A stretch of 64,000 nt of DNA from a virus, in IMG/VR virus record IMGVR_UViG_3300022744_000001, positions 2,022 through 66,021 of that record; one strand, given 5' to 3'. The position numbers and the translations under genes are program-made. This document shows, one piece after another, positions 1-64,000 of this stretch. Each line of letters starts with the position of its first letter. Positions within the stretch are counted from its first letter, which is position 1. The notes below the pieces were generated by a model. That model was not told the DNA's origin, searched no databases, and was given only the letters and a program-made list of their open reading frames with translations.

Positions 1-198
1 GCTCTCCACCCAGACGTCTCCGTAGCCGCATTCGAAGAAATCGTAGCCGTGCTTGACAGGGTCAGTGAGCCCTGACGACCGAACGGCCGCTTGGAAGCGC
101 CCGCCGTCCGGACTGCACCCGCCCGACTTCGCGATTATGAAATGCATTACCAGGGCAATGCACCAGCCCCAGAACGTAGCGGATGATTCGCTTGACAT
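1..198 (-). CDS. hypothetical protein, N-terminal part only (ORF runs off window start)
   Basis: ATG at 196-198 on the reverse strand, then 66 sense codons to position 1 without a stop. Hydrophobic stretch ATFWGWCIALVMHFIIA. Absent from the ORF track because the window edge truncates it. Confidence 0.3.
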   Translation of the reverse strand, partial: MSSESSATFWGWCIALVMHFIIAKSGGCSPDGGRFQAAVRSSGLTDPVKHGYDFFECGYGDVWVES

Positions 199-258
199 AG
201 GCCAGGTGGTACACCGGATCTGCTTGATTCCTTCACTAGCTCAGGCTCTAATCGAGCT

Positions 259-504
259 ATGGCTAGGCTGAAATTCTACTACTGTGAATGTGGGTGCAAG
301 GGCGCCCAGGCTTCCGCGGGCCCTCTGCACTACTGGATCTACAACGACCTTCGCGGGACGTTTACGCTCCGCCAGGGGCATGGGCACTTGGGCACCAAGC
401 TCGGGGAGTTCAAATCCCACGAGAGCGCTACATGGGCGGCCAACGACCACGCCAAGGTCGAAGCCGAGAAGATCGTGGAGCAGCTCCAACCCCTCCTCAG
501 CTGA
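259..504 (+). CDS. hypothetical small protein (81 aa)
   Basis: ATG ORF ending in TGA with G/C-rich third positions. Cys cluster YYCECGCKG. No family recognised. Confidence 0.45.
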   Translation: MARLKFYYCECGCKGAQASAGPLHYWIYNDLRGTFTLRQGHGHLGTKLGEFKSHESATWAANDHAKVEAEKIVEQLQPLLS

Positions 505-506
505 AA

Positions 507-583
507 TGGCACCCGCGTAGGGATTCGAACCCCAAACCTCATGGTCCGTAGCCATGTGCTCTATCCAGTTGAGCTACGCGGGC
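507..583 (-). tRNA. tRNA-Arg (anticodon ACG)
   Basis: Reverse complement folds as a 77-nt cloverleaf. Acceptor GCCCGCG/CGCGGGU, D-arm GCUC-AACUGGAUA-GAGC, anticodon arm CAUGG-CUACGGA-CCAUG, T-arm UGGGG-UUCGAAU-CCCUA, encoded GCCA end. Confidence 0.85.
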
Positions 584-589
584 AGAAAA

Positions 590-666
590 TGGCGTCCGCA
601 GGAAGATTCGAACTTCCAACCTTTGGCTTCGTAGGCCACTGCGCTATCCGATTGCGCCATGCGGAC
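590..666 (-). tRNA. tRNA-Arg (anticodon ACG), second copy
   Basis: 77-nt cloverleaf. Acceptor GUCCGCA/UGCGGAC, D-arm GCGC-AAUCGGAUA-GCGC, anticodon loop CUACGAA, T-arm GGAAG-UUCGAAU-CUUCC, GCCA end. Lies 6 nt from the first Arg gene. Confidence 0.8.
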
Positions 667-668
667 AT

Positions 669-744
669 TGGTGGAGAAGAAGGGACTCGAACCCTCAGCC
701 TGTCGCGTGCAAGGCGACTGCTCTTCCAATTGAGCTACTTCCCC
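669..744 (-). tRNA. tRNA-Ala (anticodon UGC)
   Basis: 76 nt. Acceptor GGGGAAG/CUUCUCC includes the G3:U70 alanine identity pair. Anticodon loop CUUGCAC, T-arm GAGGG-UUCGAGU-CCCUU, ACCA end. Confidence 0.9.
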
Positions 745-749
745 AAACT

Positions 750-824
750 TGGCACCCCAGACGGGTTTCGATCCCGCTTGTCCTGCATGAAAGGCAGGCA
801 TCCTAGCCACTAGATGACTGGGGC
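750..824 (-). tRNA. tRNA-Glu (anticodon UUC)
   Basis: 75 nt. The 5' part GCCCCAG-UC-AUC-UAGUGGCUAG-GAU has the bacterial tRNA-Glu architecture. Anticodon arm CCUGC-CUUUCAU-GCAGG, T-loop AUCGAAA, GCCA end. Confidence 0.8.
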
Positions 825-830
825 ATAAAT

Positions 831-907
831 TGGCGTCCCTCCGGGGATTTGAACCCGCGATTTGCAACTTGAGAGGCTGCTGTCCTTGCCAACTAGACGA
901 GAGGGAC
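831..907 (-). tRNA. tRNA-Glu (anticodon CUC), T-stem imperfect
   Basis: 77 nt. Acceptor GUCCCUC/GAGGGAC is perfect, with a Glu-type D region UC-GUC-UAGUUGGCAAGGAC and anticodon arm GCAGC-CUCUCAA-GUUGC. The T-stem gives only 3-4 bp in any register. Confidence 0.6.
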
Positions 908-931
908 AAAATCTGGTGTAACTTCCGGGGC

Positions 932-1261
932 ATGCCTCGCAAGACGCAACCCCCGACCGACCTTGAACGAGCGTTCAAAGCCCAGGTGAAAAACACGCTG
1001 AACGCCCTCATTTTGGGGCGAAACATCAGCCGAAATCAACTCGCCAAACGCATGGGAATCTCGATGTCCCGTCTCACCGAGATGCTGGACATACCCTCGC
1101 TGGGCAACATCTCCCGCATCTGCGAAACTCTGAACGTCGAGCCCCAGATCCGACTCAAGGCCGCGAGCCGCAATCGCCCCCCGCCGAAGCTCGAGGAGGG
1201 GGCCCTCAAAGGACGACCCAAGAATGCGCCACCAGAGGCTGAGGATGAATGTCTCGATTGA
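932..1261 (+). CDS. XRE/Cro-type helix-turn-helix protein
   Basis: 109-aa ORF from ATG 932, just past the tRNA at 831-907. HTH-like segment RNQLAKRMGISMSRLTEMLDIPSLGNISRICETLNV. The track start at 830 would overlap the tRNA. Confidence 0.55.
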   Translation: MPRKTQPPTDLERAFKAQVKNTLNALILGRNISRNQLAKRMGISMSRLTEMLDIPSLGNISRICETLNVEPQIRLKAASRNRPPPKLEEGALKGRPKNAPPEAEDECLD

Positions 1262-1619
1262 GAGGTACCTAGCCGGGTTCGAGCAAACCATCGAACGGCT
1301 CCCCGGCATCCTCGACCGCTGGGAGAGCATCGAAGACATGCTCTGCGGCGAGTACATCGACCAGCTCGAATGGATGCTCGACGTCCGGGAAGACGTCCTC
1401 AACCTCGCCGTGGAGCAAGGCCAGGGCACCCCGGTTCGTGCCCGCATGGACCGAATCAACGCCGGTCTAGGGCGCCTCAGCATCCGGATCAAAGAGGTCA
1501 TGGGCGTCGATGTTCTCGAGACCCTGACTCCAGAGTTGGAGCCCGCAGTGGGAATCGAACCCACAGCCTCCTGTTTACGAAACAGGTGCTCAACCGTTGA
1601 GCTATACGGGCGAAAGTAA
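1245..1619 (+). CDS. hypothetical acidic protein
   Basis: ATG 1245 lies 17 nt upstream of the upstream gene's stop codon, so the two ORFs overlap (...GGATGAATGTCTCGATTGA). 124 aa. The 3' ~80 nt overlap tRNA-Thr on the opposite strand, so the true C-terminus is uncertain. Confidence 0.45.
   Translation: MNVSIERYLAGFEQTIERLPGILDRWESIEDMLCGEYIDQLEWMLDVREDVLNLAVEQGQGTPVRARMDRINAGLGRLSIRIKEVMGVDVLETLTPELEPAVGIEPTASCLRNRCSTVELYGRK
1537..1611 (-). tRNA. tRNA-Thr (anticodon CGU)
   Basis: 75 nt. Acceptor GCCCGUA/UGCGGGC, D-arm GCUC-AACGGUU-GAGC, anticodon arm CCUGU-UUCGUAA-ACAGG, T-arm GUGGG-UUCGAUU-CCCAC, UCCA end. Confidence 0.85.
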
Positions 1620-1641
1620 CAGGGGCACTCGTACCCCTGTT
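1618..1641. terminator. hairpin between convergent genes
   Basis: AACAGGGG-cactcgta-CCCCTGTT, an 8-bp perfect stem between the + ORF ending at 1619 and the - ORF ending at 1646. Confidence 0.4.
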
Positions 1642-1645
1642 GAAA

Positions 1646-2623
1646 TCAGAAGTTGTCCGAAACGACAACCCAGAAGTCGCTGGCCAACTGGGTGTTCTTC
1701 GCGTAGGCGTAGCTCATCCAGAAGTACCCAGCGAGGCCCCAGTTGACGCCCCACGAGTTGCGAACGAGGAATGCACCCGTGGTGCCGTCGGGCATCTTCT
1801 TGGCGTCGTCGTAACCGACGAGCGCGACAGCATGACCGCCCTGCAAGTGTTCCGTGGGACCCGGCAAGCCAAGAAGCGCTTTCTTGGCCATGTCTGCGGT
1901 CATGAAATAATCGTAAACTTGGAACCCAAATCCAACGAGATACCCCATCGCCAACGTGGACTTCATCGTGGCGATGTCCCCGTCCGCGATCGAGTGGTAG
2001 CTCGTGATCAGCTTCGTAGCTGCCTTGGCCCAGAGGTCCGGGGTTGGGTTGACCGTGAACTTCTGGATGTTGTAAGGCCAGCTGGCCTCGTCCAAAATCC
2101 CGTACTTGACTCCGGTCTTGATGGCATCACGAATCGTGGCGCCCGAGTCTTCGTTGACGGTACCTTCGATCTTACGGGTCGCGTAATACTCAAAGAGCCG
2201 CGACACCTGGGTGAACTTCGGGGCGGGAGTCGGGGCCGGGGTCGGCGTGGGAGCCGGAGCCGGGTTGGACACCGCCACGTTGGTCGTGAACGTGACCGAA
2301 CCGTCCGCATTGACCACGACGTTCGAGGTGGTCACCTTGGCGGTAGCCGCGGTAGCTGCCAGCTTCTTCGAAGTCGCCCCGCGGAGGTCGCTGCTCTCGA
2401 TGAGGGCCGCGAACATATTCGCAGTGCAGCTCCCGAGTTCACCTTGGTCCTCGATAGGGCTGCAAATGGGTCGATTGTCGTAAGAGGGTGGGGTAGCAAA
2501 GAAGTTGCCGGACTTGAGACGGTATCCCTCGTCTCGAGCGTCAACAAGCTGCTTCTTCCAACCACCAACATGAACCCTACGAGGGGTCCCGTCCGCATGA
2601 TGTGCAGTCTTGATCATGCACAT
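1646..2623 (-). CDS. papain-family (C1) cysteine peptidase with internal insert
   Basis: 325 aa. Motifs QGELGSCTAN (catalytic Cys), GGHAVALVGYD (His) and VRNSWGVNWGLAGYFW (Asn/Trp block). A ~70-aa insert after the Cys helix ends in PAPAPTPTPAPTPAP. Confidence 0.8.
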   Translation of the reverse strand: MCMIKTAHHADGTPRRVHVGGWKKQLVDARDEGYRLKSGNFFATPPSYDNRPICSPIEDQGELGSCTANMFAALIESSDLRGATSKKLAATAATAKVTTSNVVVNADGSVTFTTNVAVSNPAPAPTPTPAPTPAPKFTQVSRLFEYYATRKIEGTVNEDSGATIRDAIKTGVKYGILDEASWPYNIQKFTVNPTPDLWAKAATKLITSYHSIADGDIATMKSTLAMGYLVGFGFQVYDYFMTADMAKKALLGLPGPTEHLQGGHAVALVGYDDAKKMPDGTTGAFLVRNSWGVNWGLAGYFWMSYAYAKNTQLASDFWVVVSDNF

Positions 2624-2679
2624 ACGCGTGAATAAGAGGGTTAGTTAGCCCGTAAAACTAGCACTTTTGCTAGTCAAAA

Positions 2680-2754
2680 TGGCTCCGAGGGTAGGGGTCG
2701 AACCTACGACCATCCGGTTAACAGCCGGACGCTCTGCCACTGAGCTACCTCGGA
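2680..2754 (-). tRNA. tRNA-Asn (anticodon GUU)
   Basis: 75 nt. Acceptor UCCGAGG/CCUCGGA, D-arm GCUC-AGUGGCA-GAGC, anticodon arm UCCGG-CUGUUAA-CCGGA, T-arm GUAGG-UUCGACC-CCUAC, GCCA end. Confidence 0.9.
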
Positions 2755-2787
2755 ATAGACTCTGTCCCGCAGGACAGGCCGTAAAAA

Positions 2788-3429
2788 CTACCGTGGTTTT
2801 GCAGTGTCACCTTGGATGTAACCCTGCCGGTCAAGCTCTTCCACGGCGAAGTGGTTCTTCCACTTGATGACCAGGTGCTTCTGCCGGAACTCGTCAACGA
2901 CGATCCGATCCGAGAAAATCGTGACGACCGAGTCGTGGTAGCCGGTTCGGTCGAGAACCTCAACTTCCTGACCCTTGCGGTAGACACGAGAGGTCTGGTT
3001 TGACCACTCATACCCAGCAAGCTCGACTTCCTCTGGGCCGAGAAGCTCTTCCAGAGGCGGTTCGGAAGCCGTGACCGAGCTGGCGAACTTGTCGCTCTCT
3101 TTGGCGGAGTCCTCGACCTTCTTTTCGAAGTCGTGAGGGTCCATGGTCCGAATGTCGAACCACAACGACCGTGCGTGATTCAAGTTGTGGCCACCGGCTC
3201 GGCCGGAGCTGTACGAGACGTACACGGCCTGGGCCTTGAACCAAACCCGAATCGTCCCATCCGGAGACGTCGCGTGCGGCACCTTGAGCCCGTCAACCAC
3301 CTTCCAACGCTCCTTCTTCAAGTGCTCGAGGATTTCAGCTCGAGCTTCAAGGAAGGTCTTGCGCTTGGCGGTCTTGTCAGAGAAGGCCGCGGCGACGCGG
3401 AGGGCGATGTCGATGGGGTGGTTGGCCAT
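2788..3429 (-). CDS. hypothetical protein (213 aa)
   Basis: ATG ORF with TAG stop and coding-like composition. No family recognised. Confidence 0.55.
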   Translation of the reverse strand: MANHPIDIALRVAAAFSDKTAKRKTFLEARAEILEHLKKERWKVVDGLKVPHATSPDGTIRVWFKAQAVYVSYSSGRAGGHNLNHARSLWFDIRTMDPHDFEKKVEDSAKESDKFASSVTASEPPLEELLGPEEVELAGYEWSNQTSRVYRKGQEVEVLDRTGYHDSVVTIFSDRIVVDEFRQKHLVIKWKNHFAVEELDRQGYIQGDTAKPR

Positions 3430-3488
3430 GTGTTCCTCTCTCTACGGGCCGCACGAAAAGAGTAGCGCACCGAAGTGCACCCTCGAAA

Positions 3489-3573
3489 TGGCTCCAGGAG
3501 CAGGATTCGAACCTGCGATTGGGTTTCCCCGCGCGGTTAACAGCCGCGTGCACTACCACTATGCGACCCTGGA
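3489..3573 (-). tRNA. tRNA with anticodon GUU (Asn) and a long variable arm
   Basis: 85 nt. Acceptor UCCAGGG/UCCUGGA, D-arm GCAU-AGUGGUA-GUGC, anticodon arm CGCGG-CUGUUAA-CCGCG. The 15-nt variable region CGGGGAAACCCAAUC contains a GGG-AAA-CCC hairpin. T-arm GCAGG-UUCGAAU-CCUGC, GCCA end. Confidence 0.7.
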
Positions 3574-3576
3574 ATA

Positions 3577-3738
3577 GGTGCGCGCGAAGCGCACCGAAAT
3601 AAAATGGGTGGAGGATCCGAGGCCGGGCATCAAAGCACCACGACCGAAGGTTCGAAGCTCTGGCCGCAACACGACGCCAACAGACCTCGGACCCTCCACC
3701 AAGGAAGGCCCCATAAGAGCCTTCCCTCGTTTCTCTTG
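3577..3738 (+). other. structured non-coding segment inside the tRNA cluster
   Basis: Three elements: hairpin GGTGCGC-gcgaa-GCGCACC (3577-3595); a long-range inverted repeat pairing 3607-3622 with 3685-3700 (15 of 16 bp); then GGAAGGC-N9-GCCTTCC followed by CTCGTTTCTCTTG (3703-3738). ORFs in the track here look non-coding. Confidence 0.3.
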
Positions 3739-3951
3739 CCTCAAGCTAGAGTCGTATCGCCCGTCATGTCCCAGCCGCTGGAGCCCCTCAGTATAGTCGA
3801 GGGTCGATCACGCTCTGGCGCTACACGCATGGAGGTACCATGCGCGACGATTCACGCTCTAACCTGTCAGATTTTCAAAGACTTACCCGATGATTTCCAG
3901 CAAGAAGCCCGGAGGCTCGTACCCGAGGGTACCTGTGCACATCGTGTAACT

Positions 3952-4028
3952 TGGTGGGCCTGCGGGGACTCGAACCCCGAACCGTTCGCTTAAGAGGCGA
4001 CTGCACTGACCAGTTGTGCTACAGACCC
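3952..4028 (-). tRNA. tRNA-Lys (anticodon CUU)
   Basis: 77 nt. Acceptor GGGUCUG/CAGGCCC, D-arm GCAC-AACUGGUCA-GUGC, anticodon loop CUCUUAA, T-arm CGGGG-UUCGAGU-CCCCG, ACCA end. Confidence 0.85.
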
Positions 4029-4077
4029 GAAATTCGCTAATCTACGTCTTGGTACCTGTCCGGAGACAAGTGAAACT

Positions 4078-4152
4078 TGGTGAGGCCAGAGAGACTTGAA
4101 CTCTCAACCGTCGGGTTAAAAGCCCGCTGCACTACCATTGTGCTATGACCTC
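4078..4152 (-). tRNA. tRNA-Lys (anticodon UUU)
   Basis: 75 nt. Acceptor GAGGUCA/UGGCCUC, D-arm GCAC-AAUGGUA-GUGC, anticodon arm GCGGG-CUUUUAA-CCCGA, T-arm GAGAG-UUCAAGU-CUCUC, ACCA end. Confidence 0.85.
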
Positions 4153-4154
4153 AT

Positions 4155-4242
4155 TGGTGGAGGATGATGGAGTCGAACCACTCAGCCTTAATGACGCCTC
4201 GTTTACAGCGAGACCTGCCTCCCGGGGCACACGTCACCCTCC
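4155..4242 (-). tRNA. tRNA-Tyr (anticodon GUA), class II
   Basis: 88 nt. Acceptor GGAGGGU/AUCCUCC, anticodon arm UCUCG-CUGUAAA-CGAGG, long variable arm as in bacterial tRNA-Tyr, T-loop UUCGACU, ACCA end. Confidence 0.75.
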
Positions 4243-4438
4243 TCAGATTTGAGAAGAGCTGAGCTTCGATAGCGATCCAACACTCCGTTTTGTGGCTTGC
4301 TCAGCATGGTTGACCCCAGGAAACGTTGAAAAAGATGCAGAAATCCACTCACCCGGAGACACTCCGGGCGTACGAGCCCCAACCCCAAACCGTGGGTTAC
4401 GGTGCAGCTGGAACTAGATTTTTGAGCCTGAAACGACT

Positions 4439-4469
4439 GAAGCCGCCCGAGGTTTCCCAGGGCGGCTTC
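4439..4469 (-). terminator. 10-bp hairpin downstream of small minus-strand ORF
   Basis: GAAGCCGCCC-N11-GGGCGGCTTC, a perfect stem 30 nt past the stop of the ORF at 4499-4696. It lacks a strong U-tract. Confidence 0.35.
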
Positions 4470-4498
4470 GAAGGTACACGGGTTTGTCCCGGTGCTTC

Positions 4499-4696
4499 TT
4501 ATCCGCCCCTTGTTCCCTCCTCCGGCTTGGCATGGCGATACGAGGAGGGTTGCCAGGGATTAAGGGTGCTCAGATCCGTGGCAATGGATGCGACGGCGCT
4601 TTCAAAGCGCTTCGCGGTCACAAACTGACCCTGACCCTGGCCGCCAACGACGACCATCGCCAAACACAAACCAGCGGCCGACGCCATTCTTGGCAT
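4499..4696 (-). CDS. small protein with signal-peptide-like N-terminus
   Basis: 65 aa from ATG 4696, preceded by GAAAGGAACG (SD-like). N-terminus MPRMASAAGLCLAMVVVGG is hydrophobic. A hairpin lies just downstream. Confidence 0.4.
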   Translation of the reverse strand: MPRMASAAGLCLAMVVVGGQGQGQFVTAKRFESAVASIATDLSTLNPWQPSSYRHAKPEEGTRGG

Positions 4697-4949
4697 CGTT
4701 CCTTTCTGGGCTGTGGTGGTGAGTATCGTTGACATGACCGTCTCTCGGTTATCGCCCCGGCGGGGCGTCTTGACACTACAGACCCCTCATAAAAGGGGTA
4801 TTGGGCTAGTCGAGGGCCTTCAAAGCCAATCGGCTAGACACCCTCAAGCTACACCGGCCGTTCCGGGGGCCGCAACCACTTTTTTCGTCACCCCTGTCGA
4901 ATTTTCTCCCAGCCCCCTCTAGTGGAAGTTCTTGTGAACTCGCCCTAGT

Positions 4950-5558
4950 GTGCTGCCCAAGACCGCCCAAGCATTCCTCGATGACGTCTCCAAGTCCGTG
5001 AAAGCATCACGGAAATTCGAGTGCGCCGCCTTCGGCTCCGAGTGGGATCGATTCGTCGAAACTTGGATGCCCACCCTTTACGATTTCGTGGCTCAAGCTC
5101 TCGGGCCCTACGGTCGGGAGCCCCTGCCGACCATCCTTCGCATGGAGGACGGGATGCACATGAGCGGGGCGACCGCGAGCTTTCACATGGGCACGGGGCA
5201 GATCCACATTTGCCAGTCGGTCGAGGGAAACCCCGGGCAAACGCTCGAGAAACTCACCCATGAACTCGTGCATGGGGCCCTGGCCCAGTTCCCGAGCGTG
5301 GACCCGTTTTACGACGAAGGGGCAGTCGATTATTCAACTTGGGTTCTCGCACACGCCCCCATCTACGGCAACCTGCGGGAGAGGGTCATCGCCTCAGCGA
5401 GTTTCAACATCAAGATGCGTCGTGAACGGGCAATGAGGGACTTGTCCGACTATGACCGCAAACGTTGGGCCGGAGGATTGTTCTACAACCTCTCTCACGG
5501 TCCAATGCTCCTAGCCAAACTCAGGATGAAGAAAGAGGCGGGCGACTTCACCTGGTAG
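4950..5558 (+). CDS. putative zincin-type metallopeptidase (HExxH)
   Basis: 202-aa GTG-start ORF with motif LTHELVHGAL and a TAG stop. No further family assignment. Confidence 0.5.
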   Translation: MLPKTAQAFLDDVSKSVKASRKFECAAFGSEWDRFVETWMPTLYDFVAQALGPYGREPLPTILRMEDGMHMSGATASFHMGTGQIHICQSVEGNPGQTLEKLTHELVHGALAQFPSVDPFYDEGAVDYSTWVLAHAPIYGNLRERVIASASFNIKMRRERAMRDLSDYDRKRWAGGLFYNLSHGPMLLAKLRMKKEAGDFTW

Positions 5559-5574
5559 TGGTGTCACCCACGGC

Positions 5575-5979
5575 ATGGAAACCCCATACGCCGTGATCGC
5601 CATCGTGCAAAAGGGCCCACTGCTCCTCGCTGTCTCCCGGAAAAACAACCCGGAAGACTTGGGCTTCCCAGGGGGCAAAGTCGAGCCCGGAGAAGACCCC
5701 GAAGCTGCTATCCGCCGCGAGCTGCTGGAAGAGACGGGGCTCTCCTCAAACCTCGTGCACAAGGTCTACGAGGCCCTCTCCGTGCACAGCAAGCTCCCAA
5801 CCTGGGCGTACCTCATCGTCCCCGGCCCGCCGTACAAACCTCGAGCCTTAGAGGCCGGTACCTGGGTGGGTTGGGTCAACGCCACCAGGATGCTCGACCC
5901 TCGGAACTCATTCGCACCGTACTATGAGGGCTTGTTCAAAGCCTTGGGCATCAAGTACACTGCGAGGCCCTCGAGATGA
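5575..5979 (+). CDS. Nudix hydrolase
   Basis: Nudix box GGKVEPGEDPEAAIRRELLEETGL fits GX5EX7REUXEEXGU. 134 aa. Confidence 0.85.
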   Translation: METPYAVIAIVQKGPLLLAVSRKNNPEDLGFPGGKVEPGEDPEAAIRRELLEETGLSSNLVHKVYEALSVHSKLPTWAYLIVPGPPYKPRALEAGTWVGWVNATRMLDPRNSFAPYYEGLFKALGIKYTARPSR

Positions 5980-5983
5980 AACC

Positions 5984-6124
5984 ATGGAAAAGATTCGAAA
6001 CCCCTACGCGAGCGCAATGGCCCGCCGCTATGGGAAAACCACCAAGGTCATGAAAGACCGCCGCAAAGGACGCGGAGGTTCACGGAACAAGAAGCGGGAG
6101 ATCCTCCACGAGGCAGATCAGTAA
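5984..6124 (+). CDS. small basic protein (46 aa)
   Basis: ATG 5984 lies 5 nt after the upstream stop. Lys/Arg-rich: KDRRKGRGGSRNKKRE. Confidence 0.35.
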   Translation: MEKIRNPYASAMARRYGKTTKVMKDRRKGRGGSRNKKREILHEADQ

Positions 6125-6161
6125 TCCTGTTGTCCCCTATCTTGAACGGGAAGGTTTCACC

Positions 6162-6491
6162 ATGAACTTGATTCTACGCGTAGCCGCCGCCGAGGCCAAA
6201 GCCGCCGCCGAGGATGAGGCCACCTGGGAGGATGCCCAAGCTGTCCTCCGTGACGCGGCCAAGGACATGGGCGTGACCTACGCTGAGAAGGGTGGCAAGG
6301 TCATCTTGACGAACAAGAAGACCAAAGACTATGGCGAGGTCACCTACTCCGGCGGGAAGGTCCACTTCGAACTGTTCGAGGAGGATGAGGACAAGCCCTA
6401 CTCAAAGGGCACCGTCACCCTCCGGTCCTTCAAAGACAGGGACGACTGGAAAGAAAAGCTCGTGATGACCGTCGAAGGTATCGCGATCTGA
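6162..6491 (+). CDS. hypothetical acidic protein (109 aa)
   Basis: ATG preceded by GGGAAGG. Coding-like composition. No family recognised. Confidence 0.55.
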   Translation: MNLILRVAAAEAKAAAEDEATWEDAQAVLRDAAKDMGVTYAEKGGKVILTNKKTKDYGEVTYSGGKVHFELFEEDEDKPYSKGTVTLRSFKDRDDWKEKLVMTVEGIAI

Positions 6492-6510
6492 CCCCGGTGT
6501 AGCCGTACTC

Positions 6511-6903
6511 ATGTGGTACGGAAGATACGACGACAGCGACCTGGCCCCGGCTCTCCCCAAACCGTGCGCCTGCGACAACGGGCCACCTTCCATCCCGCCC
6601 GACGTCGCCATGGCTCTCTGGGCCGGAAACGACGAACCCTCCATGACCATCTGGGCGCAACCCGATCCCTACGAAGGGCAGTGGCACACGGGACACCCAC
6701 GCGCGGAGTACCTATTCCTTCCCACGGCCTCCAAGGAGGAAAAGGAACTCGAGCAAGCCATCTTCAATGCCTTAGACGCGGGGCTCGATGCCATGTTCCT
6801 ACTGAAAGCGACCCAGGACGTCGTCCAGAAGTGGGCAAGGGCTCACGTCATAAAGGGCGAGCGCCTTGCCGACTGGGAACGTCACGTCAGCTCGGATCAG
6901 TAG
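6511..6903 (+). CDS. hypothetical protein (130 aa)
   Basis: ATG ORF with TAG stop. No family recognised. Preferred over the overlapping 389-aa frame at 6513..7682. Confidence 0.5.
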   Translation: MWYGRYDDSDLAPALPKPCACDNGPPSIPPDVAMALWAGNDEPSMTIWAQPDPYEGQWHTGHPRAEYLFLPTASKEEKELEQAIFNALDAGLDAMFLLKATQDVVQKWARAHVIKGERLADWERHVSSDQ

Positions 6904-7241
6904 GGGTCTCGAGGGCAGGGGATTCCGCGCTCCACCCGATCCTTGAGGAACTCTTCGTGGGCCGCGTCCATCTCCTCTGGGGCAAGCGGAGCGCCGAACT
7001 CCCCGCCGTCCATGAGGTCGCGGATCGACATCTTTTCGATCATCATGTCCTCGACGCAGAACATGCCGTAGACCTTTTCCCCGTTCTCGACCATGTAGAC
7101 CTGAACGTAGAGATGCGGGTAGCCGTCCTTGTCGATGACAAGCTGCCAACGCCCGTCCGCAGGTCGAATGACCCCTTGAGCCTGGGGGTCTTCTTCGAAA
7201 CGACTGATCTTGATATCTTGCAGCATGGGGGACTCCTTCAC
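6897..7241 (-). CDS. hypothetical protein (114 aa)
   Basis: ATG ORF convergent with 6511..6903. Coding-like composition. The start could instead be the internal MLQDIK. Confidence 0.5.
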   Translation of the reverse strand: MKESPMLQDIKISRFEEDPQAQGVIRPADGRWQLVIDKDGYPHLYVQVYMVENGEKVYGMFCVEDMMIEKMSIRDLMDGGEFGAPLAPEEMDAAHEEFLKDRVERGIPCPRDPY

Positions 7242-7349
7242 GACCCAACACCGGGTCCGTTAGGGCCGGAGGTCATCCCCCTCACGGCTGTTCATCTACA
7301 AAGTACACCACCTGAACCGGTACCTCAACCCATTTGGTGTCAGAAAAGC

Positions 7350-7682
7350 ATGGCGTGGCTCGGCCCCCGATCGGGCATCCAGTGGTATGTGTACCTTCTC
7401 CGCTCCGAGAAGATCCCCCACCTCTACACGGGCATCACCACCGACCCTGAACGACGCCTGGCCCGCCACAACAACGGCACAGGGGCGAAGTTCACTCGCG
7501 GCCGAGGCCCGTGGTCCATCGCCTACCTCGAGCCCACCATGGACCACCGGGACGCCCTCCGCCGCGAGCGCGAAATCAAAGGCTGGAGCCGAGCCGAGAA
7601 GCTCGAGCTGATCAAGCGACCTTCCGCCGACCCTGTTTCGGCCTCTGCGCCACCGGTGCGACAACGTTCTCGAACTCGGTAA
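7350..7682 (+). CDS. GIY-YIG nuclease superfamily protein (UPF0213/URI-like)
   Basis: WYVYLLRSEKIPHLYTGITTDPERRLARHNNGTGAKFTRGRGPW...ALRREREIKGWSRAEK. The last ~70 nt overlap the convergent helicase ORF. Confidence 0.75.
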   Translation: MAWLGPRSGIQWYVYLLRSEKIPHLYTGITTDPERRLARHNNGTGAKFTRGRGPWSIAYLEPTMDHRDALRREREIKGWSRAEKLELIKRPSADPVSASAPPVRQRSRTR

Positions 7683-10600
7683 GCATGCTGTACAGCTGCT
7701 TCCCGATGCTGAGCCCCACAAGGTAGTTGTCCTCCCCAACGCCCGCCGCTTGAAGAGCCGACTCAGGATCAAGGCCATCCGTGGACACGGACACCGCGAC
7801 CTTTTGCATGAGCAGGTCGTACAGCTGCTCTTGCAGGGTTCCCGCATAGACGGGGAACAAGAGGCGCGTTTCCTTGTCCTGCCCGATGCGGTCAATACGC
7901 CCGCCCGCCTGGCGGAAAATCACCGGGTTGCAAGCAGGGTTCTCCATCCAAATTTCCGTGGAAAAATGGACAAGATTGTTGAGGCCCGTTTGAATGGCCA
8001 CCGGGTTCACGACCAGGATGCGGCGCTTTTTCTTGACGATCTCCCTCGTGATCCAGTCCTGGCGCTTGGCCGTGGGAACCTTGTCCGCGTGCAGGATCGG
8101 GGCCTTTTCCTCCGTGTACTTCTCGAGGAGGGCCGACAGGCGCGGCAACAGGTTCGTGTGCCACGAAAAGACCATCACGTTCCGACCCTCGGCCAGCTCA
8201 TCCAGCACGCGGTCAACGAGCCACTGTTCCTTCGCAAGAAGGGTGTCCCTCGAGAACGGGGCTTGCGACGTGACCAGGTCGCCGCCGACCGACTCCGGAT
8301 AGCGGATCTCGAAATCGCCGCTCTCCACGTTGCCCGTGTCACTGGTCGCCCGGTCCAAGTAGCTCGGAAGCTCGGCAAGCTGCCCAAAGAGCTTGCCCGA
8401 CAGGTCTTCCTTGAAGCGGTCCCGCTTGATACGGTTGACAAGGGCCGTCTGCAACGCCGTGTAGCGCTTGGCCAGCTCTTCACCCGGAGCGACCAGATGC
8501 TTTTCCAGGGTGCACTTGGGCAGATCGATCGCTAGGTCGCTCTTGTGCAACGTGACCGAGATGGGCAAAAGGTGCCGGAGCAGGAAGAGCGGAAGGATGC
8601 CCGGAGCGTCCCCAATCATGCGCTCCGAGCGCTGGACACGATCCGAGTTCGAGCCAAATTCAATGACTTCCCCCTTCTCATCCTTGTCCTGCAAAAGGCG
8701 CTTGCGGTAGCCGTACCGGTCCACGAAGACCGAGCTATCGTCACGGCTGAACTCTTCACGGAATGCGGGCGAAAGAGCCCACATATTCATGAACAGGGAC
8801 TTGGCGTAGCCGTTCATGATCGAGCCGGTTTGAAGGATCGTGGGGATGCCGAGAGACGTCAACCGGTGAGCGGAGATCTCCTGTGCCGAGCCCTCCGTGG
8901 CGTACTCGTGCCCTTCATCGAGCACCAAGAAGTCGAACAGGTCTGGGTAGCGTTCCTTGATGTGTTGAGCCAACGCAACACGGCGAGGCTCCGGAACCGC
9001 CTGATAGAGGTGCTCCCCGCACTCTTCCGACGTCTCGAACCGCGCCACCAAGGCGGCCGAGCGGAGCGCGTTGATCCCCGTGGTCAACCCGTTGCCACGG
9101 CTCCCGTGAACACGAAGCTCCCCGCCGAACCACGAGACCACGACCGAGCCCACCAAGACTTGCTCGTTCTCTTTGGTCACCCGTTCCGCGTTGTTCTTGA
9201 GCACCTGGACCGGAGACCACGACGAGTGCGCGTGCGGGTAAGCCTTAGCCACCTCCGCAAAAGCCGCCGCCTGAACCGGACCCCCCGGAGGCAGGAGCAA
9301 GAGAAGGTCCCGAGCGAAGCTCGAGTACGCCCCGTGACTATCCACCGGGCCCAGCTCCCGCCAAACGCTCACGATCTGCTCAGGAGTCCCGGCCGCGGCG
9401 AGCGCATGGGCCAAAGCCGACTTGACCGCGTCCCCCTGGTGTTCCTTGTACGCCTCGACCAGGAGGCCGATCATATCGTCCAGCTCCCCCGCCTTGAAGC
9501 CAGAGAACACGGGAGGCTTGACCCCATCCTTGAGCTTGGATTCGTAGTGGGTGAGAAACTTCTGGCTCATCCGCTCAGACAAGATCGAGGTCAGGGTGCC
9601 GCTAGTAGGCTTGTGCTTAGCCAGCCGAATCGCCCACTTCTGAACGAGCCGAGCAAGCTCGTTTGCGGAGGTCACCGCCCCGTGCTTGCACCGGGCCCGC
9701 TTTTTGGCCAGGTCCACGACGGGCGTCGTGTGGCCGCACTTGGGGCAACGACCGTTACCCACACCTTCCCAGCCGTGCGAGAGCTTGGCTGTCTCACGCG
9801 AAAGGATGGCGATCACCATCCGGTCACTCGTGTTGGTCGCGACCGCTTCGATGTCCGAAACCGAGGACAGAACCCGAACCTCAGCCTCGGGCACCACCAC
9901 CGCGATCTCGTCCGCCCACGACTTGAGCAAGTGCGGAGGACACATCACAAGGAGCCGACGAACGCCAACCGTCTTGGCTGTCATCAGGGCGACCGTGGTC
10001 TTGCCCGAGCCGATCTCGCCGAGCAGGATTGCACCCTTGCCCTTGCGCTGGGCTCGAGTCGCATTGAGGCCGCCCAGGAGCTTGACCAAAGCGCGCGAGG
10101 CATGGGCCTGGGCCGTGAACAGCTTGCGGGGCGACGAAGCGAGCGGGATGGAGGCCGCATCCCGACGAGGGTCGTACAGGATCGGGCACTGCCGTTCCAT
10201 GACGCCCATGAGAGACTTGCCGTAGTGCTTGAGCAGGTCTGCCACAGTCATGGTTTCGACTGCGACTTTCCCCTTGGTCTCCGACCCCGAACCCAACACG
10301 TGGTACTTGTGGGTTTCCATGTCGAGCACGGTCACAACCAGCTTGGGCTGTTGAACCTGCACAACGCCGACCACATCGCCATCCTTGTTGGTCTTTTCCT
10401 CGACCGTACGGTACTCACGATCAAAGACGCCCTTGACGAGCAGAGGCGGGAGGACCCCGGGCACGTCCGGATCGATACGCGACCCGTTGAAGAGCCCCGA
10501 CGCGATACCAGCCGCGATGTGGGCCGGGCGCGGGGGCGTCGCCACTGGGTAGCGGCGCAAAAGCAGGTCCTGGACAGGTAGAGCCGGAAGGACACCCGAC

Positions 10601-11412
10601 ACCGGGATCTTCTGGCCGCCACGGCTCGTCTGAGTCCAAGGGCGAGCCTTGCTCAGGAGCGTGGTCAGGTCCACGGGCCGGATCTGCCAGCTACCAAGCC
10701 CCGTCTCGTAGTATTCGCCCGTCGGCAGGGTGTACAAGGGCGCGGAGCCCTCTTCTGGCAGCTCCGGAATGCTCGAGGCATCCGCCGCCCAGCCTTGAAC
10801 CTGGGTCACGATGGCCGCGTCAGGCGTAGCAATTGGGTCGCACTTGCGGGCAACCAACACGACTTGCTTGAACCCCTCGAAATCAGCCCCGGGGAACCGG
10901 AAACACTGGACGTTGACGAACTCCCGCCCCAGAAGCTCCACCGAGGCGGCAAGGGCGTAGAAGGGTACAACGAACATGAGCACGCCGCCCGTGGCCAGGA
11001 CGGCCGCAAAGCGGGCCAGGAAACGATGCTCGAGGCGACCATGCACCCGGTCAGTGTCATAGGGCGGGTTCAGGTAGAGAAGCCCGATTCCCTTGCGGCG
11101 GTCGAAATCCCACACAACGCGGAAAGCATCGCCATGGAGGGCGTTTTGACCCGATGTGTAGCTGAACCGAGACAGGTTGGCTTTGGCCGCCGCCGCTCGG
11201 ATCGCTTCCATCTCGCAGACGTACACTTCACTGCTTGCAGCCTGGAGGTGCTCTTTGATGGCCAGGATCGCCGCCGCGTCGCCCGCACAAGGGTCAGCGA
11301 ACGATGTCCGCGCCTCTTTCCCCACCGGCGAGAGAAGGCCCGCGATACGCGGAAGAAGATGGGTCGGGGTTGGGTAATACCCCGCGACTGCTATGGATTC
11401 AGGGCGTGCCAT
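7612..11412 (-). CDS. N6-adenine DNA methyltransferase fused to SNF2-family helicase
   Basis: 1266 aa. The N-terminus has AdoMet motif FADPCAGDAAAIL followed by catalytic LNPPYD. The C-terminal part has GEIGSGKTTVAL (Walker A), LVLDEGHEY (motif II) and QAGGRIDRIGQ (motif VI). A CPKCGH...C zinc ribbon lies between. Confidence 0.85.
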   Translation of the reverse strand: MARPESIAVAGYYPTPTHLLPRIAGLLSPVGKEARTSFADPCAGDAAAILAIKEHLQAASSEVYVCEMEAIRAAAAKANLSRFSYTSGQNALHGDAFRVVWDFDRRKGIGLLYLNPPYDTDRVHGRLEHRFLARFAAVLATGGVLMFVVPFYALAASVELLGREFVNVQCFRFPGADFEGFKQVVLVARKCDPIATPDAAIVTQVQGWAADASSIPELPEEGSAPLYTLPTGEYYETGLGSWQIRPVDLTTLLSKARPWTQTSRGGQKIPVSGVLPALPVQDLLLRRYPVATPPRPAHIAAGIASGLFNGSRIDPDVPGVLPPLLVKGVFDREYRTVEEKTNKDGDVVGVVQVQQPKLVVTVLDMETHKYHVLGSGSETKGKVAVETMTVADLLKHYGKSLMGVMERQCPILYDPRRDAASIPLASSPRKLFTAQAHASRALVKLLGGLNATRAQRKGKGAILLGEIGSGKTTVALMTAKTVGVRRLLVMCPPHLLKSWADEIAVVVPEAEVRVLSSVSDIEAVATNTSDRMVIAILSRETAKLSHGWEGVGNGRCPKCGHTTPVVDLAKKRARCKHGAVTSANELARLVQKWAIRLAKHKPTSGTLTSILSERMSQKFLTHYESKLKDGVKPPVFSGFKAGELDDMIGLLVEAYKEHQGDAVKSALAHALAAAGTPEQIVSVWRELGPVDSHGAYSSFARDLLLLLPPGGPVQAAAFAEVAKAYPHAHSSWSPVQVLKNNAERVTKENEQVLVGSVVVSWFGGELRVHGSRGNGLTTGINALRSAALVARFETSEECGEHLYQAVPEPRRVALAQHIKERYPDLFDFLVLDEGHEYATEGSAQEISAHRLTSLGIPTILQTGSIMNGYAKSLFMNMWALSPAFREEFSRDDSSVFVDRYGYRKRLLQDKDEKGEVIEFGSNSDRVQRSERMIGDAPGILPLFLLRHLLPISVTLHKSDLAIDLPKCTLEKHLVAPGEELAKRYTALQTALVNRIKRDRFKEDLSGKLFGQLAELPSYLDRATSDTGNVESGDFEIRYPESVGGDLVTSQAPFSRDTLLAKEQWLVDRVLDELAEGRNVMVFSWHTNLLPRLSALLEKYTEEKAPILHADKVPTAKRQDWITREIVKKKRRILVVNPVAIQTGLNNLVHFSTEIWMENPACNPVIFRQAGGRIDRIGQDKETRLLFPVYAGTLQEQLYDLLMQKVAVSVSTDGLDPESALQAAGVGEDNYLVGLSIGKQLYSMLTEFENVVAPVAQRPKQGRRKVA

Positions 11413-11656
11413 TGGCCTTCACCTTATCGCGGTAGATTTCAGCACAACTGACACAGGTGTGGTCGAGGTGTTTCTCCGTGATCGGAACCTCAAGATCCCA
11501 ACCCTGCCCCGCCTTCGGGTGACCACAAAGAGCCGCGGTCTGGATGCCGCCCCCGAACTTGAGGGGCATGCCTTCCGAAACCGGTCGGATGTGCCAACGA
11601 GCCAACGGCCCCGCATGGATACTCTCACAGAAGGAGTAGGTAACCTTGTTCGACAC
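11399..11656 (-). CDS. hypothetical small Cys-containing protein (85 aa)
   Basis: Its stop overlaps the start of the helicase gene by 14 nt, consistent with an operon. Contains HTCVSCAEIY. No family recognised. Confidence 0.5.
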   Translation of the reverse strand: MSNKVTYSFCESIHAGPLARWHIRPVSEGMPLKFGGGIQTAALCGHPKAGQGWDLEVPITEKHLDHTCVSCAEIYRDKVKANGTP

Positions 11657-11701
11657 TTGAACCTCTACCCCTAGAACGTGCGAGCCCCAGAGAATCTATA
11701 C

Positions 11702-12523
11702 TCAGACGTGCTCGAAAAACAACGACACCTGCTCAGCCAGGACTTGCTCGATCTGGGCATGGTTCGCACTGAAGGCTACACCTCGGCTGTAGCCCAAGGT
11801 CTCGGCGCGCTCGACACGGAACCCGAGCCGGGATGCCTCCCCGAAAGGAGGCGAGCCGTAGTGATGGCCCGAATTTGGGTAGGAAGCGAGCCCCTGCCCC
11901 AGGCAGGCGATGAGAAGCTGTAGGTAAAACCGCCCGTCCTGCAAGATGGGGCACCGAGTCCGCCGATCCAGGTAGGCCACGAACAGGAAAGCCGTGGGCA
12001 CGAGCTTGGCCAACGCCTCTTCGGACAGGGCCTCAGCCTCCCGCGCCTTCTCAGGCAGCATGGCCCGAACGTGCTGAACGATGGGACCCACCTCCACCCG
12101 CTGCTGAGCAGCCCACGTATCGGTAGGCAGCACGATGAATTTCGCCCCGGCCGGATCCACCATGCCAGGCTCCAGCTCGAACAGCTCAGGCAGGAAAAGG
12201 GTCGCAATTGTGCCCTCCGCCTCTTTCTGCCAAGTCACCTTGAACCCGCTCGACTTCAAGACCTCGAGCCGGTCTTCCTTCTTGCGGTACGAGTGGTCTT
12301 TCTGGGTGAAAGCCGCCTTGCGCCCCGACAGCAGGTTCATGACGAAGGGGCGTAGCTCAGCTTCCGACCCCGCAAAGGACACGTGCACCGGCCGAACGTT
12401 GTCCGTGTCGGTCGCGCCACCCTCCCACAAGGCATCCGCCTCGACCAAGGTCAGGCACGAAGCCGAGAAGGATCTGGACTTCCCCTCTTGTTGCGGCGCG
12501 ATGACGATTTCACGGTGGTTCAT
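11702..12523 (-). CDS. hypothetical protein (273 aa) between the two methyltransferase genes
   Basis: ATG ORF on the same strand as its neighbours with tight spacing. No motif recognised. Confidence 0.6.
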   Translation of the reverse strand: MNHREIVIAPQQEGKSRSFSASCLTLVEADALWEGGATDTDNVRPVHVSFAGSEAELRPFVMNLLSGRKAAFTQKDHSYRKKEDRLEVLKSSGFKVTWQKEAEGTIATLFLPELFELEPGMVDPAGAKFIVLPTDTWAAQQRVEVGPIVQHVRAMLPEKAREAEALSEEALAKLVPTAFLFVAYLDRRTRCPILQDGRFYLQLLIACLGQGLASYPNSGHHYGSPPFGEASRLGFRVERAETLGYSRGVAFSANHAQIEQVLAEQVSLFFEHV

Positions 12524-12578
12524 TTCCCAGACAAACTACTAGGTATTTGACTACCTGGCAATAGGGTAGACCGTAAAT

Positions 12579-14231
12579 TCAATCGTCGGATAGCGCGAGG
12601 TCGAGGATGGAGGTCTCGTTTTGGTCGATGGGTTTGGGTACCTCTACCGGGGCGGGTGGAGGTGCTGACTCCGCTCTCTTTTCGGGGCTTGAGGCTTCGA
12701 TGATGCGGTATTGTGCTCGAGCGATGTACCCCTCGTGCTTCTCGATGGCCACGAAGTTCACCCCCTCGAGAATGGCTGCCACGGCCGTTGTGCCCGAACC
12801 CACGTAGGGGTCGAGGACCACGCCGCCCGGGGGCGTCACGAGGCGCACTAGGTACCTCATCAGCTTGAGAGGCTTCACCGTCGGGTGCTGCTCCGCTCCC
12901 TCGACATCGACCTTCTCCGACGAGGGTGCTTTCGCGCAATAGGTGAACGGGGCATCGGGCTCGAATTGGGCGAAAAAGCGGGAGGCCCCGCCGGAGTCTC
13001 CGCGAGCAATAAAATAAACAGCCCCCTCAAAGGATCGACTTGACCCTCCGCCATGCGAGGTAAGAAGTCCGCTTTGATCATCCAGCTCTTTGCTCGGGCA
13101 CCCAGGGGCGCACTCGTAGACCGGGACTTGCTCTTCCCCGTTCTCATCTCCCGTCTGGGTGCTTGTGTACTCGTGCCCAGCCCCCTCACCAAAGGGTTTC
13201 ATGCCGTCGTCGAACCGGTTGATCACCGGGGCCTTGACCCTCTTGGTACCTACGACTTTGCACCCGTCGCTGTGCACGAGGATGAAGTTCGCAGGCCAAC
13301 GACCCAAAGCCTCAGCCTTGGCAACTTTGGCCGCCATGTCCTGCTTGTAGTCGTCTTTGCGGCCCTCATCGTGCATCCAAGGGCGGTCCCACTCGGGACC
13401 ACCGCACGTGTTGGTCATGTCCGTAGGGCCGCCGAGCCGACCGCCACCCAGAGCGTCGTTTGTCCTGACCCGACACCCGTCGATGTTGATCGCCCCCGTG
13501 CCCGTCGCGAGCACCTGGGCCACCACGGACTTCTCCGCAATGGGCTTGCGGAACACGAGGATGGGCTCCCAGCTCGGCTTCAACGCCGTGCCCCAGCCCT
13601 CCCACTTTTTCGCTTCCTCAGTCGCGGGCTCCGTAACCGGAATGTCGATGCCCACCTGCTTGGCCCCGACCCCATAGGCCCCCACGCCTTTACCGCCCTC
13701 ATCGGTCGTCTGCCGGACCTCTTTACCGTTCACGATGTCATTGAGGTTCTCGCCCCCAACGCCACGCTTGGTACCCACGACCTTGCGCTTGGCCCCCTTC
13801 TTCTTGTCGATGGCCTTGTCGATGCTGTGGGACTTCGGGAAGCCCTGCGACTGCACCCACTGCATGACGCTTTGAGGTCCAAACTGGGTTGCAATCGTGT
13901 CGCGGTTCTCGAACCCCGCCATGCGAATGCCCATCGACATGAGGTCGAAGGTTCGAGTGCCCGCGAACGCGAGAAGATGGCCCCCGGGCTTGAGCACGCG
14001 GAAGCACTCCTTCCAAACCGAGACGGGCGGGATGTCCCACGGCTTGTTCATGAAGTCGCCCGTTTTCAGCTCCGCGCCTTGAAGGTAGGCGATGAGTTCT
14101 TCGGGCGTCGGGTGCTCGTTTCCAAGCCCGTACGGCGGGTCGGTACAGATGGAATCAACCGACTCGTCTGGTAGGGTTTTGAGTATGGCTAAGCAGTCGC
14201 CATGATGCAGGGTGTTCAGCTCGAGGGACAT
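12579..14231 (-). CDS. DNA methyltransferase (beta-order N6A/N4C type) with large insert
   Basis: 550 aa. N-terminal catalytic motif CTDPPYG and C-terminal AdoMet motif VLDPYVGSGTTAVAA. GRWPAN and HPTVKPLKLMRYL blocks are present. A ~250-aa insert lies between the motifs. Confidence 0.85.
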   Translation of the reverse strand: MSLELNTLHHGDCLAILKTLPDESVDSICTDPPYGLGNEHPTPEELIAYLQGAELKTGDFMNKPWDIPPVSVWKECFRVLKPGGHLLAFAGTRTFDLMSMGIRMAGFENRDTIATQFGPQSVMQWVQSQGFPKSHSIDKAIDKKKGAKRKVVGTKRGVGGENLNDIVNGKEVRQTTDEGGKGVGAYGVGAKQVGIDIPVTEPATEEAKKWEGWGTALKPSWEPILVFRKPIAEKSVVAQVLATGTGAINIDGCRVRTNDALGGGRLGGPTDMTNTCGGPEWDRPWMHDEGRKDDYKQDMAAKVAKAEALGRWPANFILVHSDGCKVVGTKRVKAPVINRFDDGMKPFGEGAGHEYTSTQTGDENGEEQVPVYECAPGCPSKELDDQSGLLTSHGGGSSRSFEGAVYFIARGDSGGASRFFAQFEPDAPFTYCAKAPSSEKVDVEGAEQHPTVKPLKLMRYLVRLVTPPGGVVLDPYVGSGTTAVAAILEGVNFVAIEKHEGYIARAQYRIIEASSPEKRAESAPPPAPVEVPKPIDQNETSILDLALSDD

Positions 14232-14255
14232 GCGCGCCCGGAGGTTTACACCGGG

Positions 14256-15548
14256 TCAGTGCCCGCGAAGTTTCGCTTCCCAAGCCTCACGGCAATAGAG
14301 GGCGATGACACTGGGGGAAGCCTGCACAGCGGACATGCTCTTCTTGAGAATGGGGGTCCGGTTGCCCATCACCAGCTCGATGTCCACCTTGTCCCCGAAC
14401 TTGATCTGGACATTGAGGTTCGCATCAAGGTCCTGGTCGGGCAGGATCGGGCTGCTCTTCAACCACACGCGGATCGACCACGTGTCACTTTGCTGGCGAG
14501 GCGACCCGTAATCCCAGTTGAGGAAGCCCGAGACGTTCTCGTACTTCTCGACCCGGCTGAGTTCCTCGTGCAGGGAACGAAGCTGGTTGTTGAGGTACTC
14601 CCCCAGAACGCTCATGAACGTGGACTGGAGCGTAATGAGCTGCGCTTCGTAGTTGAGGCGAAGGACGCTCGAGGGCTCGAGCGCGGTCTTGACCACCAGG
14701 CTGGCAGCAATGTCCTGAGTCGTCTCCGACGCAGTCAACGTGTCCGCCTCATCCAGATCACGCACGTGAAGCGAGGCGGTCTTGAGTTCACGCTTGACCG
14801 TCTCGATGATCTCTTTCTTGTACTTCGTCCAAGCGCCCGGGGTGAACGACGACCGGTCATGCAGGAACGGAAGCATCTTCTGGGAGATGATTTGGCTGTC
14901 CGAGTAGTCCTCGCTGATCAGGTGCAGGTACGTACGAACGTCCTCTTCCGTGATCCCCGCATCCGGCCACTGCCGCTGAATCGCCTTGGCCGCCTCAATC
15001 GCCGCGTGGTCAATCTCCGACTCCGACGCTTCCCCAGGGCCGGAGATGAGGTCCCCCATGTCCGAGAGGTCGTTCTTCACCACGCCACGCTGGCGAACTT
15101 CCTGCCTGCGGTAGGAGTCGCGAAGGTGGTTGATCAGAGTCGTTCGAAGAAGCCTTTGGGCCTCGTCGTAGGTCTTGCCTTCCCAGTGCAGCATGCCTCG
15201 CTTGGCTTTGTCGATGAGCATGCCCATGGCTTCAACCAAGAAGTCCTGGGCCGCTTCTTTGCCCCCCACGTTCTTGATTGCCCACTTGAGCGCCGAGATG
15301 CCGACTTCCCGCCCGTACGTCGGAGGCACGTGGCGGTTGTCGATCTGGCGGATGTTCTGCGGGGGCGTTGCAAGCGGAGGCAGCTCCGTAACGCCCAGGA
15401 GATGGAAGAGCCCCATCGCCACCTGGCCAAAACCATCCGCAACCGACGTGACCGCGATGCGAAGGTGGAAGTACATATTGGCAGTACGTACGCTCCACGG
15501 AGAAGTAGAGGCAGTCCTGCGGAGGAGGTCGGTGGTGAGGTCGAGCAT
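14256..15548 (-). CDS. hypothetical protein, weakly sigma-70 region-2-like
   Basis: 431 aa from ATG 15548, 24 nt downstream of the upstream stop. Segments AAQDFLVEAMGML and TLINHLRDSYRRQEVRQR resemble sigma regions 2.1-2.4. Otherwise unrecognised. Confidence 0.5.
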   Translation of the reverse strand: MLDLTTDLLRRTASTSPWSVRTANMYFHLRIAVTSVADGFGQVAMGLFHLLGVTELPPLATPPQNIRQIDNRHVPPTYGREVGISALKWAIKNVGGKEAAQDFLVEAMGMLIDKAKRGMLHWEGKTYDEAQRLLRTTLINHLRDSYRRQEVRQRGVVKNDLSDMGDLISGPGEASESEIDHAAIEAAKAIQRQWPDAGITEEDVRTYLHLISEDYSDSQIISQKMLPFLHDRSSFTPGAWTKYKKEIIETVKRELKTASLHVRDLDEADTLTASETTQDIAASLVVKTALEPSSVLRLNYEAQLITLQSTFMSVLGEYLNNQLRSLHEELSRVEKYENVSGFLNWDYGSPRQQSDTWSIRVWLKSSPILPDQDLDANLNVQIKFGDKVDIELVMGNRTPILKKSMSAVQASPSVIALYCREAWEAKLRGH

Positions 15549-15571
15549 CACTTCGGCGATGAATAAGAAGA

Positions 15572-15817
15572 TCAGTCGGGGTCTGACTGCCCCGTCGTCT
15601 GTTGCCAGAGCTGGTCTCGAGCCCGGAGCTTCTTGATCTCCGCCACGCACCAGGCCAGGTGGTTGTCGTGTGCCTCGTCCTCGATGCGACCCGTGCCGCT
15701 ACAAGTCGGGCAGGTCCCTTCCGGCTGCCCATACGGACCCAGATAGCCCTCCCCGCCGCAACGGGGGCAGTCAACGGCGAGGAGGGCTTGGATAGCGGGG
15801 AGCCGGTCGTCACTCAT
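15572..15817 (-). CDS. small DnaJ-type CxxCxGxG zinc-finger protein
   Basis: CPRCGGEG and CPTCSGTG repeats. 81 aa. The start overlaps the upstream stop by 4 nt. Confidence 0.6.
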   Translation of the reverse strand: MSDDRLPAIQALLAVDCPRCGGEGYLGPYGQPEGTCPTCSGTGRIEDEAHDNHLAWCVAEIKKLRARDQLWQQTTGQSDPD

Positions 15818-16881
15818 CCGGTGTGGGCCTGGAGCACCTTGGGTCGAATGTTCATCTTGCGAGCCACATCCTGGATGGACTTGCCCGCATCGAACATCTC
15901 GATGACGTCGTTCTCGTTCTCAGGGGTGGACTCGTCGGGGTCGCCGCTACCGGCGAGGTACTCGACCGTCATCTTCAACTCGACGATAGACTCCTGACGT
16001 GCACCGAAGGGGTCACCCAAGGTGTCCTCCCACGCGCGACCCGTCGCCTCGTCGTTGCCCTTGTACTGCTCCTGGTAACGACGCGAACGGGTCCGGCACC
16101 AGTTGGCGTAGATGTTGTGCACGCTGCGCGCGAGATACTGCTTGAACAAGGACTTGGAGAGTACCGAGGCCGGGTCCGCGTTCGGATCCACCGCGTTGTC
16201 CTTCTCGTACTCGAGCACGAGTTTGAGGCGCTCGACGTCCTCGCGATCGTACATGGCAGTTCGGCTCGCCCAGCTGCCCTTGGCAGGCACGGGATACCAG
16301 CGGAACAGGGCCGCCTTGAGGCCGCGGCGTTTTGCACAGAAAACACAAAGGGTCTTCGCCCCCGTGTTGCCCTCGTCCGCGACCCAATAACGCTGAGGAA
16401 GCGAGTCGAGGTCGAGACTTTTCCTCAGCCTGTCCACAACCACCGGGAACACGTCCGGGTTGTTCTGGCGGAGGTGCTCGAGGGAGGCCGCGAACTTGAC
16501 CGTGTCGCACCCGCAGGAGCCGCACACGCCCTTCTCACGACGGTAGATGTCTACTCCGAGCTTCTCCTTCATGGCGCCCCTGTGCACGCGCTGGAGGAAC
16601 GTGAACCACGAGATACGAAGGTAGCTCGCAGCCTGAGCGCCGGTGAGCTGCTTGGGCAGGTGCCCCAGCGAAGCCCGGTGCTTCTCGATGACCCTGTTCT
16701 CGAAGAGCTTCATCCACACGTGTTGGAGAAGATCGTCGAAGTTCGAGTTGACCCGGTTGTGCCTCGTGACGAGACGAGCAACGTAGGTGCCGTAAACACG
16801 AACGAGGTCTTTGTTGTCAACAGGAATGTAGTCGTCCTGGTCAACCAAACCCGTGTCGTTCGCCACTGCCGATGCAAGCAT
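15814..16881 (-). CDS. sigma-70/ECF-like factor with ~200-aa Cys-rich insertion
   Basis: Region-2-like YVARLVTRHNRVNSNFDDLLQHVWMKLFE. Region-2.4-like LFKQYLARSVHNIYANWCRTRSRR. Region-4 HTH-like DVIEMFDAGKSIQDVARKMNIRPKVL. The insert carries CGSCGC and CVFC. Confidence 0.5.
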   Translation of the reverse strand: MLASAVANDTGLVDQDDYIPVDNKDLVRVYGTYVARLVTRHNRVNSNFDDLLQHVWMKLFENRVIEKHRASLGHLPKQLTGAQAASYLRISWFTFLQRVHRGAMKEKLGVDIYRREKGVCGSCGCDTVKFAASLEHLRQNNPDVFPVVVDRLRKSLDLDSLPQRYWVADEGNTGAKTLCVFCAKRRGLKAALFRWYPVPAKGSWASRTAMYDREDVERLKLVLEYEKDNAVDPNADPASVLSKSLFKQYLARSVHNIYANWCRTRSRRYQEQYKGNDEATGRAWEDTLGDPFGARQESIVELKMTVEYLAGSGDPDESTPENENDVIEMFDAGKSIQDVARKMNIRPKVLQAHTG

Positions 16882-16989
16882 GCAGTCCCCCTATGACCAG
16901 CCTCAGCTCCCCTATTTACCCCGCGGGAGCGCCCCAGAGGGGACACCTTTAGCTGATCTGGCGAACACCCGTCAAGGTGTATTTGAGGG

Positions 16990-17601
16990 TTGGACTACAT
17001 GCGTAGGAGAGTATCGGTGGAATGCCCAAACCTCATATCCCATGAGGACCTCCCTGATATCCACGGAGATGTGGAAAGTGTGCTTGCGGAGATGGAAGCC
17101 CAGCGGGTTTTTTTCGACGCGAGCCTTGGTCTAGTTTCAAGCGAAACCGTAAGCGAAACAGCCATTTACGCCCTACGTGTCCGAAGCCAGGACGAGTCCC
17201 TTATCGACCGCCTCACCACCTTTTGTCTATGGCATAGTGTGGGGAGGGTAAAGTTCGACCTTATCCCACATAGGTGGTCACGTTCCACACGGTGGGCGAA
17301 ACGTACAACGGAAGACCTCATTACCTCTTGGATGAGGTGGGTTGCACACGAGGACACGGAGGCCGTTACCCACGCCCTTCATCGGATGGAGCGCGATCGC
17401 GAAGATGCCTCCATTGAGGCACTGCCCCTTCAATATTGGGCAACCGCGATTCAAGCGCTGACTCAATCGGACCAGTTGACCTCGAAACGCTTTTTTGAGC
17501 GTGCCATGGAGGTCTCCTCACAATTCGGTTTCCCGTCCAACCCGCCTATCTGCTGGACGTACGCGCTCAGTTTTCTCCCTCGAGAGCCTCTTTGCGTTTA
17601 G
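16990..17601 (+). CDS. hypothetical protein (203 aa) in lower-GC island
   Basis: ORF with visibly lower GC than the flanks. No family recognised. Confidence 0.4.
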   Translation: MDYMRRRVSVECPNLISHEDLPDIHGDVESVLAEMEAQRVFFDASLGLVSSETVSETAIYALRVRSQDESLIDRLTTFCLWHSVGRVKFDLIPHRWSRSTRWAKRTTEDLITSWMRWVAHEDTEAVTHALHRMERDREDASIEALPLQYWATAIQALTQSDQLTSKRFFERAMEVSSQFGFPSNPPICWTYALSFLPREPLCV

Positions 17602-17935
17602 ACCCTCGGCGATAGCCCGCCAAAAACAACCGGTTTCTCCACGCATGGCCAGGAGGATAGGGGCGAAGGATTTCCTCCAACTCCCTCTCCGCTTGCCCCT
17701 TTGGCCATCCCGCTTGGATGTACGGCCGCCCCGTTTGGCGATCGTAGATAGCCCAAAGCGGAACGCTTTCAACCTTTTGCGTCCGATTTACGCCTCCGCC
17801 CGGAGGGCGTCGGCCAAAATGACTTGGTTTCGGGAGCCATGGCTTCTCAAGAGGCTCTTCTGAGCCTTCACCCTCATTGAGGCTTGACAAGTCCTCGGGA
17901 TCTCCAAGAAAGCCCTCTTCGTCTTCTGGCTTCAT
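17567..17935 (-). CDS. hypothetical protein (122 aa)
   Basis: ATG ORF with an acidic N-terminus and basic C-terminus. Convergent overlap with 16990..17601. Confidence 0.4.
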   Translation of the reverse strand: MKPEDEEGFLGDPEDLSSLNEGEGSEEPLEKPWLPKPSHFGRRPPGGGVNRTQKVESVPLWAIYDRQTGRPYIQAGWPKGQAERELEEILRPYPPGHAWRNRLFLAGYRRGSKRKEALEGEN

Positions 17936-18162
17936 GAACGCTAGTACACCTCGGTTGGTACCCTTTTGGATGTAACCAACCCTCCATCAGGCGCTCCCTC
18001 GCAAGGAACCCTTCCAGATCTCAACCTCCCCTATGGAGGCCCTTTACCAATGAACCCTATGGTTCTCGCTCCATCCCCTGGAGCCCGTTACCGTTTACCG
18101 TACCTGTTGCTTCTACTGTACCTGCATCGTCATCTACTAGGGGTGCATCTTCTGTATCTGCT

Positions 18163-18216
18163 ACGGTTACTGAATCATCTACGGTTACTGAATCATCTAC
18201 GGTTACTGAATCGGTT
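18163..18216. repeat. 18-bp tandem repeat, 3 copies
   Basis: ACGGTTACTGAATCATCT at 18163-18180 and 18181-18198, and ACGGTTACTGAATCGGTT at 18199-18216. Further ACTGA(A/G)TC boxes extend to about 18260. Confidence 0.9.
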
Positions 18217-18295
18217 ACTTCTGAATCTACTGAGTCTGGATCTACTGAATCATCATCTGAGTCTGTTTCGGTTTTTTGTTCCTTAGCTTCACTAC

Positions 18296-18390
18296 TGATC
18301 CCCTAACGGGGATCATATGGATCAAATTAAGATCCTTAAGGATCTAGATCTAGTAGGGATCCATATTGAGCTACTTCGTATCCGGGGATC
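18296..18390. promoter_or_regulatory. GATC-dense palindromic AT-rich segment
   Basis: 8 GATC sites, starting at 18297, 18311, 18320, 18331, 18341, 18347, 18358 and 18387. Hairpin TGATCCCC-taac-GGGGATCA (18296-18315). Palindromes GATCCTTAAGGATC (18331-18344) and GATCTAGATC (18341-18350). Confidence 0.6.
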
Positions 18391-18470
18391 AGAGGGGCTA
18401 CTACCTTCTGTCGCCCGTTACCCAAGGGGTGGTTCCTAAGATCCGATTGCTTCTCTTAGGAGCAGAGCCT

Positions 18471-19028
18471 ATGGGACGGTTCTCGAGAGATACAAACGTG
18501 TCCTTCTCGAGCCAAGGTAACCGGGTCTTTTCTGCTCGCTATGGTTCCAGGGAAGCTCCTGGTAGCGGGATCGATCCGGAGACCGATCGAGGGACCCTAT
18601 ACCCTCACCCCCTTGGACACTTTGGGGGCTGTGACGGACTAGAACACCGAGGGGGACAGGTCAATGGGAAAATTCTCCTATGCCGCCTCTGGGGTAAGAG
18701 GAGCATGGTACCAAGCATCGTTACCTTCTCAGACGTAAAGGACGCTCCTTCTATCCGCATGGAGCTTCCAGCTCTCTTGCCTCTTGGGGAACGAATCAAG
18801 CTCCGGGTGACCCTCCGAAGGAAAAACGGGCACCGTACCGAAGAGCTTCGGGTGGATGGCGAGTACAGGGTCGCAGAGACCTCTGTGGACGCCACGTACG
18901 CCCCTCCCAAGCAGATCGTGAAGGTAGAGGCCACCAAGGTCGCGCCCGCCTGGAAGGCGGTGCGTAACCCCTCCCCGCTTCGTCGGCTCCTCCCTCCCAC
19001 TCACTCGAAAGCGGTCCTAGACGAATGA
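18471..19028 (+). CDS. hypothetical protein (start ambiguous)
   Basis: ATG 18471 lies 8 nt after AGGAG. An in-frame ATG at 18705 follows AAGAGGAG and would give a 107-aa product. The C-terminal half looks more protein-like. Confidence 0.45.
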   Translation: MGRFSRDTNVSFSSQGNRVFSARYGSREAPGSGIDPETDRGTLYPHPLGHFGGCDGLEHRGGQVNGKILLCRLWGKRSMVPSIVTFSDVKDAPSIRMELPALLPLGERIKLRVTLRRKNGHRTEELRVDGEYRVAETSVDATYAPPKQIVKVEATKVAPAWKAVRNPSPLRRLLPPTHSKAVLDE

Positions 19029-19324
19029 TGAACCCGTTCCTCCCGAAAGAGTTCCTGTCCCTCCCAGAAGCCATCTGGGTGCCAAGGCTAGGGCCGAGGG
19101 TCTTCCGGGGGGCCGCAGCCGAGATCGTCCTCCAAATGGCTTCTATGAAGGGCCCACGACCCTCCACGGTGAAGCTGGCGCTCCGGCACCTGGTCGAGGA
19201 TATGTCCTCGACCAATCGCATCCGCGTGAAGATCCCCTGGGAGCAACCCGAAGCCGCCCTCGCTCGAGCATTTCTCCGAGCACTCCTTCAAGCGGGTCTC
19301 TGTTTGCCAGTTCCTTCTGCGTAG
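19025..19324 (+). CDS. hypothetical protein (99 aa)
   Basis: ATGA start-stop overlap with the upstream gene. TAG stop. Confidence 0.5.
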   Translation: MMNPFLPKEFLSLPEAIWVPRLGPRVFRGAAAEIVLQMASMKGPRPSTVKLALRHLVEDMSSTNRIRVKIPWEQPEAALARAFLRALLQAGLCLPVPSA

Positions 19325-19381
19325 GTTGTGCACGGTGTGCGGTTGTACTGAGTGTGCAAGCGGCCCGGTGTAGAGGGCTCC

Positions 19382-20095
19382 ATGCACCAACATGGCGTCC
19401 TCTCCGGCTACGAGATCGAGAAACAGCTCAAGGAGGGGCGAATCCAAATCGACCCCTTCAACCCTGACCACGTGAACCCCGCCTCCGTGGACCTCACTCT
19501 GGGGGATCAGGTTCTGGTCTACCGAGACGCGATCGACTACGAGGAGTACGACGTTACGGACGGGAGCGAGATCATCCCCTCCTTGGACAAGAACGTTCTC
19601 GACAGTCGGCAACCCAATCGCACGGTCAGCTACAAGATCGGGCCTCGCGGCTGGGTCCTCAAGCCGGGCGTCGGGTACCTCATGCACACGGCTGAGCGCG
19701 TCTTCACAGAGAGCTTTGTCCCCGTCCTCGATGGCAAGTCCTCGGTAGGGCGGCTCTTCATCAAGGTGCACGAGACGGCCGGGTATGGCGACCCAGGCTT
19801 CAACGGCCAGTACACACTCGAGGTGACCTCCGTTTACCCGGTCCGGGTCTACACGGGCATGCGCATCTGCCAGGTTCGCTTCCACTCGATTGCAGGCCAG
19901 CCGAAGCTCTACCAAGGGCACTACCGGAACGATACGGCCAAGGGTGCCGTGGCCTCCAGGTCCTGGCAGCAGTTCGAGGAGATGGACGAGGCAGCAGTGG
20001 AGCGGCGAATGCTCGAGTGCAAAGAGGACCATGAGGCCGTCCGCCGCTCCGGCTCCGATGACGGCTGCCTCAAGTGCGGCTACTACGCGAAGTAA
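19382..20095 (+). CDS. dcd: dCTP deaminase family protein with C-terminal extension
   Basis: NPASVDLTLG and GKSSVGRLFIKVHETAGYGDPGFNGQYTLEV are Dcd/dUTPase-fold signatures. About 60 extra C-terminal residues end in CLKCGYY. Confidence 0.85.
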   Translation: MHQHGVLSGYEIEKQLKEGRIQIDPFNPDHVNPASVDLTLGDQVLVYRDAIDYEEYDVTDGSEIIPSLDKNVLDSRQPNRTVSYKIGPRGWVLKPGVGYLMHTAERVFTESFVPVLDGKSSVGRLFIKVHETAGYGDPGFNGQYTLEVTSVYPVRVYTGMRICQVRFHSIAGQPKLYQGHYRNDTAKGAVASRSWQQFEEMDEAAVERRMLECKEDHEAVRRSGSDDGCLKCGYYAK

Positions 20096-20116
20096 TCTTT
20101 CGTTGCCCCGCCTCGA

Positions 20117-20593
20117 GTGATGATCCTTCGTGTCGCCCAAGCCTACCGAGCGGAGTTCGAACAGATGCTCGCCGAGGGGCGAAAGCTCCGCCGGGACTAC
20201 TACGTCCCGGAACGCTACCGGGCTGAGCCTCAGCCCCCGGGGCTCTACGAAGGCCAGCTCCTCGGCCGCAAGATCAAGCGCATGGACGGCGAATGGGTGC
20301 GCGACAACATCGACGTTGACTTCGTCGAAGGTGGGAACCCCTCCCGCTACTCCTATGTGCCCCTCGACGAGCTTTGGGTCGAGATGTCCCTCTCCCCCGT
20401 GGGTCAGACTGCAACCCTTCTCCATGAGGCAGTTGAATGCCACCTCATGGAGAACTACCAGCTGTCCTACAGCAATGCCCATGACATTGCAGCGTTTTTC
20501 GAGTCTCGCTACCGGCAAGACCCCAACACGCCCCTCGATGTTGCGACGGCCGCCGCTGTAACAGAGGCTTTAGAAACGTTAGGTTTGGTGTAA
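20117..20593 (+). CDS. hypothetical protein (158 aa)
   Basis: GTG/ATG start at 20117/20120. Contains LLHEAVECH. No family recognised. Confidence 0.5.
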   Translation: MMILRVAQAYRAEFEQMLAEGRKLRRDYYVPERYRAEPQPPGLYEGQLLGRKIKRMDGEWVRDNIDVDFVEGGNPSRYSYVPLDELWVEMSLSPVGQTATLLHEAVECHLMENYQLSYSNAHDIAAFFESRYRQDPNTPLDVATAAAVTEALETLGLV

Positions 20594-20602
20594 CCTAGCG
20601 CC

Positions 20603-21220
20603 ATGGATCTCTCTGAAACGATTTCTGCCCTTCAACCCGGCGAGATGAAAACCATCATTTCTGCGACGGTTGAGAAACCCAAGCGTGACCTGCAACTTCT
20701 CCCGCTGGTCTACCATCCGAGCCCAATCCTCAACGAGGAGTGCTTTGAGATCCCTGCGGTGACCGAGGACATCGTTTGGTTGGCCAAGGACATGCTCTTC
20801 ACGATGATGAAGCGGCATGGGGTGGGGCTCGCGGCGCCCCAGGTGGGCCACAGCCTTCGACTGTTCGTGGTGGACGTCGGCTGGGTTCGGGGAATCGAGC
20901 ACTCGGACCCCAAGGTGTTCATCAACCCCAGGGTAACTCCCGCGAGCCCGAGCCAGGACAGGGCTCCGGCCGAAATCTCCTCTACCGAGGGCTGCCTCTC
21001 CTTCCCTGGCACGAAGGCTACTTTGCCGCGCTACGAGGTCGTCCACGTTCATGCCCTGGGCATCGACGGCAGGCCATTTGAGCTGTACGCGGACGAGCTT
21101 CTAGGACGCGTGGTGCAGCACGAGAACGACCACTTGAACGGGGTTACCATCCACCCGCACCTCGGTCGCATGCAGCGCCAAGAACTCCGGAAGGGGCTCG
21201 AGAAGGCCCGCCGCGGCTAA
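20603..21220 (+). CDS. def: peptide deformylase
   Basis: All three PDF motifs are present: GVGLAAPQVG, EGCLSFPG and QHENDHLNG. Confidence 0.9.
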   Translation: MDLSETISALQPGEMKTIISATVEKPKRDLQLLPLVYHPSPILNEECFEIPAVTEDIVWLAKDMLFTMMKRHGVGLAAPQVGHSLRLFVVDVGWVRGIEHSDPKVFINPRVTPASPSQDRAPAEISSTEGCLSFPGTKATLPRYEVVHVHALGIDGRPFELYADELLGRVVQHENDHLNGVTIHPHLGRMQRQELRKGLEKARRG

Positions 21221-21241
21221 ACTACCTGTCGCCCGCCCTGG

Positions 21242-22999
21242 GTGATGGACCTCGTACTCCGCGTCGCCTCTCACTTCCTTGTCGGCGGTTTCATCCCCGA
21301 CAAGTTCTTCAAGGCCAAGACGGCCGAGCTGAAGAAGCTCATGCTCACCCCGGCCGGGATGCCCGACGTGACCTCGTTCGAGATTCACGACCGGGTCATC
21401 CCCTTCTACAAGAAGTTCGAGCAGGAGTTGCTCGAGTTCGGGGTGCACCGCTTCGCGGAGGAGTCCATCCGCAGTCGGTTCGAAACCATGCGAGGCATGG
21501 CGGAGAAGATCGCCGAGGGGGCAGCCGGGTTCCACAAGGCCACGAACCAGTTCCCTCCTCGCGGCCCCAAGACCGAAGTCCTGACATCCCTCGAGATGGC
21601 GGTACGAGGCGCCTACGGGGAGAAGGTCAAATATCTCGGGCACGCCTTCAAAACCCAGTGGTTCATCGACGGTGGCCAGCTCGAGGCTTTGGCTGACCGC
21701 CTTTTGAAGAAGGCCACGCCCGCAGAGCTTGGCGCCTTGGAGAGCGCTTCGAACGACGACTTCCGCTCCTCTGTTCTTGACCTCAAGTACGGGTTCTTGA
21801 AGCGAGTGAACGCGGAAGCCGCGGCGCTCAAGCTGGTCAAGAAGACCAAGATCACCTGGGACCCCTTCCAGCGCATCGAGATACTTCGTGCTGCGCTCGA
21901 GGCCAACTACTCGGACAAAGCGGACATGGCGCCTACCGAGTTCGACCTGTTCGGAATGAAGATCGTGGTCAACGACCAATCCGTGGACCAGGACCAGGTC
22001 AATAAGTACGTCGGCTACCTCAAGGAAGCCTACGCTCGCCTCAAGGCCAAGGGGTTTGCCAAGGTCTGGTATGGCACCGTTCTCATCGACTGCCAGCAGT
22101 GCGGGGGCGTCAACTACAACGACGGGGGCGAGGTCGGGGGCCACTACAACATCGGGAAAGACTGGGTGAAGATCTTCGAACGCCCCGGTCCTTTCATCGT
22201 GAAGTTGATGGCTCACGAGCTGGGGCACCGGCACTGGTTCAAGGGCATGTCCTCGGAGCAGCGAGCCCGGTTCAACTCCCTGGTCCGCACGCACGAGGGT
22301 CGAAACCCAAAGAAGGCTGAGGCCAAACTCATCCCTCTCTCCACCGTGGTGAAGCGTCGAAGCACCCTGGACGAAGTTCTCAACCCGCTTGCCAAGGCTC
22401 TCGACCAAGCACTCAAAGACGCTGAAGCACAACGGTTCGACAAGGAGAAGGCCAGGGAGCTTCGGTCTTTCGTCCGCGGGGACGCCCAAGCCCTTTCGAG
22501 GCTGTACCAGTTGGGCTCGAACATGGTCGAGCGGAACGGGGACCTCTACCAAAGCCGTGAGTCACTCCAGCTCGGAACCGAGTTCAGCAAGCTGCTCATG
22601 GATGTGGATGCCGAGTTGGTAGACAAGCTCAACGAGATCCTCAACACGAGCTTGGACTTCAATGAGTCAATCGAGTTCTGGGCGGGCCACTTCCTGACCC
22701 AAACAAAGAAGCTGCACGAGCTGGGCGAGCAGTACCTCATGGCCACGATGAAGGGGCACAACGAGACTGCCAAAATCGAGGCAGAGAAAGCCAAAACCGA
22801 GATCGACACGGCTTGGGGTGCCGACCCCCGCCAAGTCATGCCTGTCTCGGACTACGGCTCATCCAACATCGATGAGGCATTCGCCGAGGTGTTCATGAAG
22901 TACGTCATGGGCGACGACATGAATCGAGACCAGCTCGAGTCGTTCAAGTCTGTGTTCGCCTCGACTGAGGAGTACGACGACCACGACTTCGACGACTAG
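21242..22999 (+). CDS. large hypothetical protein with HExxH motif
   Basis: 585 aa. Contains VKLMAHELGHRHWF. TAG stop. No other family features recognised. Confidence 0.6.
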   Translation: MMDLVLRVASHFLVGGFIPDKFFKAKTAELKKLMLTPAGMPDVTSFEIHDRVIPFYKKFEQELLEFGVHRFAEESIRSRFETMRGMAEKIAEGAAGFHKATNQFPPRGPKTEVLTSLEMAVRGAYGEKVKYLGHAFKTQWFIDGGQLEALADRLLKKATPAELGALESASNDDFRSSVLDLKYGFLKRVNAEAAALKLVKKTKITWDPFQRIEILRAALEANYSDKADMAPTEFDLFGMKIVVNDQSVDQDQVNKYVGYLKEAYARLKAKGFAKVWYGTVLIDCQQCGGVNYNDGGEVGGHYNIGKDWVKIFERPGPFIVKLMAHELGHRHWFKGMSSEQRARFNSLVRTHEGRNPKKAEAKLIPLSTVVKRRSTLDEVLNPLAKALDQALKDAEAQRFDKEKARELRSFVRGDAQALSRLYQLGSNMVERNGDLYQSRESLQLGTEFSKLLMDVDAELVDKLNEILNTSLDFNESIEFWAGHFLTQTKKLHELGEQYLMATMKGHNETAKIEAEKAKTEIDTAWGADPRQVMPVSDYGSSNIDEAFAEVFMKYVMGDDMNRDQLESFKSVFASTEEYDDHDFDD

Positions 23000-23661
23000 C
23001 CCGCTGTGAGCGTGTCGCGGAGCTTCTCAAGCCCCTTCTTCAAGCGGGTCAGTTTGTCGAAGATGTTGACGTTCTTCTCTCGCTTGTCAATGTGCTCGAC
23101 GTCCTCGATGAGGGTCTTCCACTTGGACTTTTCCACGCTGTGGATCATCACTTGAGCCATGTCACTCGTGATGGATTGAACCTTCTCGTAGAAGCGATCC
23201 ATGAACTTCCGGGCCGTGTTGCCCGCGACCAGCTGCGCATCCGCGAACGCCCGAAGGATGGGCCTAGACCGCTCCGGGCGGGGATGGCCGGGACCTTCCC
23301 AGGCTTCTTCCTCCGCTAGGTCAGCTTCCGGGTCGAACACGTCGCCGTGGAAGTCTCCCCCGATGTGGTAAATCTCCCAGGCCGTGTCATCACAGGGCTT
23401 CTTTTTGAAGTCGTCGAAAGCTTTCGCCATCTTTTTGGAGGACTTTTCGGCGTACTTCACCTCGCCCTCAGAGAGCTTGGCTTGCCTCATCTTGGCGATA
23501 GCAGCCTCGAGCGAGTGCTCGGAGTTGGAGGCGTACTTCGCAAGCCACACCTTGGCGGCTTGGGTGTCTTTGTCCACCGTGGAGATCAGGCCGAGCACCG
23601 TGCGAAGGGCTTGGTCTTTGGAGGCGGTTTTGGCCACATGGAGGATCATGGACATGGTCAA
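22996..23661 (-). CDS. hypothetical protein (221 aa)
   Basis: ATG ORF with helical, charged composition. 4-nt overlap with the upstream gene. Confidence 0.55.
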   Translation of the reverse strand: MTMSMILHVAKTASKDQALRTVLGLISTVDKDTQAAKVWLAKYASNSEHSLEAAIAKMRQAKLSEGEVKYAEKSSKKMAKAFDDFKKKPCDDTAWEIYHIGGDFHGDVFDPEADLAEEEAWEGPGHPRPERSRPILRAFADAQLVAGNTARKFMDRFYEKVQSITSDMAQVMIHSVEKSKWKTLIEDVEHIDKREKNVNIFDKLTRLKKGLEKLRDTLTAG

Positions 23662-23918
23662 ACTCCGAACGACTTTCGCTTCTCTGGGTCAGCGTGCCAG
23701 ATGTTGAAGAGGCCCAACGTCTTGTCCTGTTTGCGGCCTTTGGGGACAGGCTCGAGCACAACAATGGGGACCCCACGGTCGTCCACGGAGATGGACTTGA
23801 TGATGGCCTTCTTGTTCTTGTACTTGCCGAACACGACAAGGTCGCCCGGGTTGAAGTAACCCGCAGTTTTCAGGAAGTTCGCCGCAACCCTGAGCGGGGT
23901 GGTTTTCGACGTGGTCAC
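23658..23918 (-). CDS. hypothetical protein (86 aa)
   Basis: ATG ORF. Contains GDLVVFGKYKNKKAIIKSISVDDRGVPIVVLEP. No family recognised. Confidence 0.5.
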   Translation of the reverse strand: MTTSKTTPLRVAANFLKTAGYFNPGDLVVFGKYKNKKAIIKSISVDDRGVPIVVLEPVPKGRKQDKTLGLFNIWHADPEKRKSFGV

Positions 23919-23940
23919 ATCAGGGGCAGCCTAAAAGTAG

Positions 23941-23968
23941 AAAGGGCGGAACTCTCGTCCCGCCCTTT
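23941..23968. terminator. 9-bp hairpin downstream of fibre gene
   Basis: AAAGGGCGG-N10-CCGCCCTTT, flanked by A/T runs on both sides, so a candidate bidirectional terminator. Confidence 0.45.
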
Positions 23969-24066
23969 CACTCACCACTCGTCGGTTCCTACCTGTTGCT
24001 TCCACCTCCGCAATGGGTCACTCACCGTTGTGTAAAACGCGAGTCTCTTCATGCGTCACTACCTCC

Positions 24067-24089
24067 CTGCGGGGAACGAAGCCCCGCAG
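24067..24089. terminator. 8-bp hairpin
   Basis: CTGCGGGG-aacgaag-CCCCGCAG, about 100 nt downstream of the stop of 24190..27192. Confidence 0.3.
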
Positions 24090-24189
24090 ACCCTGCGATG
24101 GGCTTTCTAATGGTGGTTACAGGTGTGAAGGGGACCGACTGAAAATCGCGATGCTCTGTGCACCTTACCTAAGAAGGGGCATAAGAAGA

Positions 24190-27100
24190 TCAGGCCGGTA
24201 CATGGGGCATGATCCACCAGTTGGTCCCGTCGCAAGCTGCATGGAATCCTTGGCGCCCAGATGCCCCGAATGCAACACCGGTAGTGGCCAAAGTTCCGTT
24301 GATGTTTCCGGAGCTGGATTTCAATGTGAAAGTGTTGCTATCCGTGGTGGTCTTCATGAGTGTAAGAGAGTGTCCACCGCTACTAGCAGGTGCAGGCAGC
24401 TGAATGTTTGCGATAGCTCCGCCTGATGTGTCGATCATAGTAAACGCGCCAGAAGACAGAGTTCCGCTGCCTCCGAGTGAGTCTACCTTTGAAAGAATGA
24501 TGGCTCCATACCCAACGCCGAACCCGGACCCGGGCCGACGCCCCACATAGAGGTCTACTGAGTTTGTGGTTAGAACTGCGGTGCCTGCTGCTGGGGCGAT
24601 AACCACTGCGCCGTGGTCGCCAGAGCCAGCAGGGGCGCCCGTGGTCAGCGTGATGTCTCCGCCGTTCTGGTTGCCGCCGACAGCCGAAGTTGCTGTGATG
24701 TTGACCGCGCCGCCGACCCCAGAAGTGGCTGTGGTGCCCGCAGAGATATTTACGGTGCCACCAACACCATTGGCGTTGTTGGCGCCTCGGACCGTGACCG
24801 AGCCAGCGGTTCCAGACCCGGTTGAGACACCGCCTGCGATAGTGATGCTTCCACCATTTTGGTTGCTTCCAGCAGCTGCACCCGCGGTAACGACGATGGC
24901 GCCACCTGTGCCTGAACCGCTAGCAGCACCAGCAGTGATAGTGACTTGGCCGCCAGCCCCCGAGGTTGAACCGCCAGCCCCCGCAAGGAGCAGAGCAGTA
25001 CCTCCGCTACCTGTAGCGCCTCCAGCTCCCGCACGAAGGGACGCGCCACCTCCCCCAGAAGAGCCTCGGCTGCTGCCTGCGGTGAAACTGATATCTCCAC
25101 CGGCGCCGGACGTAGCAGAAGCATTCGCGCTGCCTCCTGTAGCGGTGAAGCTACCGCCGTTGCCGCTACCAGTGCCGCCGGTACCTCCAGTGAAGGTAAA
25201 GGAACCGCCGACACCAGTTTGACCAGCTCCACTCGAGGCCGCTCCCGCGTTGAATGTGAAGCTTCCGCCGTTGTTGGCGCTCAAGCTTCCACCGCTGCCG
25301 CCAGTGAAAGTGATCGAACCGCCAGAGCCGCTCGATGTGCTGCCACAAGTGAGGGCGATGGAGCCACCAGCACCCGATGTTGAAGCGCCCGCAGTGATTT
25401 GAAGGGCTCCGCCAGCACCAGAGGTAGAACCGCCCACGCCTGAGAACAGCTGGAGAACAGCACCTGCTCCCGTTGCGCCCGAGGTACCGGGTTGAACCAG
25501 AAGGGCGCCCGCCGCCGAAGCACCGAAACCATCACCGGTTCGAATCGTGGTGGTTCCGCCAACCGCCGACGAACCGCCAGAGACGGCATCCGCCCCCTTG
25601 ATGGTTACAGAGCCTGCTGTGCCGCCGTTAGTCGGGGAGCCACCCGTGATGGTGATTGCACCACCAGCTTGAGTGGTACCTACGCCCGCTCCGCCCGTGA
25701 TGGAGAGGGCTCCGCCAGCACCAGACGTCGTAGCTGCACCACCCTGGAGAGAAAGGGTGCCTCCAGCTCCAGAAGTGGCACCACCAGGACCGCCTTTGAC
25801 GACTACCGAGCCGCCCGTGTTGGTACCTCCAGGAGTGCCGCCTTGGATGGTGACTGTGCCACCGTTACCCGCGGCAAGAGAGGTGCCTCCGTTGATGTTG
25901 AGGGCACCACCAGCACCGGTCAGGCCCCCGGTACCTCCCTGTGCTGTCAGGGAGTACCCAGTTCCAGCTCCGACAAGATCGGCAGGTTTGATAGTCGGGG
26001 AGGTGCCAGTGGTAACAACCACCCCGCTATCAATCAATGCTGTAGCCGCCGAGCTACTCCAGACGGGGACCCCGTTGGTGTTCCCAGAACCTGGGCCTGT
26101 GACCCCGCCCCCACCTCCGGTTCCTCCAAGAGGGAGCACTCGCCACGCGTTGCTGGTGTAGTCCCGCACTAGCAACGCCGCAGAACCACCAGTCAGGGAG
26201 TAATCGGTTGCCGAAGGGCAAATAAGCCGATTGAATGCAGACGATCCAGCATCTTGGTGTTTGAGGGTCAGTGTCGTACTGGAGCGGTTTACAAGGAAAC
26301 GCTGTGAGTAGGACAGGTCGAGGTCAGTGTCGCGGAAGAAGCCCGTAACGGTTGCACCCGAAGTGACCGCATCAAAAAAGATCGTCCGCGCAAAACGCCA
26401 CTTGTAGATGTCTCCAAGCTTGTAGTCGTTGTTGGTGCCGCTGACCGAGACCGACGCGGTCTGCTCGATGGAGGGGTAAGTGAAAAGGTTGTCACTCGTC
26501 CCGCCAAAGTTGTTGTTCGCGAACTTCGAAGCGTTGTTGTTCGTTGCGTCGGTAGTGACAGGATTGTTGAACAACACGATTGAGGCCGGGGCACCGTCGT
26601 CAACCAAGTACCCAGAGGTTCCGACGTTCGCGTTGAAGATCTGAAGGTACCCTCCGTTGGTAATGAATGGGTACCCTGTGATACCTGCCAACCAAGTGCT
26701 TGCTGGGAATTCACAATAGACGTCGAGCGATCCGCCATTGCCTGCATTAATCCACGAAGACGTTGCGGCCCCATCGGTGTAGAGCTGGGAAAATCTCCCC
26801 AAGGTAATCGAGGGGTAATCGCTGGGGCTCATCGTATAGAGGGCCCCAGACGTCTTGTGGTTGACCATCACTACGTTTTCGATTCGACGAGGCAGCTTAA
26901 CGATGACCGCGGGGTCATAGAAGTTCATGACCGCTGTGCCGAGAGGATCTGTTGACGAGCGGCCAACGATCTCACAGTCCGTGAAGTCAAAGGAGTTGCT
27001 ACCGCTAAGGGGTACATTCGTAAGCAGCGTGATTCGACACGGGCCAGGGTGCCTTGCTGCAAGAAGCAGAGCCATGTCGTTATACGTGTTGCCCGAAGGT

Positions 27101-27192
27101 GAGGCTCCCGAGTCAAACACGAAGTCAGCCACCACGATTTCCTCGAAGGTGTGCCCAGCGGCGCTCGACAAAACTGGATAGCGATTCGACAT
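24190..27192 (-). CDS. glycine-rich repeat fibre/tailspike-like protein (1000 aa)
   Basis: A ~370-aa non-repetitive N-terminal region is followed by ~500 aa of degenerate GGxG/GAGG repeats (for example GGTGGLTGAGGALNINGGTSLAAGNGGTVTIQGG). The C-terminal domain is distinct. Confidence 0.65.
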   Translation of the reverse strand: MSNRYPVLSSAAGHTFEEIVVADFVFDSGASPSGNTYNDMALLLAARHPGPCRITLLTNVPLSGSNSFDFTDCEIVGRSSTDPLGTAVMNFYDPAVIVKLPRRIENVVMVNHKTSGALYTMSPSDYPSITLGRFSQLYTDGAATSSWINAGNGGSLDVYCEFPASTWLAGITGYPFITNGGYLQIFNANVGTSGYLVDDGAPASIVLFNNPVTTDATNNNASKFANNNFGGTSDNLFTYPSIEQTASVSVSGTNNDYKLGDIYKWRFARTIFFDAVTSGATVTGFFRDTDLDLSYSQRFLVNRSSTTLTLKHQDAGSSAFNRLICPSATDYSLTGGSAALLVRDYTSNAWRVLPLGGTGGGGGVTGPGSGNTNGVPVWSSSAATALIDSGVVVTTGTSPTIKPADLVGAGTGYSLTAQGGTGGLTGAGGALNINGGTSLAAGNGGTVTIQGGTPGGTNTGGSVVVKGGPGGATSGAGGTLSLQGGAATTSGAGGALSITGGAGVGTTQAGGAITITGGSPTNGGTAGSVTIKGADAVSGGSSAVGGTTTIRTGDGFGASAAGALLVQPGTSGATGAGAVLQLFSGVGGSTSGAGGALQITAGASTSGAGGSIALTCGSTSSGSGGSITFTGGSGGSLSANNGGSFTFNAGAASSGAGQTGVGGSFTFTGGTGGTGSGNGGSFTATGGSANASATSGAGGDISFTAGSSRGSSGGGGASLRAGAGGATGSGGTALLLAGAGGSTSGAGGQVTITAGAASGSGTGGAIVVTAGAAAGSNQNGGSITIAGGVSTGSGTAGSVTVRGANNANGVGGTVNISAGTTATSGVGGAVNITATSAVGGNQNGGDITLTTGAPAGSGDHGAVVIAPAAGTAVLTTNSVDLYVGRRPGSGFGVGYGAIILSKVDSLGGSGTLSSGAFTMIDTSGGAIANIQLPAPASSGGHSLTLMKTTTDSNTFTLKSSSGNINGTLATTGVAFGASGRQGFHAACDGTNWWIMPHVPA

Positions 27193-27320
27193 GGTCCCTC
27201 AACTGGAAAACAGCTGCTACCCAAGGCTGGTTTGACAGTAGTTTATTGGGGGCTTTCGCTAACCCTTCAAGCTTCGATAAGCCTCTCATGTAGAGCGCTA
27301 GGCATGAAGGTGCGGTACCC

Positions 27321-28517
27321 ATGACTGCCTCAGCTATCTGCCAGGTCCAAGACGGCGCTGGGCCGTTCCTGACCCCTACCAACGGCCTCGACGTCACTCA
27401 AGGCAATACAGTCTCGATCACGCTCGCTTCAACGACTGACGTGTCTGTTTGGACGCTTCAGATCTTTGGCGTGGATGAAGTCACAGCGACGGCTCCAACG
27501 CTTTCAGGGGTAGACCCGGACACGCACCAAGTCACGACCCCAGGGACAACCGTCACGTTCACGGTTCCGGCTGGGGCGGGCATCGGTCGAGCGTTCCTCA
27601 TTCGCTCTTCCGTGAATGGTGGTGGGTCGAGCCTCACCACGACTTTCGGGCTGTACACGCTGACGTCTTCTGGGCGACGGGTTGGCGCAGTCGGAGAGCG
27701 CTTTGAAGGCAACAACCTTTTCGGGTGGGCCTCGACGGTCAACTCCATCATCCGTGCCGGTGGCGGGGGTGGCGGACTCCCTCCGTTGGCGGGGGTGCAG
27801 TACGCAGTTTTGATGGAAGACCCAGTCGGGGTCCTCACCTTCCAGCAACTGACTCAGAACATGATTGCCCCGGCTTTCGCGATTGCGTCTTTCGCGAAAA
27901 CCGCCCCCAGCGGTTCCGCAACCTTGGTTCGCCGCGGGCAGCTGCTCTCAGGTCTCACAGCAGCCGCGACCTACACTTCCGGGCCCCCAACCTCGGCGAG
28001 CATCGCCAACACGTTAGGGGGCAGCTCAGACGTCGGGGACAACCCCCCGGGGCCTTGGACGATCAACGCCCCTTACGCCACGGCTTCCATGTCTGGGGCG
28101 ATCAGGCGGATCGGTTCTGACCTTGGGTTGAACCCAACCTGGACCTTCACTCTGACCGCCACGAAAAACGCACTCTCGGTTCAGAGCGGCGTGACCGTCA
28201 CATGGACCCGAGACGTGTACTGGGGCGTCGGCCCGGCTGGCTTTTCCACAGAAGCGGACATCGTGGGGTTGGCGGGTAGCACGCTTCAAGTCGGGCGAAA
28301 CCGCATCATCACGGTGAGCCCCTCGAACGAGAAAGTCTACTACGCCTACCCCAAGGCAGATGGCCTCGCCACATTCACTTTGAACAACTTCCCAGCCTCG
28401 TTCCTGGCTCCGGTCGAGGTGCAAGTCACCAACGTCAACAGCGTGACGAGCACCTACTACCTCTACGAGTCAACGAACCTCCTCACCGGTTCCAACCTCA
28501 ACTTCGTGGTGACGTGA
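27321..28517 (+). CDS. structural-like hypothetical protein (398 aa)
   Basis: Divergent from the fibre gene. Thr/Ser/Gly-rich, beta-like composition. Translationally coupled (TGACATG) to the next fibre-like gene. Confidence 0.55.
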   Translation: MTASAICQVQDGAGPFLTPTNGLDVTQGNTVSITLASTTDVSVWTLQIFGVDEVTATAPTLSGVDPDTHQVTTPGTTVTFTVPAGAGIGRAFLIRSSVNGGGSSLTTTFGLYTLTSSGRRVGAVGERFEGNNLFGWASTVNSIIRAGGGGGGLPPLAGVQYAVLMEDPVGVLTFQQLTQNMIAPAFAIASFAKTAPSGSATLVRRGQLLSGLTAAATYTSGPPTSASIANTLGGSSDVGDNPPGPWTINAPYATASMSGAIRRIGSDLGLNPTWTFTLTATKNALSVQSGVTVTWTRDVYWGVGPAGFSTEADIVGLAGSTLQVGRNRIITVSPSNEKVYYAYPKADGLATFTLNNFPASFLAPVEVQVTNVNSVTSTYYLYESTNLLTGSNLNFVVT

Positions 28518-28518
28518 C

Positions 28519-29820
28519 ATGGCCATCGGGTTAACTGACATTCTCGTTGCGCTTGGCAACTTCCCGCTGCTCGAGGACATCTTCTTGAAGGGGGGTTTTC
28601 GGGCGGTAGATAACCCCGAAGCGAGAGACGACATTGACCCCAGCATGCAGAAAAGCGGGATGCTCGTTTGGGTGGAGTCCGAAGGGAAGCTCTACCAAAT
28701 GGCAGAAGGGTGGGTTGAGGTCTCTCTTGGGCCAGGCAACGGCTCTACTAACACAGTCCCCGTTTGGTCAAACCCCTCGAACACTCTGGCAAACAGCACA
28801 GATTCGATCGGGGCGGTTAGGTTAGGCTCAAGTGCCGGACAAAACATCATCGTACAACCCACAGCATCCCTTGATGCTGGAGGTGCGAACGTAGAGGTCA
28901 ACGGAGGGGCGGGCGGGCCGACTTCCAATGGAGGTTATGCCTTACTTTACGGCGGTGCTGGTGGGGAGACATCTGGAGATGGCGGCAACGCCTATGTGGC
29001 AGCAGGCGATGCGACCACCGAGGGTCACGGCGGGTACGTTACAATCAATGGTGGTTATGCCGAAGGCACTGACAAAAACGGCGGAAGTGTTCATCTTGAA
29101 GGCGGGCTCCCAACTGGACTCGGGTCACCTGGGAGTATATCGCTCCAAGCGGCGGGCAACACTTCAACAGTTGGCGGCAACGTTGTCCTTAGTGTTGGAG
29201 AGGGCTCGTCCGCCGCTAATGATGGTACCGTACTAATTGCTACCGTAGGAAACTCCAGTCGCGCAGCCCGTCTTCAGTTCCTTGGGAGTAACACTAACCC
29301 CATCAGCATCAAAGCCCCGGCAACGGTCACCACCTACGAGATGACGCTTCCTAGCTCCCAAGGCGGAGCAGGTACCGTTCTGACCAACGATGGTAGCGGC
29401 GGTTTGACTTGGTCCGCTGGTGGCGGAGGCATGGGGGACTATCAGATTAACGCTTCTGTAACGTCCCCTGACGCCACTCCCTTGACGGTTCACACTTACA
29501 CGGACCCAGTGAACACTGATCGTGCCATTATTTGCTATGACATTTTAGCGACGGCGATTGGGCCTTTCGGGAACCGCTACGCGTCGTTCAAAATCAATGC
29601 AGTGTTCGAAATGGACGCCATTTCCGAAGTGATCCACCCTCGAGAAGTCACATACCTAAACGGCCCTGTTCGGACAAACCCCGCTTGGAATGTGCAGTTT
29701 GACATCGTGGGGGCTGACATCAATCTTCAAGTGGTTGGCGAGTCCAATGGTACCGAAGGAACACGATGGCGGATCGTCGGGTTCATTACTCGCAGCGGCT
29801 TCACGTTCTCCGAGGCGTGA
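28519..29820 (+). CDS. glycine-rich tail-fibre-like protein (433 aa)
   Basis: GGAGGPTSNGGYALLYGGAGGETSGDGGNAYVAAGD repeats resemble those in 24190..27192. Also contains ISIKAPATVTTYEMTLPSSQGGAGTVLTNDGSGGLTWS. Confidence 0.6.
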   Translation: MAIGLTDILVALGNFPLLEDIFLKGGFRAVDNPEARDDIDPSMQKSGMLVWVESEGKLYQMAEGWVEVSLGPGNGSTNTVPVWSNPSNTLANSTDSIGAVRLGSSAGQNIIVQPTASLDAGGANVEVNGGAGGPTSNGGYALLYGGAGGETSGDGGNAYVAAGDATTEGHGGYVTINGGYAEGTDKNGGSVHLEGGLPTGLGSPGSISLQAAGNTSTVGGNVVLSVGEGSSAANDGTVLIATVGNSSRAARLQFLGSNTNPISIKAPATVTTYEMTLPSSQGGAGTVLTNDGSGGLTWSAGGGGMGDYQINASVTSPDATPLTVHTYTDPVNTDRAIICYDILATAIGPFGNRYASFKINAVFEMDAISEVIHPREVTYLNGPVRTNPAWNVQFDIVGADINLQVVGESNGTEGTRWRIVGFITRSGFTFSEA

Positions 29821-30262
29821 TGAGCTTCGATAGCACGTCGAGGAATCCGACGTTGTAGAGCGCGTTGGGTCGTCGCTCCTGGACGACCCGAATGCACTCC
29901 TCCCCGGTCATGCCCGTGAGCATGTGCAAGGCCAGGGCACTCACGAGCCCACTACGGTTCCACCCCATCTGGCAGGTGACCAGCACCGGTCTCTTGGCTT
30001 GGAGGGCCAGGGTGACGCCCCGAGCCCCCTTTACAGCGATGTGCAGCTCCCGCTCCGTGATGGGGCGCTCTTGGTCCTCGTTTGGGGCGTAGATGACCTC
30101 GAGCCCAGGGAACCGCTTCTCCGGGGGCTGGTTCTCTTTGGCGCAGAGAACGAGCACCTTGAACCCCACGGAAGCCAAGTAGCTCCCCTCGGGGGGCTTG
30201 GAGCCTTGCCAGAGGCCAGGGTGGATTTCGTTGACATCGAGCCCTGCGGGGTAAACCTTCAT
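29801..30262 (-). CDS. dual-specificity/tyrosine-type protein phosphatase (CX5R)
   Basis: Active-site loop VLVTCQMGWNRSGLVSA fits C-X5-R-S. 153 aa. Confidence 0.7.
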   Translation of the reverse strand: MKVYPAGLDVNEIHPGLWQGSKPPEGSYLASVGFKVLVLCAKENQPPEKRFPGLEVIYAPNEDQERPITERELHIAVKGARGVTLALQAKRPVLVTCQMGWNRSGLVSALALHMLTGMTGEECIRVVQERRPNALYNVGFLDVLSKLITPRRT

Positions 30263-30290
30263 GCCTCAGTGACACCGGTATAGAAACTCC

Positions 30291-30319
30291 AGGGCTCCTG
30301 CGTTACCAGGGCAAGGAGA
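30291..30319 (+). promoter_or_regulatory. conserved upstream motif, copy 1
   Basis: AGGGCTCCTGCGTTACCAGGGCAAGGAGA sits immediately 5' of ATG 30327. It shares GGGCTC..GCGTTACCAGGGCAAGGA with 35163-35193. Confidence 0.5.
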
Positions 30320-30326
30320 ACGAGCC

Positions 30327-30584
30327 ATGTCGAAGTGTCAAGCCGGAACCCACATCACCATCGAACGCGACGGTCGCGAAATCGACGTCCTGGTCAACGG
30401 GTTCGTCATCCTGGAAGAGGGTCAGGTTGTTGATGCGGAGTTCACCGACGCCCACGACGACAACGGCGAGATCAAGCTCACCGAGAGCGAAATCGATACC
30501 GCTACCGACGAACTGATGGGCTCCTATGACAACCATCTCGAGGACGGGGAGGAGTTCCCGGAGCATGGCTACGACCACGACTGA
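30327..30584 (+). CDS. small acidic protein (85 aa)
   Basis: ATG lies 8 nt after AAGGAG. Highly acidic. Confidence 0.55.
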   Translation: MSKCQAGTHITIERDGREIDVLVNGFVILEEGQVVDAEFTDAHDDNGEIKLTESEIDTATDELMGSYDNHLEDGEEFPEHGYDHD

Positions 30585-30695
30585 GGGTTTGTTTTAGGTA
30601 GACGATCGCAGGCATTCTGGAGTACAACATCCAGACTGATCTTTTGTGACATCCCTGTGTCAGACCATGCGCAACATATAGCGCCGCTGACCATG

Positions 30696-30721
30696 AGGCT
30701 CTACTACTCCTAGTAGAGCCT
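30696..30721 (+). terminator. 11-bp hairpin
   Basis: AGGCTCTACTA-ctcc-TAGTAGAGCCT, about 110 nt downstream of 30327..30584. Confidence 0.35.
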
Positions 30722-30742
30722 GTAAATTCGTTACGTCAAGGG

Positions 30743-30771
30743 TTGACGCGTTACAAAATGCGGGATACGTT
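30743..30771 (+). promoter_or_regulatory. sigma-70-like promoter
   Basis: TTGACG, a 17-nt spacer, then TACGTT. The -35 context TTGACGCGT recurs at 63150. Confidence 0.4.
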
Positions 30772-30777
30772 GCGGGT

Positions 30778-30874
30778 ACTTTCCAAGGTTCATTGCCACC
30801 TTGAAGCGCAAGCCCCCAACTCCAAAACCCCCGGAAAGTGAAAGCGGCTGACCCCCTCAGCCGCTTTCGTCTTT
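30778..30874 (+). ncRNA. candidate small RNA (promoter to terminator, ~95 nt)
   Basis: Downstream of the promoter: hairpin CAAGGT-N8-ACCTTG (30784-30803), the C-rich stretch CCCCCAACTCCAAAACCCCC, then AAAGCGGCTGA-ccccc-TCAGCCGCTTT followed by CGTCTTT (30841-30874). No ORF. Confidence 0.3.
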
Positions 30875-31156
30875 ATGCATGCAGGGGAAGCAAATCCGGT
30901 AGGTCGTGAACCGGCCATTGAGCGGGCGATACGCTTCTCCTTTGGCAGGGATGGCTCTCGCGCACAAGCAGCACTCCCAAGGCTTTTTGGTGATGGTCCG
31001 GGCCCAGAGGACTCGGACAGTGCAGCCCTCGACGGTCAGGTTGGAGAGGTAGGAGGTCCCGGGGAGGAACTCCTTCTTGTTCGTGATTGAGACCACAGAG
31101 TAGGTTTGGCACAGAACCGGTGTCAGTGTCACCGATGCGTGATGCCCCCGCCCCAC
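30857..31156 (-). CDS. hypothetical Cys-rich protein (start uncertain)
   Basis: 99-aa ORF containing CCLCARAIP...CFPCMH. Its N-terminal ~20 nt overlap the divergent ARH gene, so an internal start is possible. Confidence 0.35.
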   Translation of the reverse strand: MGRGHHASVTLTPVLCQTYSVVSITNKKEFLPGTSYLSNLTVEGCTVRVLWARTITKKPWECCLCARAIPAKGEAYRPLNGRFTTYRICFPCMHKDESG

Positions 31157-32049
31157 TTCTTGGTCAAGCCATCGCTGATGCCCTGGGTATGCCGTTCGAG
31201 TTGTGTGGTCCCGAAGATCCCAAGTTGAAGGACTGGGATGGGCAGACCTACCACTCGAGCGAGTACCACAAGCTCATGCCAGGGCAGTGGTCCGACGACA
31301 CGATGATGGCCAAGCTCCTGGCCGAAAGCCTTCTCCAGGTGGGCGGGTATGACCCGGAGAACGCAGCCAAACGCTACCTGGGTTGGTACAAGAGCGGGGA
31401 CCACCGGGGGATGGGGACGGCGACCAGGACCGCCCTCGGTCGCCTGGACGAGGGCAAGGATTGGTCGGAGTCCGGAGTCGAGAACGCCCAGGGGAACGGG
31501 ACCGCCATGAGGGCGATCCCTCTCGGGGTTTTCTTCCGGAACCGTCTCGACCTCCTCGTCGAGGCTGCAAGCTTGGACTCTCACATCACCCATCGGTCGG
31601 ACGAGGCTGAGGAGGGGGCGATCGCAATCGCCCTGGCTGCCGCATACCTCTACCGTGGCCTCCCGAAGGATGAGCTTCCAGAGGCTATCTCGAGGCGGCT
31701 CAAAGACGGCCCCATCAAGACCGGAGTCATGAAGTGCGAGTTCTACCTTCGCACCGGCGGAGTCTCGGTTGGGGAAGCACTCCGAGTCATTGGCACGAAA
31801 CCCCACGTGGTCCAGACCGTGCCCGCTGCCCTGGCCGCGTTCCTTTTGTCCAAGACCTACCTGGAGGCTGTCCAAGCTGCGATTCGGGCCGGGGGCGATA
31901 CGGACACCACAGCCGCCATCGCCGGTGGCCTGGCGGGCATCTACTACGGTCGCCAAGCCATCCCCGCGGACCTCATCCCTCCGCTCGAGGCCGCAGACGC
32001 CCTCAGTGGGCTCGACTTCCAACTCAACACCCCTGCCCGTGAACTCTGA
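31135..32049 (+). CDS. ADP-ribosylglycohydrolase (DraG/ARH family)
   Basis: GQAIADALGMPFE, QWSDDTMM, GNGTAMRAIPLG and GGDTDTTAAIAGGLAG blocks. ATG 31135 chosen within the track ORF that starts at 31087. Confidence 0.85.
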   Translation: MRDAPAPLLGQAIADALGMPFELCGPEDPKLKDWDGQTYHSSEYHKLMPGQWSDDTMMAKLLAESLLQVGGYDPENAAKRYLGWYKSGDHRGMGTATRTALGRLDEGKDWSESGVENAQGNGTAMRAIPLGVFFRNRLDLLVEAASLDSHITHRSDEAEEGAIAIALAAAYLYRGLPKDELPEAISRRLKDGPIKTGVMKCEFYLRTGGVSVGEALRVIGTKPHVVQTVPAALAAFLLSKTYLEAVQAAIRAGGDTDTTAAIAGGLAGIYYGRQAIPADLIPPLEAADALSGLDFQLNTPAREL

Positions 32050-32062
32050 GACCCTCCGCTGC

Positions 32063-32290
32063 ATGGGGCTGGGGATTTGCCCCCAGTGCAAAGGGCCAGC
32101 TCGGAATGAGCCACCCTCGGGCTACTTCTGGTGTCCAAAGTGCAAGCGAATTCTTTGGCATTTGCGCCGGATAGCGGCTACCACTGCCAAATCGGAGGGT
32201 TCGGGGGATGCTGGAAGACAACAAGCTGAGGATTTTCGAGAGGTTCTCGGTAGACAAGGAGCTTCCGAAGTTCCAAAAGCCGAAGGGTGA
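32063..32290 (+). CDS. possible small zinc-ribbon protein
   Basis: ATG 32063. CPQCKG...CPKCKR. The 3' third overlaps the next gene, so its extent is uncertain. Confidence 0.3.
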   Translation: MGLGICPQCKGPARNEPPSGYFWCPKCKRILWHLRRIAATTAKSEGSGDAGRQQAEDFREVLGRQGASEVPKAEG

Positions 32291-33047
32291 GAACGTAGAA
32301 CTCGTTCGAGCGGACGGGTCCACGGACCACGCCGTGATTTACGAGTTTGCGATCGACCTGGTCAATAGAGGCTGGACAGAGGGCATCGAAATCACGGAAG
32401 CCGTCGCGGACCGGATTACGTTGCGGGGCCGAGTCAAAGGGTTTCGTGGCTGGCTCCGGAAGCTGCTCCATTGGGTCACCCAGAGGCCGAGCATCACCAT
32501 CCCTCAGTTCTTCACCCTCGTGAAGGGTTCCGTGAAGGACCTCGAGATCGTGGAGGCGCGTGCCAAGGGGTACGAGGAGGCCATCTCCAACGCCCGCAAG
32601 TTCGGCCAGAAAGCCCTCGTTGAGGAGCTGACACAGAACCTGGTTGCGGTCCGGCTCGAGGCGCACTTGGTCACGATGGGGCTGACCAAGTACCTGACCG
32701 AGGACAAGCTCGTCGAATTCGTGAAGCTGTGCCCGAAGGGGCTCCGGCTCGACTGGATCGCGAACTTTGGGCGTCGCATCCCCACAGAGCTGCTCGAGCG
32801 CAAGCTCGCCTGCGACGAACGGTTCCTCTTCGACAACTACGTCATCCTCCACTACGACCCCAAAGGCAAGAGCTGGAAGGAAACGGAAGCCGAGAAGGCC
32901 GCCCGCAAAGACCCGATCCTCTTCGGGGTCATGAAGGGGCGCCGCCAGCTCTACTACCTCGGGGACTGGGTCGATGAGCTTTGCGACCTCACGCTCGACC
33001 AGATTGCAGATACGATTGGGAAGAGTGCGATCGGGGAGCTGAAATAA
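32208..33047 (+). CDS. hypothetical protein (279 aa)
   Basis: ATG ORF with TAA stop and good coding-like composition. No family recognised. Confidence 0.6.
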   Translation: MLEDNKLRIFERFSVDKELPKFQKPKGENVELVRADGSTDHAVIYEFAIDLVNRGWTEGIEITEAVADRITLRGRVKGFRGWLRKLLHWVTQRPSITIPQFFTLVKGSVKDLEIVEARAKGYEEAISNARKFGQKALVEELTQNLVAVRLEAHLVTMGLTKYLTEDKLVEFVKLCPKGLRLDWIANFGRRIPTELLERKLACDERFLFDNYVILHYDPKGKSWKETEAEKAARKDPILFGVMKGRRQLYYLGDWVDELCDLTLDQIADTIGKSAIGELK

Positions 33048-33051
33048 CCCA

Positions 33052-33729
33052 GTGGACAGTAGCGCAGAAGAGTTTGAGCAGATAGTGCGCGAGAGTTTAT
33101 CCGCTGCACAAGCCCTACGAAAACTGGACCGGGCTACCGTGGGGTCCAACTACGACTGGGTGCGTCGGGAGGTTCAACGGTTTGGGCTCGACACATCTCA
33201 CTGGGGAAGAGCTGGTGCTCGCAATACAACCCCGAACCTCGATGAGGTTTTCATTGAGAATGGTGCCTACTCAACAGGTCTTGTTAAGACGATCATTCTT
33301 CGTGAACGTTTACTCCCGGAGCTGTGTGCTGAGTGTGGATTAGGACCCTCCTGGAGGGGTAAGAAATTAGTCCTCCGCCTTGACCACAAAAACGGGAAAC
33401 GAAGTGATCACCGGCTCGGAAACTTGCGTTTTCTGTGTCCGAACTGCGACTCTCAAACAGAGACATTTTGCGGTCGCAACAAACGTCTCCCAGCCAAGCT
33501 GTGTAAATGCGGGGTGGCAATAGGGCAGCAGTCCGCAGCTTGCAGGTCGTGCACGGCAAAAAGCAGAAAACCAACAACGAAAATCGTTTGGCCTCCATTC
33601 GAGGAAGTGCAGGAAAGGGTCAAAAACACCTCCTTCCTTGCCACAGCCAAACATCTTGGTGTATCAGATAATGCAGTTCGGAAGTTTTTACGCTCCCGTG
33701 CCCGAGTGGTTGAAGGGGCAGGATTCTAA
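33052..33729 (+). CDS. HNH homing-endonuclease-like protein
   Basis: LRLDHKNGKRSDHRLGNLRFLCPNCDSQ is an HNH core. N-terminal ...GLDTSHWGR and C-terminal LGVSDNAVRKFL are HTH-like. Visibly lower GC than the flanks. The last 38 nt overlap the tRNA. Confidence 0.75.
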   Translation: MDSSAEEFEQIVRESLSAAQALRKLDRATVGSNYDWVRREVQRFGLDTSHWGRAGARNTTPNLDEVFIENGAYSTGLVKTIILRERLLPELCAECGLGPSWRGKKLVLRLDHKNGKRSDHRLGNLRFLCPNCDSQTETFCGRNKRLPAKLCKCGVAIGQQSAACRSCTAKSRKPTTKIVWPPFEEVQERVKNTSFLATAKHLGVSDNAVRKFLRSRARVVEGAGF

Positions 33730-33783
33730 ATCCTTGGGGCCGCAAGGCCCACGCCGCAGGTTCGAACCCTGCCGGGAGCGCCA
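33692..33783 (+). tRNA. suppressor tRNA, anticodon CUA (reads UAG), serine-type architecture
   Basis: 92 nt: GCUCCCG-UG-CCC-GAGUGGUUGAA-GGG-G-CAGGA-UUCUAAA-UCCUU-[20-nt variable arm G-GGGCC-GCAA-GGCCC-ACGCC]-GCAGG-UUCGAAC-CCUGC-CGGGAGC-G-CCA. The acceptor and T stems pair perfectly. Confidence 0.8.
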
Positions 33784-33784
33784 G

Positions 33785-34111
33785 TCAAGAGCGTAAAGCG
33801 AGAGGAAGCCGCTGAACAAGTCGTTTTGCGGCGGGCTCGAGCGCGATGGCGGTCACCTCGTTGTCTCGGTCCGGCTCCCGAAACAAGCTGACCCTGAACC
33901 CTCGACGGGTCGCATCCTCCGCGAGACGAGTCAGGGAAGGCTCATCAGGGCTCTCGAGGAGAGCGAGGTAGTTCGACTGCTCGAACCACTCCCGCTCGAC
34001 CTCCGGGTGCTCCGCGACGAACCCTCGCATGGCGTGAGCTGCTTGGACAGCTTGCGCGCCAAGAGGGAGGTCGCTTCGGACAATGAGGTAGAGTTTGTCA
34101 CCCATCCTCAT
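33785..34111 (-). CDS. Pth2-like peptidyl-tRNA hydrolase family protein
   Basis: 108 aa. KLYLIVRSDLPLGAQAVQAAHA... and ...NEVTAIALEP follow the PTH2 pattern (vvR.DL...aQ..HA ... T.lai.P). Confidence 0.6.
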   Translation of the reverse strand: MRMGDKLYLIVRSDLPLGAQAVQAAHAMRGFVAEHPEVEREWFEQSNYLALLESPDEPSLTRLAEDATRRGFRVSLFREPDRDNEVTAIALEPAAKRLVQRLPLALRS

Positions 34112-34535
34112 CGTCGGTACCTTCCTCGTCTTCGTCGTCGCTCAGGTGCAACCCAACCCTGTGAATGACCTCCTCTGGAATCCCGGCCGCCCGGAGCTTC
34201 CCGTCCCAGTCAGCGTAGGGGCGGTCCCCGCCACCCCACTTGCGCTCGCCCACGAAGAACATGGGAGGGTCACTGTGGATTTTCCCGTGAGGGGTCTCAA
34301 CGTAGGGCCAGATCTCCAAGGGCGAGTCGTTGCAGCACCCGCAGTTGTGCCGCATGTCGAACTTGGTCACCTGGCTGTTCACTGAGGCTGAGCAGTAGGC
34401 GACCTTGTTCCAGCGGCCGACATGCTTGCGCAGATCAGGGTAGAGTTCGGCCAGTTTGGCCAACCTCTCCGCTTCCTGGTCCTTTGCCCGGGCTTCCCCC
34501 CGGGCTTGTTGGATCTCTTCAGCGATGGTACCCAT
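34098..34535 (-). CDS. hypothetical protein (145 aa)
   Basis: ATG ORF with a coiled-coil-like N-terminus, a CGCC motif and an acidic tail. Overlaps the next gene by 14 nt. Confidence 0.55.
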   Translation of the reverse strand: MGTIAEEIQQARGEARAKDQEAERLAKLAELYPDLRKHVGRWNKVAYCSASVNSQVTKFDMRHNCGCCNDSPLEIWPYVETPHGKIHSDPPMFFVGERKWGGGDRPYADWDGKLRAAGIPEEVIHRVGLHLSDDEDEEGTDDEDG

Positions 34536-34538
34536 GGC

Positions 34539-34991
34539 TCAGGCCGCCTTCCGCTCAAACTTCGGGCGGAGACCCGCAAGCCACATACCGATGTCGTCCT
34601 CGGAGATAGCGGCTCCGCCCCCGAAGCTCTGGAGAAGGCTGTGGAGCGCTCGAGGGCTCAAGACCTCCGCGGTCGTTCGCTCGATTTGGACATACTCGAG
34701 GCCCCGGAGCATTCCGAGCAGCACCAGGTGCAGTCGGATCCAGTACCGGCCATCCCGCTTCTGGTCCCACAGGCGAGACCGGTCGTAACCGGTCTCGGGG
34801 CGGCGGTAGGGTTTGAGGGCTCGTTTGCCGTTGACCCTCCTACCATCCTCACCCCGCTGGGAGCGGAGGGTGGCGATGGCGTCGGCCGACCCGGGCGTCC
34901 AAGCCAGCTCTTGGAGCTGGCGGCGGATCCCCATCTGGGCGTCGGTCAGGGTCTTGAGTTCAGTGCGCAGCTTCTTGATAGTTTCCTTCAT
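34539..34991 (-). CDS. hypothetical protein (150 aa)
   Basis: ATG preceded by GGAGGAAATC on the reverse strand. No family recognised. Confidence 0.55.
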   Translation of the reverse strand: MKETIKKLRTELKTLTDAQMGIRRQLQELAWTPGSADAIATLRSQRGEDGRRVNGKRALKPYRRPETGYDRSRLWDQKRDGRYWIRLHLVLLGMLRGLEYVQIERTTAEVLSPRALHSLLQSFGGGAAISEDDIGMWLAGLRPKFERKAA

Positions 34992-35162
34992 GATTTCCTC
35001 CAGTTCGCGTTGTGTTCAGGTCGATGACGAGACTGAACGGCGCGTGGAGGACCACGAGGAGCGTGCGCTAAAGGATGTAGCTAGTGACCCATGACTTCCA
35101 TCCTAAACACCGGACCGCGGGGGTCAAGAGGGGAAATTCGATCTGGTCGGTTTAGGCTCGAG

Positions 35163-35193
35163 GGGGCTCGCGCGTTACCAGGGCAAGGAAGGC
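35163..35193 (+). promoter_or_regulatory. conserved upstream motif, copy 2
   Basis: GGGGCTCGCGCGTTACCAGGGCAAGGAAGG sits immediately 5' of ATG 35203. Confidence 0.5.
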
Positions 35194-35202
35194 TGGTGTC
35201 AG

Positions 35203-35415
35203 ATGGCAACGAAGAGCGGATTCGTGTTCAAGAAGGAAGGGTTCGTGATCGAGTTCAAGCAGGACGACGGTCGTTGGACCGACGACTTGGGAGGCGTGAC
35301 CCTCAACGAGTTCAGCGCCGAATCGGACGCGCAGGTTGTCCTGGACTCTCTTCGCACCCTGGAAGGGGTTTGGGCGAGCCGGGAGTACCGCATCAGCCCG
35401 GTGTGGTTCGAGTGA
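35203..35415 (+). CDS. small hypothetical protein (70 aa)
   Basis: ATG lies 10 nt after AAGGAAGG. Acidic. Confidence 0.5.
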   Translation: MATKSGFVFKKEGFVIEFKQDDGRWTDDLGGVTLNEFSAESDAQVVLDSLRTLEGVWASREYRISPVWFE

Positions 35416-35653
35416 GCTTGTAGAGGGGGTTCCGTTCCCTCTCGCGCTCGACAAGGTCACGACAGAACTCGCACTCGGCTGCATGGCCGGACAGGGGCTC
35501 GTGGCTAAAAACCACCCGCTCCAAGTTGGCGGCGGACAAATGAGAGGAGGCGTCCTGCTCGAGAGCTGAGGCCACCTTCAATAGGGCTTGGCGGAGTTCT
35601 TCGTCCATGCTCCTTAAGACGCTCGAGCCCGCCTGAAACTGAGCAGTGGTCAT
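35393..35653 (-). CDS. hypothetical protein (86 aa)
   Basis: Internal ATG 35653 chosen (MTTAQFQAG...). Contains CEFC. The N-terminal region overlaps the 3' end of 35505..36146. Confidence 0.4.
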   Translation of the reverse strand: MTTAQFQAGSSVLRSMDEELRQALLKVASALEQDASSHLSAANLERVVFSHEPLSGHAAECEFCRDLVERERERNPLYKLTRTTPG

Positions 35654-36146
35654 ACTCTTTTCTGGCCCATCGCCCCCGCTCCTCGGCCCGGTAGGCCACC
35701 AGCTCGGGGTCGCTCCCGTGCACAACGGCCCGGGTGTCGAAGTCGATGAGGTAGTCCTCCTCGTTGAAGGGGAGGGGCCATTTGATAAGGGTCTCGCAGA
35801 CCACCGGGTGGTCGTTCGCGCTCATGTTTTGGCGCAGGACCCGGTTTCGCCCCGCAAGAGCGTTAGGCACCTCCTCGTAACGCCGAACCCGTCCGCCCAC
35901 GAACACGACGCCCGATTCGTCCACACGCGACCCCTGGACTCGAGTCGAGAACCGGAAGCCATAAGGCCGCGCGCCAACCCGGGCCTCGGCTTCTTGGGTC
36001 AAATCCAAAGCCAGGCGAAGGTCCCAAACCGGAACGGGGATCGCCCGCTCCTCGATGTACATGGAGCCTTGGAAGAGAAACAGGACGTGGTGGGTCTCTC
36101 CGTACCCCACGACTCTTCCGCTATCGGGATGCAGTAGCTCGGACAA
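35505..36146 (-). CDS. hypothetical protein (213 aa)
   Basis: ATG ORF. No family recognised. The last ~150 nt overlap the next ORF in a different frame. Confidence 0.5.
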   Translation of the reverse strand: MSELLHPDSGRVVGYGETHHVLFLFQGSMYIEERAIPVPVWDLRLALDLTQEAEARVGARPYGFRFSTRVQGSRVDESGVVFVGGRVRRYEEVPNALAGRNRVLRQNMSANDHPVVCETLIKWPLPFNEEDYLIDFDTRAVVHGSDPELVAYRAEERGRWARKEYDHCSVSGGLERLKEHGRRTPPSPIEGGLSSRAGRLLSFVRRQLGAGGF

Positions 36147-36408
36147 GAGGAATCTCCTTCGGCAAAGTGTTCACGTACGCCTCGAGCTTGGAGCGCTCGG
36201 CGGCGGTGAGTTGTAAAAAGGTAGACACCTGGCGAAGGTCGGCGGCAAGGCGGTCTTTGCTGCTGAACGGAAACATTCCGCTCTCAATCATGATGGCTTT
36301 CGCCATCATCGAAACAAATCCGCCGTTGTTGTACGAGTTTGTAAGCGCGCTCCGGACACACAGCATAGGGGCCTCCGGGGGTAGGCAACCGATGACGTGC
36401 AGTAACAT
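36121..36408 (-). CDS. hypothetical small protein (start uncertain)
   Basis: 95-aa ORF. The internal start MMAKAIMIESG is equally plausible. Confidence 0.35.
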   Translation of the reverse strand: MLLHVIGCLPPEAPMLCVRSALTNSYNNGGFVSMMAKAIMIESGMFPFSSKDRLAADLRQVSTFLQLTAAERSKLEAYVNTLPKEIPLVRATASR

Positions 36409-36461
36409 GCCACAATAGCCGGAACTTCCCGAGCGCGCCAGGGCCCGGTGTCCAAGAGGGC

Positions 36462-36956
36462 ATGATCAAGTACCTCAAGGGCGACGCTACCGAACCCCAG
36501 GGCGCCGGAACCAAGTTCATCATCCACGTGGTCAACGACCGAGGCGGTTGGGGCGCAGGTTTCGTTTTGGCCCTCTCCCGCAAGTGGAAGGGGCCCGAGC
36601 AGTCGTATCGGAAGTACAGCCCACTCACTCTCGGCCAGATTCAGGTGGTGCCCGTCGAGCGACATCCGGGAGGCGTCCCGTACCTCTACGTCGTGAATAT
36701 GTGTGCCCAAACGGGGTACGGCCGCGGCAACCGGAACCTCCACCGTACCAACGAACCCGACGACCAGATCCCGTTGCGGTACGACGCCCTCCAGACGTGT
36801 CTTGAGCAAGTTGCAGAAGAGGCCACTGTCCTCGGCGCTGCAATCCACGCTCCTCGGTTCGGGTGCGGGCTCGCCGGGGGAAAGTGGGAGCTTGTCGAGC
36901 CCATCATTCAAAGTGCCCTTGAAGACCTTCCCGTTTTCATCTACGACCTGCCGTGA
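36462..36956 (+). CDS. macro-domain protein (ADP-ribose binding/hydrolase type)
   Basis: FIIHVVNDRGGWGAGFVLALSRKW... and ...APRFGCGLAGGKWELVEPII fit the viral/phage macro-like pattern. Confidence 0.7.
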   Translation: MIKYLKGDATEPQGAGTKFIIHVVNDRGGWGAGFVLALSRKWKGPEQSYRKYSPLTLGQIQVVPVERHPGGVPYLYVVNMCAQTGYGRGNRNLHRTNEPDDQIPLRYDALQTCLEQVAEEATVLGAAIHAPRFGCGLAGGKWELVEPIIQSALEDLPVFIYDLP

Positions 36957-37339
36957 TGGACACGAAAAAGCTCATGAAGCAGCTCATGGAGATGACCGAA
37001 GACTACATGCAAAAGCTGCTCTTCAAGTCGTGGTGCCTTCAGCAACGCGACGAACGGAAAGCACGCTTGGCTGCTGTTATGGAGCTTTCCGTGGAACTCG
37101 ACAAAATCCGACGGGTCAACCAGTTCGGCACAGGGTTGGCGGAGACGGTGCTCGAGAACATCATCCAAGGCGAATGGGAGCGAGCGCATGAAGGGGCTCA
37201 ACTCTTTCGCTTCAACGAAGAGAACCAAGAGTTGCGAAACCAGTTCGCGCCCCTTTGGAACAAGTTCGTTGTCTTGACCGAGGCAGCCTGCGTCTTGACT
37301 CGAGTACGGGAGCAAGTAGGGAGTGTGAAGCCGAGCTGA
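36953..37339 (+). CDS. hypothetical helical protein (128 aa)
   Basis: ATGA overlap with the macro gene. No family recognised. Confidence 0.55.
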   Translation: MMDTKKLMKQLMEMTEDYMQKLLFKSWCLQQRDERKARLAAVMELSVELDKIRRVNQFGTGLAETVLENIIQGEWERAHEGAQLFRFNEENQELRNQFAPLWNKFVVLTEAACVLTRVREQVGSVKPS

Positions 37340-37355
37340 TGGTGTACCCGCCCTC

Positions 37356-37838
37356 ATGCGACCTGCTACGCGAGAGGGTTGGAAGATCATCTCTATCACG
37401 GCTCACCGAACGTTGACCGGGCAAGACCGAACGTTCATCCGAGCTGGGATGAAGCTGCTGGTACAAAACCCCACCGTCGATGCGATCTACGTCGGGGGCG
37501 CTCGAGGGGGAGATACGATCGCGCTCCAAGCCGCCGCAGAGTTCCGAAAGGGCTCGAGGCCGCAGTTGGTTGTCGTCTGTCCCGACACAGAGGCGGCCCA
37601 ACCTTTTCAGGCCCGCCAATGGTTTCACTTGGCTGACGAGGTCATCGAGCTTGGAAACCCCATCACTCGAGAGGACGGCTTTGAGTCCTACCGCATCCGC
37701 AACAAGTACCTTGTTGATCACTGCACCACTCTCGTCGCCTTCTACAACGGAGACAAAGACACGGGCACCGGGCATGCCGTCCAGTATGCCGAGTCTCTCG
37801 GTGTTGTTGTCCGTACAGTCCCGATTGTCGGAAGGTAA
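37356..37838 (+). CDS. SLOG-fold protein (DUF2493/YpsA-like)
   Basis: IYVGGARGGDTIALQAAAE, YRIRNKYLV and LVAFYNGDKDTGTGHAVQYAESLGVVV follow the GGA.GaD ... RN ... GT pattern of DUF2493. Confidence 0.6.
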   Translation: MRPATREGWKIISITAHRTLTGQDRTFIRAGMKLLVQNPTVDAIYVGGARGGDTIALQAAAEFRKGSRPQLVVVCPDTEAAQPFQARQWFHLADEVIELGNPITREDGFESYRIRNKYLVDHCTTLVAFYNGDKDTGTGHAVQYAESLGVVVRTVPIVGR

Positions 37839-37841
37839 AAC

Positions 37842-38243
37842 ATGCTCACAGCTATCCTGCTCCTCTGCATCGCCATCGTTGCCATGGTGGGCGTTCTGAT
37901 CTTCGAAACGGCCAACCTCCGAGGGGCGTTCCACGAGATGCAGAAAGCTCTCCAAGACGCCGTTCGAACGAGTGAAGAACTCGACGCGAAGGAGGACGAA
38001 GAGGGGGATCAGCTCGAGATTGAATGGCGAGACAGGTTCAACGAGATGCAAGACACGCTGAACCGCCTCGAGTTGAACCTGGGGCGGGTCAATCAGCGTG
38101 TGGCCCGGCTACAAGCCAAGTCAAAGGCGGGCAGCACGAAGAAGAAGGCCAAGTTCGACCTCATCCAAGGGGGCCAGAAGAACCCCCAAGAGGAGCGTCC
38201 GCAGGTGATTCAGCTTCACCCTGAGCCTCGAGACCCAAGCTGA
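37842..38243 (+). CDS. membrane-anchored coiled-coil protein
   Basis: N-terminal TM segment MLTAILLLCIAIVAMVGVLIF followed by a charged helical region. Confidence 0.55.
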   Translation: MLTAILLLCIAIVAMVGVLIFETANLRGAFHEMQKALQDAVRTSEELDAKEDEEGDQLEIEWRDRFNEMQDTLNRLELNLGRVNQRVARLQAKSKAGSTKKKAKFDLIQGGQKNPQEERPQVIQLHPEPRDPS

Positions 38244-39036
38244 AAATCTTGCTCACTTGGGGGTTGCCGTAATCAGAATGCCCCGTGTAGACGGTGAGGT
38301 TTTCAAAATGCTTGTACTCCCCCGGTGAGTGCGTGTGCCCGCAGAGCACGGTGAACTTGACCTCGGGGAACAGGGACGCGACGTCCGCCAACATGGCGCC
38401 GAACGTGAGGTTCGTGAACCACGGGAGCCAGTTCTTGTCGGAGATGCGGTCCCGGTAAAAGCAGGACTCCCGAAAGGGCGGGATGTGCGTTGCAAAGAAA
38501 ACCTGCTTGTACTTCCGAGCCGCGGCGACGAGGTTCGGCCGAGCTTCCTCAGCCATTTGCTTGGCCACCTCCCTGCACTTTTCGATGTGCCCGTATCGCT
38601 CCTTGTCTCGAAACTCCTCGATGACCTTGAAGTCGTTCATGATGACGTTCGACCCTTCGGGGTCCCCCGAACGAGCGTCGTACCAACCCCCGTGGCCAAC
38701 GAGCGCGATTTCCGGAGTCAGCTCCACGACGCCCGCGGCGTTCAGCCAGGAGAGGTTCTTCACGGCTTGGCTGTCATGGAGAACCTGTGCGATCAGGCGA
38801 CCCTTCTCGAGAGAGCCGTTATAGAAGTCGTGGTTTCCGAGCACGAAATAAACGGGGATCTCAACCTTCGATGCGAACAAGACCAGGTTGAAGGCGAGTG
38901 AGGGGCACTCCGCGATATCCCCGGTCATCACGATGGCGTCCGCTTGGGTCAGTCTGCGAACGTACTTCGCGAACTTCGCGGTACCCGCGGGAGGTAGGAA
39001 ATTGAAATGGGGGTCCGTGATCCAGGCGAGGCGCAT
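38161..39036 (-). CDS. calcineurin-like metallophosphoesterase
   Basis: WITDPHFN, VMTGDIAE, VLGNHDF, GHGGW and LCGHTHSPG motifs. The 3' ~80 nt overlap the convergent gene. Confidence 0.8.
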   Translation of the reverse strand: MRLAWITDPHFNFLPPAGTAKFAKYVRRLTQADAIVMTGDIAECPSLAFNLVLFASKVEIPVYFVLGNHDFYNGSLEKGRLIAQVLHDSQAVKNLSWLNAAGVVELTPEIALVGHGGWYDARSGDPEGSNVIMNDFKVIEEFRDKERYGHIEKCREVAKQMAEEARPNLVAAARKYKQVFFATHIPPFRESCFYRDRISDKNWLPWFTNLTFGAMLADVASLFPEVKFTVLCGHTHSPGEYKHFENLTVYTGHSDYGNPQVSKIFSLGLEAQGEAESPADAPLGGSSGPLG

Positions 39037-39055
39037 GGAAGCGGGTACACCGAGG

Positions 39056-39493
39056 TCAACGAACTCGAACCCACTTCACCGAAGGCCGCAGAGTGGAAAT
39101 CCTCATCGCTCGGTCTACGGGGTCCACCGCGGTGTGAACTCGAGCGTCCCCGTTCGAGCCCGGGTAGTAGTGGATCGTGACTGCCTTCTTTGGCTCGTGA
39201 GCCGGGAGTGCGGGAGGCGGTGTCCACTGGGGCTCGAGGGATTCGATGTGTTTCTGCACCAGGACCGCAACCCGCAAAAGCTCTTGCTTCGCTTGGTCCC
39301 CTCTGGTCGCGTCTGCGTACAGGGTTTTCAGGAGTTGACGAAAGCCAACCTTGAATTTAGCTTTGAGCCCGCCAAGCAGCTTTTCTGCTTGGGCTTTCGA
39401 CTCAGCCAAACGAACCATCTCAAAGTCCCGGGGGGACAGCCCAGAGGCACGCAAAAGCCCGATCACGACTTGAGGGTTTTCGCGCTCCAACAC
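39056..39493 (-). CDS. hypothetical protein (145 aa)
   Basis: ATG ORF. No family recognised. Confidence 0.5.
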   Translation of the reverse strand: MLERENPQVVIGLLRASGLSPRDFEMVRLAESKAQAEKLLGGLKAKFKVGFRQLLKTLYADATRGDQAKQELLRVAVLVQKHIESLEPQWTPPPALPAHEPKKAVTIHYYPGSNGDARVHTAVDPVDRAMRISTLRPSVKWVRVR

Positions 39494-39543
39494 AGGGCCT
39501 CCTAGTACGCCGGTGTATCAAGAGAAACCGCAGGACAAAGGAA

Positions 39544-40431
39544 ATGTTGCGCTACACCGACCAGACCCTGAACTGTCGTGATTGCCCCTCCACGTTCGTC
39601 TTCACCGCTGCTGAGCAAGAGCGGTTCGCCAAGACGACCACTGAAGATGGCTCTCCGCTCTCCCCTCCCAAACGCTGTGCCGAGTGTCGGCAGAAGAAGC
39701 GCGAGAGAAACAACCAGCAAGGGGCGGGGTCGGCGGATACCGGAACCCAGCCGGGGCAGGTGGGCAGCACTCGGCTTCGCGTCACCCGTCCAACGGCAAT
39801 GCCCGGACACAGGCTCCTGTCATCCAGTATCGCCGTGGGGTTGGGGACAGCGCTCCGCCCCGCCAACAAGGAATGTCCGAGAGTTTTTCGCAGGGCTACG
39901 GGCGCCAAGCAGCTCCTGACCGGGGTAAGAAGGTCCAAGGAGAGCGAAGAACTGATGCCTACTCGGAAAGGCGTTCGCGCAAGCGCAACGACTGGCAAGA
40001 TCAGGACCAAGACGGCTGACAAGATCGACACGTCAGAACACGACCTGGTCATCACCTTCCGCGGCGTTCGAGTCGTCGAAAGCGGCCCTTACAAAGGAAC
40101 CAAGTCCGTAGACCGGACCGAGGTCTACGTGAAGGGCAAGAAACTCGCTATGGTGTCGCGAATCGAGTTCGTGCACGGCGCCGGGGAGCCGCTACCTCAC
40201 GTGCAGTTCACGTTCAGCACCCTCGACCCACAACTCGTGAAGGCCAACCCAGCTATCAAAGAGCTGTACGAGCGGAACGTGGAGCCCGTTAAAAGCGTGC
40301 TGCCCTGGGCCTTCTACACGAGCCCAGTGGGCAACCGTGAGCCTGGCCAGGCATTGAACGTGCTCGACTTGGGGATGGTCAAACCTGCCGCCCCCGAGCC
40401 AACCAAGGAAAAGAAACGGCGCAAGAGATGA
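39544..40431 (+). CDS. protein with N-terminal CxxC...CxxC zinc ribbon; possibly composite
   Basis: The N-terminus LNCRDCPSTFVFTAAEQERFAK...PKRCAECRQKKRE resembles small zinc-ribbon proteins. The middle ~90 aa are low-complexity. The C-terminal 160 aa, from MPTRKG at about 39955, look like an independent domain. Confidence 0.45.
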   Translation: MLRYTDQTLNCRDCPSTFVFTAAEQERFAKTTTEDGSPLSPPKRCAECRQKKRERNNQQGAGSADTGTQPGQVGSTRLRVTRPTAMPGHRLLSSSIAVGLGTALRPANKECPRVFRRATGAKQLLTGVRRSKESEELMPTRKGVRASATTGKIRTKTADKIDTSEHDLVITFRGVRVVESGPYKGTKSVDRTEVYVKGKKLAMVSRIEFVHGAGEPLPHVQFTFSTLDPQLVKANPAIKELYERNVEPVKSVLPWAFYTSPVGNREPGQALNVLDLGMVKPAAPEPTKEKKRRKR

Positions 40432-40434
40432 GGG

Positions 40435-40638
40435 TCAGTCCACGTCGTCAACCGGGCGCGGCCACACCAGGCGACCCATTTCCGAGCCGCAGGAGCTGCA
40501 CGCCCGAACCTCGTGCACAGCCCCGTCCACCGTCACCGGACGATGAGGTAGGGCGTTGAACTCGGTGCGAGAATACGGGAAACCACACTGACACAGCCGG
40601 TGGGCGATCGAGCGAAGACGTAGCGTTGCAGTACCCAT
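40435..40638 (-). CDS. small Cys-containing protein (67 aa)
   Basis: CQCG...CSSCG pairs. Convergent with 39544..40431. Confidence 0.45.
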   Translation of the reverse strand: MGTATLRLRSIAHRLCQCGFPYSRTEFNALPHRPVTVDGAVHEVRACSSCGSEMGRLVWPRPVDDVD

Positions 40639-40830
40639 ATGGACCCTCCCTTCGATGAGTCCGTTCCATCTACTGGCAAATATAAGCCATGTTCCAAAAA
40701 ATGTGAAGTGGAAAATGTCGATTTCGCTTGACTAGCTTTTTCCGCTACGTCCTGCACACGCAGGGGAGGGGTTTTCTTCCAACTGGGTTGAGATTCGGAC
40801 CCTCTCGCGCGTTCTAGGGGTGAGGAGATT

Positions 40831-41199
40831 TTGATGTCACAGGAAACAGCAATCGAGACCCGCCCTTGTGAACTGTGCAAGGGGAGCGGAAGAAGGACCG
40901 GAACCAACCACCCGTGCTTGGTTTGCGATGGGATCGCCAGATTCCCGTCTTTCGATTCGGAGCGCATCCTGGGGCTCATCTTGACCCAAGGCCGCCTTAC
41001 GTCCGAGATTCATGCGATGACCGAGGACGAGACCTTGAACAGTCGGGCCTTTTTCGTCTGGGCGACCATCAGGAAACTCAAAGGGGTGTCCGACCCCATG
41101 GAACAAGTCCACGCCGGGCTCGCCATTACAGGGGACCCCTTCCGTACGGAGCTGGAAACTTTGGCTGGAGAGCTTTACACGAAAGAGGTTGCGGCGTGA
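40831..41199 (+). CDS. hypothetical protein with CxxCxGxG-type zinc finger
   Basis: GAGGAG lies 8 nt upstream of the ATG. CELCKGSG...CLVCDG. Confidence 0.55.
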   Translation: MMSQETAIETRPCELCKGSGRRTGTNHPCLVCDGIARFPSFDSERILGLILTQGRLTSEIHAMTEDETLNSRAFFVWATIRKLKGVSDPMEQVHAGLAITGDPFRTELETLAGELYTKEVAA

Positions 41200-41840
41200 A
41201 CGCAGCACAGTACCTGGGCAAGCGGTGGGAGAAAACGTTGCAGGTGCTTCGGGTGCCTTCAGCCCCCGCCACCACGGCAATGATCTCAGAGATCCTTCAC
41301 CAGTACGCTGAGCCCGGCCGGGCCTACCACAACCTCGAGCACCTTCGCTTTTGCTTCACCGTGATAGACGACGTCATGGCGAAGCTCCCCGGCATCGGCG
41401 CCGTAGAACTCGCGCTCTGGTACCACGATTTCTTCTACGACACGCACGCTCAAGACAACGAGGAGCGAAGTGCTGCTCACGCTCGAGACCAACTCATTGG
41501 TTCTGGGTTCGGCCGCGGCTTCGCCAACCAAGTCGAAAACCTGATCCTCGCCACGAAGCACTCGAACGAGCCGAAGACACGGGAAGCCAAAGTCCTGCTC
41601 GACGTGGACATCTCCATTTTCAGCGCGACCACAGAAGAGTACGACGCCTACGAGACCGGGATTCGTCGCGAATACCACTGGGTCCCTGAAGAACAGTTCC
41701 GGGCCCGCCGTGTTGAAGTGCTCGAGCGCTTCCTGTCTCGGCAGTGGATTTATGCTACGCCCGAGTTCAGAAGCGGGCCGTACGAGACGCTCGCTCGAGC
41801 CAACCTCACGCGCGCCATTGCGGCACTGAAGGCCCCATGA
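41196..41840 (+). CDS. HD-domain-like metal-dependent phosphohydrolase (COG4339-like)
   Basis: GTG start overlaps the upstream stop (GTGA). AYHNLEHL...LALWYHDFFYD pattern. Confidence 0.55.
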   Translation: MNAAQYLGKRWEKTLQVLRVPSAPATTAMISEILHQYAEPGRAYHNLEHLRFCFTVIDDVMAKLPGIGAVELALWYHDFFYDTHAQDNEERSAAHARDQLIGSGFGRGFANQVENLILATKHSNEPKTREAKVLLDVDISIFSATTEEYDAYETGIRREYHWVPEEQFRARRVEVLERFLSRQWIYATPEFRSGPYETLARANLTRAIAALKAP

Positions 41841-41989
41841 ACAGCCCTTTGTTCAAGCACTCCGCGAAATACTGCACTCACTGCCAGAAAAACTCGAGGG
41901 AGCAGGTTCACTACCAGCGAGGCTTCAACAAGGGTGTGCACTGGCAATGCAAGATCTGTGGGAGAAAGTCCGTGCGTTGCTCTAAGTGA
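41837..41989 (+). CDS. small zinc-ribbon protein (50 aa)
   Basis: ATGA overlap with the upstream gene. CTHCQ...CKICG. Confidence 0.45.
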   Translation: MNSPLFKHSAKYCTHCQKNSREQVHYQRGFNKGVHWQCKICGRKSVRCSK

Positions 41990-43628
41990 ATCGGTGCCCG
42001 CCGGACTCCTTGGAGTCGTACATGGCGGCATCCGCGATCCGTACAAGGCTCTCAGGCTCACGCCCGTGCGTTGGGAACAAGGCCAGACCGATGCTGGCGC
42101 GAACCCCAACCTCTTCTCCGGAGGGCAGCTCGATAGGCTCCCCTACCAAGTTGAGGATCTTCGTCGCCACTGGGCCTGCATCGCCTTCTTGCGCAAGGTC
42201 GTCCAGCACAACGACGTACTCGTCGCCCCCTAGTCTGGCCACGACGTCGGTTCTTCGCACGCAAGCTCGGAGCCGGGCCGCGACCTCCTTGAGCACGATG
42301 TCTCCAGCGTCATGGCCGTGAGTGTCATTGACCTCTTTGAAGCCGTCGAGGTCGATGAACAGGACTGCGAGCTTGCTGTCGTACTGCTCTGCTCGAGCGA
42401 GCTTCGAAGCCAACGTGTTCATCAGCGTCGCCCGGTTCTGGAGCCCCGTGAGCGGGTCAGTATGGGCTGCTTTGATGAGGGCTGCCTCGGTCCTCTTTCG
42501 CTCAGTTACGTCACGGGCCACAACATAGAGCTTCCCCTCCACGTGAGCAGGGAAGTGCCAGGAGAGCCATCGCCACGTCCCATCTTTGCACCGGGCCCTG
42601 CACTCGAACTTCACCCCGTCGTAACCGCTGGCGAGCTTTGAGAGCTGCTCCTGCATGTCCATCCGGTCATCCGGGTGGAGCAGGTCGAAGATGGGGCGGC
42701 AAAGCAGCTCGTCCTCGGAGAAGCCCAGGACGCGAGTGAACGAGGGGTTCACTCGGATGAAGTAGCCGTCAAGCCGTGCGACACAGATGAGGTCAAGGCT
42801 CACGGTGAAGAGTCGATCGCGCTCTTCCTCGGCTCGTTTGCGGTCCGTGACGTCGGTGGCGGCCCAAAGGTAGCCAACGAGGTCTCCGGTGTCTTCTCGC
42901 ATGACCACCGTCTTCGCGCTGACCCAGAGAATGGATCCGTCGGGCCGAAGAAATCGGAACTCATGCTCGAACGAGAGGCCGAGGTCTGTGAGCCGCCGCC
43001 ACGCCATCATGACCGCTCGTCGGTCGTCTGGGTGCACAGCTCGAGTCCAGCCTTGCCCGTAGCACTCCTCGAGAGACAGGCCGCACATCTCCGACCAGGT
43101 TCGGTTCACAAACCCGCACCGGCCATGCTCGTTGGTCATGAGGGTGCCCGCGGGGGTCTCGTGGATGAACGCTCGGAGCTTGCTCTCGCTCTCGCGAAGG
43201 GCCCGCTCCATGTTCTTGGTGGCAGAGATGTCCCGGAAGGTGAGTAGAGCCCCGTGCGGTTTCTGCCCAGGCTTCTGAAGCGGGCGCGTGTTCGTGCTGA
43301 CCCAAACGGCAGTCCCATTCGGGCGAGCAACCTCCAGCACAACACTCGAGAGGGCGATGCCCGTGCGCAGGGACACTACGGCCGGGTGGTCATCCTTCGA
43401 AAGGAGAGACCCGTCCTCGCATGAAATACGAGGCGCATCGGACATATACTTTCCGATCAGGTCCTTCTCTGTAACCCCGAGGATCCGGGCCGCACAAGGG
43501 TTCGCCTCAACGATCTGTTCGGTTGCATCGATGACGAAGACCCCCTCCTCCATTGATTCGATCAAGGAGCGGTAGAATGCCTCATCTAACTGCAATCCCG
43601 CACTTTTGGTTACGTCTGAGTTCGGCAT
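41982..43628 (-). CDS. PAS-PAS-PAS-GGDEF diguanylate cyclase
   Basis: 548 aa. Three PAS-like repeats, each ending in a ...DVT(D/E)RK-type linker. The GGDEF domain has LFIDLDGFKEVNDTHGH, the active site RLGGDEYVV, and an RxxD (RRTD) 5 residues upstream. Confidence 0.85.
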   Translation of the reverse strand: MPNSDVTKSAGLQLDEAFYRSLIESMEEGVFVIDATEQIVEANPCAARILGVTEKDLIGKYMSDAPRISCEDGSLLSKDDHPAVVSLRTGIALSSVVLEVARPNGTAVWVSTNTRPLQKPGQKPHGALLTFRDISATKNMERALRESESKLRAFIHETPAGTLMTNEHGRCGFVNRTWSEMCGLSLEECYGQGWTRAVHPDDRRAVMMAWRRLTDLGLSFEHEFRFLRPDGSILWVSAKTVVMREDTGDLVGYLWAATDVTDRKRAEEERDRLFTVSLDLICVARLDGYFIRVNPSFTRVLGFSEDELLCRPIFDLLHPDDRMDMQEQLSKLASGYDGVKFECRARCKDGTWRWLSWHFPAHVEGKLYVVARDVTERKRTEAALIKAAHTDPLTGLQNRATLMNTLASKLARAEQYDSKLAVLFIDLDGFKEVNDTHGHDAGDIVLKEVAARLRACVRRTDVVARLGGDEYVVVLDDLAQEGDAGPVATKILNLVGEPIELPSGEEVGVRASIGLALFPTHGREPESLVRIADAAMYDSKESGGHRFT

Positions 43629-43679
43629 GCACCTACTGTCCCCACGGATGGAGCCATTTTAGCGGTGCAAAAGAAGGTT

Positions 43680-44135
43680 CTAGGCGGCGGTTTCCCACAT
43701 TAGAGTGTAGCGGAGCCGATAGCCTTTTCCGCGGACGTATTCGATCTGCCCTTCCTGAACTTGCGCTCGTAGCGCTTGCCGGAGGTAGTGCAGGAAGACT
43801 TCCCGATGTTCTACAGCTAACGTCCCGTCTTGAACGGCCCGATCAACCAAGGTTTTGGCCTCGTACGAGGGGTACGTGCCATCCGTTGCCTTGCGCCGCA
43901 GGAAAGCGATGAAACGCCACGCTTTTTGGTACGCTTGCGTCTTGATTTTTTCGCGGGACTGTCGAGGAGAAGGGCGGGGAGCGCGAGATTCCGCGTAGGA
44001 GGCGAACATAAGCGACTCGAGCACCTTATGTTCCTTGATAAGTTTCACAGCTGCTACCGCTGCGTTACGCCCCTCTTCCCCGCTGGTGGATTCGGTCAGG
44101 TCGATAAGCTTCTGGATCTTTTCCAGGATGTTCAC
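43680..44135 (-). CDS. hypothetical protein, DUF2786-like N-terminus
   Basis: ILEKIQKLIDLTESTSGEEGRNAAVAAVKLIKEH resembles the DUF2786 helix pair. Assigned from recall only. Confidence 0.45.
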   Translation of the reverse strand: MNILEKIQKLIDLTESTSGEEGRNAAVAAVKLIKEHKVLESLMFASYAESRAPRPSPRQSREKIKTQAYQKAWRFIAFLRRKATDGTYPSYEAKTLVDRAVQDGTLAVEHREVFLHYLRQALRAQVQEGQIEYVRGKGYRLRYTLMWETAA

Positions 44136-44475
44136 GTCTGTCCCCCAATTTTCGCAACGATCCCCTTACAGCCGCTGCGAGGCCATACGCAATACACCAT
44201 GTTGGCCAGCCGTCACCATTTTTCCGCGGCCTTTGTTGCGCTTTTGTTCTAAACCGTTGAAACCAAACGGTTTTGAACGAGTCACAACACGATTGAACAG
44301 GGCGGCCAGGCGTTTTTGGTGTTTTCCCTTTCGTTGCTGCTACTTACAGTGGTTTTCCACAGCTTATCGTACCATGTGGGATTATACCGATACGCGAAAA
44401 AGGGCCTGTGTCAGGATCATTTCGAGTGTGTCCCTTTGGACACACCCGTTTCAACAATTCCCTAATCATTCCAAT

Positions 44476-45090
44476 ATGGAGGCTATGCCGCAGAGCCTCG
44501 ATTGGACGCCCGTTTTTTCCCCGCCGCCCGAGCCCATTTCGGTTCGGTTGAAGGTGCCGTGGCTGGTTCAGCTCGGTGCGAAGTGTCCTGGTTGTGGGGT
44601 GCCCGTTTCCAATTTGGGCTCGATCACGCACGAGTGCGGCGAGGTTCTGGAGGTCGTCGATTCCGCTCCGGCCCTGGTGCTGTTGGTCAGGTATCCCGCG
44701 GGGTATCTCGTGGTGAGATCCGACCGTTGGGACAGGTATCTCATCAAAGTGCCATGCACGAGCCCTATCGAAGGTGACTCGCGGGTGCCGCTCAGCACTT
44801 TGCATGGCGAGCCTTGGGTTATTTGGGATCGCACTGGAACGAAAGAACCGCACTGGGAGCGAGCACACCACTGCCCTGAATGCGGAAAAGCCCACGACCA
44901 CCCGATCTCGGACACCGTGTTCAGGTGTGAATGTCGTACGAGGTTACTCCCCTTGCCCGCGGAAATCATTGTTGGATTTACCCCCGCAGACGTTGTGGGA
45001 AAACTGTGGGATGAACGCGCCCTCGTGGTCAAACATCGAGGGCGACACCTTTTGTGGTCCATGTTGAACTTCCCCCGTCCAGAGGTGTAG
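44476..45090 (+). CDS. hypothetical Cys-rich protein (204 aa)
   Basis: Internal ATG 44476 chosen after a 340-nt lower-GC intergenic region. CPGCG...HECG and CPECG...CEC pairs. Confidence 0.5.
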   Translation: MEAMPQSLDWTPVFSPPPEPISVRLKVPWLVQLGAKCPGCGVPVSNLGSITHECGEVLEVVDSAPALVLLVRYPAGYLVVRSDRWDRYLIKVPCTSPIEGDSRVPLSTLHGEPWVIWDRTGTKEPHWERAHHCPECGKAHDHPISDTVFRCECRTRLLPLPAEIIVGFTPADVVGKLWDERALVVKHRGRHLLWSMLNFPRPEV

Positions 45091-45097
45091 TCCAGTT

Positions 45098-45340
45098 GTG
45101 ACCTGTCAGCGGTGCAGCTCAGCTCGAGTAGCGTTCATGGTTGCCACCACGACGGGGGTCCGGTTCACCCAAGTAGGCGAATCCTTCGCTGAGGTCGTTC
45201 CTCACGGCATGGGCATCACGGATATGGGGGACTCGCTCCGGATGCGCTGGTGCCTTGACTGCGGTCAAATTCAAGGGCAGTGGCCGGTCAAACGAACGCC
45301 GCTCGAGCCGCCGCCCTTGAAACGCCCTCACTCGAAATAG
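45098..45340 (+). CDS. small zinc-ribbon protein (80 aa)
   Basis: CQRC...CLDCG. Confidence 0.45.
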   Translation: MTCQRCSSARVAFMVATTTGVRFTQVGESFAEVVPHGMGITDMGDSLRMRWCLDCGQIQGQWPVKRTPLEPPPLKRPHSK

Positions 45341-45561
45341 GCGACAATCTTCGACATATGGATGGGCCCTGGGAGGCCCTCCCCGTTTACTCGAACCACC
45401 CTCCAAGCCTTGATCCCAGAGGCGGTCGCTTTCTCACTGAAAGACTGAGCGGCGGCTCGAGCGGTGTTGGCCCCAACAGCGAGGGCAACTGCGCCGAGGG
45501 TAAGGGCTCCGAGAAATCCCCTTCGTGTAAGGGCTGTGGTTTGACGAGCTTGGATTTTCAT
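45328..45561 (-). CDS. small exported protein with twin-arginine-like signal
   Basis: From ATG 45561: MKIQARQTTALTRRGFLGALTLGAVALAVGANTARAAAQ (RRxFL followed by a hydrophobic core and AxA). Confidence 0.5.
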   Translation of the reverse strand: MKIQARQTTALTRRGFLGALTLGAVALAVGANTARAAAQSFSEKATASGIKAWRVVRVNGEGLPGPIHMSKIVAYFE

Positions 45562-45584
45562 ACCGCCTCTTTCGCAGCAAAGGA

Positions 45585-45776
45585 CTATAGCCGGAGAAAC
45601 TTGCGCCGCTCTTTGAGTCTCGACCTCCACAGGTCGAACTTCAACTTGCCATCGTCCCTCTTTTGCACAAGAAGGCGCTCAACGCCAGCGCCGACGAGAA
45701 GACTCGCAAACATCCAAGCCACGAGATCCATGGTTTCCCATACACCGCAGTTCCTTTGCTGGAACTGCTTAGGCAT
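45585..45776 (-). CDS. small membrane protein (start uncertain)
   Basis: Hydrophobic segment MDLVAWMFASLLVGAGV followed by a basic tail. Confidence 0.35.
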   Translation of the reverse strand: MPKQFQQRNCGVWETMDLVAWMFASLLVGAGVERLLVQKRDDGKLKFDLWRSRLKERRKFLRL

Positions 45777-46239
45777 GCAGATCTGGTTTGGTATCGGTGA
45801 CCACGAGGTTCAAATTAGCCTGCACGGCCCCGGGCTCAGGCTGTCCTTGGCCAAACCCGGACTCCTCGAGCAGGACGGGTGCTCCATTCTCCCCGATGCT
45901 GAAATTGAAGAGGGGTGGGAGTATGAGATTCGACCCATTGATCGGGGCTACCTCACTGAGGTGAACTCGCGAGGCTGGGCGTACGAGGCAAGCTATCTCT
46001 GGGTCAACCCCAACACGCAAGTCCCGGAGTTGGCTGAGACTCGGCTGGTCCTCTGCCGAGAAGAGGATGCTAGCTGGGGCCTCTACATCTACCCGGAAGG
46101 CGGCACAGACCTGGTGCTTGCGCTTCCCCTCGCAGTGGCTGAGACATTGGAAGCAGTGTTCCGGTCTTACCCCGCACCTCATGGCTTCGTTCCTGTGCTC
46201 ATTCCAGGGGGCGCATCGGAAGATGGGGCGGCCCCATAA
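45775..46239 (+). CDS. hypothetical protein (154 aa)
   Basis: Internal ATG 45775 of the track ORF 45280..46239. The upstream part of that ORF overlaps minus-strand genes. Confidence 0.5.
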   Translation: MQIWFGIGDHEVQISLHGPGLRLSLAKPGLLEQDGCSILPDAEIEEGWEYEIRPIDRGYLTEVNSRGWAYEASYLWVNPNTQVPELAETRLVLCREEDASWGLYIYPEGGTDLVLALPLAVAETLEAVFRSYPAPHGFVPVLIPGGASEDGAAP

Positions 46240-46279
46240 TTCGACCTGGCCTCGGTCGAAGTTTGGGGTAGGTAGCGGC

Positions 46280-46744
46280 ATGCCCCTGATCGCGTTGGAT
46301 GACGTTGGTCGTTTACTCCACCAGCACCCCAAACACGCATTTCTCTCGGGGGACCCGAAGGAAACGCTACCCAAAGCCGCACACTCGCTCGTTCAATCCC
46401 TGGGCCTCAAGCAGCTGTGGCAGGTGCTGACTTTCTCTCCGCGAGAGTTGCTCGCGCACGACCCCTCGAGTCAAACCCTTCTCGAGCCCATCGCAAACGC
46501 CTTGGCTCCCTACAGCTTGGCGTTGCGGGAGAACGCCCCGTTCGCGCTCCGGACGGGCAATCGTTACGTCAAATCCATCTCAGAGGGCACCAACATTTTG
46601 ATGCCCTTCTACGAGGACACGACGTTCTACTGGACACGGTGGACGGCCATGACCGCCGCTACGAAGCTGGCGATAGCCTTCCCCGGGATTACTCCCGTCT
46701 TCCGCTCAGAGACGTTGCGGCTTGGTTATGTGCTTCGCCCCTAG
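46280..46744 (+). CDS. hypothetical protein (154 aa)
   Basis: Internal ATG 46280 of the track ORF 46067..46744. Confidence 0.5.
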   Translation: MPLIALDDVGRLLHQHPKHAFLSGDPKETLPKAAHSLVQSLGLKQLWQVLTFSPRELLAHDPSSQTLLEPIANALAPYSLALRENAPFALRTGNRYVKSISEGTNILMPFYEDTTFYWTRWTAMTAATKLAIAFPGITPVFRSETLRLGYVLRP

Positions 46745-47739
46745 ACGTTCGCGACCGCGGGCCTCACGGGCATGATGGCGTTGGGCCCGTCGAACAAAGC
46801 CCAAGGCCAGAGACCGGAACGAATCGCGGCGTCTCGAGTACGCTGCCAACGACCTCCGGGGATGTTGGCGTTCCATCGTCCGAAGTTCGAGGTTCCGAGC
46901 ATCTGGAGCAGGACTCGCGGGAGCAGCTCGCGGCTACCGCTTGCCACCTTCCAGGCGTTTTGAAGGCACGTGACCGCAATGGCCGGGGCGTTCACGGAGT
47001 TCGAGTACCACACCGCGAAGGCAAGCTCGAGAGCTGGTGTTAGGGTTGCAGTGGTGACGTCCGCCCCAATCACCTGCTCGACGGTCGAGATGCCGTTGAG
47101 GTTGAGTCGGCGACTCTGGAATGCCTTCTCCATGTGCTCGAGCCCGTAGAGCCGCTGTGTGGTGAACGTAGCAGGGTCCGAGAAGAGCTGAGAGAACAGG
47201 GTCGCCCATCGAGCGGCTTGGTCCCACTGGGGTCCGTTCGGAGGAACCCGACCTCCCGCGGGCGTCAACTCGTTCCGGATCAATGCCCCATGAACCGTTG
47301 CCCCAGCTTTCACTTGAAGCTGCTTGCCTGCAACCGTCACCGTCTGGTCGGCGGCGTAGCGAAGCACTCCGGACGGGGAAAGGACCCACCCCCGGGCCCT
47401 GAAGCCCGCCTGGATGGCCGCCGCCGCAGGTGTGGTGGCCACGGCAAGGACTCGAGCGAGCAGGGCGCCTAGCGGTCCCTGGTCGTCCTCTGCGTTGAAG
47501 TCCTCATTCGCGAGTTCCTTCGGGTAGACGATGATGAACTGGTCCGGCCCAGCCGTGAGCCCCGTCCCATCGAACATCACCACGGTGCCAAAAGTCCCGT
47601 TGGTCTCTACCTTGGTAGTGAGCCAGTAGAACCGCTCCGCGGACAACTTGCTCGTTGGAACCGGGATAGCTGTAGCCCCGACAACCATCGGTCCCGAGTA
47701 ATCCCCAAACTGCCTCCATTGAACGTTCGGCATGGCCAC
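46741..47739 (-). CDS. hypothetical protein (332 aa)
   Basis: ATG ORF with good coding-like composition. No family recognised. Confidence 0.6.
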   Translation of the reverse strand: MAMPNVQWRQFGDYSGPMVVGATAIPVPTSKLSAERFYWLTTKVETNGTFGTVVMFDGTGLTAGPDQFIIVYPKELANEDFNAEDDQGPLGALLARVLAVATTPAAAAIQAGFRARGWVLSPSGVLRYAADQTVTVAGKQLQVKAGATVHGALIRNELTPAGGRVPPNGPQWDQAARWATLFSQLFSDPATFTTQRLYGLEHMEKAFQSRRLNLNGISTVEQVIGADVTTATLTPALELAFAVWYSNSVNAPAIAVTCLQNAWKVASGSRELLPRVLLQMLGTSNFGRWNANIPGGRWQRTRDAAIRSGLWPWALFDGPNAIMPVRPAVANV

Positions 47740-47768
47740 CTCACGGTGTAGGGGCCATAAGAAAGCTG

Positions 47769-47796
47769 TTGACTACGATGTAGTGGCAGCTATGCT
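47769..47796 (+). promoter_or_regulatory. sigma-70-like promoter
   Basis: TTGACT, a 16-nt spacer, then TATGCT, about 40 nt upstream of ATG 47836. Confidence 0.4.
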
Positions 47797-47835
47797 TCTA
47801 GGCTCGCCTTAAGGGCAGAAAGCGTTTCCCTAGTC

Positions 47836-48612
47836 ATGCGCCAGGACATGCCCAAAGTCGTTGTTGAACGTGGGCGCACCAACGCCACGTACAGCTACCG
47901 CGACCACCGCTCCTCTCGGAAAAAGGCAGAGGATGACCTCCCTCGCAACGAGGGGATGCGTCGTCCTTATGGCTGGGAGAAGAAGCAGCTGAACGAGACG
48001 CTCGCACCATTGCGTCGGTTCCTGCGTAGCCGAGTCGGGCAGCCGTGGGACAAGGTCTACTCCGAAATCAGCGAGAACCTGAAAGCCTCGAATCCGGTTC
48101 AGCAGCACGTCCGCGACCACCTGAAGGACTACGTGTTCTTCACCGTCGTTGTGAAGAACGGGCGTTACGAGGGACCTCGTCGTGGTGACCTCGGCTGGAC
48201 CGTTCGCCTGCGCAAGGGTGACCTTTACGTGAACGAGGCTGGCATCCTCTGCCAGCTCCGCCATGACGGGCCTAAGAAGGGCGACTCCCGGTACAAGTCG
48301 TACGTGGTCTCGGCCATCACTGAGAAGGCGGGCGGGAGCCGCCACCTTCACCGGACGAAGACGACCTACTTCCTGGCCCGGAAGAAGGACTATGCACCCG
48401 CGAGCGGTGAGGTCGTTGTCGAAACCATCGAAGCTGTGTCCTTCGAATCGGCCCGGGACCTCTTCAACGAGCGCTACCGCAAAAACCCCGTGGTGGCGGA
48501 GAGCTGGGTGTCCTCGGTCAACTGTCGCTGCACGAAGTGCATCCAATACCAGTCCGAGAGCCACCAGATGAGGCAAGCTCGCGAGCGAGAGAAGCTCAGC
48601 GCAGCTGGATAG
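47836..48612 (+). CDS. hypothetical basic protein (258 aa)
   Basis: ATG ORF. No family recognised. Confidence 0.6.
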   Translation: MRQDMPKVVVERGRTNATYSYRDHRSSRKKAEDDLPRNEGMRRPYGWEKKQLNETLAPLRRFLRSRVGQPWDKVYSEISENLKASNPVQQHVRDHLKDYVFFTVVVKNGRYEGPRRGDLGWTVRLRKGDLYVNEAGILCQLRHDGPKKGDSRYKSYVVSAITEKAGGSRHLHRTKTTYFLARKKDYAPASGEVVVETIEAVSFESARDLFNERYRKNPVVAESWVSSVNCRCTKCIQYQSESHQMRQAREREKLSAAG

Positions 48613-49153
48613 GGGCAGCCTTCTTTGTCGTGAACGCCTGCTCGGTTTCCTCGTTCGTCACGATGCCGATGTTCTTGATCTTGTCCGTGGGGAAGCCGAA
48701 GAAGCCCGAGAACATGGCGCCCATGCCTGTCTCGTATTGGTCTCGGTAGGCTTGCTGGCGCGCGATCAAGGACTTCTGGTCAGCTTCGAAGCTCTGGCGG
48801 CCCGACTGGATTTGCAGCTGGATTCGCTCATACATCTTCGAATCGAAGTTCGGGTTGTGCTCCTTGATGAACTGCACCAGGGCCTTTGACCCATCCGCCC
48901 CGTAGCGGCTTTGGATGGCCCCGTCGTAGACCTTCTTGAGGTCGTCCGTGTACATGGACGGGACCTGAGCCATCTCTTTGAGGGTGGAGAAGTAGTTCGA
49001 GTAGTTGTTCTTGTCTTGGTCGTACTGGGCAACGAGCCCGTTCTCCATGCGCACGCACGTGTTGTAGAAGCCGAACAGAACGAACGCGAAAATGATCACC
49101 ACCAGGAAAAGCCCAGCGATGCCTGCCAACAGAAACTTCATAGCCGTAGACAT
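48596..49153 (-). CDS. LemA-like membrane protein
   Basis: N-terminal TM LLAGIAGLFLVVIIFAFVLFGF followed by YNTCVRMENGLVAQ, and a C-terminal ...QQAYRDQYETGMGAMFSGFFGFP, parallel to the LemA layout. Confidence 0.5.
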   Translation of the reverse strand: MSTAMKFLLAGIAGLFLVVIIFAFVLFGFYNTCVRMENGLVAQYDQDKNNYSNYFSTLKEMAQVPSMYTDDLKKVYDGAIQSRYGADGSKALVQFIKEHNPNFDSKMYERIQLQIQSGRQSFEADQKSLIARQQAYRDQYETGMGAMFSGFFGFPTDKIKNIGIVTNEETEQAFTTKKAAPIQLR

Positions 49154-49165
49154 TGTCTCTCCTCT

Positions 49166-50056
49166 TCAACCCTCAAGGGTTTGGTAGAACTTTTCGACGT
49201 CGAGTGCGATGGTGACCGGGTAGGGCCCTGGCTCGCCCACGAACGTGAAGTCCGTATCGGGGCGGGTCCCCCACTCACCCTTTTCTCGGTAGGGGAAGCC
49301 TCGGACCCAAGTAGCGGCCGACGGGTTGATAGCCAGCGCAACTGCGATGACGTCATGCAGGGCTTTGCCGTTCGGGTGCTTCTGAAAGTAGGTGAGCATC
49401 CCAAGCTTCAAGAGGTCGAGTCCTGGGTGAGCCCCGTCCGGAAGCTGAACGCTCTGGTCGTAGATGATCCCGTGGCACACGTTCTTGGTGACAAATCGCT
49501 TGGTAGGGATGGCTTCAGTTGAGATCAGGGCTTTGGCCGCGGGAACGTCCCCGTTGAGGTTGAACGTCGGGCAGGTGATGCGGCCTTCGAATTTGGGAAG
49601 GCGGAATTCCGGCGGCACCACGTTGTCGCCTGCAAACCCGCCCTGGCAGGTCCAATTCTGGAAGAACGGTTTGGCTCCTCGAGCTTGGAGGGCCTCGTGG
49701 ACATTGGTCAGGGCGGCCCCCGTGACAAGGTGGGTTGCGCCCCCATCGAGAGCCCCGTGGATGACCTCGACCGCGGTCCCGTCTGGGATGCAAGGACCAA
49801 AGCCCCCCAACCAGTCACGGTAGAACCCAGCCACTCGAGGCGCTTCCTTCTTGGGTGTCCCAGCCCCTACAAGCACGTCTGGGCGGCCCAGAAGCGCCAG
49901 GACGTGCTTGGCCAACCCGACCTGGTCGTGACCTCCAGGGAAGACTGTGATGGCCCGCAAATCCACTCGAGGGTGGGTTGCGAGGATGCAGAGGGCCATG
50001 GCGTCATCGGGGTCGCCGGTCTCCATGTCGAAGACCATCTTGATTCGTTTGGCCAT
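49166..50056 (-). CDS. inosine/uridine-preferring nucleoside hydrolase family protein
   Basis: The N-terminal metal-binding motif FDMETGDPDDAMAL fits DxDxxxDD. ATG 50056 overlaps the upstream stop (ATGA). Confidence 0.7.
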   Translation of the reverse strand: MAKRIKMVFDMETGDPDDAMALCILATHPRVDLRAITVFPGGHDQVGLAKHVLALLGRPDVLVGAGTPKKEAPRVAGFYRDWLGGFGPCIPDGTAVEVIHGALDGGATHLVTGAALTNVHEALQARGAKPFFQNWTCQGGFAGDNVVPPEFRLPKFEGRITCPTFNLNGDVPAAKALISTEAIPTKRFVTKNVCHGIIYDQSVQLPDGAHPGLDLLKLGMLTYFQKHPNGKALHDVIAVALAINPSAATWVRGFPYREKGEWGTRPDTDFTFVGEPGPYPVTIALDVEKFYQTLEG

Positions 50057-51189
50057 CACCGGTGCCTCTTGTGTGTGGGCTTCTCGTCCCCGAACACGTC
50101 GTGGTAGTGGAACACGAACATCAGCCCAATCGAGATCGCTAACCCGATGATCACGGACACGACCCACTGGGTTGTTGTGGGTACAACGCTCGCGGCGAGG
50201 TACTCGAAGTCCTTCATGGGCTTGCGTTGGTAGTTCTGAATCACATGAGAACGAAAGAGCCCGAGGATGGGTTCGCGCTCGAGAGGGAGCCCTTGAACCG
50301 CGGCCTCCAGCTCGACTTCGAAGTTCTTCCTCACGGTCCAAGCCATGACCTCGGCCCACACGATCTGGTTCGTTTGGTCGAGACCTAGAACCAGCACCGC
50401 GTCATTTTTCTTCGCTCCAACCCAGAACTCTTCCAGGGCGTAGAAGAAGTCACGCGGCTTGTGGGACACGACCACGATGAGGTTGACCTGTTTTTTCGGC
50501 CCCACCTCGCCGTTGATTTTCTCGAGCTGCCGGTTCCACTCGTCCGCATCAGGCAAGGCCACCCCCACCTGCACGAGCCTCTTCAAGTGCCAGTAGTCGT
50601 AGACCTGGTCCGGGTAAGCAGGCAGGACATCCTGATACTTCTCCGTGAGCCCTTGGTGGCGGAATACGGAGTCGGGAGAGGCTTTGACGTAGTTCTCGTA
50701 CGAGTGGGTCCGAGCTACCGGCTCGCCCACCTTCGTGGCACCCCAACGGGGAGGCGTGATCGTGCCTTGCCGGTCGATACGGGAGATCTCGAATTGGCCG
50801 AGTGACGTGTAGACATCCCAGTCGAAATCATACGGGTGGTCGTAACACGTCTCGTAGCAGGTGTCATAGCAACGGTCGTAGCAGTAGCTGGGGTTCTTGG
50901 CCGTGCCTCCGCACTTGCGTCGGTTGCAGTTGTGCGGGTTGCATTTGTACGGGTGGCATCGGTAGCTGTGTTCGCAGCTCACCCGCTCTTGCTTTTTGCC
51001 GGTCACTGTACCGTTGAGGACTTCAACGTCGCCGGTGTCCTGGTAGTAAACGATCGCGGCCGAGCCGCCCGCTACCATGGCTTGAGCGGCCAAGTGGAGC
51101 GCGAATTCCTTCCACGTGATGCCGTGGAAGAAAGCGCGGCCAACGATAGCCGGGAGAATGGCGACTGCGAATAGAAGTAGGAAGACCAT
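50056..51189 (-). CDS. membrane protein with Cys/Tyr-rich ectodomain
   Basis: TM segments at both ends. Cluster CEHSYRCHPYKCNPHNCNRRKCGG...YCYDRCYDTCYETCYDHPYD. No family recognised. Confidence 0.6.
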   Translation of the reverse strand: MVFLLLFAVAILPAIVGRAFFHGITWKEFALHLAAQAMVAGGSAAIVYYQDTGDVEVLNGTVTGKKQERVSCEHSYRCHPYKCNPHNCNRRKCGGTAKNPSYCYDRCYDTCYETCYDHPYDFDWDVYTSLGQFEISRIDRQGTITPPRWGATKVGEPVARTHSYENYVKASPDSVFRHQGLTEKYQDVLPAYPDQVYDYWHLKRLVQVGVALPDADEWNRQLEKINGEVGPKKQVNLIVVVSHKPRDFFYALEEFWVGAKKNDAVLVLGLDQTNQIVWAEVMAWTVRKNFEVELEAAVQGLPLEREPILGLFRSHVIQNYQRKPMKDFEYLAASVVPTTTQWVVSVIIGLAISIGLMFVFHYHDVFGDEKPTHKRHR

Positions 51190-51236
51190 CGGTGCCCACT
51201 AAAGACACCGATGGTTTGACAATTTGCTGGTTTTTC

Positions 51237-51461
51237 TCACCAGTAGTCCCACCGGATGTGGCGGGGGTAGCGGTCGGGGATACGCTCGAACTGGCGGGTT
51301 CGGAGGGCGTCGTGGACGAGACGCCGAGCGCTTTTCCAGTTCATCCGTTGTGCCCACCGGCAGTAACCGATGGTCATAACGCTGTAGCCTCGCAGCTTCT
51401 TATGCCTTGAACGCTTCTTTCGACGGTAGTTCGTGTGCACTCGTCCCTCGTAGGGCGCCAA
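51237..51461 (-). CDS. small basic protein (74 aa)
   Basis: ATG ORF, Arg/Lys-rich. No family recognised. Confidence 0.4.
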   Translation of the reverse strand: MAPYEGRVHTNYRRKKRSRHKKLRGYSVMTIGYCRWAQRMNWKSARRLVHDALRTRQFERIPDRYPRHIRWDYW

Positions 51462-51470
51462 AGGGGCGTC

Positions 51471-51737
51471 CTAACGGGGCTTCGTGTCGGTCGTAGATGG
51501 TCGGCATGGGTCGTCTACACCATAGATGGTTTCGCCGCTGGCGACAAACTCTTCCGCCCACCGCACGAGAACCTGGTCCTCAACGTAGTAAAGGGCGGTC
51601 CCGTCGTTGCCCTTCTGCTGGTTGATGCTGTTCGAGATGAGCTGACCCAGGCGTAAATGAGGGCTGCTCACCCAGGCCGCGTAGAGGCGGTTGATGACTT
51701 CCTTCTTCTGTTCTGGTGTAAAGGCTCTATCTTGCAT
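51471..51737 (-). CDS. hypothetical protein (88 aa)
   Basis: Internal ATG 51737 chosen (MQDRAFTPEQKKEV...). Confidence 0.45.
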   Translation of the reverse strand: MQDRAFTPEQKKEVINRLYAAWVSSPHLRLGQLISNSINQQKGNDGTALYYVEDQVLVRWAEEFVASGETIYGVDDPCRPSTTDTKPR

Positions 51738-51758
51738 GACTACTTCCTGGAGGGTCGC

Positions 51759-52106
51759 ATGGCATTTCCGAAAAGCAAACGCAGAAAAATCACAGTGGAT
51801 GGGGTCACCTATCACTACGTGATCGTTCCCGCCGCCGCGGGCCTCACGCGCACCATGACCTTAAGAGTGCAACGGGTCGCCGACGGGGAGCACTTCGTGT
51901 TCAGGGCGATCGACACAACTTACGACCCGGGAAAAGCGGTACGCGAGTTCGTGAGCCCCATCTCGGGGGAAGTGTCGAACGACTCCAATGGGGTCACTCC
52001 GAAGGATGTGGCCGCGGCGATTCGTGGCGAACGCATCTCCGGTGTGTGGCAGCTCAGCCCGGTCACCGGTCAAAAGCAGCCTGCATCAATGGGCGGAGTT
52101 TGTTGA
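51759..52106 (+). CDS. hypothetical protein (115 aa)
   Basis: Internal ATG 51759 (MAFPKSKRRKITVDGVTYHY...). Divergent from 51471..51737. Confidence 0.45.
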   Translation: MAFPKSKRRKITVDGVTYHYVIVPAAAGLTRTMTLRVQRVADGEHFVFRAIDTTYDPGKAVREFVSPISGEVSNDSNGVTPKDVAAAIRGERISGVWQLSPVTGQKQPASMGGVC

Positions 52107-52638
52107 GGTCCTCCTCGAAACCCTCGCCCACTCGAATCTTGAATACGTTCGGGTGGGCGAAGTCCAGGTTCCAAGGAGACTCCAACATCACGCCGAGACC
52201 ACGAGGGCGCCACTGCAACCAACGCAGCATGTACGCAGGCCAGTCGTCGAACAAGACACGCCCGTAGACGAGCCCTTTGTCCTCCGTGATGGTCACAGGA
52301 ACGTTGGGTAGGTATTTGCGGCACCACTCGACCTTTTCAGTCCAAGCACTCGCTGTACGAAAAGGCCCCTTCGTCAGTACCGTGGTTTGAAACCCCATCT
52401 GCTGCATCGTGAGGACAACCCGAAAACCCTCTCGGATTGGAGGCAACCTCCGCCAGAACCCTGGTTGTGACTTGATGAGAGTTTTGCGGGCATCGAGCCA
52501 CGCTGGTATATCCTCCCCCTCGAACTTTGGCTCGCCAGGGTAAGCGATCTTCTCGAGAGCTGCTTTCATCCCGCCGTAGTAGTCGGCGATGGTGCCGTCC
52601 ATGTCTATAAGGGCGATTTTCTCAGGTGCTTGTTCCAT
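52063..52638 (-). CDS. HAD-family 5'(3')-deoxyribonucleotidase-like protein
   Basis: N-terminal motif IALIDMDGTIADY (DxDGT) and a later VLFDDW motif. 191 aa. Confidence 0.6.
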   Translation of the reverse strand: MEQAPEKIALIDMDGTIADYYGGMKAALEKIAYPGEPKFEGEDIPAWLDARKTLIKSQPGFWRRLPPIREGFRVVLTMQQMGFQTTVLTKGPFRTASAWTEKVEWCRKYLPNVPVTITEDKGLVYGRVLFDDWPAYMLRWLQWRPRGLGVMLESPWNLDFAHPNVFKIRVGEGFEEDLNKLRPLMQAAFDR

Positions 52639-52656
52639 TGGTGTAGAGGTACACCG

Positions 52657-52935
52657 ATGGAACCCACAACAAAGATGTTGCAGCTTCTACCCGCCACTCC
52701 TGAGTGGAGCGCAGCCTTCCTTGAACCCTCCAGCAAAGACGTCACCTTTCGCCCTGTACTCATGTGGGCGCTTTGCGCGGACGGCGAACGAACCAAGGTT
52801 CACGGGGTTGTTTGCATCGAGGGGCAAATCCTTCCCGTTTCAGATTGCCCAGCATTTGTCGGGTACCTTGATCCGACCCTTACCGTGACCGAACGGAAAA
52901 AACGCATCAGCATGTTTCGTGGGGTCACGGTGTAG
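52657..52935 (+). CDS. hypothetical protein (92 aa)
   Basis: Internal ATG 52657. Divergent from the nucleotidase gene. Confidence 0.4.
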   Translation: MEPTTKMLQLLPATPEWSAAFLEPSSKDVTFRPVLMWALCADGERTKVHGVVCIEGQILPVSDCPAFVGYLDPTLTVTERKKRISMFRGVTV

Positions 52936-52946
52936 AGGGGCCTATC

Positions 52947-53504
52947 ATGCCTGACCTGGACCTGACCGAGGAGGAATGGGCTGCTTTGCTTCGGGCCTCG
53001 GATGAAACCTCCCCCAAGAAACAAGAGCCAAAACCGTCCACTGGGGTTCCAACTCAACCCTTACGAACCCGGTACGAGTTGGACGAGCAGTTCCCGAACC
53101 AACGACGGGACCTCGTTTGCCCTGAGTGCGGTAGCCAAATGACGCTCAAAGACAGCCGGAATGGCGTCTTCTATGGGTGCGTGCGTTGGCATGAGACCCG
53201 GTGCAAAGGCTCGCACTCAGCTCACCGAAGCACGGGGCTGCCTATGGGCATTCCCGCGACCGCGAACACGAAGAAACTCCGGATGGATGCCCACGCCTCA
53301 TTCGACCAGCTGTGGAAGACCGGTCGAATGAAGAGACCCGAAGCATACGCCTGGTTGTCCAAACAACTCGAGCTACCCCCGGCGCAAACCCACATCTCCA
53401 TGTTCGACGATGAGATGTGTCGAAAAGTTATACGGGTAGTTGAACGTGAGTTCACACCTCAGAGTCGATTCGACTTGATGGATGAGTGGGACGGTACCCT
53501 ATGA
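52947..53504 (+). CDS. zinc-ribbon protein, DUF3268-like
   Basis: CPECGSQMTLKDSRNGVFYGCVRWHETRCKGSHSAH followed by ...RMDAHASFDQLW...AYAWLSKQL...HISMFDDEMC. Family assigned from recall only. Confidence 0.45.
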   Translation: MPDLDLTEEEWAALLRASDETSPKKQEPKPSTGVPTQPLRTRYELDEQFPNQRRDLVCPECGSQMTLKDSRNGVFYGCVRWHETRCKGSHSAHRSTGLPMGIPATANTKKLRMDAHASFDQLWKTGRMKRPEAYAWLSKQLELPPAQTHISMFDDEMCRKVIRVVEREFTPQSRFDLMDEWDGTL

Positions 53505-53701
53505 CCATTGATGAGTCAGCCAAACTGAGTAAACTACGCGCCACAGAGAACCAACGTTGGGCAGAAATGGAGAGGGCCCTAGACCGATTCAATCAATCCC
53601 TAGCTCGGTTTGAGGGTTGGGTTACCTGCGAAGCGATTCGAGTAAGGAAGTTAGCGTTAGCAACCCCGGTGGCCGAGGATAGCCCCCGCAAGAAAACTTG
53701 A
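53486..53701 (+). CDS. small coiled-coil protein (71 aa)
   Basis: ATG ORF overlapping the upstream stop region. Confidence 0.4.
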   Translation: MGRYPMTIDESAKLSKLRATENQRWAEMERALDRFNQSLARFEGWVTCEAIRVRKLALATPVAEDSPRKKT

Positions 53702-53780
53702 CGCCCTCGAGAGGGTGACTAATCAAGGTTGCCTGCGCCCCGCAAATTCCGTGTAAATTCGGCGTGTCACGTCTTTTCAG

Positions 53781-54137
53781 TTGGCGAGTTTGTGCCACAC
53801 TCGCAGGATGCTTAGGCAGCTCTTCTCCCCCCGAACCAAACTCGACAAGCCCGCTCTGGACCGCCAAACCCAAGAGGCCCTTCGCTGGGAGCGAATGGGG
53901 GAACTCTGGGCAGAGGACCAGTTCGGGAGCGTCTATGGCAGAGAGGCATCGCTGAGGCTTCTGGCTGAGCGCCTTTCGACCTCTCGAACCGCACCCAATC
54001 AACACCAGTGGTCCCGGCTCATCCTCGCCTATGAGCGGCGCTGGGACGCTTTGCGTCGAGACTGGGCTCTGCGGCGAAGCTACGAGCCCAAACCCTACCT
54101 CTACCGAGCGCTAGGGTTTCTCCGCAATCACAGTTGA
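53781..54137 (+). CDS. hypothetical protein (118 aa; start uncertain)
   Basis: Arg/Trp-rich. MLRQLF at 53808 is an alternative start. Confidence 0.4.
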   Translation: MASLCHTRRMLRQLFSPRTKLDKPALDRQTQEALRWERMGELWAEDQFGSVYGREASLRLLAERLSTSRTAPNQHQWSRLILAYERRWDALRRDWALRRSYEPKPYLYRALGFLRNHS

Positions 54138-54153
54138 AAACGAGCACGTTTGC

Positions 54154-54729
54154 GTGCATAACTCCGCCTTGATGCACGCAAATCCTACGAAATCCTCCAT
54201 CGGCTTCCTCGCAGCCCCAAGTGACGCGACCCTGACCGCGCTCTGCGCCAAGCACACCTCACTCACTCGTGTGCAATGGAATCTGCGACCTTTCGGCCCG
54301 GAGTTCATGGGACGGGTCTGGGTGGATGAGATGGAGCACCTCCAGTTCAGGAGAACTCACCACTACTTCCACACGTACTTCCGGTCTCCCAGCGAGGTCG
54401 CTGTACGTGTAGCCCTCGCCCTCGCCCTCGAAGCCACGGAACCAGCACTATCTCCCGCTCGGGCCGCCGCGCTTCTCTCCAAATCCGAGACCGTGGTCAT
54501 CCGGAAGATCGACCGAGAACTCAAGGTCAAGATCAACCGAAGTAGCCCGCTCGAGCACTTCAGCGTCTGGGTGCACCCTAAGAGCAGAGAGCAAGTGCGC
54601 GTCTCCAGTGTCAACTTCGGTGAAGTCCGCGTCATGTATGTGGGCAGAACGCTTGAAACCGACACTCAGCGTGAACCTAGCTTTGTATCCAACTTCCGCC
54701 TCCTTGGGGTTGAGCAGTTAGCGGTGTAG
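54154..54729 (+). CDS. hypothetical protein (191 aa)
   Basis: ATG ORF with TAG stop. Confidence 0.5.
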   Translation: MHNSALMHANPTKSSIGFLAAPSDATLTALCAKHTSLTRVQWNLRPFGPEFMGRVWVDEMEHLQFRRTHHYFHTYFRSPSEVAVRVALALALEATEPALSPARAAALLSKSETVVIRKIDRELKVKINRSSPLEHFSVWVHPKSREQVRVSSVNFGEVRVMYVGRTLETDTQREPSFVSNFRLLGVEQLAV

Positions 54730-54737
54730 CGTGGTGA

Positions 54738-54956
54738 GTGACTCTCGAGGAAGATGAGGATACCGGGGTTCTTGTGCAGATTGGGGCGGAAGAGGTCGGG
54801 TATTATCCTGACGGGACGCCCATGATCATGTACTTCCCTCTGGATTTTGATTACCCGCCCAAGCCCGGCACTCTGGAACACCAGGAGGCCATCGCCCCCT
54901 ACGTCCACGCTCTCATTTTCGCGTTCGCCCCAGGCCCCCAGGACATCGACTTCTGA
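54738..54956 (+). CDS. small acidic protein (72 aa)
   Basis: GTG start. Confidence 0.4.
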   Translation: MTLEEDEDTGVLVQIGAEEVGYYPDGTPMIMYFPLDFDYPPKPGTLEHQEAIAPYVHALIFAFAPGPQDIDF

Positions 54957-54958
54957 CT

Positions 54959-55621
54959 ATGAACACCCGCACGCTCTACAAGCGGCTCCGCCGCGCCAGC
55001 AAGAACCCGTTCGAGACTGCGTTTGGCAGCCGCTTCGGCATCGACATTCTTCTCCCCACCTCTCTGCTCGCAGAGCAACAACCGCCCAAGCCCGAGCTGC
55101 CTCCCGACCTCATGCAAGGGGTGTTCATCGGGGACTTTGTCCCTGCCAAGGAGGAGGAAGAGGAAAAGCCCCATACCCGAATCGTAAGCGTTTACGCGGC
55201 GGATGGCGACGGCCCGGAAAAACGAGAAGCGCTCGTCCCGGGGAGCGTGCGCGAGATTGAGCCCATCGAGGGGCGACGTCGATTCACTTGGTACGAGGCC
55301 ACTGATTGGAGAGACGATGGTTCGAAGCTTGGAACGCACACGCCCTATTTTGAACCTTGGGTTCTACAGGAGATCGCGTACCAGGAGTGGCAGCAAAAAG
55401 CACAGGATGATGTTGCGCACCCCGTGCTGGCGAGACTCAAAGAGATTCACCGGCACGCATCGAAACGAACCGTGTACGTGCTCAACGACGGGCTTCATGT
55501 GACCTACCTGTTCAAGACGTATGACAGGGACCGCGAGCACCTCATGGACATTGCTCGCACGGCGAGCCGGGCCATCCGCTTCGCAGAGCGGCAAGGGGTT
55601 CCGATTCGAGTCCGGGTCTAG
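54959..55621 (+). CDS. hypothetical protein (220 aa)
   Basis: ATG lies 2 nt after the upstream stop. Confidence 0.55.
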   Translation: MNTRTLYKRLRRASKNPFETAFGSRFGIDILLPTSLLAEQQPPKPELPPDLMQGVFIGDFVPAKEEEEEKPHTRIVSVYAADGDGPEKREALVPGSVREIEPIEGRRRFTWYEATDWRDDGSKLGTHTPYFEPWVLQEIAYQEWQQKAQDDVAHPVLARLKEIHRHASKRTVYVLNDGLHVTYLFKTYDRDREHLMDIARTASRAIRFAERQGVPIRVRV

Positions 55622-55863
55622 TTCGGCAAGCTCTGAATCCGAAGGGTCGAACGCAGCTTGAGCAGCTCCTCGTAGGGCAGCTCGACCCGGTCCCCCTCAA
55701 CGTCCAAGGCCACCGGGTAGCCGTGCACCTCGGGCATCTGCTCGACGTCTTCGACTATGTCCATGAAGACCTGCTCCGGCATCTTCACCGACTGCTCGAA
55801 TCCGTTCTCCCACACAGAGAGGACTACGTCCTCGCCCACGCGCTTGATTCGGTAGCTGATCAT
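55618..55863 (-). CDS. hypothetical protein (81 aa)
   Basis: ATG ORF convergent with 54959..55621. Confidence 0.5.
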   Translation of the reverse strand: MISYRIKRVGEDVVLSVWENGFEQSVKMPEQVFMDIVEDVEQMPEVHGYPVALDVEGDRVELPYEELLKLRSTLRIQSLPN

Positions 55864-55949
55864 TCACCCAAGGTTTCCCACAAGTGAACTAACAGGGATT
55901 TACCAGCACTTCTCGTACGTTGTAGTGCATTATCCCCGTTTTCTCCACA

Positions 55950-56168
55950 TCACCCGTTCAGACGAGCCAAGACCTGGGTGTACAGCTCCTCCGGCACCTC
56001 AACCCAGTAGTCGCCCTTCTGAGGCGCTCGCAGCTGAAGGCGGTAGTTCTTCCCTGTCACCGACTGACCGACAACCTGGCCAGATTCCCCGTAGTGGAAC
56101 TTGAGCACGTCGCGTACCTCATGGCCGACGACCAGCACTCCAACCTCTCGCATCTTCTTCTCTGTCAT
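55950..56168 (-). CDS. hypothetical protein (72 aa)
   Basis: Internal ATG 56168 (MTEKKMREVGVLVVGHEV...). Confidence 0.45.
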   Translation of the reverse strand: MTEKKMREVGVLVVGHEVRDVLKFHYGESGQVVGQSVTGKNYRLQLRAPQKGDYWVEVPEELYTQVLARLNG

Positions 56169-56200
56169 GCTCCAGTTTACACCGCGGTGTACTAGGGCGC

Positions 56201-56407
56201 ATGGGCGACGATACCGTGAGCTTGGATGACGTGGAGTGCATCCGAGAGACCAACAGTGCAATCCTCTGCCGGATCGGGGACAAGAGGAAGCGGGAGGTTT
56301 GGATACCTCAGAGCCAAGTACATGACGACAGCGAAGTGTACGCCAAAGGCCACAAAGGCAAGCTTGTGGTCACCCAGTGGTTTGCAGAACAAGAGGGGCT
56401 CGAGTGA
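56201..56407 (+). CDS. small hypothetical protein (68 aa)
   Basis: ATG ORF containing SAILCRIGDKRKREVWIPQSQV. Confidence 0.5.
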   Translation: MGDDTVSLDDVECIRETNSAILCRIGDKRKREVWIPQSQVHDDSEVYAKGHKGKLVVTQWFAEQEGLE

Positions 56408-56835
56408 ACTTTCAGTTCGGGGTTTACGCAGAGATTGAACTACTCGTTGATTTGACCTACTCGGGCGTCACTGTGGCGCTCGCGGACGGCCATGACGCTG
56501 AGGCCCAGCTCTGGATGGGGGAAGGGAAGAAGCGGAGGGTCTACGAGCCTTTTCGAGTCGATGACCGTGTCCGCCAGTACAACATCGTCCCGCTCATCCC
56601 AGATGTGAAAGAGGGTGGCGTTTACCTATGGACCTGGATCGCTCACTACTACTGGACCCCGCCAAACTCGAACGTTACGATCCGCCGCTCCGATATCACG
56701 CTCGCCCGCACCGGGAGGATGCGCTATCGGCTCGAGGTCAAGACGTGGCAAAACGAAGCGATTCAGTATCTTCTTGACAAGTACACGTCACAAATTATGG
56801 AAGAGTCCTATCGAGCCACGAACGTGCGCGGCTAA
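56404..56835 (+). CDS. hypothetical protein (143 aa)
   Basis: GTG start overlaps the upstream stop (GTGA). Confidence 0.5.
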   Translation: MNFQFGVYAEIELLVDLTYSGVTVALADGHDAEAQLWMGEGKKRRVYEPFRVDDRVRQYNIVPLIPDVKEGGVYLWTWIAHYYWTPPNSNVTIRRSDITLARTGRMRYRLEVKTWQNEAIQYLLDKYTSQIMEESYRATNVRG

Positions 56836-56843
56836 GGACGGCC

Positions 56844-57260
56844 ATGGACCTGACCATTACAGCGGTATGCGTGCTTGTCATCAACCCCAAGGGCCAGGTG
56901 CTCCAGGTAGCTCGCCGGGGCACCACCGACCAGTGGGGCATCGTTGGCGGCAAGGTGGAGCCCCCGGACAAGTCCCCAGCTCACGCCGCAGCGCGCGAGG
57001 TCCGGGAGGAGTCAGGGGTCATCGTCAAGGTGCACCACCTCATCCCGCTTTTCACGAGCATGGCGGACGAGGAGTTCGTCTGCCAAACCTTCCTCGCGCT
57101 CGAGTACGACGACACGGACATGGTGACCGAGACCGAAGAGGGGCCTGTCCAGTGGGGCTCCTACAGCAACGTCATCGAAGGTCCGTTTGGAGAGTACAAC
57201 CGTCGGCTCCTCGAGAAGTTCTCCATGGTCAAGGCGGTCCTTGGGCGATTGGCCTACTGA
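56844..57260 (+). CDS. Nudix hydrolase (second copy)
   Basis: Nudix box GGKVEPPDKSPAHAAAREVREESGV. Confidence 0.85.
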   Translation: MDLTITAVCVLVINPKGQVLQVARRGTTDQWGIVGGKVEPPDKSPAHAAAREVREESGVIVKVHHLIPLFTSMADEEFVCQTFLALEYDDTDMVTETEEGPVQWGSYSNVIEGPFGEYNRRLLEKFSMVKAVLGRLAY

Positions 57261-57289
57261 CCTGGAGGGGTAGGGGGTACACTGCGGGT

Positions 57290-57649
57290 ATGACTCGCAG
57301 CATCAACTCCCTACGCGACCTCTTCTCGGGCACCCCTGTGGTCAACCCGACGCTCCAAGAGCTGGCGAACGAACGGCCGCCGCACACCATCTACGAGCAG
57401 TCAGGGAACGACATCACGGCGCGGATGCCCGGAGAGACCGCTGAGGACCACCCAGCCTACCCGCATGAATTGGTAGCCATGGCTCGAGCCCAGCGCTCCC
57501 AAGTTCGAGGCAGGCTCGAGGCGGAGGGGGCCGGGACCTATGTGGCGCCGCCGGTACCCGAGTTCAACGAGGAGGAGTTCCACCCGCCGGTAGACCCCAA
57601 CGCTTGTCCGTTGCGTCCCGGTGATGTATGGCCTTGGCCGAAGGAGTGA
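57290..57649 (+). CDS. hypothetical protein (119 aa)
   Basis: Internal ATG 57290 of the track ORF 56615..57649. Confidence 0.45.
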   Translation: MTRSINSLRDLFSGTPVVNPTLQELANERPPHTIYEQSGNDITARMPGETAEDHPAYPHELVAMARAQRSQVRGRLEAEGAGTYVAPPVPEFNEEEFHPPVDPNACPLRPGDVWPWPKE

Positions 57650-57652
57650 CCT

Positions 57653-57916
57653 TTGGCGACCCACAGCGACCTTACCCCCGAGATGATCGCGAACGCTGAA
57701 CAGAAGCTGGCTCGACGGATCGAGTTGCTCATGGGGTTCGAGGAGGGGCGGGTCACCGTCAAGCTCTTTGACCCCGCCATGCCCGGCAAAACCGGCATGG
57801 AGTTCAACGCCACCCCTCCCCTGACCCAACAAGAGGAGGCACAGATCTTGAGCTACATCAAGGCCATGAACGCAATGATGGGTGGGAGCCCCATCATTGA
57901 ACCCGGCAAAGCCTAG
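57653..57916 (+). CDS. hypothetical protein (87 aa)
   Basis: TTG start 6 nt after AAGGAG. Confidence 0.45.
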   Translation: MATHSDLTPEMIANAEQKLARRIELLMGFEEGRVTVKLFDPAMPGKTGMEFNATPPLTQQEEAQILSYIKAMNAMMGGSPIIEPGKA

Positions 57917-59031
57917 TAGCCTCGTTCCGGGGACGTCGCGCCCTTCTTGTCGTCGCCCACGAGCCAACCGATGGAGGGTCGGATCGCCCCAGACTCCATC
58001 TGGTGTGCGCCCACGAACCCACCAAGGAACTCCATCTCGAACTTCTGGTCGAAGTAGAACCAGGTGAACGGGGCGCGCGAGAGCCCAAGAGGGAGGTCGT
58101 CTGGGCTGGGGCCGTGCCATCCAGCTCCGCCCTTGAGGTGCTCCCCAAAGGCATAGGAGTTCCTCCTCGGACTGTCGTACCGAAGGTACGGGAAGAACTG
58201 GTTGATCCACCCCGTTACGAACGGGCCGCCCGACCCACCGCTCTCCTTGTAGAGGCTCTGCCAGAACTTCGCGTTGGCGCGGCCCTCGGCCGCCCGTACG
58301 AACTCGTCGAGGGTCGGCACAAGGTCGTTGACCCACCAGCTCAGGTCGAACTCGGCCAACGCCTGGGCACGCGCTACAACGTCCTTCCAGTCCTGCACCG
58401 TCCCGAGCAACGTGATCTCGGGGATGCCGCAGCAGGTGCGGACCGCGTAGGTGAAGTACGCACTCATCGACTCCATGAGCACCACTTCGGAGGCCGCCTT
58501 CTCGACACCGCCCGTGGTCGAGAAATTCGAGCGCACAAGCTTCACCTTCTCCTGTCCGATGTTCTCCCCGATCTTCGCGGAGAACTCGTCGAAGGCACCG
58601 GGCCAGTCGTTGTGCGGGCTGCCCTTCACGAAGCCGTCTCGGCGGATCTCGATGAGCTTCTTCTCGCCCTCCTTCGAGCCCAGAACAAACCGCTGGCGAA
58701 GCGCCTCAGCGTTCTTCAGGACGTGCTGGGAGAATCCCTGGGCGATGGCCAGCCAGATGTCGTCCGGGGACAGGACGAGCGGGTAGTGGTCGGCAAACGC
58801 TATGTGGACGGCCTGCAAAAAGCCGTTCTTGGGGGCGTACACCTTGATGACGTCGGGAGTGTTCGCGCCGAACGCTTCGGCCCCGGCTTCGTTGATGATG
58901 CTCTGACCTTTGACTGCGCTCTGTGTTCTGGGGTTCACCCAAGGGGGCATTGTGAGCCGCTCGAGCACCGTTGCCGCGGGAAGCCGCTCCGTGTTTTGCT
59001 TGACGTTCGTTACTTGGAATGTGGTGGGCAT
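57913..59031 (-). CDS. hypothetical protein, DUF4419-like
   Basis: 372 aa. FLQAVHIAFADHYPLVLSPDDIWLAIAQGFSQHVLKNAEALRQRFV resembles my recollection of DUF4419. Confidence 0.55.
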   Translation of the reverse strand: MPTTFQVTNVKQNTERLPAATVLERLTMPPWVNPRTQSAVKGQSIINEAGAEAFGANTPDVIKVYAPKNGFLQAVHIAFADHYPLVLSPDDIWLAIAQGFSQHVLKNAEALRQRFVLGSKEGEKKLIEIRRDGFVKGSPHNDWPGAFDEFSAKIGENIGQEKVKLVRSNFSTTGGVEKAASEVVLMESMSAYFTYAVRTCCGIPEITLLGTVQDWKDVVARAQALAEFDLSWWVNDLVPTLDEFVRAAEGRANAKFWQSLYKESGGSGGPFVTGWINQFFPYLRYDSPRRNSYAFGEHLKGGAGWHGPSPDDLPLGLSRAPFTWFYFDQKFEMEFLGGFVGAHQMESGAIRPSIGWLVGDDKKGATSPERGY

Positions 59032-59068
59032 TCCGCCTTATACACCGCGCCGCGGATTTTGCAGCGAA

Positions 59069-59551
59069 TCAGCGACCGAGGTCGCGTTCCTTGCGCTCCC
59101 ACATGGCTTCATGGGCCAGGTGCATCTCGAGGCCGCAGGAATAACCCTCCTCCACAGCGCGACGTTCGTTGTAGTCGTAGAGCTTGTCCTGAGCGATCAT
59201 TTCGGCTGTGTCCACCCAAAGCTCGGGGGTCACCTTCTTGCCCGCCAGAGCGCGAATCACGAGAGCCTTGAACTCTTCGGCCGTTCCACCCGCGGACACA
59301 AACATTCCGCGGAAGTGCATGGCGGCGTTGCGGTGAATCCGGAGGTGGTGAGCGCGAGCTTCCGCCTCGCTGAGCCGATCCCCGTCACGGTCGTATTCCG
59401 GATGAGGGACGTTCCCGCCGTGAAAGCGGCACTTGTGCCAGGTATCAAGGTCCGAGTTGAGCCAGCCACCGCCACGGCAAGGGCACTTGGAGGGGTTGAC
59501 TTCCGCCCACATCCCGCGCTCAAGCTCGTTGTATTCGTGCTGCATGCTCAT
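59069..59551 (-). CDS. hypothetical protein (160 aa)
   Basis: ATG ORF containing CPCRGGGW...HKCRFH. Confidence 0.55.
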   Translation of the reverse strand: MSMQHEYNELERGMWAEVNPSKCPCRGGGWLNSDLDTWHKCRFHGGNVPHPEYDRDGDRLSEAEARAHHLRIHRNAAMHFRGMFVSAGGTAEEFKALVIRALAGKKVTPELWVDTAEMIAQDKLYDYNERRAVEEGYSCGLEMHLAHEAMWERKERDLGR

Positions 59552-59659
59552 CTTCGTACCCGTCCTTCCTTGCCTAAAGAACGCGGAAGGCCCTCAGAAT
59601 CTATACTGGGAGCAGCGATTTTTCGAGAGCTGTGAGCAAGCCAGCGGAATCAAAAGCGT

Positions 59660-60292
59660 TTACCGTCCAGCCTCACGAGCTGCCCGGCGGCGGTTGTCGA
59701 TGGGGATGAGTCCGGACCAACCCGTTCCCAGGGCTTCGATGGCTTTATAGATGGCCGCGGCGTGGGGTTGCAGCACGTCGTACGGGGCGTTGGCGATCCA
59801 GAACATCTGGGACGCGCAGAAGGTCCCAGGCTCTTGCACGGAGTGGTCTACCCGGAGCAGGCCCTCCATGTGGTTGAACGCCGGACTGTCGAGCATGTCC
59901 TCGGTGATCTCGGCCATCTTCTCCCCGGGTTTGAACTGGGGTGGCGGGCGCAGCATTGCGTGGCGGAACCCATTCCCACCCTCGTCGTACTCTTTGGCCT
60001 CTCCCAGGTAAATGTAAGGCTGCACGTTCTCGAACGCCCAGCGGGTCGGGTCAAGGATGCTCTTGTCCTTGAGGACGACCCAGCCGTGGTGAACCCAACC
60101 CACGTGGGAGAGATGGCCGAACACCGGGGACTCGGGGCTGACCTTGCCACGGAAGTGCCCGTACACGGCCGTTGCCCCTTCCACGAGCTTGGCGGCTTCG
60201 GTCGCGAGCCAGAAGCACTGTCCTGCCCAATACGCAGCGGGTCGCTTCGTCACCTTCTCGAGCATTTCAAGGGTGAGTTGTTCAGGTCGCAT
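59660..60292 (-). CDS. hypothetical protein (210 aa)
   Basis: Internal ATG 60292 (MRPEQLTLEML...). Confidence 0.55.
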   Translation of the reverse strand: MRPEQLTLEMLEKVTKRPAAYWAGQCFWLATEAAKLVEGATAVYGHFRGKVSPESPVFGHLSHVGWVHHGWVVLKDKSILDPTRWAFENVQPYIYLGEAKEYDEGGNGFRHAMLRPPPQFKPGEKMAEITEDMLDSPAFNHMEGLLRVDHSVQEPGTFCASQMFWIANAPYDVLQPHAAAIYKAIEALGTGWSGLIPIDNRRRAAREAGR

Positions 60293-60521
60293 TGGGAGTC
60301 TCCTTGTGGTCCTCGTGCTCTGCCATGAACTTGAGTCGCCCCCTGACGCCATGGGACTCGACCCACACCTGGCAGTGCTCGCACCAGCGCTCGACCACGG
60401 TCATCGTGGTCATGGCCAACGGACCAAGGTCAATGACTCGCCCGTCAGCTGTTTGGCATTCGAAACTCTTCCCAGGGGAGGTCTCGAGTCGGCGGTTCCG
60501 CTCTTCTCCATGCTTCGGCAT
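60282..60521 (-). CDS. hypothetical protein (79 aa)
   Basis: ATG ORF containing CEHC. Its stop overlaps the next start by 11 nt. Confidence 0.45.
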   Translation of the reverse strand: MPKHGEERNRRLETSPGKSFECQTADGRVIDLGPLAMTTMTVVERWCEHCQVWVESHGVRGRLKFMAEHEDHKETPNAT

Positions 60522-60590
60522 TCGCTCCTACCAGCCGAGGCCAATATACCTCAGCATCTTGGTAACGCGCGAGCGAATCCGAACCTAAAC

Positions 60591-60887
60591 TCAGGCGGGA
60601 CGTTTTCCGAGGATATCGATGAGCTGCAATTCCTGTATGCTGGTCAACCCCATGCAGTAGAGGTAGCCTTGCACGAACCCTACCCATTGAAGGGCTCGCT
60701 CTGGTTTGCCTCGACCCACCATGTCCCGGGCCTCCCCGAGCATCCAACGGAGGTGAGCGTAGACGTCCCGTGGGTGGGTTGAGTGAGGGTTTCTGACCGG
60801 GGCCAAGCTGTCGCCAGCGGCTTCCAAGATGATCTGGTCCATGGCGTCAATCACGCCCTCGAGCCAGCCTTCTGGGCACTCTTCCAT
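60591..60887 (-). CDS. hypothetical protein (98 aa)
   Basis: ATG 60887 overlaps the upstream stop (ATGA). Confidence 0.5.
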   Translation of the reverse strand: MEECPEGWLEGVIDAMDQIILEAAGDSLAPVRNPHSTHPRDVYAHLRWMLGEARDMVGRGKPERALQWVGFVQGYLYCMGLTSIQELQLIDILGKRPA

Positions 60888-61198
60888 CACAACCCTCCCG
60901 CTGGGCCAAGGAACTTCTGCAAGCGACGCTGGAAGTCTCGCACGGCCACCTCGAGCTTGCCTGTGGTCGCGAGGGCAGTCAGCCCGAACACGGACACGGT
61001 CGGGCCGTCCCGGCCACTGTTGGGCCCCTCGTAGGTGAGGGTCCCGCGCCACTGCTTGTCATCATAGGGCCAGACCTCGACACATTGCCCGTGGGCGATG
61101 AGTTCGTACCCACCTCCCATCTCCGCTTTCTTCATCCTACGGCCCATGAAAACCGGCGGCTTTTCCGTGGGAACCACCCGTAATGGCGTTCGCATCAC
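60887..61198 (-). CDS. hypothetical protein (103 aa)
   Basis: ATGA overlap with the upstream gene at 61195-61198. Confidence 0.5.
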   Translation of the reverse strand: MMRTPLRVVPTEKPPVFMGRRMKKAEMGGGYELIAHGQCVEVWPYDDKQWRGTLTYEGPNSGRDGPTVSVFGLTALATTGKLEVAVRDFQRRLQKFLGPAGGL

Positions 61199-61458
61199 AC
61201 ACCCACCTCGCGGTTTTCAGCTACACCGGGTAGCGCCCACAGCGGCGGGTAGATCGACCTTTTGCCAGTGGGCTCGAACTGCTCGAGCACCTCAGCAAGG
61301 GAAAGCGTCAGCTTCGAATCACCTTCGATGAGAAGGTCCAGGGTTTCTAACCTCCCCTCGCCCCAGTGAGTGCACGAAACCCACCCAACTTTGGATGTGG
61401 TTTTGTGCTGAAGGTAAGCGCCTCGATACAACCAAATAGGCGGAAGCTCGACCTGCAT
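61195..61458 (-). CDS. hypothetical protein (87 aa)
   Basis: Internal ATG 61458 (MQVELPPIWLY...). The longer track ORF would cross the divergent intergenic hairpin. Confidence 0.45.
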   Translation of the reverse strand: MQVELPPIWLYRGAYLQHKTTSKVGWVSCTHWGEGRLETLDLLIEGDSKLTLSLAEVLEQFEPTGKRSIYPPLWALPGVAENREVGV

Positions 61459-61485
61459 ACAAACGTGACCCCCAGCAATAGAACA

Positions 61486-61525
61486 CCGGCCTCTGAGCTG
61501 ACTAGGGGGCAGTCTCAGAGGCCGG
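61486..61525. promoter_or_regulatory. perfect 12-bp inverted repeat in divergent intergenic region
   Basis: CCGGCCTCTGAG-N16-CTCAGAGGCCGG lies between the minus operon start (61458) and the plus operon start (61544). Confidence 0.5.
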
Positions 61526-61543
61526 TGGAGACCACGGAGGGGG

Positions 61544-61879
61544 ATGGGTCTCCGTTCTATTACACCGGTGTCAGGGTTTAAGTGCAAGGGGGTAGTTTTG
61601 ATCCTGTATTTGGGTAAGGGGCACGTTCGAGGTCTACAGTTTGAGCTTGAGTCGCAAGAGGCCGTGCTCTGGGTGCGTGAAGGGGACGACTTTCAGGCAA
61701 CTCTGGTCTCAGACAAAGGCCCTCTTCTGCACACAGCAGTGCAAGATGAATGGCGGATCTTCGTCCTTCCAGGGCCTGGGGAATGGCGGGCCACTTTCCT
61801 TGGCCCTAAAAAAGCCCCCGAGACCGTGTTCGTTGGCGTGCGGTGTACGGATCAAGGCAAGGTTCTCACAGTTTTCTGA
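61544..61879 (+). CDS. hypothetical protein (111 aa; start uncertain)
   Basis: ATG lies only 3 nt after GGAGG. No family recognised. Confidence 0.4.
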   Translation: MGLRSITPVSGFKCKGVVLILYLGKGHVRGLQFELESQEAVLWVREGDDFQATLVSDKGPLLHTAVQDEWRIFVLPGPGEWRATFLGPKKAPETVFVGVRCTDQGKVLTVF

Positions 61880-61884
61880 GGTGT

Positions 61885-62547
61885 ATGCCAGATTGGGTCT
61901 GCCGAACGTGCGGGGAATGGACGGGAGACGGTCGCGGGGGCGACGGCCCTCCTTCGTTTTGCCGGTGCGATCGAGAGCGAATCCGCTCGAGCGGGGAGCC
62001 CATCCCGCCCGAAACTCAACGGGCCATGACTAACTCCGAGCGTGCGGCACCGGAGCCTCGTCGCCCCATCCCGCCACCCCCGCCACCCCAGGTGACCAAA
62101 AAGTGCTACATTTGCGGCTCGGACGATGTCGCCACGGAGATTGCGGCTAGGTCGGGACAAGTCCCTCTGGGGCCCGAGATTTTCTACCGAGCGGTCGAAG
62201 ACACGTGCCGCAACTGCGGGGAGACCGGGGACTTCAACCGGGAGAACGACTTCCGAATTGAGGCCGCGTACCTCGAGTCAGGGGTTCGGTTTGTGCGCGA
62301 GACCCTGGCTTGGTTTGAGTCCGAGGGCACCTCGATGGTCGAAATCGACCGCTGCCTTCGCATGAAGATCGGCACCTGCGGGAAGTGGGCTCAGGGGAAG
62401 TCCATCACGGCCGAGGCCGTAGCGCTCATGCAGATCTTGAAGACCTTCCCATGGCTGCTCAACGTGGCAGACAACGACTTCTCCGATGCGGACGGGGAAA
62501 TTGCGAAGATGCTTCGGGAGCACCTGCTGATCGACGTCCCTCAGTAG
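61885..62547 (+). CDS. zinc-ribbon + HTH protein, MqsA-antitoxin-like C-terminus
   Basis: ATG 61885 lies after the upstream stop and GAGGTG. CRTCGEW...CRC and CYICG...CRNCG ribbons. C-terminal segment GKWAQGKSITAEAVALMQILKTFPWLL. Confidence 0.45.
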   Translation: MPDWVCRTCGEWTGDGRGGDGPPSFCRCDRERIRSSGEPIPPETQRAMTNSERAAPEPRRPIPPPPPPQVTKKCYICGSDDVATEIAARSGQVPLGPEIFYRAVEDTCRNCGETGDFNRENDFRIEAAYLESGVRFVRETLAWFESEGTSMVEIDRCLRMKIGTCGKWAQGKSITAEAVALMQILKTFPWLLNVADNDFSDADGEIAKMLREHLLIDVPQ

Positions 62548-62708
62548 GGCAGGTTGTCCTGGGGGTCGGTGGGCGGGAGCGTCGGAACGCTCTGGGCGTA
62601 GCGCACCCACGCCTCGAACGAGAGAGGGGTGGTGTGCTTTTCGGCGCAGGACGAGACGTAGTCGTCGTAGGCGGCTCGGGCTTCTTGTTCTTGGATCAGG
62701 CTGGTCAT
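62541..62708 (-). CDS. small hypothetical protein (55 aa)
   Basis: My own translation; below the track size cutoff. MTSLIQEQEARAAYDDYVSSCAEKHTTPLSFEAWVRYAQSVPTLPPTDPQDNLPY, with strongly G/C-biased third positions. Confidence 0.45.
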   Translation of the reverse strand: MTSLIQEQEARAAYDDYVSSCAEKHTTPLSFEAWVRYAQSVPTLPPTDPQDNLPY

Positions 62709-62763
62709 GTCCACCTAACGCATGGGGCTCGACGATTCTGAACCGGAATCGTAGGCTCCGCCC

Positions 62764-62982
62764 ATGGATTACGACCAGCAGCCCGACCGAGACACGGAAG
62801 CACTCAAAACCGCATGGGGTTCTGTCCGCGAGGCCGCTACCGCCGTGGAGGCCGCCCAATCCGCTATGCGGTCCGTAGGGGTGCGCCTCACAGTGAACGT
62901 GAGTTTGCCACCGGGCGTGCCCCTTTACACGGAAGTTCCGGCTCCTTCCGAGCGCCCCAAAAGAGTCGGCCGGAACGATTGA
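62764..62982 (+). CDS. hypothetical protein (72 aa)
   Basis: ATG ORF. Confidence 0.4.
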   Translation: MDYDQQPDRDTEALKTAWGSVREAATAVEAAQSAMRSVGVRLTVNVSLPPGVPLYTEVPAPSERPKRVGRND

Positions 62983-63007
62983 CTTCCTTTGTTTTTACGG
63001 ATAGTTT
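62979..63007 (+). promoter_or_regulatory. sigma-70-like promoter of tRNA-like element A
   Basis: TTGACT, a 17-nt spacer, then TAGTTT. The -10 ends 6 nt before GGAAGCG at 63014. Confidence 0.5.
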
Positions 63008-63013
63008 GCGATC

Positions 63014-63099
63014 GGAAGCGTCTTGGTAGTCCAGGCCCCCGTCTTCTTCTTCGCAGCCAGCGGGGGCCTGGGGTGCAGGTTCGATTCCTGCCGCTTCCT
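63014..63099 (+). ncRNA. tRNA-like RNA A (acceptor + T-arm intact, no normal anticodon arm)
   Basis: Acceptor GGAAGCG/CGCUUCC (7/7) and T-arm GCAGG-UUCGAUU-CCUGC. The centre is an 11-bp stem CCAGGCCCCCG/CGGGGGCCUGG around the 19-nt loop UCUUCUUCUUCGCAGCCAG. No CCA is encoded. Confidence 0.5.
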
Positions 63100-63149
63100 C
63101 TTTACCCCGGCGCGAGGGTTCAGCCGCCCATAAAAAAGGGCAAGCGGGC

Positions 63150-63178
63150 TTGACGCGTGTAGGATCAATTACTACTTT
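63150..63178 (+). promoter_or_regulatory. sigma-70-like promoter of tRNA-like element B
   Basis: TTGACG, a 17-nt spacer, then TACTTT. The -10 ends 5 nt before GGAAGCG at 63184. The -35 context TTGACGCGT is identical to 30743. Confidence 0.45.
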
Positions 63179-63183
63179 CTGAG

Positions 63184-63258
63184 GGAAGCGCTCGGTGGCC
63201 AGGCGTCCCCCATGTCCCCCATGTGGCGTCCGGTGAGGGTTCGAATCCCCCGCTTCAG
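63184..63258 (+). ncRNA. tRNA-like element B (degenerate copy of A)
   Basis: Same 5' GGAAGCG and 3' CGCTTC, with a T-loop-like GAGGG-TTCGAAT-CCCCC. The centre holds the tandem 9-mer GTCCCCCAT x2 and does not fold as an anticodon arm. Confidence 0.35.
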
Positions 63259-63263
63259 CTTTA

Positions 63264-63830
63264 TCAGCACTCCTCGAGCTGTCCGTCTCGCAACCACCCG
63301 TGATACGAACCGCAGATGATGCTGGGGGTCACGGTGATGTTGGGTGGGGTCCCGGTTCGGGTCCACCAGCCGCCCCCGCTGGCAGGGCCGTCCACGACCC
63401 AATCGCCCCCGGGCGTACGCACCACCAGGACGTCGCCGTCAGGGCTCTTCGCGAAGCTTGTGCCTTTGAGCCAGCTCGCAATCCACATCGAGCCCACTGG
63501 GGCTTGTCCGAGCACCGTGAGGTCGCCCGTCCCCGGGTGCCGGTACATCCGGGTCTTGCCCACCTGCCACTGGTCCGCGGGCATGAACTCGTACTGGCAC
63601 GCCACGCAATGAGTCGGCCACCGGGGGTCGGCCCGGTCCACGCCGTCCAAGGTGTGCTCCCCCTCGAGCTGATTTGCAAAGGGGTATGGCATCTGACCGA
63701 TGGTTGCTTTTGCGTCGTGCCCCCACTCGTGAACACACGGGGTGGCGCTCGAGGAGTAGGTGAAGCGCCGCAAGGACACCTCAGCTACTTCGGTAGGTTC
63801 AAGTAGGTAACAGGTAATCTTGCGGGTCAT
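63264..63830 (-). CDS. hypothetical protein, possibly DUF6527-like
   Basis: 188 aa. The C-terminal WWTRTGTPPNITVTPSIICGSYHGWLRDGQLEEC resembles my recollection of DUF6527. Confidence 0.55.
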   Translation of the reverse strand: MTRKITCYLLEPTEVAEVSLRRFTYSSSATPCVHEWGHDAKATIGQMPYPFANQLEGEHTLDGVDRADPRWPTHCVACQYEFMPADQWQVGKTRMYRHPGTGDLTVLGQAPVGSMWIASWLKGTSFAKSPDGDVLVVRTPGGDWVVDGPASGGGWWTRTGTPPNITVTPSIICGSYHGWLRDGQLEEC

Positions 63831-63853
63831 GCCTAAGACGGTGCATAAAAAGA

Positions 63854-63881
63854 AGGAGGGGAGGCTTTCACCTCCCCTCCT
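63854..63881 (-). terminator. intrinsic terminator
   Basis: AGGAGGGGAGG-ctttca-CCTCCCCTCCT is an 11-bp perfect stem. On the minus strand it is followed by TTCTTTTT. It lies 78 nt downstream of the stop at 63959-63961. Confidence 0.65.
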
Positions 63882-63958
63882 TTGGGCTTTGTTTCAAGAC
63901 GGGATGCCAGCAGCCGCTGTCCTGAGTTCTCCCCAGGCACCATACGCCCCGGATAGTC

Positions 63959-64000
63959 TTAGAGGGTGACCTCGTCGTTGATCCCACGGAAGCCGTGGAA
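63959..64000 (-). CDS. C-terminal end of an ORF entering from beyond the window
   Basis: The reverse strand reads ...FHGFRGINDEVTL-TAA, followed by the terminator hairpin. Too short to assess. Confidence 0.3.
   Translation of the reverse strand, partial: FHGFRGINDEVTL

Follow-up and report, generated by a model that had tools for sequence, protein, structure and literature searches.

The closest known analogue of the locus described here is the tRNA island of the Xanthomonas jumbo phage XacN1 (Yoshikawa et al. 2018, PMC5852040; AP018399). As in the viral clade represented by our sequence, XacN1 is a jumbo phage with dozens of same-strand tRNA genes clustered among small ORFs; all 20 amino acids are covered, a CUA suppressor tRNA is present with no evidence of recoding, and class-I tRNAs carry GNRA-capped extra arms. 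XacN1 is also the best cultured match for a protein of the window (the whole stretch of 64,000 nt analysed). Its Lys, Lys and Tyr genes adjoin as they do in the window, and its Asn(GUU) gene has an extra arm and a D-arm sequence identical to that of the window's long Asn gene. XacN1 differs, however, in that its proteins are only distantly similar (37% for one of them), the HExxH gene that marks our clade is absent, the Lys/Tyr order is reversed relative to transcription, and the island, set in 66-kb terminal repeats, is accompanied by PNKP/Hen1 repair genes, features not seen in the window.

Up to 67 tRNAs are found in huge phages, the count rising with genome size, and a role in redirecting or securing translation has been proposed for them (Al-Shayeb et al. 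2020, PMC7162821). These metagenomic genomes of over 200 kb, whose tRNAs are distinct from those of the host, resemble our clade in combining many tRNAs with further translation genes, among them those for tmRNA and peptide deformylase; a peptide deformylase gene is present in the window, and tmRNA lies inside the islands of two relatives (L004 and L037). The conserved gene order, the flanking HExxH marker and the long-arm Asn paralogue of the present clade are not described in the available part of that survey. Phage tRNAs that evade nucleases are known as well: Lys, Thr and Asn tRNAs of T5 versus PARIS, T5 Tyr versus retron effectors, and those of mycobacteriophage cluster C1 (PMC12409363, PMC11555353, PMC10264068). 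Finally, in the T4 tRNA cluster with SegB, as far as the available part of its description goes (PMC2330249), protein genes are inserted between tRNAs and vary in presence among related phages, as here; our array, in contrast, is interrupted by genes for an HTH regulator and a C1 peptidase and by hypothetical ORFs, and the nearest GIY-YIG gene (7383-7682) is 3 kb outside.

Using ARAGORN, we identified 11 tRNA genes at 507-4242, all on the minus strand, the same set and anticodons that an earlier note on this DNA had listed (Table 1). The array is dense, with 11 tRNA genes in 3.7 kb versus 1 in the remaining 60 kb of the window. All 11 genes encode the 3' CCA, and 10 passed the gathering score of the Rfam tRNA model, at 45-71 bits. 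Spacers inside the sub-clusters are 2-7 nt long and hairpins follow some genes, an arrangement that suggests polycistronic transcription from the minus strand; the transcripts could then be processed to mature tRNAs with no need for CCA addition. A scan for sigma-70 promoters gave nothing above background.

Table 1. Features of the tRNA array and its surroundings (positions in the window).
Feature	Position	Strand	Evidence and remarks
Spacer, homologue of the one before the next tRNA (Met) in the closest relative	1-126		Alignment to L012
tRNA-Arg(ACG)	507-583	-	ARAGORN; Rfam 62.6 bits; anticodon loop CUACGGA; CCA encoded
tRNA-Arg(ACG), second paralogue	590-666	-	ARAGORN; Rfam 63.3 bits; anticodon loop CUACGAA
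tRNA-Ala(UGC)	669-744	-	ARAGORN; Rfam 69.7 bits
tRNA-Glu(UUC)	750-824	-	ARAGORN; Rfam 49.9 bits; T-loop AUCGAAA, unusual
tRNA-Glu(CUC)	831-907	-	ARAGORN; Rfam 44.9 bits; first T-stem pair weak
HTH regulator gene, Cro/C1-type	932-1261 (start inferred)	+	Pfam HTH_26 E = 4e-7, and HTH_3; PHROG transcriptional regulator
Hypothetical ORF	1224-1619	+	Good GC3 signal; 3' end antisense through tRNA-Thr
tRNA-Thr(CGU)	1537-1611	-	ARAGORN; Rfam 70.5 bits; 83% identity to L012 Thr(CGU)
Papain-family (C1) cysteine peptidase gene	1646-2623	-	Pfam Peptidase_C1 E = 5.5e-14
tRNA-Asn(GUU), canonical paralogue, 75 nt	2680-2754	-	ARAGORN; Rfam 70.9 bits; 84% identity to L012 Asn
Hypothetical gene, 213 aa, between the two Asn tRNAs	2788-3429	-	ORF
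tRNA-Asn(GUU), second paralogue, 85 nt, long extra arm	3489-3573	-	ARAGORN; Rfam 55.1 bits
tRNA-Lys(CUU)	3952-4028	-	ARAGORN; Rfam 64.2 bits
tRNA-Lys(UUU)	4078-4152	-	ARAGORN; Rfam 69.1 bits; loop CUUUUAA; positions 36-41 UAACCC
tRNA-Tyr(GUA), divergent class-II	4155-4242 (ARAGORN end 4239)	-	Below Rfam tRNA threshold; kept in 20 relatives
Two-hairpin intergenic element, conserved	4424-4565		Just outside the island's first tRNA
HExxH (metalloprotease-like) gene, 202 aa, clade marker flanking the island	4950-5558	+	Invariant H104, E105, H108

The HExxH marker gene, which has no Pfam or PHROG family and was not found in cultured phages, XacN1 included, occurs in 32 loci, mostly on viral contigs of 150-450 kb. 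Beside it, in about 28 of the 32, lies a minus-strand tRNA island, in most cases with a similar order: Tyr, Lys, Lys, (Gln), Asn, Asn, Thr, (Met), Glu, Glu and so on. The islands of the relatives continue with Met, Phe, Ile, Pro, Leu, His, Ser, Asp, Trp, Gly, Cys and Val and extend to 19-47 or more tRNAs (33 in L014, 41 in L017, 35 in L030); L017 and L044, on one contig, hold at least 47 tRNAs covering 20 amino acids. In the closest relative, L012, the order is that of the window, followed by Met, Phe, Met, Ile, three Pro and Leu. Because nucleotides 4-126 of the window align to 4947-5069 of L012 (76% identity), about 120 nt short of the next tRNA gene of the latter (Met, 4759-4827), the array, judged by synteny alone, almost certainly continues past the left edge of the window. 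The 11 genes are thus probably the proximal end of a large, near-complete and vertically inherited tRNA island of an uncultured jumbo phage, common to a group of giant phages with genomes of 150-450 kb.

Might the array consist of decaying tRNA-like remnants that no longer function, or be an artefact of assembly? The failure of the Tyr gene to reach the Rfam tRNA threshold and the non-canonical T-arms of Glu(UUC) and Glu(CUC) would fit such a view, but the scores of the other ten genes, the strongly conserved anticodon loops, and the order and structure kept in about 28 independent contigs make it highly improbable. The window tRNAs are only 75-84% identical to their best relatives, yet the cloverleaves are kept, with compensatory changes in stems; covariation is seen in the acceptor and anticodon stems of the Asn and Tyr genes.

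The Tyr gene itself matched a single Rfam model, that of tRNA-Sec (28.4 bits, E = 0.014). We compared 21 distinct Tyr genes, 20 of them from relatives and one from the window. All 21 have a 7-bp acceptor stem that is paired throughout (G-U allowed), the loop CUGUAAA and an extra arm; A73 is present in 20/21. The window gene has A73, an A49-C65 mismatch and a short D-loop; the end at 4242 proposed earlier fits better than that of ARAGORN, and with it all 7 bp of the acceptor stem (GGAGGGT/ATCCTCC) pair, one as G-U. As judged by this comparison, the Tyr gene is a conserved gene despite failing the Rfam tRNA score. Tyr tRNAs of the clade have long D-stems and small D-loops, and support for an 8/4 or 9/3 fold varies inconsistently among them.

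Arg, Asn, Lys and Glu had all been described as duplicated; Arg(ACG) and Asn(GUU) are indeed each present twice, whereas Lys (UUU/CUU) and Glu (UUC/CUC) are different isoacceptors. The two Arg(ACG) genes are 75% identical and differ at position 37, the two Asn(GUU) genes are 68% identical, and both pairs are, on sequence grounds, old paralogues. What is truly odd about the array is its second tRNA-Asn(GUU) gene, a conserved paralogue whose long extra arm is a GGG-GAAA-CCC hairpin. Throughout the clade, Asn(GUU) genes repeatedly come as two strongly divergent paralogues, and one of the two often has an extra arm, usually with a GNRA tetraloop as its cap; an arm similar to that in the window was found in 7 relatives, with covarying stems, and also in XacN1. 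We take the 3-5 bp extra-arm hairpin to resemble those of Leu and Tyr tRNAs (class-II), while the anticodon, U1-A72 and G73 presumably point to Asn identity rather than Ser or Leu. For the long-arm Asn and the clade Tyr tRNAs, we assume a likeness to class-II tRNAs, tRNA-Sec and allo-tRNAs, the best score of the window Tyr being to the tRNA-Sec model.

Codon usage of the phage was calculated from 35 confident window genes. The array reads preferred codons (AAG 81%, GAG 74%, AAC 90%, TAC 86%, CGC+CGT+CGA 61%, ACG 39%) as well as rare ones (AAA 19%, GAA 26%, GCA 10%). With GC3 of window genes at about 0.75-0.85, these appreciable levels of AAA, GAA and GCA would fit a reading in which the tRNAs with UUU, UUC and UGC top up A/U-ending codons that the phage uses more than a GC-richer host. 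As an account of the array this is possible but doubtful: tRNAs are also provided for the most-used G/C-ending codons (CUU/AAG, CUC/GAG, CGU/ACG, GUU/AAC, GUA/TAC), nearly every anticodon is present in relatives, and same-anticodon paralogues are left unexplained. The array and the rest of the island would instead form a nearly self-sufficient decoding set, which may keep phage translation going despite host tRNA turnover or shut-off in a long infection, codon mismatch across hosts, or defences that target tRNAs. Such general decoding supply is a broad function; it gives no reason for keeping two Arg(ACG) genes and a strongly divergent pair of Asn(GUU) genes.

Codon supply and replacement of nuclease-cut tRNAs are both published frameworks for tRNA-rich phages, the latter with precedent in T5 (PMC10264068, PMC12409363, PMC11555353), and we agree with the earlier note that the choice between the two cannot be made from sequence. 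Its further argument, from overlap of the isoacceptor set with nuclease targets and from duplicated genes that would fit counter-defence at least as well as codon supply, did not hold up. The overlap with its target list (4/7 amino acids versus 6/20) is not significant (hypergeometric P = 0.078) and is already explained because the gene order is conserved: the window edge cuts a near-complete island after its first 11 genes, and the isoacceptors present would follow from gene order and from where the window ends, not from selection for nuclease targets. In its full form, counter-defence would have the phage Lys, Asn, Tyr and Arg (and Thr and Glu) tRNAs replace host tRNAs cut by PrrC, PARIS, retron or colicin-type nucleases and resist cleavage through differences in sequence or shape. 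Lys(UUU), Asn(GUU) and Tyr(GUA), as in the tRNA-rich phages with nuclease-evading tRNAs, are present in the window. Of the targets of the E. coli PARIS nuclease AriB, which are Lys(UUU), Thr(UGU) and Asn(GUU), the window lacks Thr(UGU) and has the barely cleaved Thr(CGU). At positions 39 and 41 the window's Lys(UUU) departs from the AriB site of E. coli; it is without the UAAU motif and has C41 as in the resistant T5 Lys; there is, however, no clade-wide avoidance of UAAU, since about 10/27 Lys(UUU) genes of the clade keep it. Unlike the nuclease-evading tRNAs, those of the array have canonical anticodon loops; in Lys, Asn and Tyr the 7-nt loop takes the form that predominates across the clade. 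A scan of about 50 window proteins turned up no RNA ligase, PNKP or other gene for tRNA repair, neither Lys nor Glu is a true duplicate, and the array does not serve rare codons alone. We therefore consider an array devoted mainly to counter-defence unlikely. Same-anticodon redundancy is nevertheless not needed for codon supply, and the clade-wide pair of divergent Asn(GUU) genes, together with Asn(GUU) being a documented target of E. coli PARIS, lends mild support to a counter-defence component; the position-37 difference between the Arg(ACG) genes would also fit the counter-defence reading.

The tRNA genes had been reported to be separated by an HTH gene, a C1 peptidase gene and hypothetical ORFs. 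Pfam confirmed the HTH and C1 peptidase genes, but the HTH gene and ORF 1224-1619 are on the plus strand, opposite the tRNAs. The start of the HTH gene was placed at 932 because a longer ORF from 830 overlaps tRNA-Glu. Neither ORF 1224-1619 nor gene 2788-3429 matched a Pfam or PHROG family; partial relatives of the latter occur in four viral loci, and three of these belong to contigs of 199-408 kb. Only one further contig (L004/L031) carries the C1 peptidase gene within a tRNA island; in L001, L002, L003 and L005 it lies apart from tRNAs, and in L012 the Thr and Asn tRNAs, between which it sits in the window, adjoin. Judged by these arrangements, it is an accessory insertion in the island, and the HTH, C1 peptidase and hypothetical genes would all be lineage-specific insertions. 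The two-hairpin element beside the island, for which no Rfam family was found, is single-copy in the window and is shared with 15 relatives at an equal relative position; its role may be that of a leader, a promoter or a boundary.

ARAGORN found 12 tRNA genes in the whole window, 11 of them on the minus strand within 507-4239. The anticodons reported in the earlier note for these 11 minus-strand genes (Arg-ACG twice, Ala-UGC, Glu-UUC, Glu-CUC, Thr-CGU, Asn-GUU twice, Lys-CUU, Lys-UUU and Tyr-GUA) matched this output exactly. The array spans 3.7 kb, with spacers of 2-7 nt inside sub-clusters, and every one of its genes encodes the 3' CCA. Ten of the 11 scored 44.9-70.9 bits against the Rfam tRNA model RF00005, whose gathering threshold is 29 bits. 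The window's tRNAs cover seven amino acids. Arg, Asn, Lys and Glu had all been described as duplicated. Same-anticodon pairs exist for Arg-ACG and Asn-GUU, and these are old paralogues (75% and 68% identical, respectively), but the two Lys genes (UUU and CUU) and the two Glu genes (UUC and CUC) differ in anticodon and count as separate isoacceptors. With many tRNA genes on one strand and short spacers between them, the array is clustered as in a jumbo-phage tRNA island. It also keeps the company of translation genes, namely a peptide deformylase gene and a tRNA with anticodon CUA in the window (see the table) and tmRNA genes, which lie inside the tRNA islands of relatives.

The window has a GC content of 60%, and its genes have a GC3 of 0.75-0.85. 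Megablast and blastn searches against 50,697 deposited phage genomes returned generic tRNA similarity only and no close relative of the window. Immediately to the right of the array lies a gene (4950-5558, plus strand) for a 202-aa protein with an invariant HExxH motif. This protein belongs to no Pfam or PHROG family, and in a tblastn search of phage records it was absent from cultured phages. Its relatives were found in 32 viral loci, on contigs nearly all of 150-450 kb, and in about 28 of the 32 a minus-strand tRNA island is located just upstream of the HExxH gene. The order in most of these islands is approximately that of the window: Tyr-GUA, Lys-UUU, Lys-CUU, (Gln), Asn, Asn, Thr-CGU, (Met), Glu-CUC, Glu-UUC. 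The islands of the relatives then run on with Ile, Phe, Pro, Leu, His, Ser, Arg, Asp, Trp, Ala, Gly and Cys.

In the closest relative, L012 (73% protein identity), the tRNA order is the same as in the window, gene for gene. Beyond Arg, the island of L012 goes on to Met, Phe, Met, Ile, three Pro and Leu. Positions 4-126 of the window align at 76% identity with L012 4947-5069, which falls between Arg-ACG and the next tRNA of L012, Met (4759-4827). Because this alignment is to the spacer before Met, the window starts about 120 nt short of the expected next tRNA. With synteny this strong, the island almost certainly continues beyond the left edge of the window.

Islands of the relatives cover 12-20 amino acids. 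Stretches of 10 kb contained 33 (L014), 35 (L030) and 41 (L017) tRNA genes, and extension of L017 by a further stretch added six, giving at least 47 tRNAs covering 20 of 20 amino acids. The closest analogue of the window island is that of Xanthomonas phage XacN1, the best cultured match of one window protein (37% identity). XacN1 has 29 tRNA-like genes per terminal repeat covering 20 of 20 amino acids, carries genes for tRNA processing and repair, and shows a phage-biased codon match (PMC5852040); ARAGORN also detected a tmRNA gene in its island. Huge phages generally may have up to 67 tRNAs (PMC7162821). Apparently, then, the feature is an ordinary jumbo-phage tRNA island, previously uncatalogued, and the window would bring an uncultured, GC-rich representative to those jumbo phages whose tRNA sets are near-complete. 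The clade is defined by the HExxH gene conserved beside the island and by a gene order that is kept for the most part. It supplied about 640 tRNA genes for comparison, from which constraint can be read; the tRNAs of the array are only 75-84% identical to those of the relatives, yet structurally constrained. In L019, L024, L030, L032, L033 and L040, a contig end is no more than a few to about 20 kb away from the HExxH gene and the island, or the break falls inside the island. Such positions would fit a site in or near terminal repeats like those of XacN1; assemblies broken at tRNA repeats would fit as well.

The earlier note proposed that the array fits a counter-defence role at least as well as codon supply. 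Both frameworks, codon supply and replacement of cleaved tRNAs, are sound and published, and the counter-defence hypothesis for tRNA-rich phages has itself appeared before (PMC10264068); the specific argument for this set, however, is a window-edge artefact. The overlap of the isoacceptors with known anticodon-nuclease targets (4 of 7 amino acids versus 6 of 20, P = 0.078) is explained by gene order and truncation. Because the window cuts the island, the isoacceptor list says nothing about selection for particular tRNAs, and the idea that this particular set points to counter-defence was rejected by the data.

Codon usage was computed from 35 window genes called with confidence, 10,092 codons in all, of which the 11 tRNAs read 26%. 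The array reads the most used codons of the phage (AAG 81%, GAG 74%, AAC 90%, TAC 86%, CGC+CGT+CGA 61%, ACG 39%) and also rare ones (AAA 19%, GAA 26%, GCA 10%). The array shows no selectivity for rare A-ending codons, and the coverage fits a complete-set strategy better than targeted compensation.

The anticodon loops are canonical and, within the clade, strongly conserved (CUUUUAA in 23 of 27 Lys-UUU, CUGUUAA in 32 of 42 Asn and CUGUAAA in all 21 Tyr genes). In E. coli, the nuclease of PARIS recognises the motif U36-A-A-U39, with cleavage before A41; the resistant Lys tRNA of T5 has A39 and C41 (PMC12409363). Lys-UUU of the window reads UAACCC and lacks the PARIS site, with C39 and C41 versus U39 and A41 in E. 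coli. Positions 39 and 41 of Lys(UUU) vary among the relatives, and UAAU is kept in about 10 of the 27 clade Lys-UUU genes; there is thus no clade-wide avoidance. No RNA ligase, PNKP, aminoacyl-tRNA synthetase or CCA-adding enzyme was found among the approximately 50 window proteins scanned.

On the best-supported reading, the array belongs to a decoding set that the phage itself carries and that is nearly self-sufficient. The genes would be transcribed as minus-strand polycistrons, and the transcripts would be processed to CCA-ended tRNAs; a scan of 1-5200 for sigma-70 promoters and terminators gave no signal over shuffled sequences. The island could thereby keep late translation independent of the host tRNA pool, and such independence would extend to tRNA turnover during prolonged infection, to codon mismatch with different hosts and to defences that target tRNAs. 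Both counter-defence and codon supply are plausible as contributing pressures on such a set, and the two are not mutually exclusive.

Among the protein genes interleaved with the tRNAs, Pfam confirmed the HTH gene (Cro/C1-type) and the C1 peptidase gene (papain family) named earlier; the HTH gene and the ORF at 1224-1619, however, are on the strand opposite the tRNAs. Since Thr and Asn are adjacent in L012, the C1 peptidase gene and a 213-aa ORF are insertions relative to that locus. Relatives of the peptidase are encoded on viral contigs from IMG/VR with lengths of 251-512 kb. On one of these contigs the peptidase gene is surrounded by 32 tRNA genes together with a tmRNA gene. In four other relatives the peptidase is away from any tRNA. 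On the strength of these insertions and of the tRNA-free peptidase genes, the interleaved genes appear to be accessory insertions rather than functional partners of the tRNAs. Taken together, relatives of the HExxH and peptidase genes are situated on viral contigs of 150-512 kb, and the gene content of the window is phage-like and accessory.

Coordinates of tRNA genes, the boundary element and protein genes in the window and in related viral loci
Feature	Locus	Position	Strand	Remarks
HTH gene	window	932-1261	+	
ORF	window	1224-1619	+	
C1 peptidase	window	1646-2623		
Asn(GUU), canonical	window	2680-2754	-	75 nt
Asn(GUU), long-arm	window	3489-3573	-	85 nt
Asn(GUU), long-arm	L017	8515-8599		
Asn(GUU), long-arm	L020	8377-8460		
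Asn(GUU), long-arm	L026	6946-7028		
Asn(GUU), long-arm	L027	6736-6820		
Asn(GUU), long-arm	L030	7587-7666		
Asn(GUU), long-arm	L034	6891-6978		
Asn(GUU), long-arm	L038	4489-4579		
Asn(GUU), long-arm	XacN1 (L046)	45979-46067		
Pro-CGG, GNRA-capped arm	L004	6964-7046		GGC-GAAA-GCC
Arg-CCU, GNRA-capped arm	L014	1553-1635		GAC-GAGA-GUC
Lys-UUU, GNRA-capped arm	L034	8361-8445		GGC-GCAA-GCC
Lys-CUU, GNRA-capped arm	XacN1 (L046)	30563-30651		AGC-GAAA-GCU
Two-hairpin boundary element	window	4424-4565		11 more loci besides those in this table
Two-hairpin boundary element	L012	7869-8010		
Two-hairpin boundary element	L015	3762-3902		
Two-hairpin boundary element	L017	9552-9690		
Two-hairpin boundary element	L025	8891-9025		
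Methyltransferase (DUF6094) fused to SNF2/ResIII helicase	window	7612-11412	-	1266 aa; followed by a 550-aa N6/N4 DNA methylase
Peptide deformylase	window	20603-21220	+	
Gly/Ser/Thr/Ala-rich ORF	window	24190-27192	-	1000 aa; degenerate 45-51-nt repeats (GGxxGxGGxL-type), atypical codon-position GC
ADP-ribosylglycohydrolase	window	31087-32049	+	
tRNA, anticodon CUA (twelfth tRNA)	window	33692-33783	+	92 nt; extra arm GGGCC-GCAA-GGCCC; G73
Triple-PAS GGDEF diguanylate cyclase	window	41982-43628	-	

The feature most worth following is the long-arm Asn tRNA, one of two conserved Asn(GUU) paralogues; the unusual Tyr tRNAs and a two-hairpin element at the island boundary also deserve attention. The second Asn(GUU) of the window has an extra arm of 15 nt that folds as GGG-GAAA-CCC. 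An arm with a stem of 3-5 bp is present on the same Asn paralogue in at least seven relatives, and the stems differ and covary (GUA/UAC, GUG/CAC, CCC/GGG, AGGG/CCCU, GGCA/UGCC). In seven of the eight long-arm Asn copies of the clade, the arm is capped by a GAAA or GCAA loop, i.e. a GNRA tetraloop. The identity marks are those of the canonical Asn: anticodon GUU, G73 (A73 in one relative) and usually U1-A72. We know of no cellular example of a class-II-shaped tRNA with Asn identity marks. Ser identity was considered as well; with an arm of only 3-5 bp, and with an acceptor stem and G73 like those of the canonical Asn paralogue, we presume that it is unlikely.

XacN1 has a homologous 89-nt Asn(GUU) whose D-arm sequence equals that of the window's long-arm Asn, and its Lys(CUU) also bears a GAAA-capped arm; variable arms are not mentioned in the XacN1 paper (PMC5852040). 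Similar extra arms turn up here and there among the Pro, Arg and Lys tRNAs of the relatives, and from these comparisons the GNRA-capped arm appears to be a recurrent module in the phage lineage. We consider it possible, and on balance doubtful, that the lineage from XacN1 to this clade keeps a second Asn(GUU) whose arm is a functional adaptation, which would make that paralogue, not the array, the counter-defence or orthogonal element. By steric hindrance, the arm could keep off a tRNA-targeting nuclease or a turnover enzyme of the host; Asn(GUU) is a target of PARIS in E. coli. Alternatively, the arm could label the tRNA for charging or modification by an enzyme that the phage encodes. Should the long-arm Asn prove resistant to tRNA nucleases, or be a substrate of phage enzymes, it would provide a concrete, testable case for the counter-defence idea of the earlier note.

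Tyr(GUA) was the one array gene without a match to RF00005; its best match was the tRNA-Sec model at 28.4 bits, below the threshold of 47 bits for that model. Based on ARAGORN and its conservation in the clade, it is still filed as a tRNA. Read from 4242, the end given in the earlier note, all 7 bp of its acceptor stem can form (GGAGGGT/ATCCTCC, with a single G-U), and A73 and CCA come next. The Tyr(GUA) genes of the clade (window 4155-4242 and 20 relatives) have D-stems of 4-6 bp and D-loops of 3-7 nt, and the first T-stem pair (49:65) is mismatched in 12 of the 21. The weak Rfam score is due to the long D-stem, the small D-loop and this mismatched pair. A 9/3 or 8/4 fold, as in allo-tRNA or tRNA-Sec, was considered as well: G8-C65 and A9-U64 are possible in the window and L012, for which the fold is attractive, but with 8:65 able to pair in just 7 of the 21 genes, the clade as a whole does not support it consistently.

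In the window and 15 relatives, the boundary element is found in the stretch that separates the island from the HExxH gene, 130-400 nt beyond the first tRNA and always in the same orientation. Its core reads CTGAAACG...GCCGCC-N-GGTTTCCCAG-GGCGGC and is followed by CCCTCCTC...GAGGAGGG with compensatory changes; the element shows two compensatory pairs. The element occurs as a single copy in the window and matched no Rfam family. It may act as a leader, a promoter or a terminator, or it may mark a boundary.

The twelfth tRNA, an amber suppressor by its CUA anticodon, looks Ser-like from its long extra arm and G73. Recoding of TAG was rejected, because TAG ends 13 of 46 GC3-supported ORFs and read-through of TAG barely lengthens coding frames. 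The sole candidate for read-through, a weak one, is at 51237-51860 on the minus strand, where same-frame ORFs of 114 aa and 74 aa are split by a TAG at 51473 with coding-like GC3 on both sides. XacN1 similarly has two CUA suppressors without detectable read-through targets (PMC5852040).

Hints at the host disagree. In a search of 185,579 species genomes, the only match to the HExxH marker was contig JBBAQX010000004.1 (L045; 127 kb) of a MAG labelled Lysinibacter sp., with 24 tRNA genes upstream of the marker. The contig probably stems from a jumbo phage and ended up in an actinobacterial MAG through binning, and as a pointer to Lysinibacter it is a weak hint at best; the distant link to XacN1 points to Xanthomonas instead. 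Elsewhere in the window, the region 24190-27192 gave the impression of being non-coding from its GC3, which was rejected: it encodes a Gly/Ser/Thr-rich repeat protein unrelated to the tRNA island. The product matched no Pfam or PHROG family and, from its composition and repeats, is probably a fibre or adhesin-like structural protein.

Follow-up and report, generated by a model that had tools for sequence, protein, structure and literature searches.

The window, which is the whole 64,000-nt stretch of viral DNA analysed here, carries a genuine tRNA-Asn gene with a long variable arm, and this gene is a member of a large class that is almost confined to phages. According to textbooks, only Leu, Ser, Sec, and bacterial Tyr tRNAs have long variable arms. 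The initial annotation took this rule as established; it holds for cells but fails in phages, where phiKZ and most T5-like phages have a class II-shaped tRNA-Asn and about one viral GUU tRNA in twelve is of this kind (~8% in an unbiased sample). The explanation that fits best as a whole, to which we give a probability of about 55%, is that the gene encodes a functional, Asn-charged phage elongator tRNA of a widespread mobile lineage, with an arm that is tolerated in the variable region.

The gene, its fold, and its surroundings

The gene lies in an array with two Arg(ACG), Ala, two Glu, Thr(CGU), a conventional Asn, Lys(CUU), Lys(UUU), and an aberrant Tyr(GUA) gene. The features of this region are as follows.

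507-4242, minus strand: array of 11 tRNA genes, all minus strand and all encoding CCA
2680-2754, minus strand: conventional class I tRNA-Asn(GUU), 75 nt, 735 nt from the long-arm gene
2788-3429, minus strand: 213-aa ORF (ORF213) separating the two Asn genes; its start is 60 nt downstream of the long-arm gene
3464-3481, minus strand: terminator-like hairpin GGUGCAC-UUCG-GUGCGCU with a U-rich tract, 8 nt past the CCA (a consensus match only)
3489-3573, minus strand: long-arm tRNA-Asn(GUU) gene, 85 nt with encoded CCA (ARAGORN, Rfam, minimum free energy cloverleaf)
3489-3491, minus strand: encoded CCA, with discriminator G73 at 3492 directly before it
3493-3499 and 3567-3573, minus strand: acceptor stem, with U1:A72 and C2:G71
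3517-3531, minus strand: 15-nt variable region, CGGGGAAACCCAAUC (ARAGORN brackets, fold, family covariation)
3521-3530, minus strand: extra-arm hairpin GGG-GAAA-CCC, flanked by linkers of 1 nt (5') and 4 nt (3')
3532-3536 and 3544-3548, minus strand: anticodon stem, 5 bp, CGCGG/CCGCG
3539-3541, minus strand: anticodon GUU, within the loop CUGUUAA (3537-3543)
3577-3595, minus strand: 7-bp G+C-rich hairpin GGUGCGC/GCGCACC, ending 3 nt ahead of the tRNA 5' end

The RNA reads UCCAGGG-UC-GCAU-AGUGGUA-GUGC-A-CGCGG-CUGUUAA-CCGCG up to the variable region CGGGGAAACCCAAUC, and GCAGG-UUCGAAU-CCUGC-UCCUGGA-G-CCA after it. The initial annotation described an 85-nt gene with a canonical acceptor (U1:A72, G73), an anticodon arm, and a perfect T-arm, and this description stands: ARAGORN reports tRNA-Asn(gtt), and the Rfam tRNA model RF00005 gives 55.1 bits (gathering threshold 29), inside the 45-71 bits spanned by the ten remaining array members. 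The RF00005 alignment places the extra ~11 nt in the variable region as an insertion, and the ARAGORN bracket structure resolves the region into 1 nt, 3 bp, a GAAA loop, and 4 nt, in agreement with the GGG/CCC hairpin noticed earlier. In ViennaRNA, the minimum free energy structure equals the centroid, a five-armed cloverleaf at -34 kcal/mol (z = -2.1). All stems are perfect, and the T-loop, the CUGUUAA loop, and the encoded CCA are intact. The acceptor helix has 7 bp and the T-stem 5 bp, not the 8/4, 9/3, 8/5, or 9/4 arrangements of allo-tRNA or tRNA-Sec. The D-arm is of class I type, with a 4-bp stem and a 7-nt loop (AGUGGUA) free of a U20a-type extra nucleotide. D-loop G18G19, U8, A14, and A21 are kept; the 3' linker of the extra arm ends in C48, with which G15 could form a Levitt pair.

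The conventional tRNA-Asn, also reported earlier, is recovered by both ARAGORN and Rfam. It has a 5-nt variable loop (UGGUC) and shares U1:A72, G73, and CCA with the long-arm gene. The two genes are ~77% identical when the variable region is excluded, and their immediate flanks have CUAU upstream and UUU(U/C)GA downstream in common, which is consistent with paralogy. The 5'- and 3'-flank hairpins of the long-arm gene share the 10-mer GCGCACCGAA (plus strand 3465-3474 and 3589-3598); the 5'-flank hairpin may play a part in processing or termination. ORF213 has no match in Pfam or PHROG; its AF2 model has a confident N-terminal domain with no fold match in the PDB. Its eight remote homologues have the N-terminal domain alone in common, and none adjoins tRNAs. 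A role as a partner enzyme or homing endonuclease was therefore dropped, and ORF213 is regarded as no more than a neighbour of the long-arm gene.

The source contig is 448 kb long and largely ORFan, with methylases and accessory genes. Neither the window region nor its 1000-aa ORF has a DNA or protein match in the phage collection, and since no structural genes were identified in the 64-kb window, the source can only be presumed to be a phage. The window also encodes a tRNA with a CUA anticodon. Stop-codon recoding, which this tRNA brought to mind, was rejected, as TAG, TGA, and TAA each end long frames in the window and no recoding signature is found.

Distribution of long-arm tRNA-Asn and selection on the arm

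Homologous long-arm GUU tRNAs are found in isolated phages as well as in IMG/VR. The design is the sole tRNA-Asn of phiKZ (PHIKZ_t02) and of Escherichia phage 4MG, and it is present in about 280 T5-like/T4-like records. Most T5-like phages (e.g., Bas32 IrisVonRoten, SP15, and T5_ev212) carry an 83-nt long-arm allele as their only phage Asn tRNA. The 83-nt allele is also that of the T4-like Serratia phage CHI14, and Cronobacter GAP31 and the Synechococcus cyanophage S-CBWM1 have a long-arm gene as well. In IMG/VR at least 109 contigs or loci carry it; the closest viral contig match to the window gene is 82%, and no isolate is close. These genes carry the plain database label "tRNA-Asn", and no earlier description of the long arm was found in the papers searched, a set that did not extend to older papers on T5 tRNA genes.

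Long-arm tRNA-Asn is absent from all 5,426 E. coli genomes, and in cellular assemblies it is almost only found on MAG contigs that carry tRNA arrays. Among 120 matches in the genome collection, about 11 are genuine, all of them in arrays of 3-23 tRNAs on MAG contigs. Cellular genomes were dismissed as a source: most pattern matches are tRNA-Ser(GCU), a Verrucomicrobial tRNA-like 3' half, tmRNA 3' ends, or archaeal tRNA-Asn with an intron.

The nearest neighbours of long-arm genes are other long-arm genes in 75% of cases vs 42% by chance. The earlier suggestion of a diverged duplicate is not supported, in so far as the gene is no one-off product but belongs to an old, widespread phage lineage. 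A short and a long Asn gene occur together in 32 of 110 long-arm loci, and the pair is also kept in a related 309-kb contig (L053). For the window gene, with its Asn- and class I-like acceptor and D-arm, descent from tRNA-Tyr(GUA) or tRNA-Ser(GCU) through the change of a single anticodon base is unsupported. It is possible for the G1:C72 sublineages; the 4MG gene has tRNA-Tyr as its best E. coli match, and a Ser(GCU) gene shares 78% identity with a long-arm Asn gene.

The arm is beyond chance. When 34 relatives with a long arm and GUU anticodon are aligned, compensatory changes are numerous at the three core pairs of the extra stem (GC/AU/UA/GU; AU/GC/UA/CG; GC/CG/AU/UA), and these pairs covary as strongly as the anticodon stem. 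This covariation was reached in none of 500 shuffles and by no slid control. A stem of at least 3 bp is present in 93% of 104 unique family members vs 61% of shuffled variable regions. Stem frequency and covariation place the arm under selection, and the family as a whole is under purifying selection with compensatory change in every helix.

Amino-acid identity and possible reasons for the arm

The GUU anticodon and G73 form a transplantable Asn identity set in bacteria, and U1:A72 is a determinant for GatCAB (PMC9976931). The window tRNA has all of these (G34-U35-U36, G73, U1:A72) and falls in the largest subclass of its family, U1:A72/C2:G71/G73. In the family, G73 is present in 103 of 117 genes, and the split between U-A and G-C at pair 1:72 matches that of class I phage Asn. 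For SerRS the anticodon is irrelevant and extra-arm size is the main signal, and tRNA-Ser also has G73; C2:G71, however, is an antideterminant against SerRS, while LeuRS and TyrRS need A73 and are blocked by G73 (PMC9976931). The acceptor of tRNA-Ser, with G1:C72 and G2:C71, is absent from the window gene: U1:A72 occurs in 0 of 72 phage tRNA-Ser genes and G2:C71 in 67 of 72. Phage tRNA-Ser arms mostly have 4-7 bp and a 1-nt 3' linker (72-108 genes, same loci), and tRNA-Leu has a 2-nt linker, compared to 3 bp and 4 nt in the window. Every one of the 47 phage Tyr genes has A73, as do 53 of the 55 Leu genes, and the window tRNA also lacks the Tyr GUA anticodon. Because the Asn elements are kept and those of Ser, Leu, and Tyr are missing or blocked, the tRNA most likely accepts asparagine and reads AAC/AAU as an elongator, not as a recoder; judged by these nucleotides, body and anticodon agree on Asn. 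The earlier view that the altered body still decodes AAC/AAU is thus very probably right.

The other proposal made at that time was mischarging. In this reading the arm would recruit SerRS (or TyrRS or LeuRS), so that AAC/AAU are read as Ser (or Tyr or Leu), as in nematode nev-tRNAs or allo-tRNAs. The arm-reading habit of SerRS, the Ser-like acceptor (G1:C72/G2:C71/G73) of 10 of 104 family members, the nev-tRNA precedent (PMC3333845), and the CUA tRNA in the window lend it some colour. It is nevertheless disfavoured to the point of being highly improbable, given C2:G71, G73, U1:A72, and the 3-bp arm of the window tRNA, the full Asn set, the lack of any sign of an altered code, and the phages (phiKZ, 4MG, most T5-like) in which this is the only phage Asn tRNA. 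It is also improbable, if a little less so, that the gene yields a non-translational tRNA-like RNA (e.g., a decoy soaking up a tRNA-targeting nuclease) or is a decaying pseudogene left from a duplication. A good class I Asn gene lies nearby, the same array has an aberrant Tyr gene, and overexpressed viral tRNAs may be competitive inhibitors according to the authors of the AriB study (PMC12409363). A relic or decoy, on the other hand, is hard to reconcile with perfect stems, conserved core nucleotides, and encoded CCA, with an RF00005 score in the range of its neighbours, and with purifying selection and compensatory change across every helix. A translational function is argued for because several phages carry the long-arm gene as their only Asn tRNA.

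The favoured reading, an Asn-charged elongator tRNA for AAC/AAU codons, would work as follows. The lineage carries a short class II-like arm (a stem of 3-4 bp, a tetraloop, and linkers of 1 nt on the 5' side and 3-4 nt on the 3' side) at the one site where a tRNA would tolerate extra nucleotides, the variable region. By the identity rules, AsnRS would charge the tRNA via anticodon and G73, or ND-AspRS followed by GatCAB via U1:A72, and the arm would leave identity unchanged. The arm could get in the way of AsnRS, since the side of the variable loop is the one from which class II synthetases approach a tRNA. The arm would alter the shape of the tRNA where the anticodon stem, D-arm, and variable region meet. 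Host enzymes that act on tRNAs, for instance anti-phage tRNases with a grip on the anticodon arm and D-loop, may then handle the phage copy poorly, while class I Asn tRNAs and those of the host would stay sensitive to them. The phage would therefore keep an Asn decoder during infection.

That the arm is kept for this reason is the leading explanation of its retention, held tentatively and at somewhat less than even odds. The earlier proposal of escape from a host nuclease or modification enzyme is thus plausible, on circumstantial support. The tRNAs cut by AriB are Lys(UUU), Asn(GUU), Thr(UGU), and Thr(CGU); the cut falls at 40/41 while the second AriB monomer sits on the D-loop, and infection is rescued by phage tRNAs (PMC12409363). 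A bacterial Schlafen cuts at 30/31 (PMC13056530). The window array holds exactly Lys, Thr(CGU), and Asn genes among the AriB target types. The PARIS experiments might be taken to have tested a long-arm tRNA-Asn. That reading was rejected: the reference T5 gene is a 78-nt class I gene, the long-arm allele being found in other T5-like phages, and the PARIS data are no test of the arm because the T5 tRNA-Asn used there is probably the class I allele. Nor do long-arm genes keep the AriB-type motif (U36AAUC) significantly more often than class I phage Asn genes (50% vs 42%). The GNRA cap is not special to the Asn arm, being equally common in variable arms of phage Ser and Leu and rare in those of Tyr; since the preference is generic to phage Ser/Leu arms, it indicates no special interaction.

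The main rival places the effect of the arm at the DNA level, or denies it any, with Asn tRNA function the same. tRNA-Asn genes would be preferred targets and landing sites of free-standing homing endonucleases, and the long-arm allele would spread either because its 10-nt insertion blocks cleavage or by riding along on endonuclease-driven cassettes, selection merely keeping the insertion folded as a harmless hairpin. Long-arm genes do move as cassettes, and homing-endonuclease genes adjoin them ~1.6-3 times more often than expected. An HTH+HNH family is the largest protein family in the viral loci, and its genes follow 14.4% of long-arm Asn genes and 11.1% of other long-arm class I genes downstream at a distance of at most 250 nt, vs 4.2% of short class I genes. 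In within-locus permutations, endonucleases are found downstream 31 times vs 19.4 expected (p=0.0012) and upstream 11 times vs 20.0. Directly downstream of the long-arm gene are gp296 (HNH) in phiKZ and a homing endonuclease in S-CBWM1. Between two syntenic arrays (L030 and L330), a class I Asn gene is replaced by an HNH ORF and an unrelated long-arm Asn gene, and T5-like phages are polymorphic at one locus for two unrelated Asn alleles, class I in T5 and DaisyDussoix and long-arm in Bas32 and SP15. T4 SegB prefers a site within the tRNA-Asn gene of T2L, and ~1.25 kb is replaced by homing (PMC2330249). An RNA-level role does not predict such linkage, which therefore counts against it. Yet an endonuclease gene is missing next to ~85% of long-arm Asn genes, none is detectable alongside the window gene, and most endonuclease ORFs come after ordinary short tRNAs. 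The 27-bp SegB site spans the T-arm to CCA (PMC2330249), from GGTTCRANTCC to CCAR, and does not include the variable loop. In T5 the ORF T5orf172 (T5.069) is linked to the class I allele, and pure hitch-hiking leaves unexplained why arm loss is so rare across very distant phages. On balance, homing-endonuclease immunity or hitch-hiking is unlikely.

The same mini-arm is also found on phage tRNAs for Thr(UGU), Met, Ile, Cys, and Lys. Equipping class I tRNAs, Asn above all, with a short class II-like arm might be a general phage strategy, a 'not host' mark on tRNAs or their genes that evades nucleases (tRNases or homing endonucleases) reading class I shape; this broader idea is doubtful. If true, it would be an escape route apart from the known anticodon-loop point mutations, and the class I/class II split would not be fixed by isotype in the virosphere. 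For annotation pipelines, a mismatch of body and anticodon in a phage tRNA need not mean a pseudogene or a recoder. Within the T5-like group, one locus naturally segregates for a class I and a long-arm allele, and this in a genetically tractable E. coli system where defences that cleave Asn tRNA, PARIS among them, are already studied. Arm function, tolerance by AsnRS and GatCAB, tRNase evasion, and endonuclease shuffling are therefore directly testable.

Comparison with known systems

The window gene shares with the other long-arm phage tRNA-Asn genes a GUU anticodon in a YUGUUAA loop, G73, 7/5 acceptor and T helices, the layout of the arm, and a location in a tRNA array, here of 11 genes. The class is marked by a variable region of 11-17 nt with a 3-4-bp stem, a tetraloop that is mostly GNRA, and a 3-4-nt 3' linker. 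Among the isolated phages the region has 12-17 nt, its stem of 3-5 bp bears a GNRA tetraloop, and 2-4 nt are left unpaired ahead of the T-stem. Examples are GGC-GAAA-GCC-CACC in phiKZ, GUC-GAAA-GAC-AAC in T5-like phages, and C-GGG-GAAA-CCC-AAUC in the window. The D-arm is of class I type in the window, as in S-CBWM1 and two further loci (L030 and L055), while phiKZ and 4MG have a class II-type D-arm (3-4-bp stem, 9-11-nt loop). The window genome also retains a class I Asn copy, unlike phiKZ and 4MG.

Canonical bacterial class I tRNA-Asn has the same G34 U35 U36, G73, U1:A72, A37 after U36, and compact D-loop. It differs in the variable loop, which has 4-5 unpaired nucleotides compared to 15 nt with a helix in the window. 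The variable-region helix is shared with class II Ser, Leu, and Tyr tRNAs, and the GNRA cap with phage Ser and Leu tRNAs; but Ser needs G1:C72/G2:C71 and Leu and Tyr need A73, and the window stem is shorter than that of Ser and its 3' linker longer. Nev-tRNAs (PMC3333845) and allo-tRNAs (PMC5389517) likewise combine a long arm with an anticodon outside the Leu/Ser/Tyr set. Their bodies, however, are reported to carry Leu or Ser identity at odds with the anticodon, and allo-tRNAs have 8/4 or 9/3 acceptor and T helices, whereas the window tRNA has 7/5 helices and a body that matches its anticodon, the arm alone being added.

Type I and type II tRNA-Leu coexist in Streptomyces coelicolor, and one LeuRS is reported to charge both (PMC6614811). 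There, as in the window, one isotype has short-loop and long-arm forms in one genome; the case differs in being the short-loop form of a long-arm isotype, cellular and not mobile. Phage tRNAs that escape tRNases are, like the window tRNA, copies of defence targets (Lys, Thr, Asn) that are structurally changed compared to those of the host. In the documented escapes (T5 tRNA-Lys against PARIS AriB, PMC12409363; anticodon-loop variants, PMC10264068) the changes are point substitutions in the anticodon stem or loop or at U16, while in the window it is an added arm.

The long-arm gene and its surroundings

Two tRNA-Asn(GUU) genes are found in the 11-gene tRNA array of the window (507-4242):
3489-3573 (-), tRNA-Asn(GUU) gene with an extra hairpin in the variable region (the long-arm gene)
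2680-2754 (-), conventional class I tRNA-Asn(GUU) gene

ARAGORN calls the long-arm gene as tRNA-Asn(gtt), 85 nt with encoded CCA. Its score against the Rfam tRNA model is 55.1 bits (gathering threshold, 29), inside the range of the other ten tRNA genes of the array (45-71 bits). The RNA reads UCCAGGG-UC-GCAU-AGUGGUA-GUGC-A-CGCGG-CUGUUAA-CCGCG-CGGGGAAACCCAAUC-GCAGG-UUCGAAU-CCUGC-UCCUGGA-G-CCA, where CGGGGAAACCCAAUC is the variable region: one unpaired nucleotide, a 3-bp stem, a GAAA loop and four unpaired nucleotides (ARAGORN structure line). The resulting five-armed cloverleaf is both the MFE and the centroid structure in ViennaRNA. The initial annotation had described an Asn tRNA with a class II-style variable arm near a class I copy. 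All of this description is borne out by the three programs, and the extra nucleotides, which would have counted against it as an alignment artefact, are placed by the Rfam model as an insertion of about 11 nt in the variable region with all helices aligned.

The source is a 448,224-bp metagenomic contig (ENA ERZ27252002 k141_47206) of about 60% G+C with mostly ORFans, consistent with a huge phage or similar giant element. Genes identified in the window encode DNA methylases, a methyltransferase-helicase fusion, NUDIX, ADP-ribosylglycohydrolase, phosphoesterase, a papain-like protease and a PAS-GGDEF cyclase; none of the genes recognised there is structural. Three of these genes are unusual cargo for a putative huge phage, and two other tRNA genes are also unusual:
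1646-2623 (-), papain-family (C1) cysteine protease, inside the tRNA array
31087-32049 (+), ADP-ribosylglycohydrolase
41982-43628 (-), triple-PAS GGDEF diguanylate cyclase
33692-33783 (+), 92-nt tRNA with anticodon CUA, labelled 'Pyl' by ARAGORN (Rfam tRNA, 52 bits)
4155-4242 (-), aberrant 'tRNA-Tyr(GUA)', below the Rfam tRNA threshold, with a weak tRNA-Sec match (28 bits)

The CUA tRNA has a long arm (GGGCC-GCAA-GGCCC plus a 5-nt linker), G73, G1:C72 and C2:G71, and looks like a class II amber suppressor. As TAG ends 28 of the 73 long frames in the window, genome-wide TAG recoding is not evident. The 'tRNA-Tyr(GUA)' folds with a 9-bp acceptor stem (GGAGGGUGA/UCAUCCUCC), a 4-bp T-stem, A73 and CCA, sharing the 9/4 architecture of tRNA-Sec and allo-tRNA.

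Occurrence, structure and descent of long-arm tRNA-Asn

IMG/VR was scanned with a degenerate pattern, CTGTTAA followed after a gap of 19-35 nt by GGTTCGAATCC; class I tRNAs have about 13 nt there. The pattern is found in at least 119 loci, in 109 of which ARAGORN calls a GUU tRNA of 80-94 nt. With the gap widened to 10-35 nt, so that either architecture could match, a second scan gave, among the 120 matches listed, 10 long-arm genes and 110 with a gap of 12-14 nt; among those matches the long arm thus occurs in about 8% of the viral GUU tRNAs that have this T-loop. The counts are minimum values, and the conservation of the two motifs is by construction, because both scans demanded an exact match to the anticodon loop and to the T-arm.

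Long-arm GUU tRNAs, which the initial annotation suggested seeking in related phages, are also found in named phages, where they are labelled plainly as 'tRNA-Asn'. The sole tRNA-Asn of phiKZ (PHIKZ_t02) is long-armed (variable region GGC-GAAA-GCC-CACC; U1:A72, G73) and conserved among phiKZ relatives. Other carriers are Escherichia phage 4MG with its relatives GAP31, EC152 and VIK251, Synechococcus phage S-CBWM1, and, in about 280 records, T5-like phages together with some T4-like ones, sharing an 83-nt allele with GUC-GAAA-GAC-AAC. In cellular assemblies the pattern finds mostly cyanobacterial tRNA-Ser(GCU), tmRNA ends, intron-containing archaeal tRNA-Asn and a tRNA-like 3' half. Roughly eleven cellular cases are genuine, in arrays of 3-23 tRNAs on MAG contigs; the 5,426 complete E. 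coli genomes searched all lack the coliphage-type gene.

The tRNA-like 3' half occurs in Verrucomicrobiota MAGs and consists of a CUGUUAA-like loop, hairpin, T-arm, acceptor 3' strand and GCCA with no recognisable 5' half. Sometimes two or three tandem copies lie 325-435 nt apart. They may be leftovers of att sites or the termini of a repeated RNA:
L136, 3874-3911 and 4198-4235
L216, 5129-5166 and 5457-5494
L232, 2570, 3005 and 3440
L156, L182, L192, L196, L217 and L171, further loci

The same mini-arm is found in other class I isotypes of the viral loci L001-L119 (e.g., L012 414-499, L013, L038, L042, L006, L023, L003) and hardly ever occurs in tRNAs for Gly, Arg, Gln or Ala.

Mini-arm in tRNA arrays of the viral loci
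Cys(GCA): 14/43 (33%)
Thr(UGU): 12/56 (21%)
Met(CAU): 14/79 (18%)
Ile: 12/79 (15%)
Lys: 5/78 (about 6%)
Asp: 4/64 (about 6%)

A stem of at least 3 bp is possible in 93% of 104 unique long-arm sequences versus 61% of shuffled variable regions. In this set the linkers keep nearly constant lengths, usually 1 nt 5' of the stem and 3-4 nt 3' of it, and the stem strands take 56 different forms. In a MAFFT alignment of 34 long-arm members, the three core arm pairs vary like the anticodon stem, and the observed covariation was reached by 0 of 500 shuffles and by no slid control. These members were picked for an ARAGORN-drawn stem, a bias from which the 93% figure is free.

Core arm pairs in 34 long-arm members
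49-60: GC 21, AU 6, UA 5, GU 2; unpaired 0
50-59: AU 13, GC 13, UA 3, CG 2
51-58: GC 12, CG 10, AU 5, UA 1

The arm is a structure under selection; in the window it is the additional helix of a well-formed tRNA gene. GNRA caps (44 of 53 tetraloops in long-arm Asn) were considered as a special Asn-arm feature and rejected: they are equally seen in phage tRNA-Ser (35/43) and tRNA-Leu (29/48; Tyr, 1/29), indicating a general property of variable arms.

The two Asn genes of the window (2674-2758 and 3483-3577 with flanks) share CUAU upstream and UUU(U/C)GA downstream and are about 77% alike outside the variable region, which suggests local paralogy. The two Lys genes (3944-4133) likewise share CCAAGUUNCAC downstream. 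Such flanks, common to same-isotype pairs (repeat families D1, D2 and D5), indicate that the array probably grew via local duplication. The closest genes overall to the long-arm gene are long-arm genes of other viral contigs (L053, 82%; L111, 80%). On core positions, with arm and D-loop excluded, long-arm genes are mutual nearest neighbours in 75% of cases versus 42% by chance (permutation maximum, 61%), implying a limited set of old lineages and no recent local accident. The paralogy fits the diverged duplicate first proposed; a one-off duplicate is not supported. In L053, a 309-kb viral contig, class I and long-arm Asn genes adjoin beside Tyr and Lys genes, and a class I Asn gene is also present within the fetched flanks of 32 of 110 long-arm loci; the pair appears to be kept in related huge phages. 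In L053 (600-800 (-)), the closest viral relative, the class I-length GUU tRNA has U37 instead of A37 (loop CUGUUUA), and between the two Asn genes lies another sequence resembling a GUU tRNA, whose D region is oversized and which ARAGORN does not call.

Amino acid identity

Bacterial Asn identity consists of the three anticodon bases and G73 and can be transplanted into another tRNA body; GatCAB amidation needs U1:A72, with G1:C72 and U20a as blocking features (PMC9976931). SerRS responds mostly to how large the extra arm is, G1:C72 and G2:C71 are nearly universal in bacterial tRNA-Ser, and C2:G71 is listed as an antideterminant; LeuRS and TyrRS require A73, G73 being an antideterminant against both (PMC9976931). 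The window tRNA has GUU, G73, U1:A72, C2:G71, a 7-nt D-loop and a 3-bp arm. Its U1:A72/C2:G71/G73 acceptor is the largest subclass (29 of 104 long-arm genes), and only 10 of the 104 have a Ser-like acceptor. Of the 117 long-arm GUU tRNAs in the viral loci, 103 have G73, and the shares of U-A and G-C at pair 1:72 match those of class I Asn tRNAs. U1:A72 occurs in 0 of 72 phage tRNA-Ser genes, and the tRNA-Ser arms of these loci have 4-7 bp and one 3' nucleotide.

The initial annotation had raised the alternative of a mischarged tRNA that reassigns codons. This is unlikely for a gene that keeps the Asn identity nucleotides and differs from Ser tRNAs in U1:A72, C2:G71 and the 3-bp arm and from Leu and Tyr tRNAs in G73, in a window where TAG, TGA and TAA are all used as stops. 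In phiKZ, 4MG and T5-like carriers the long-arm gene is the sole phage Asn tRNA, and AAC is the preferred Asn codon of the window. From these features, under established identity rules, the tRNA is concluded to be charged with Asn and to decode AAY, with a probability of about 0.8.

Mobility and retention of the arm

When the 4,981 ORFs of the viral loci were clustered with tRNA type disregarded, the dominant family was an HTH+HNH endonuclease (110 ORFs in 78 loci), which includes phiKZ gp296. Permutation within loci, as a control for clade effects, puts the expected number of such ORFs downstream of long-arm genes at 19.4, versus 31 observed (p=0.0012), and upstream at 20.0, versus 11 observed.

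HNH ORF starting within 250 nt downstream on the same strand, after dereplication
Long-arm Asn: 14/97
Other long-arm class I: 11/99
Short class I: 53/1266
Class I Asn: 4/96
True class II: 17/327

L030 and L330 have a common order of more than 20 tRNA genes, several near-identical; where L330 carries a class I Asn gene, L030 carries an HNH homing-endonuclease ORF together with an unrelated long-arm Asn gene. In T5-like phages, the slot between tRNA-Cys and tRNA-Asp holds either a 78-nt class I allele (about 134 records, reference T5 among them) or the unrelated 83-nt long-arm allele (about 280 records). Both cases show cassette replacement at the Asn slot, and the long-arm lineage is phage-borne and mobile. 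The T5-like polymorphism is seen in phage T5 (L362, NC_005859, 5953-6525) against L359, L361, L363 and L364. T5 also annotates a 'tRNA amidotransferase' (T5.081) close to its tRNA region.

The arm could matter at the DNA level, protecting the gene from an endonuclease, or hitch-hike. The HNH excess after long-arm Asn over short class I genes and the cassette replacements speak for this, which is nevertheless rather unlikely. The preferred site of T4 SegB lies inside the T2L tRNA-Asn gene, where homing replaces about 1.25 kb (PMC2330249), but this site leaves out the variable loop. Ordinary tRNAs precede most HNH ORFs, about 85% of long-arm genes lack an adjacent endonuclease, and in T5 it is the class I allele that is overlapped by an ORF with a T5orf172/MUG113 domain (T5.069), absent from the 83-nt allele. 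A search of the ORF neighbouring the window gene detected no endonuclease. About 3.8 kb away, the C-terminal part (about 7380-7680 (+)) of ORF 6513-7682, which overlaps the 3' end of an opposite-strand 1266-aa ORF (7612-11412), looks by eye like a small putative GIY-YIG (URI-type) nuclease domain (translation, REIKGWSRAEKLELI).

A role of the arm in the RNA is rated ahead of this as the reason for its retention, tentatively and on circumstantial grounds. The extra helix would project from the junction of anticodon stem and D-arm, a surface that anti-phage tRNases cutting in the anticodon arm would use. It is reported that AriB, the tRNase of PARIS defence, cuts Lys, Thr and Asn tRNAs at 40/41 while its second monomer sits on the D-loop (PMC12409363), and that a bacterial Schlafen cuts at 30/31 (PMC13056530). 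The arm might thus give the phage an Asn decoder unrecognised by host defences or host modification enzymes. Retention of the AriB motif does not differ significantly between long-arm and class I phage Asn tRNAs, and the T5 tRNA-Asn used in PARIS work was most likely the class I allele.

No paper describing the long-arm class, its arm or its endonuclease linkage was found in the full-text literature searched, older subscription papers on T5 tRNA genes lying outside its reach. Hundreds of deposited phage genomes already contain annotated long-arm tRNA-Asn genes; the window gene thus joins an existing, though uncharacterised, class. It resembles class II tRNAs in looks and lacks the defining features of tRNA-Ser, Tyr, Leu, Sec and allo-tRNA. 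It would work like a normal tRNA-Asn, differing from class I only in that its variable loop is not short. The defining features it does have are those of the long-arm phage tRNA-Asn of phiKZ, T5-like phages, 4MG and S-CBWM1, which is its true family.
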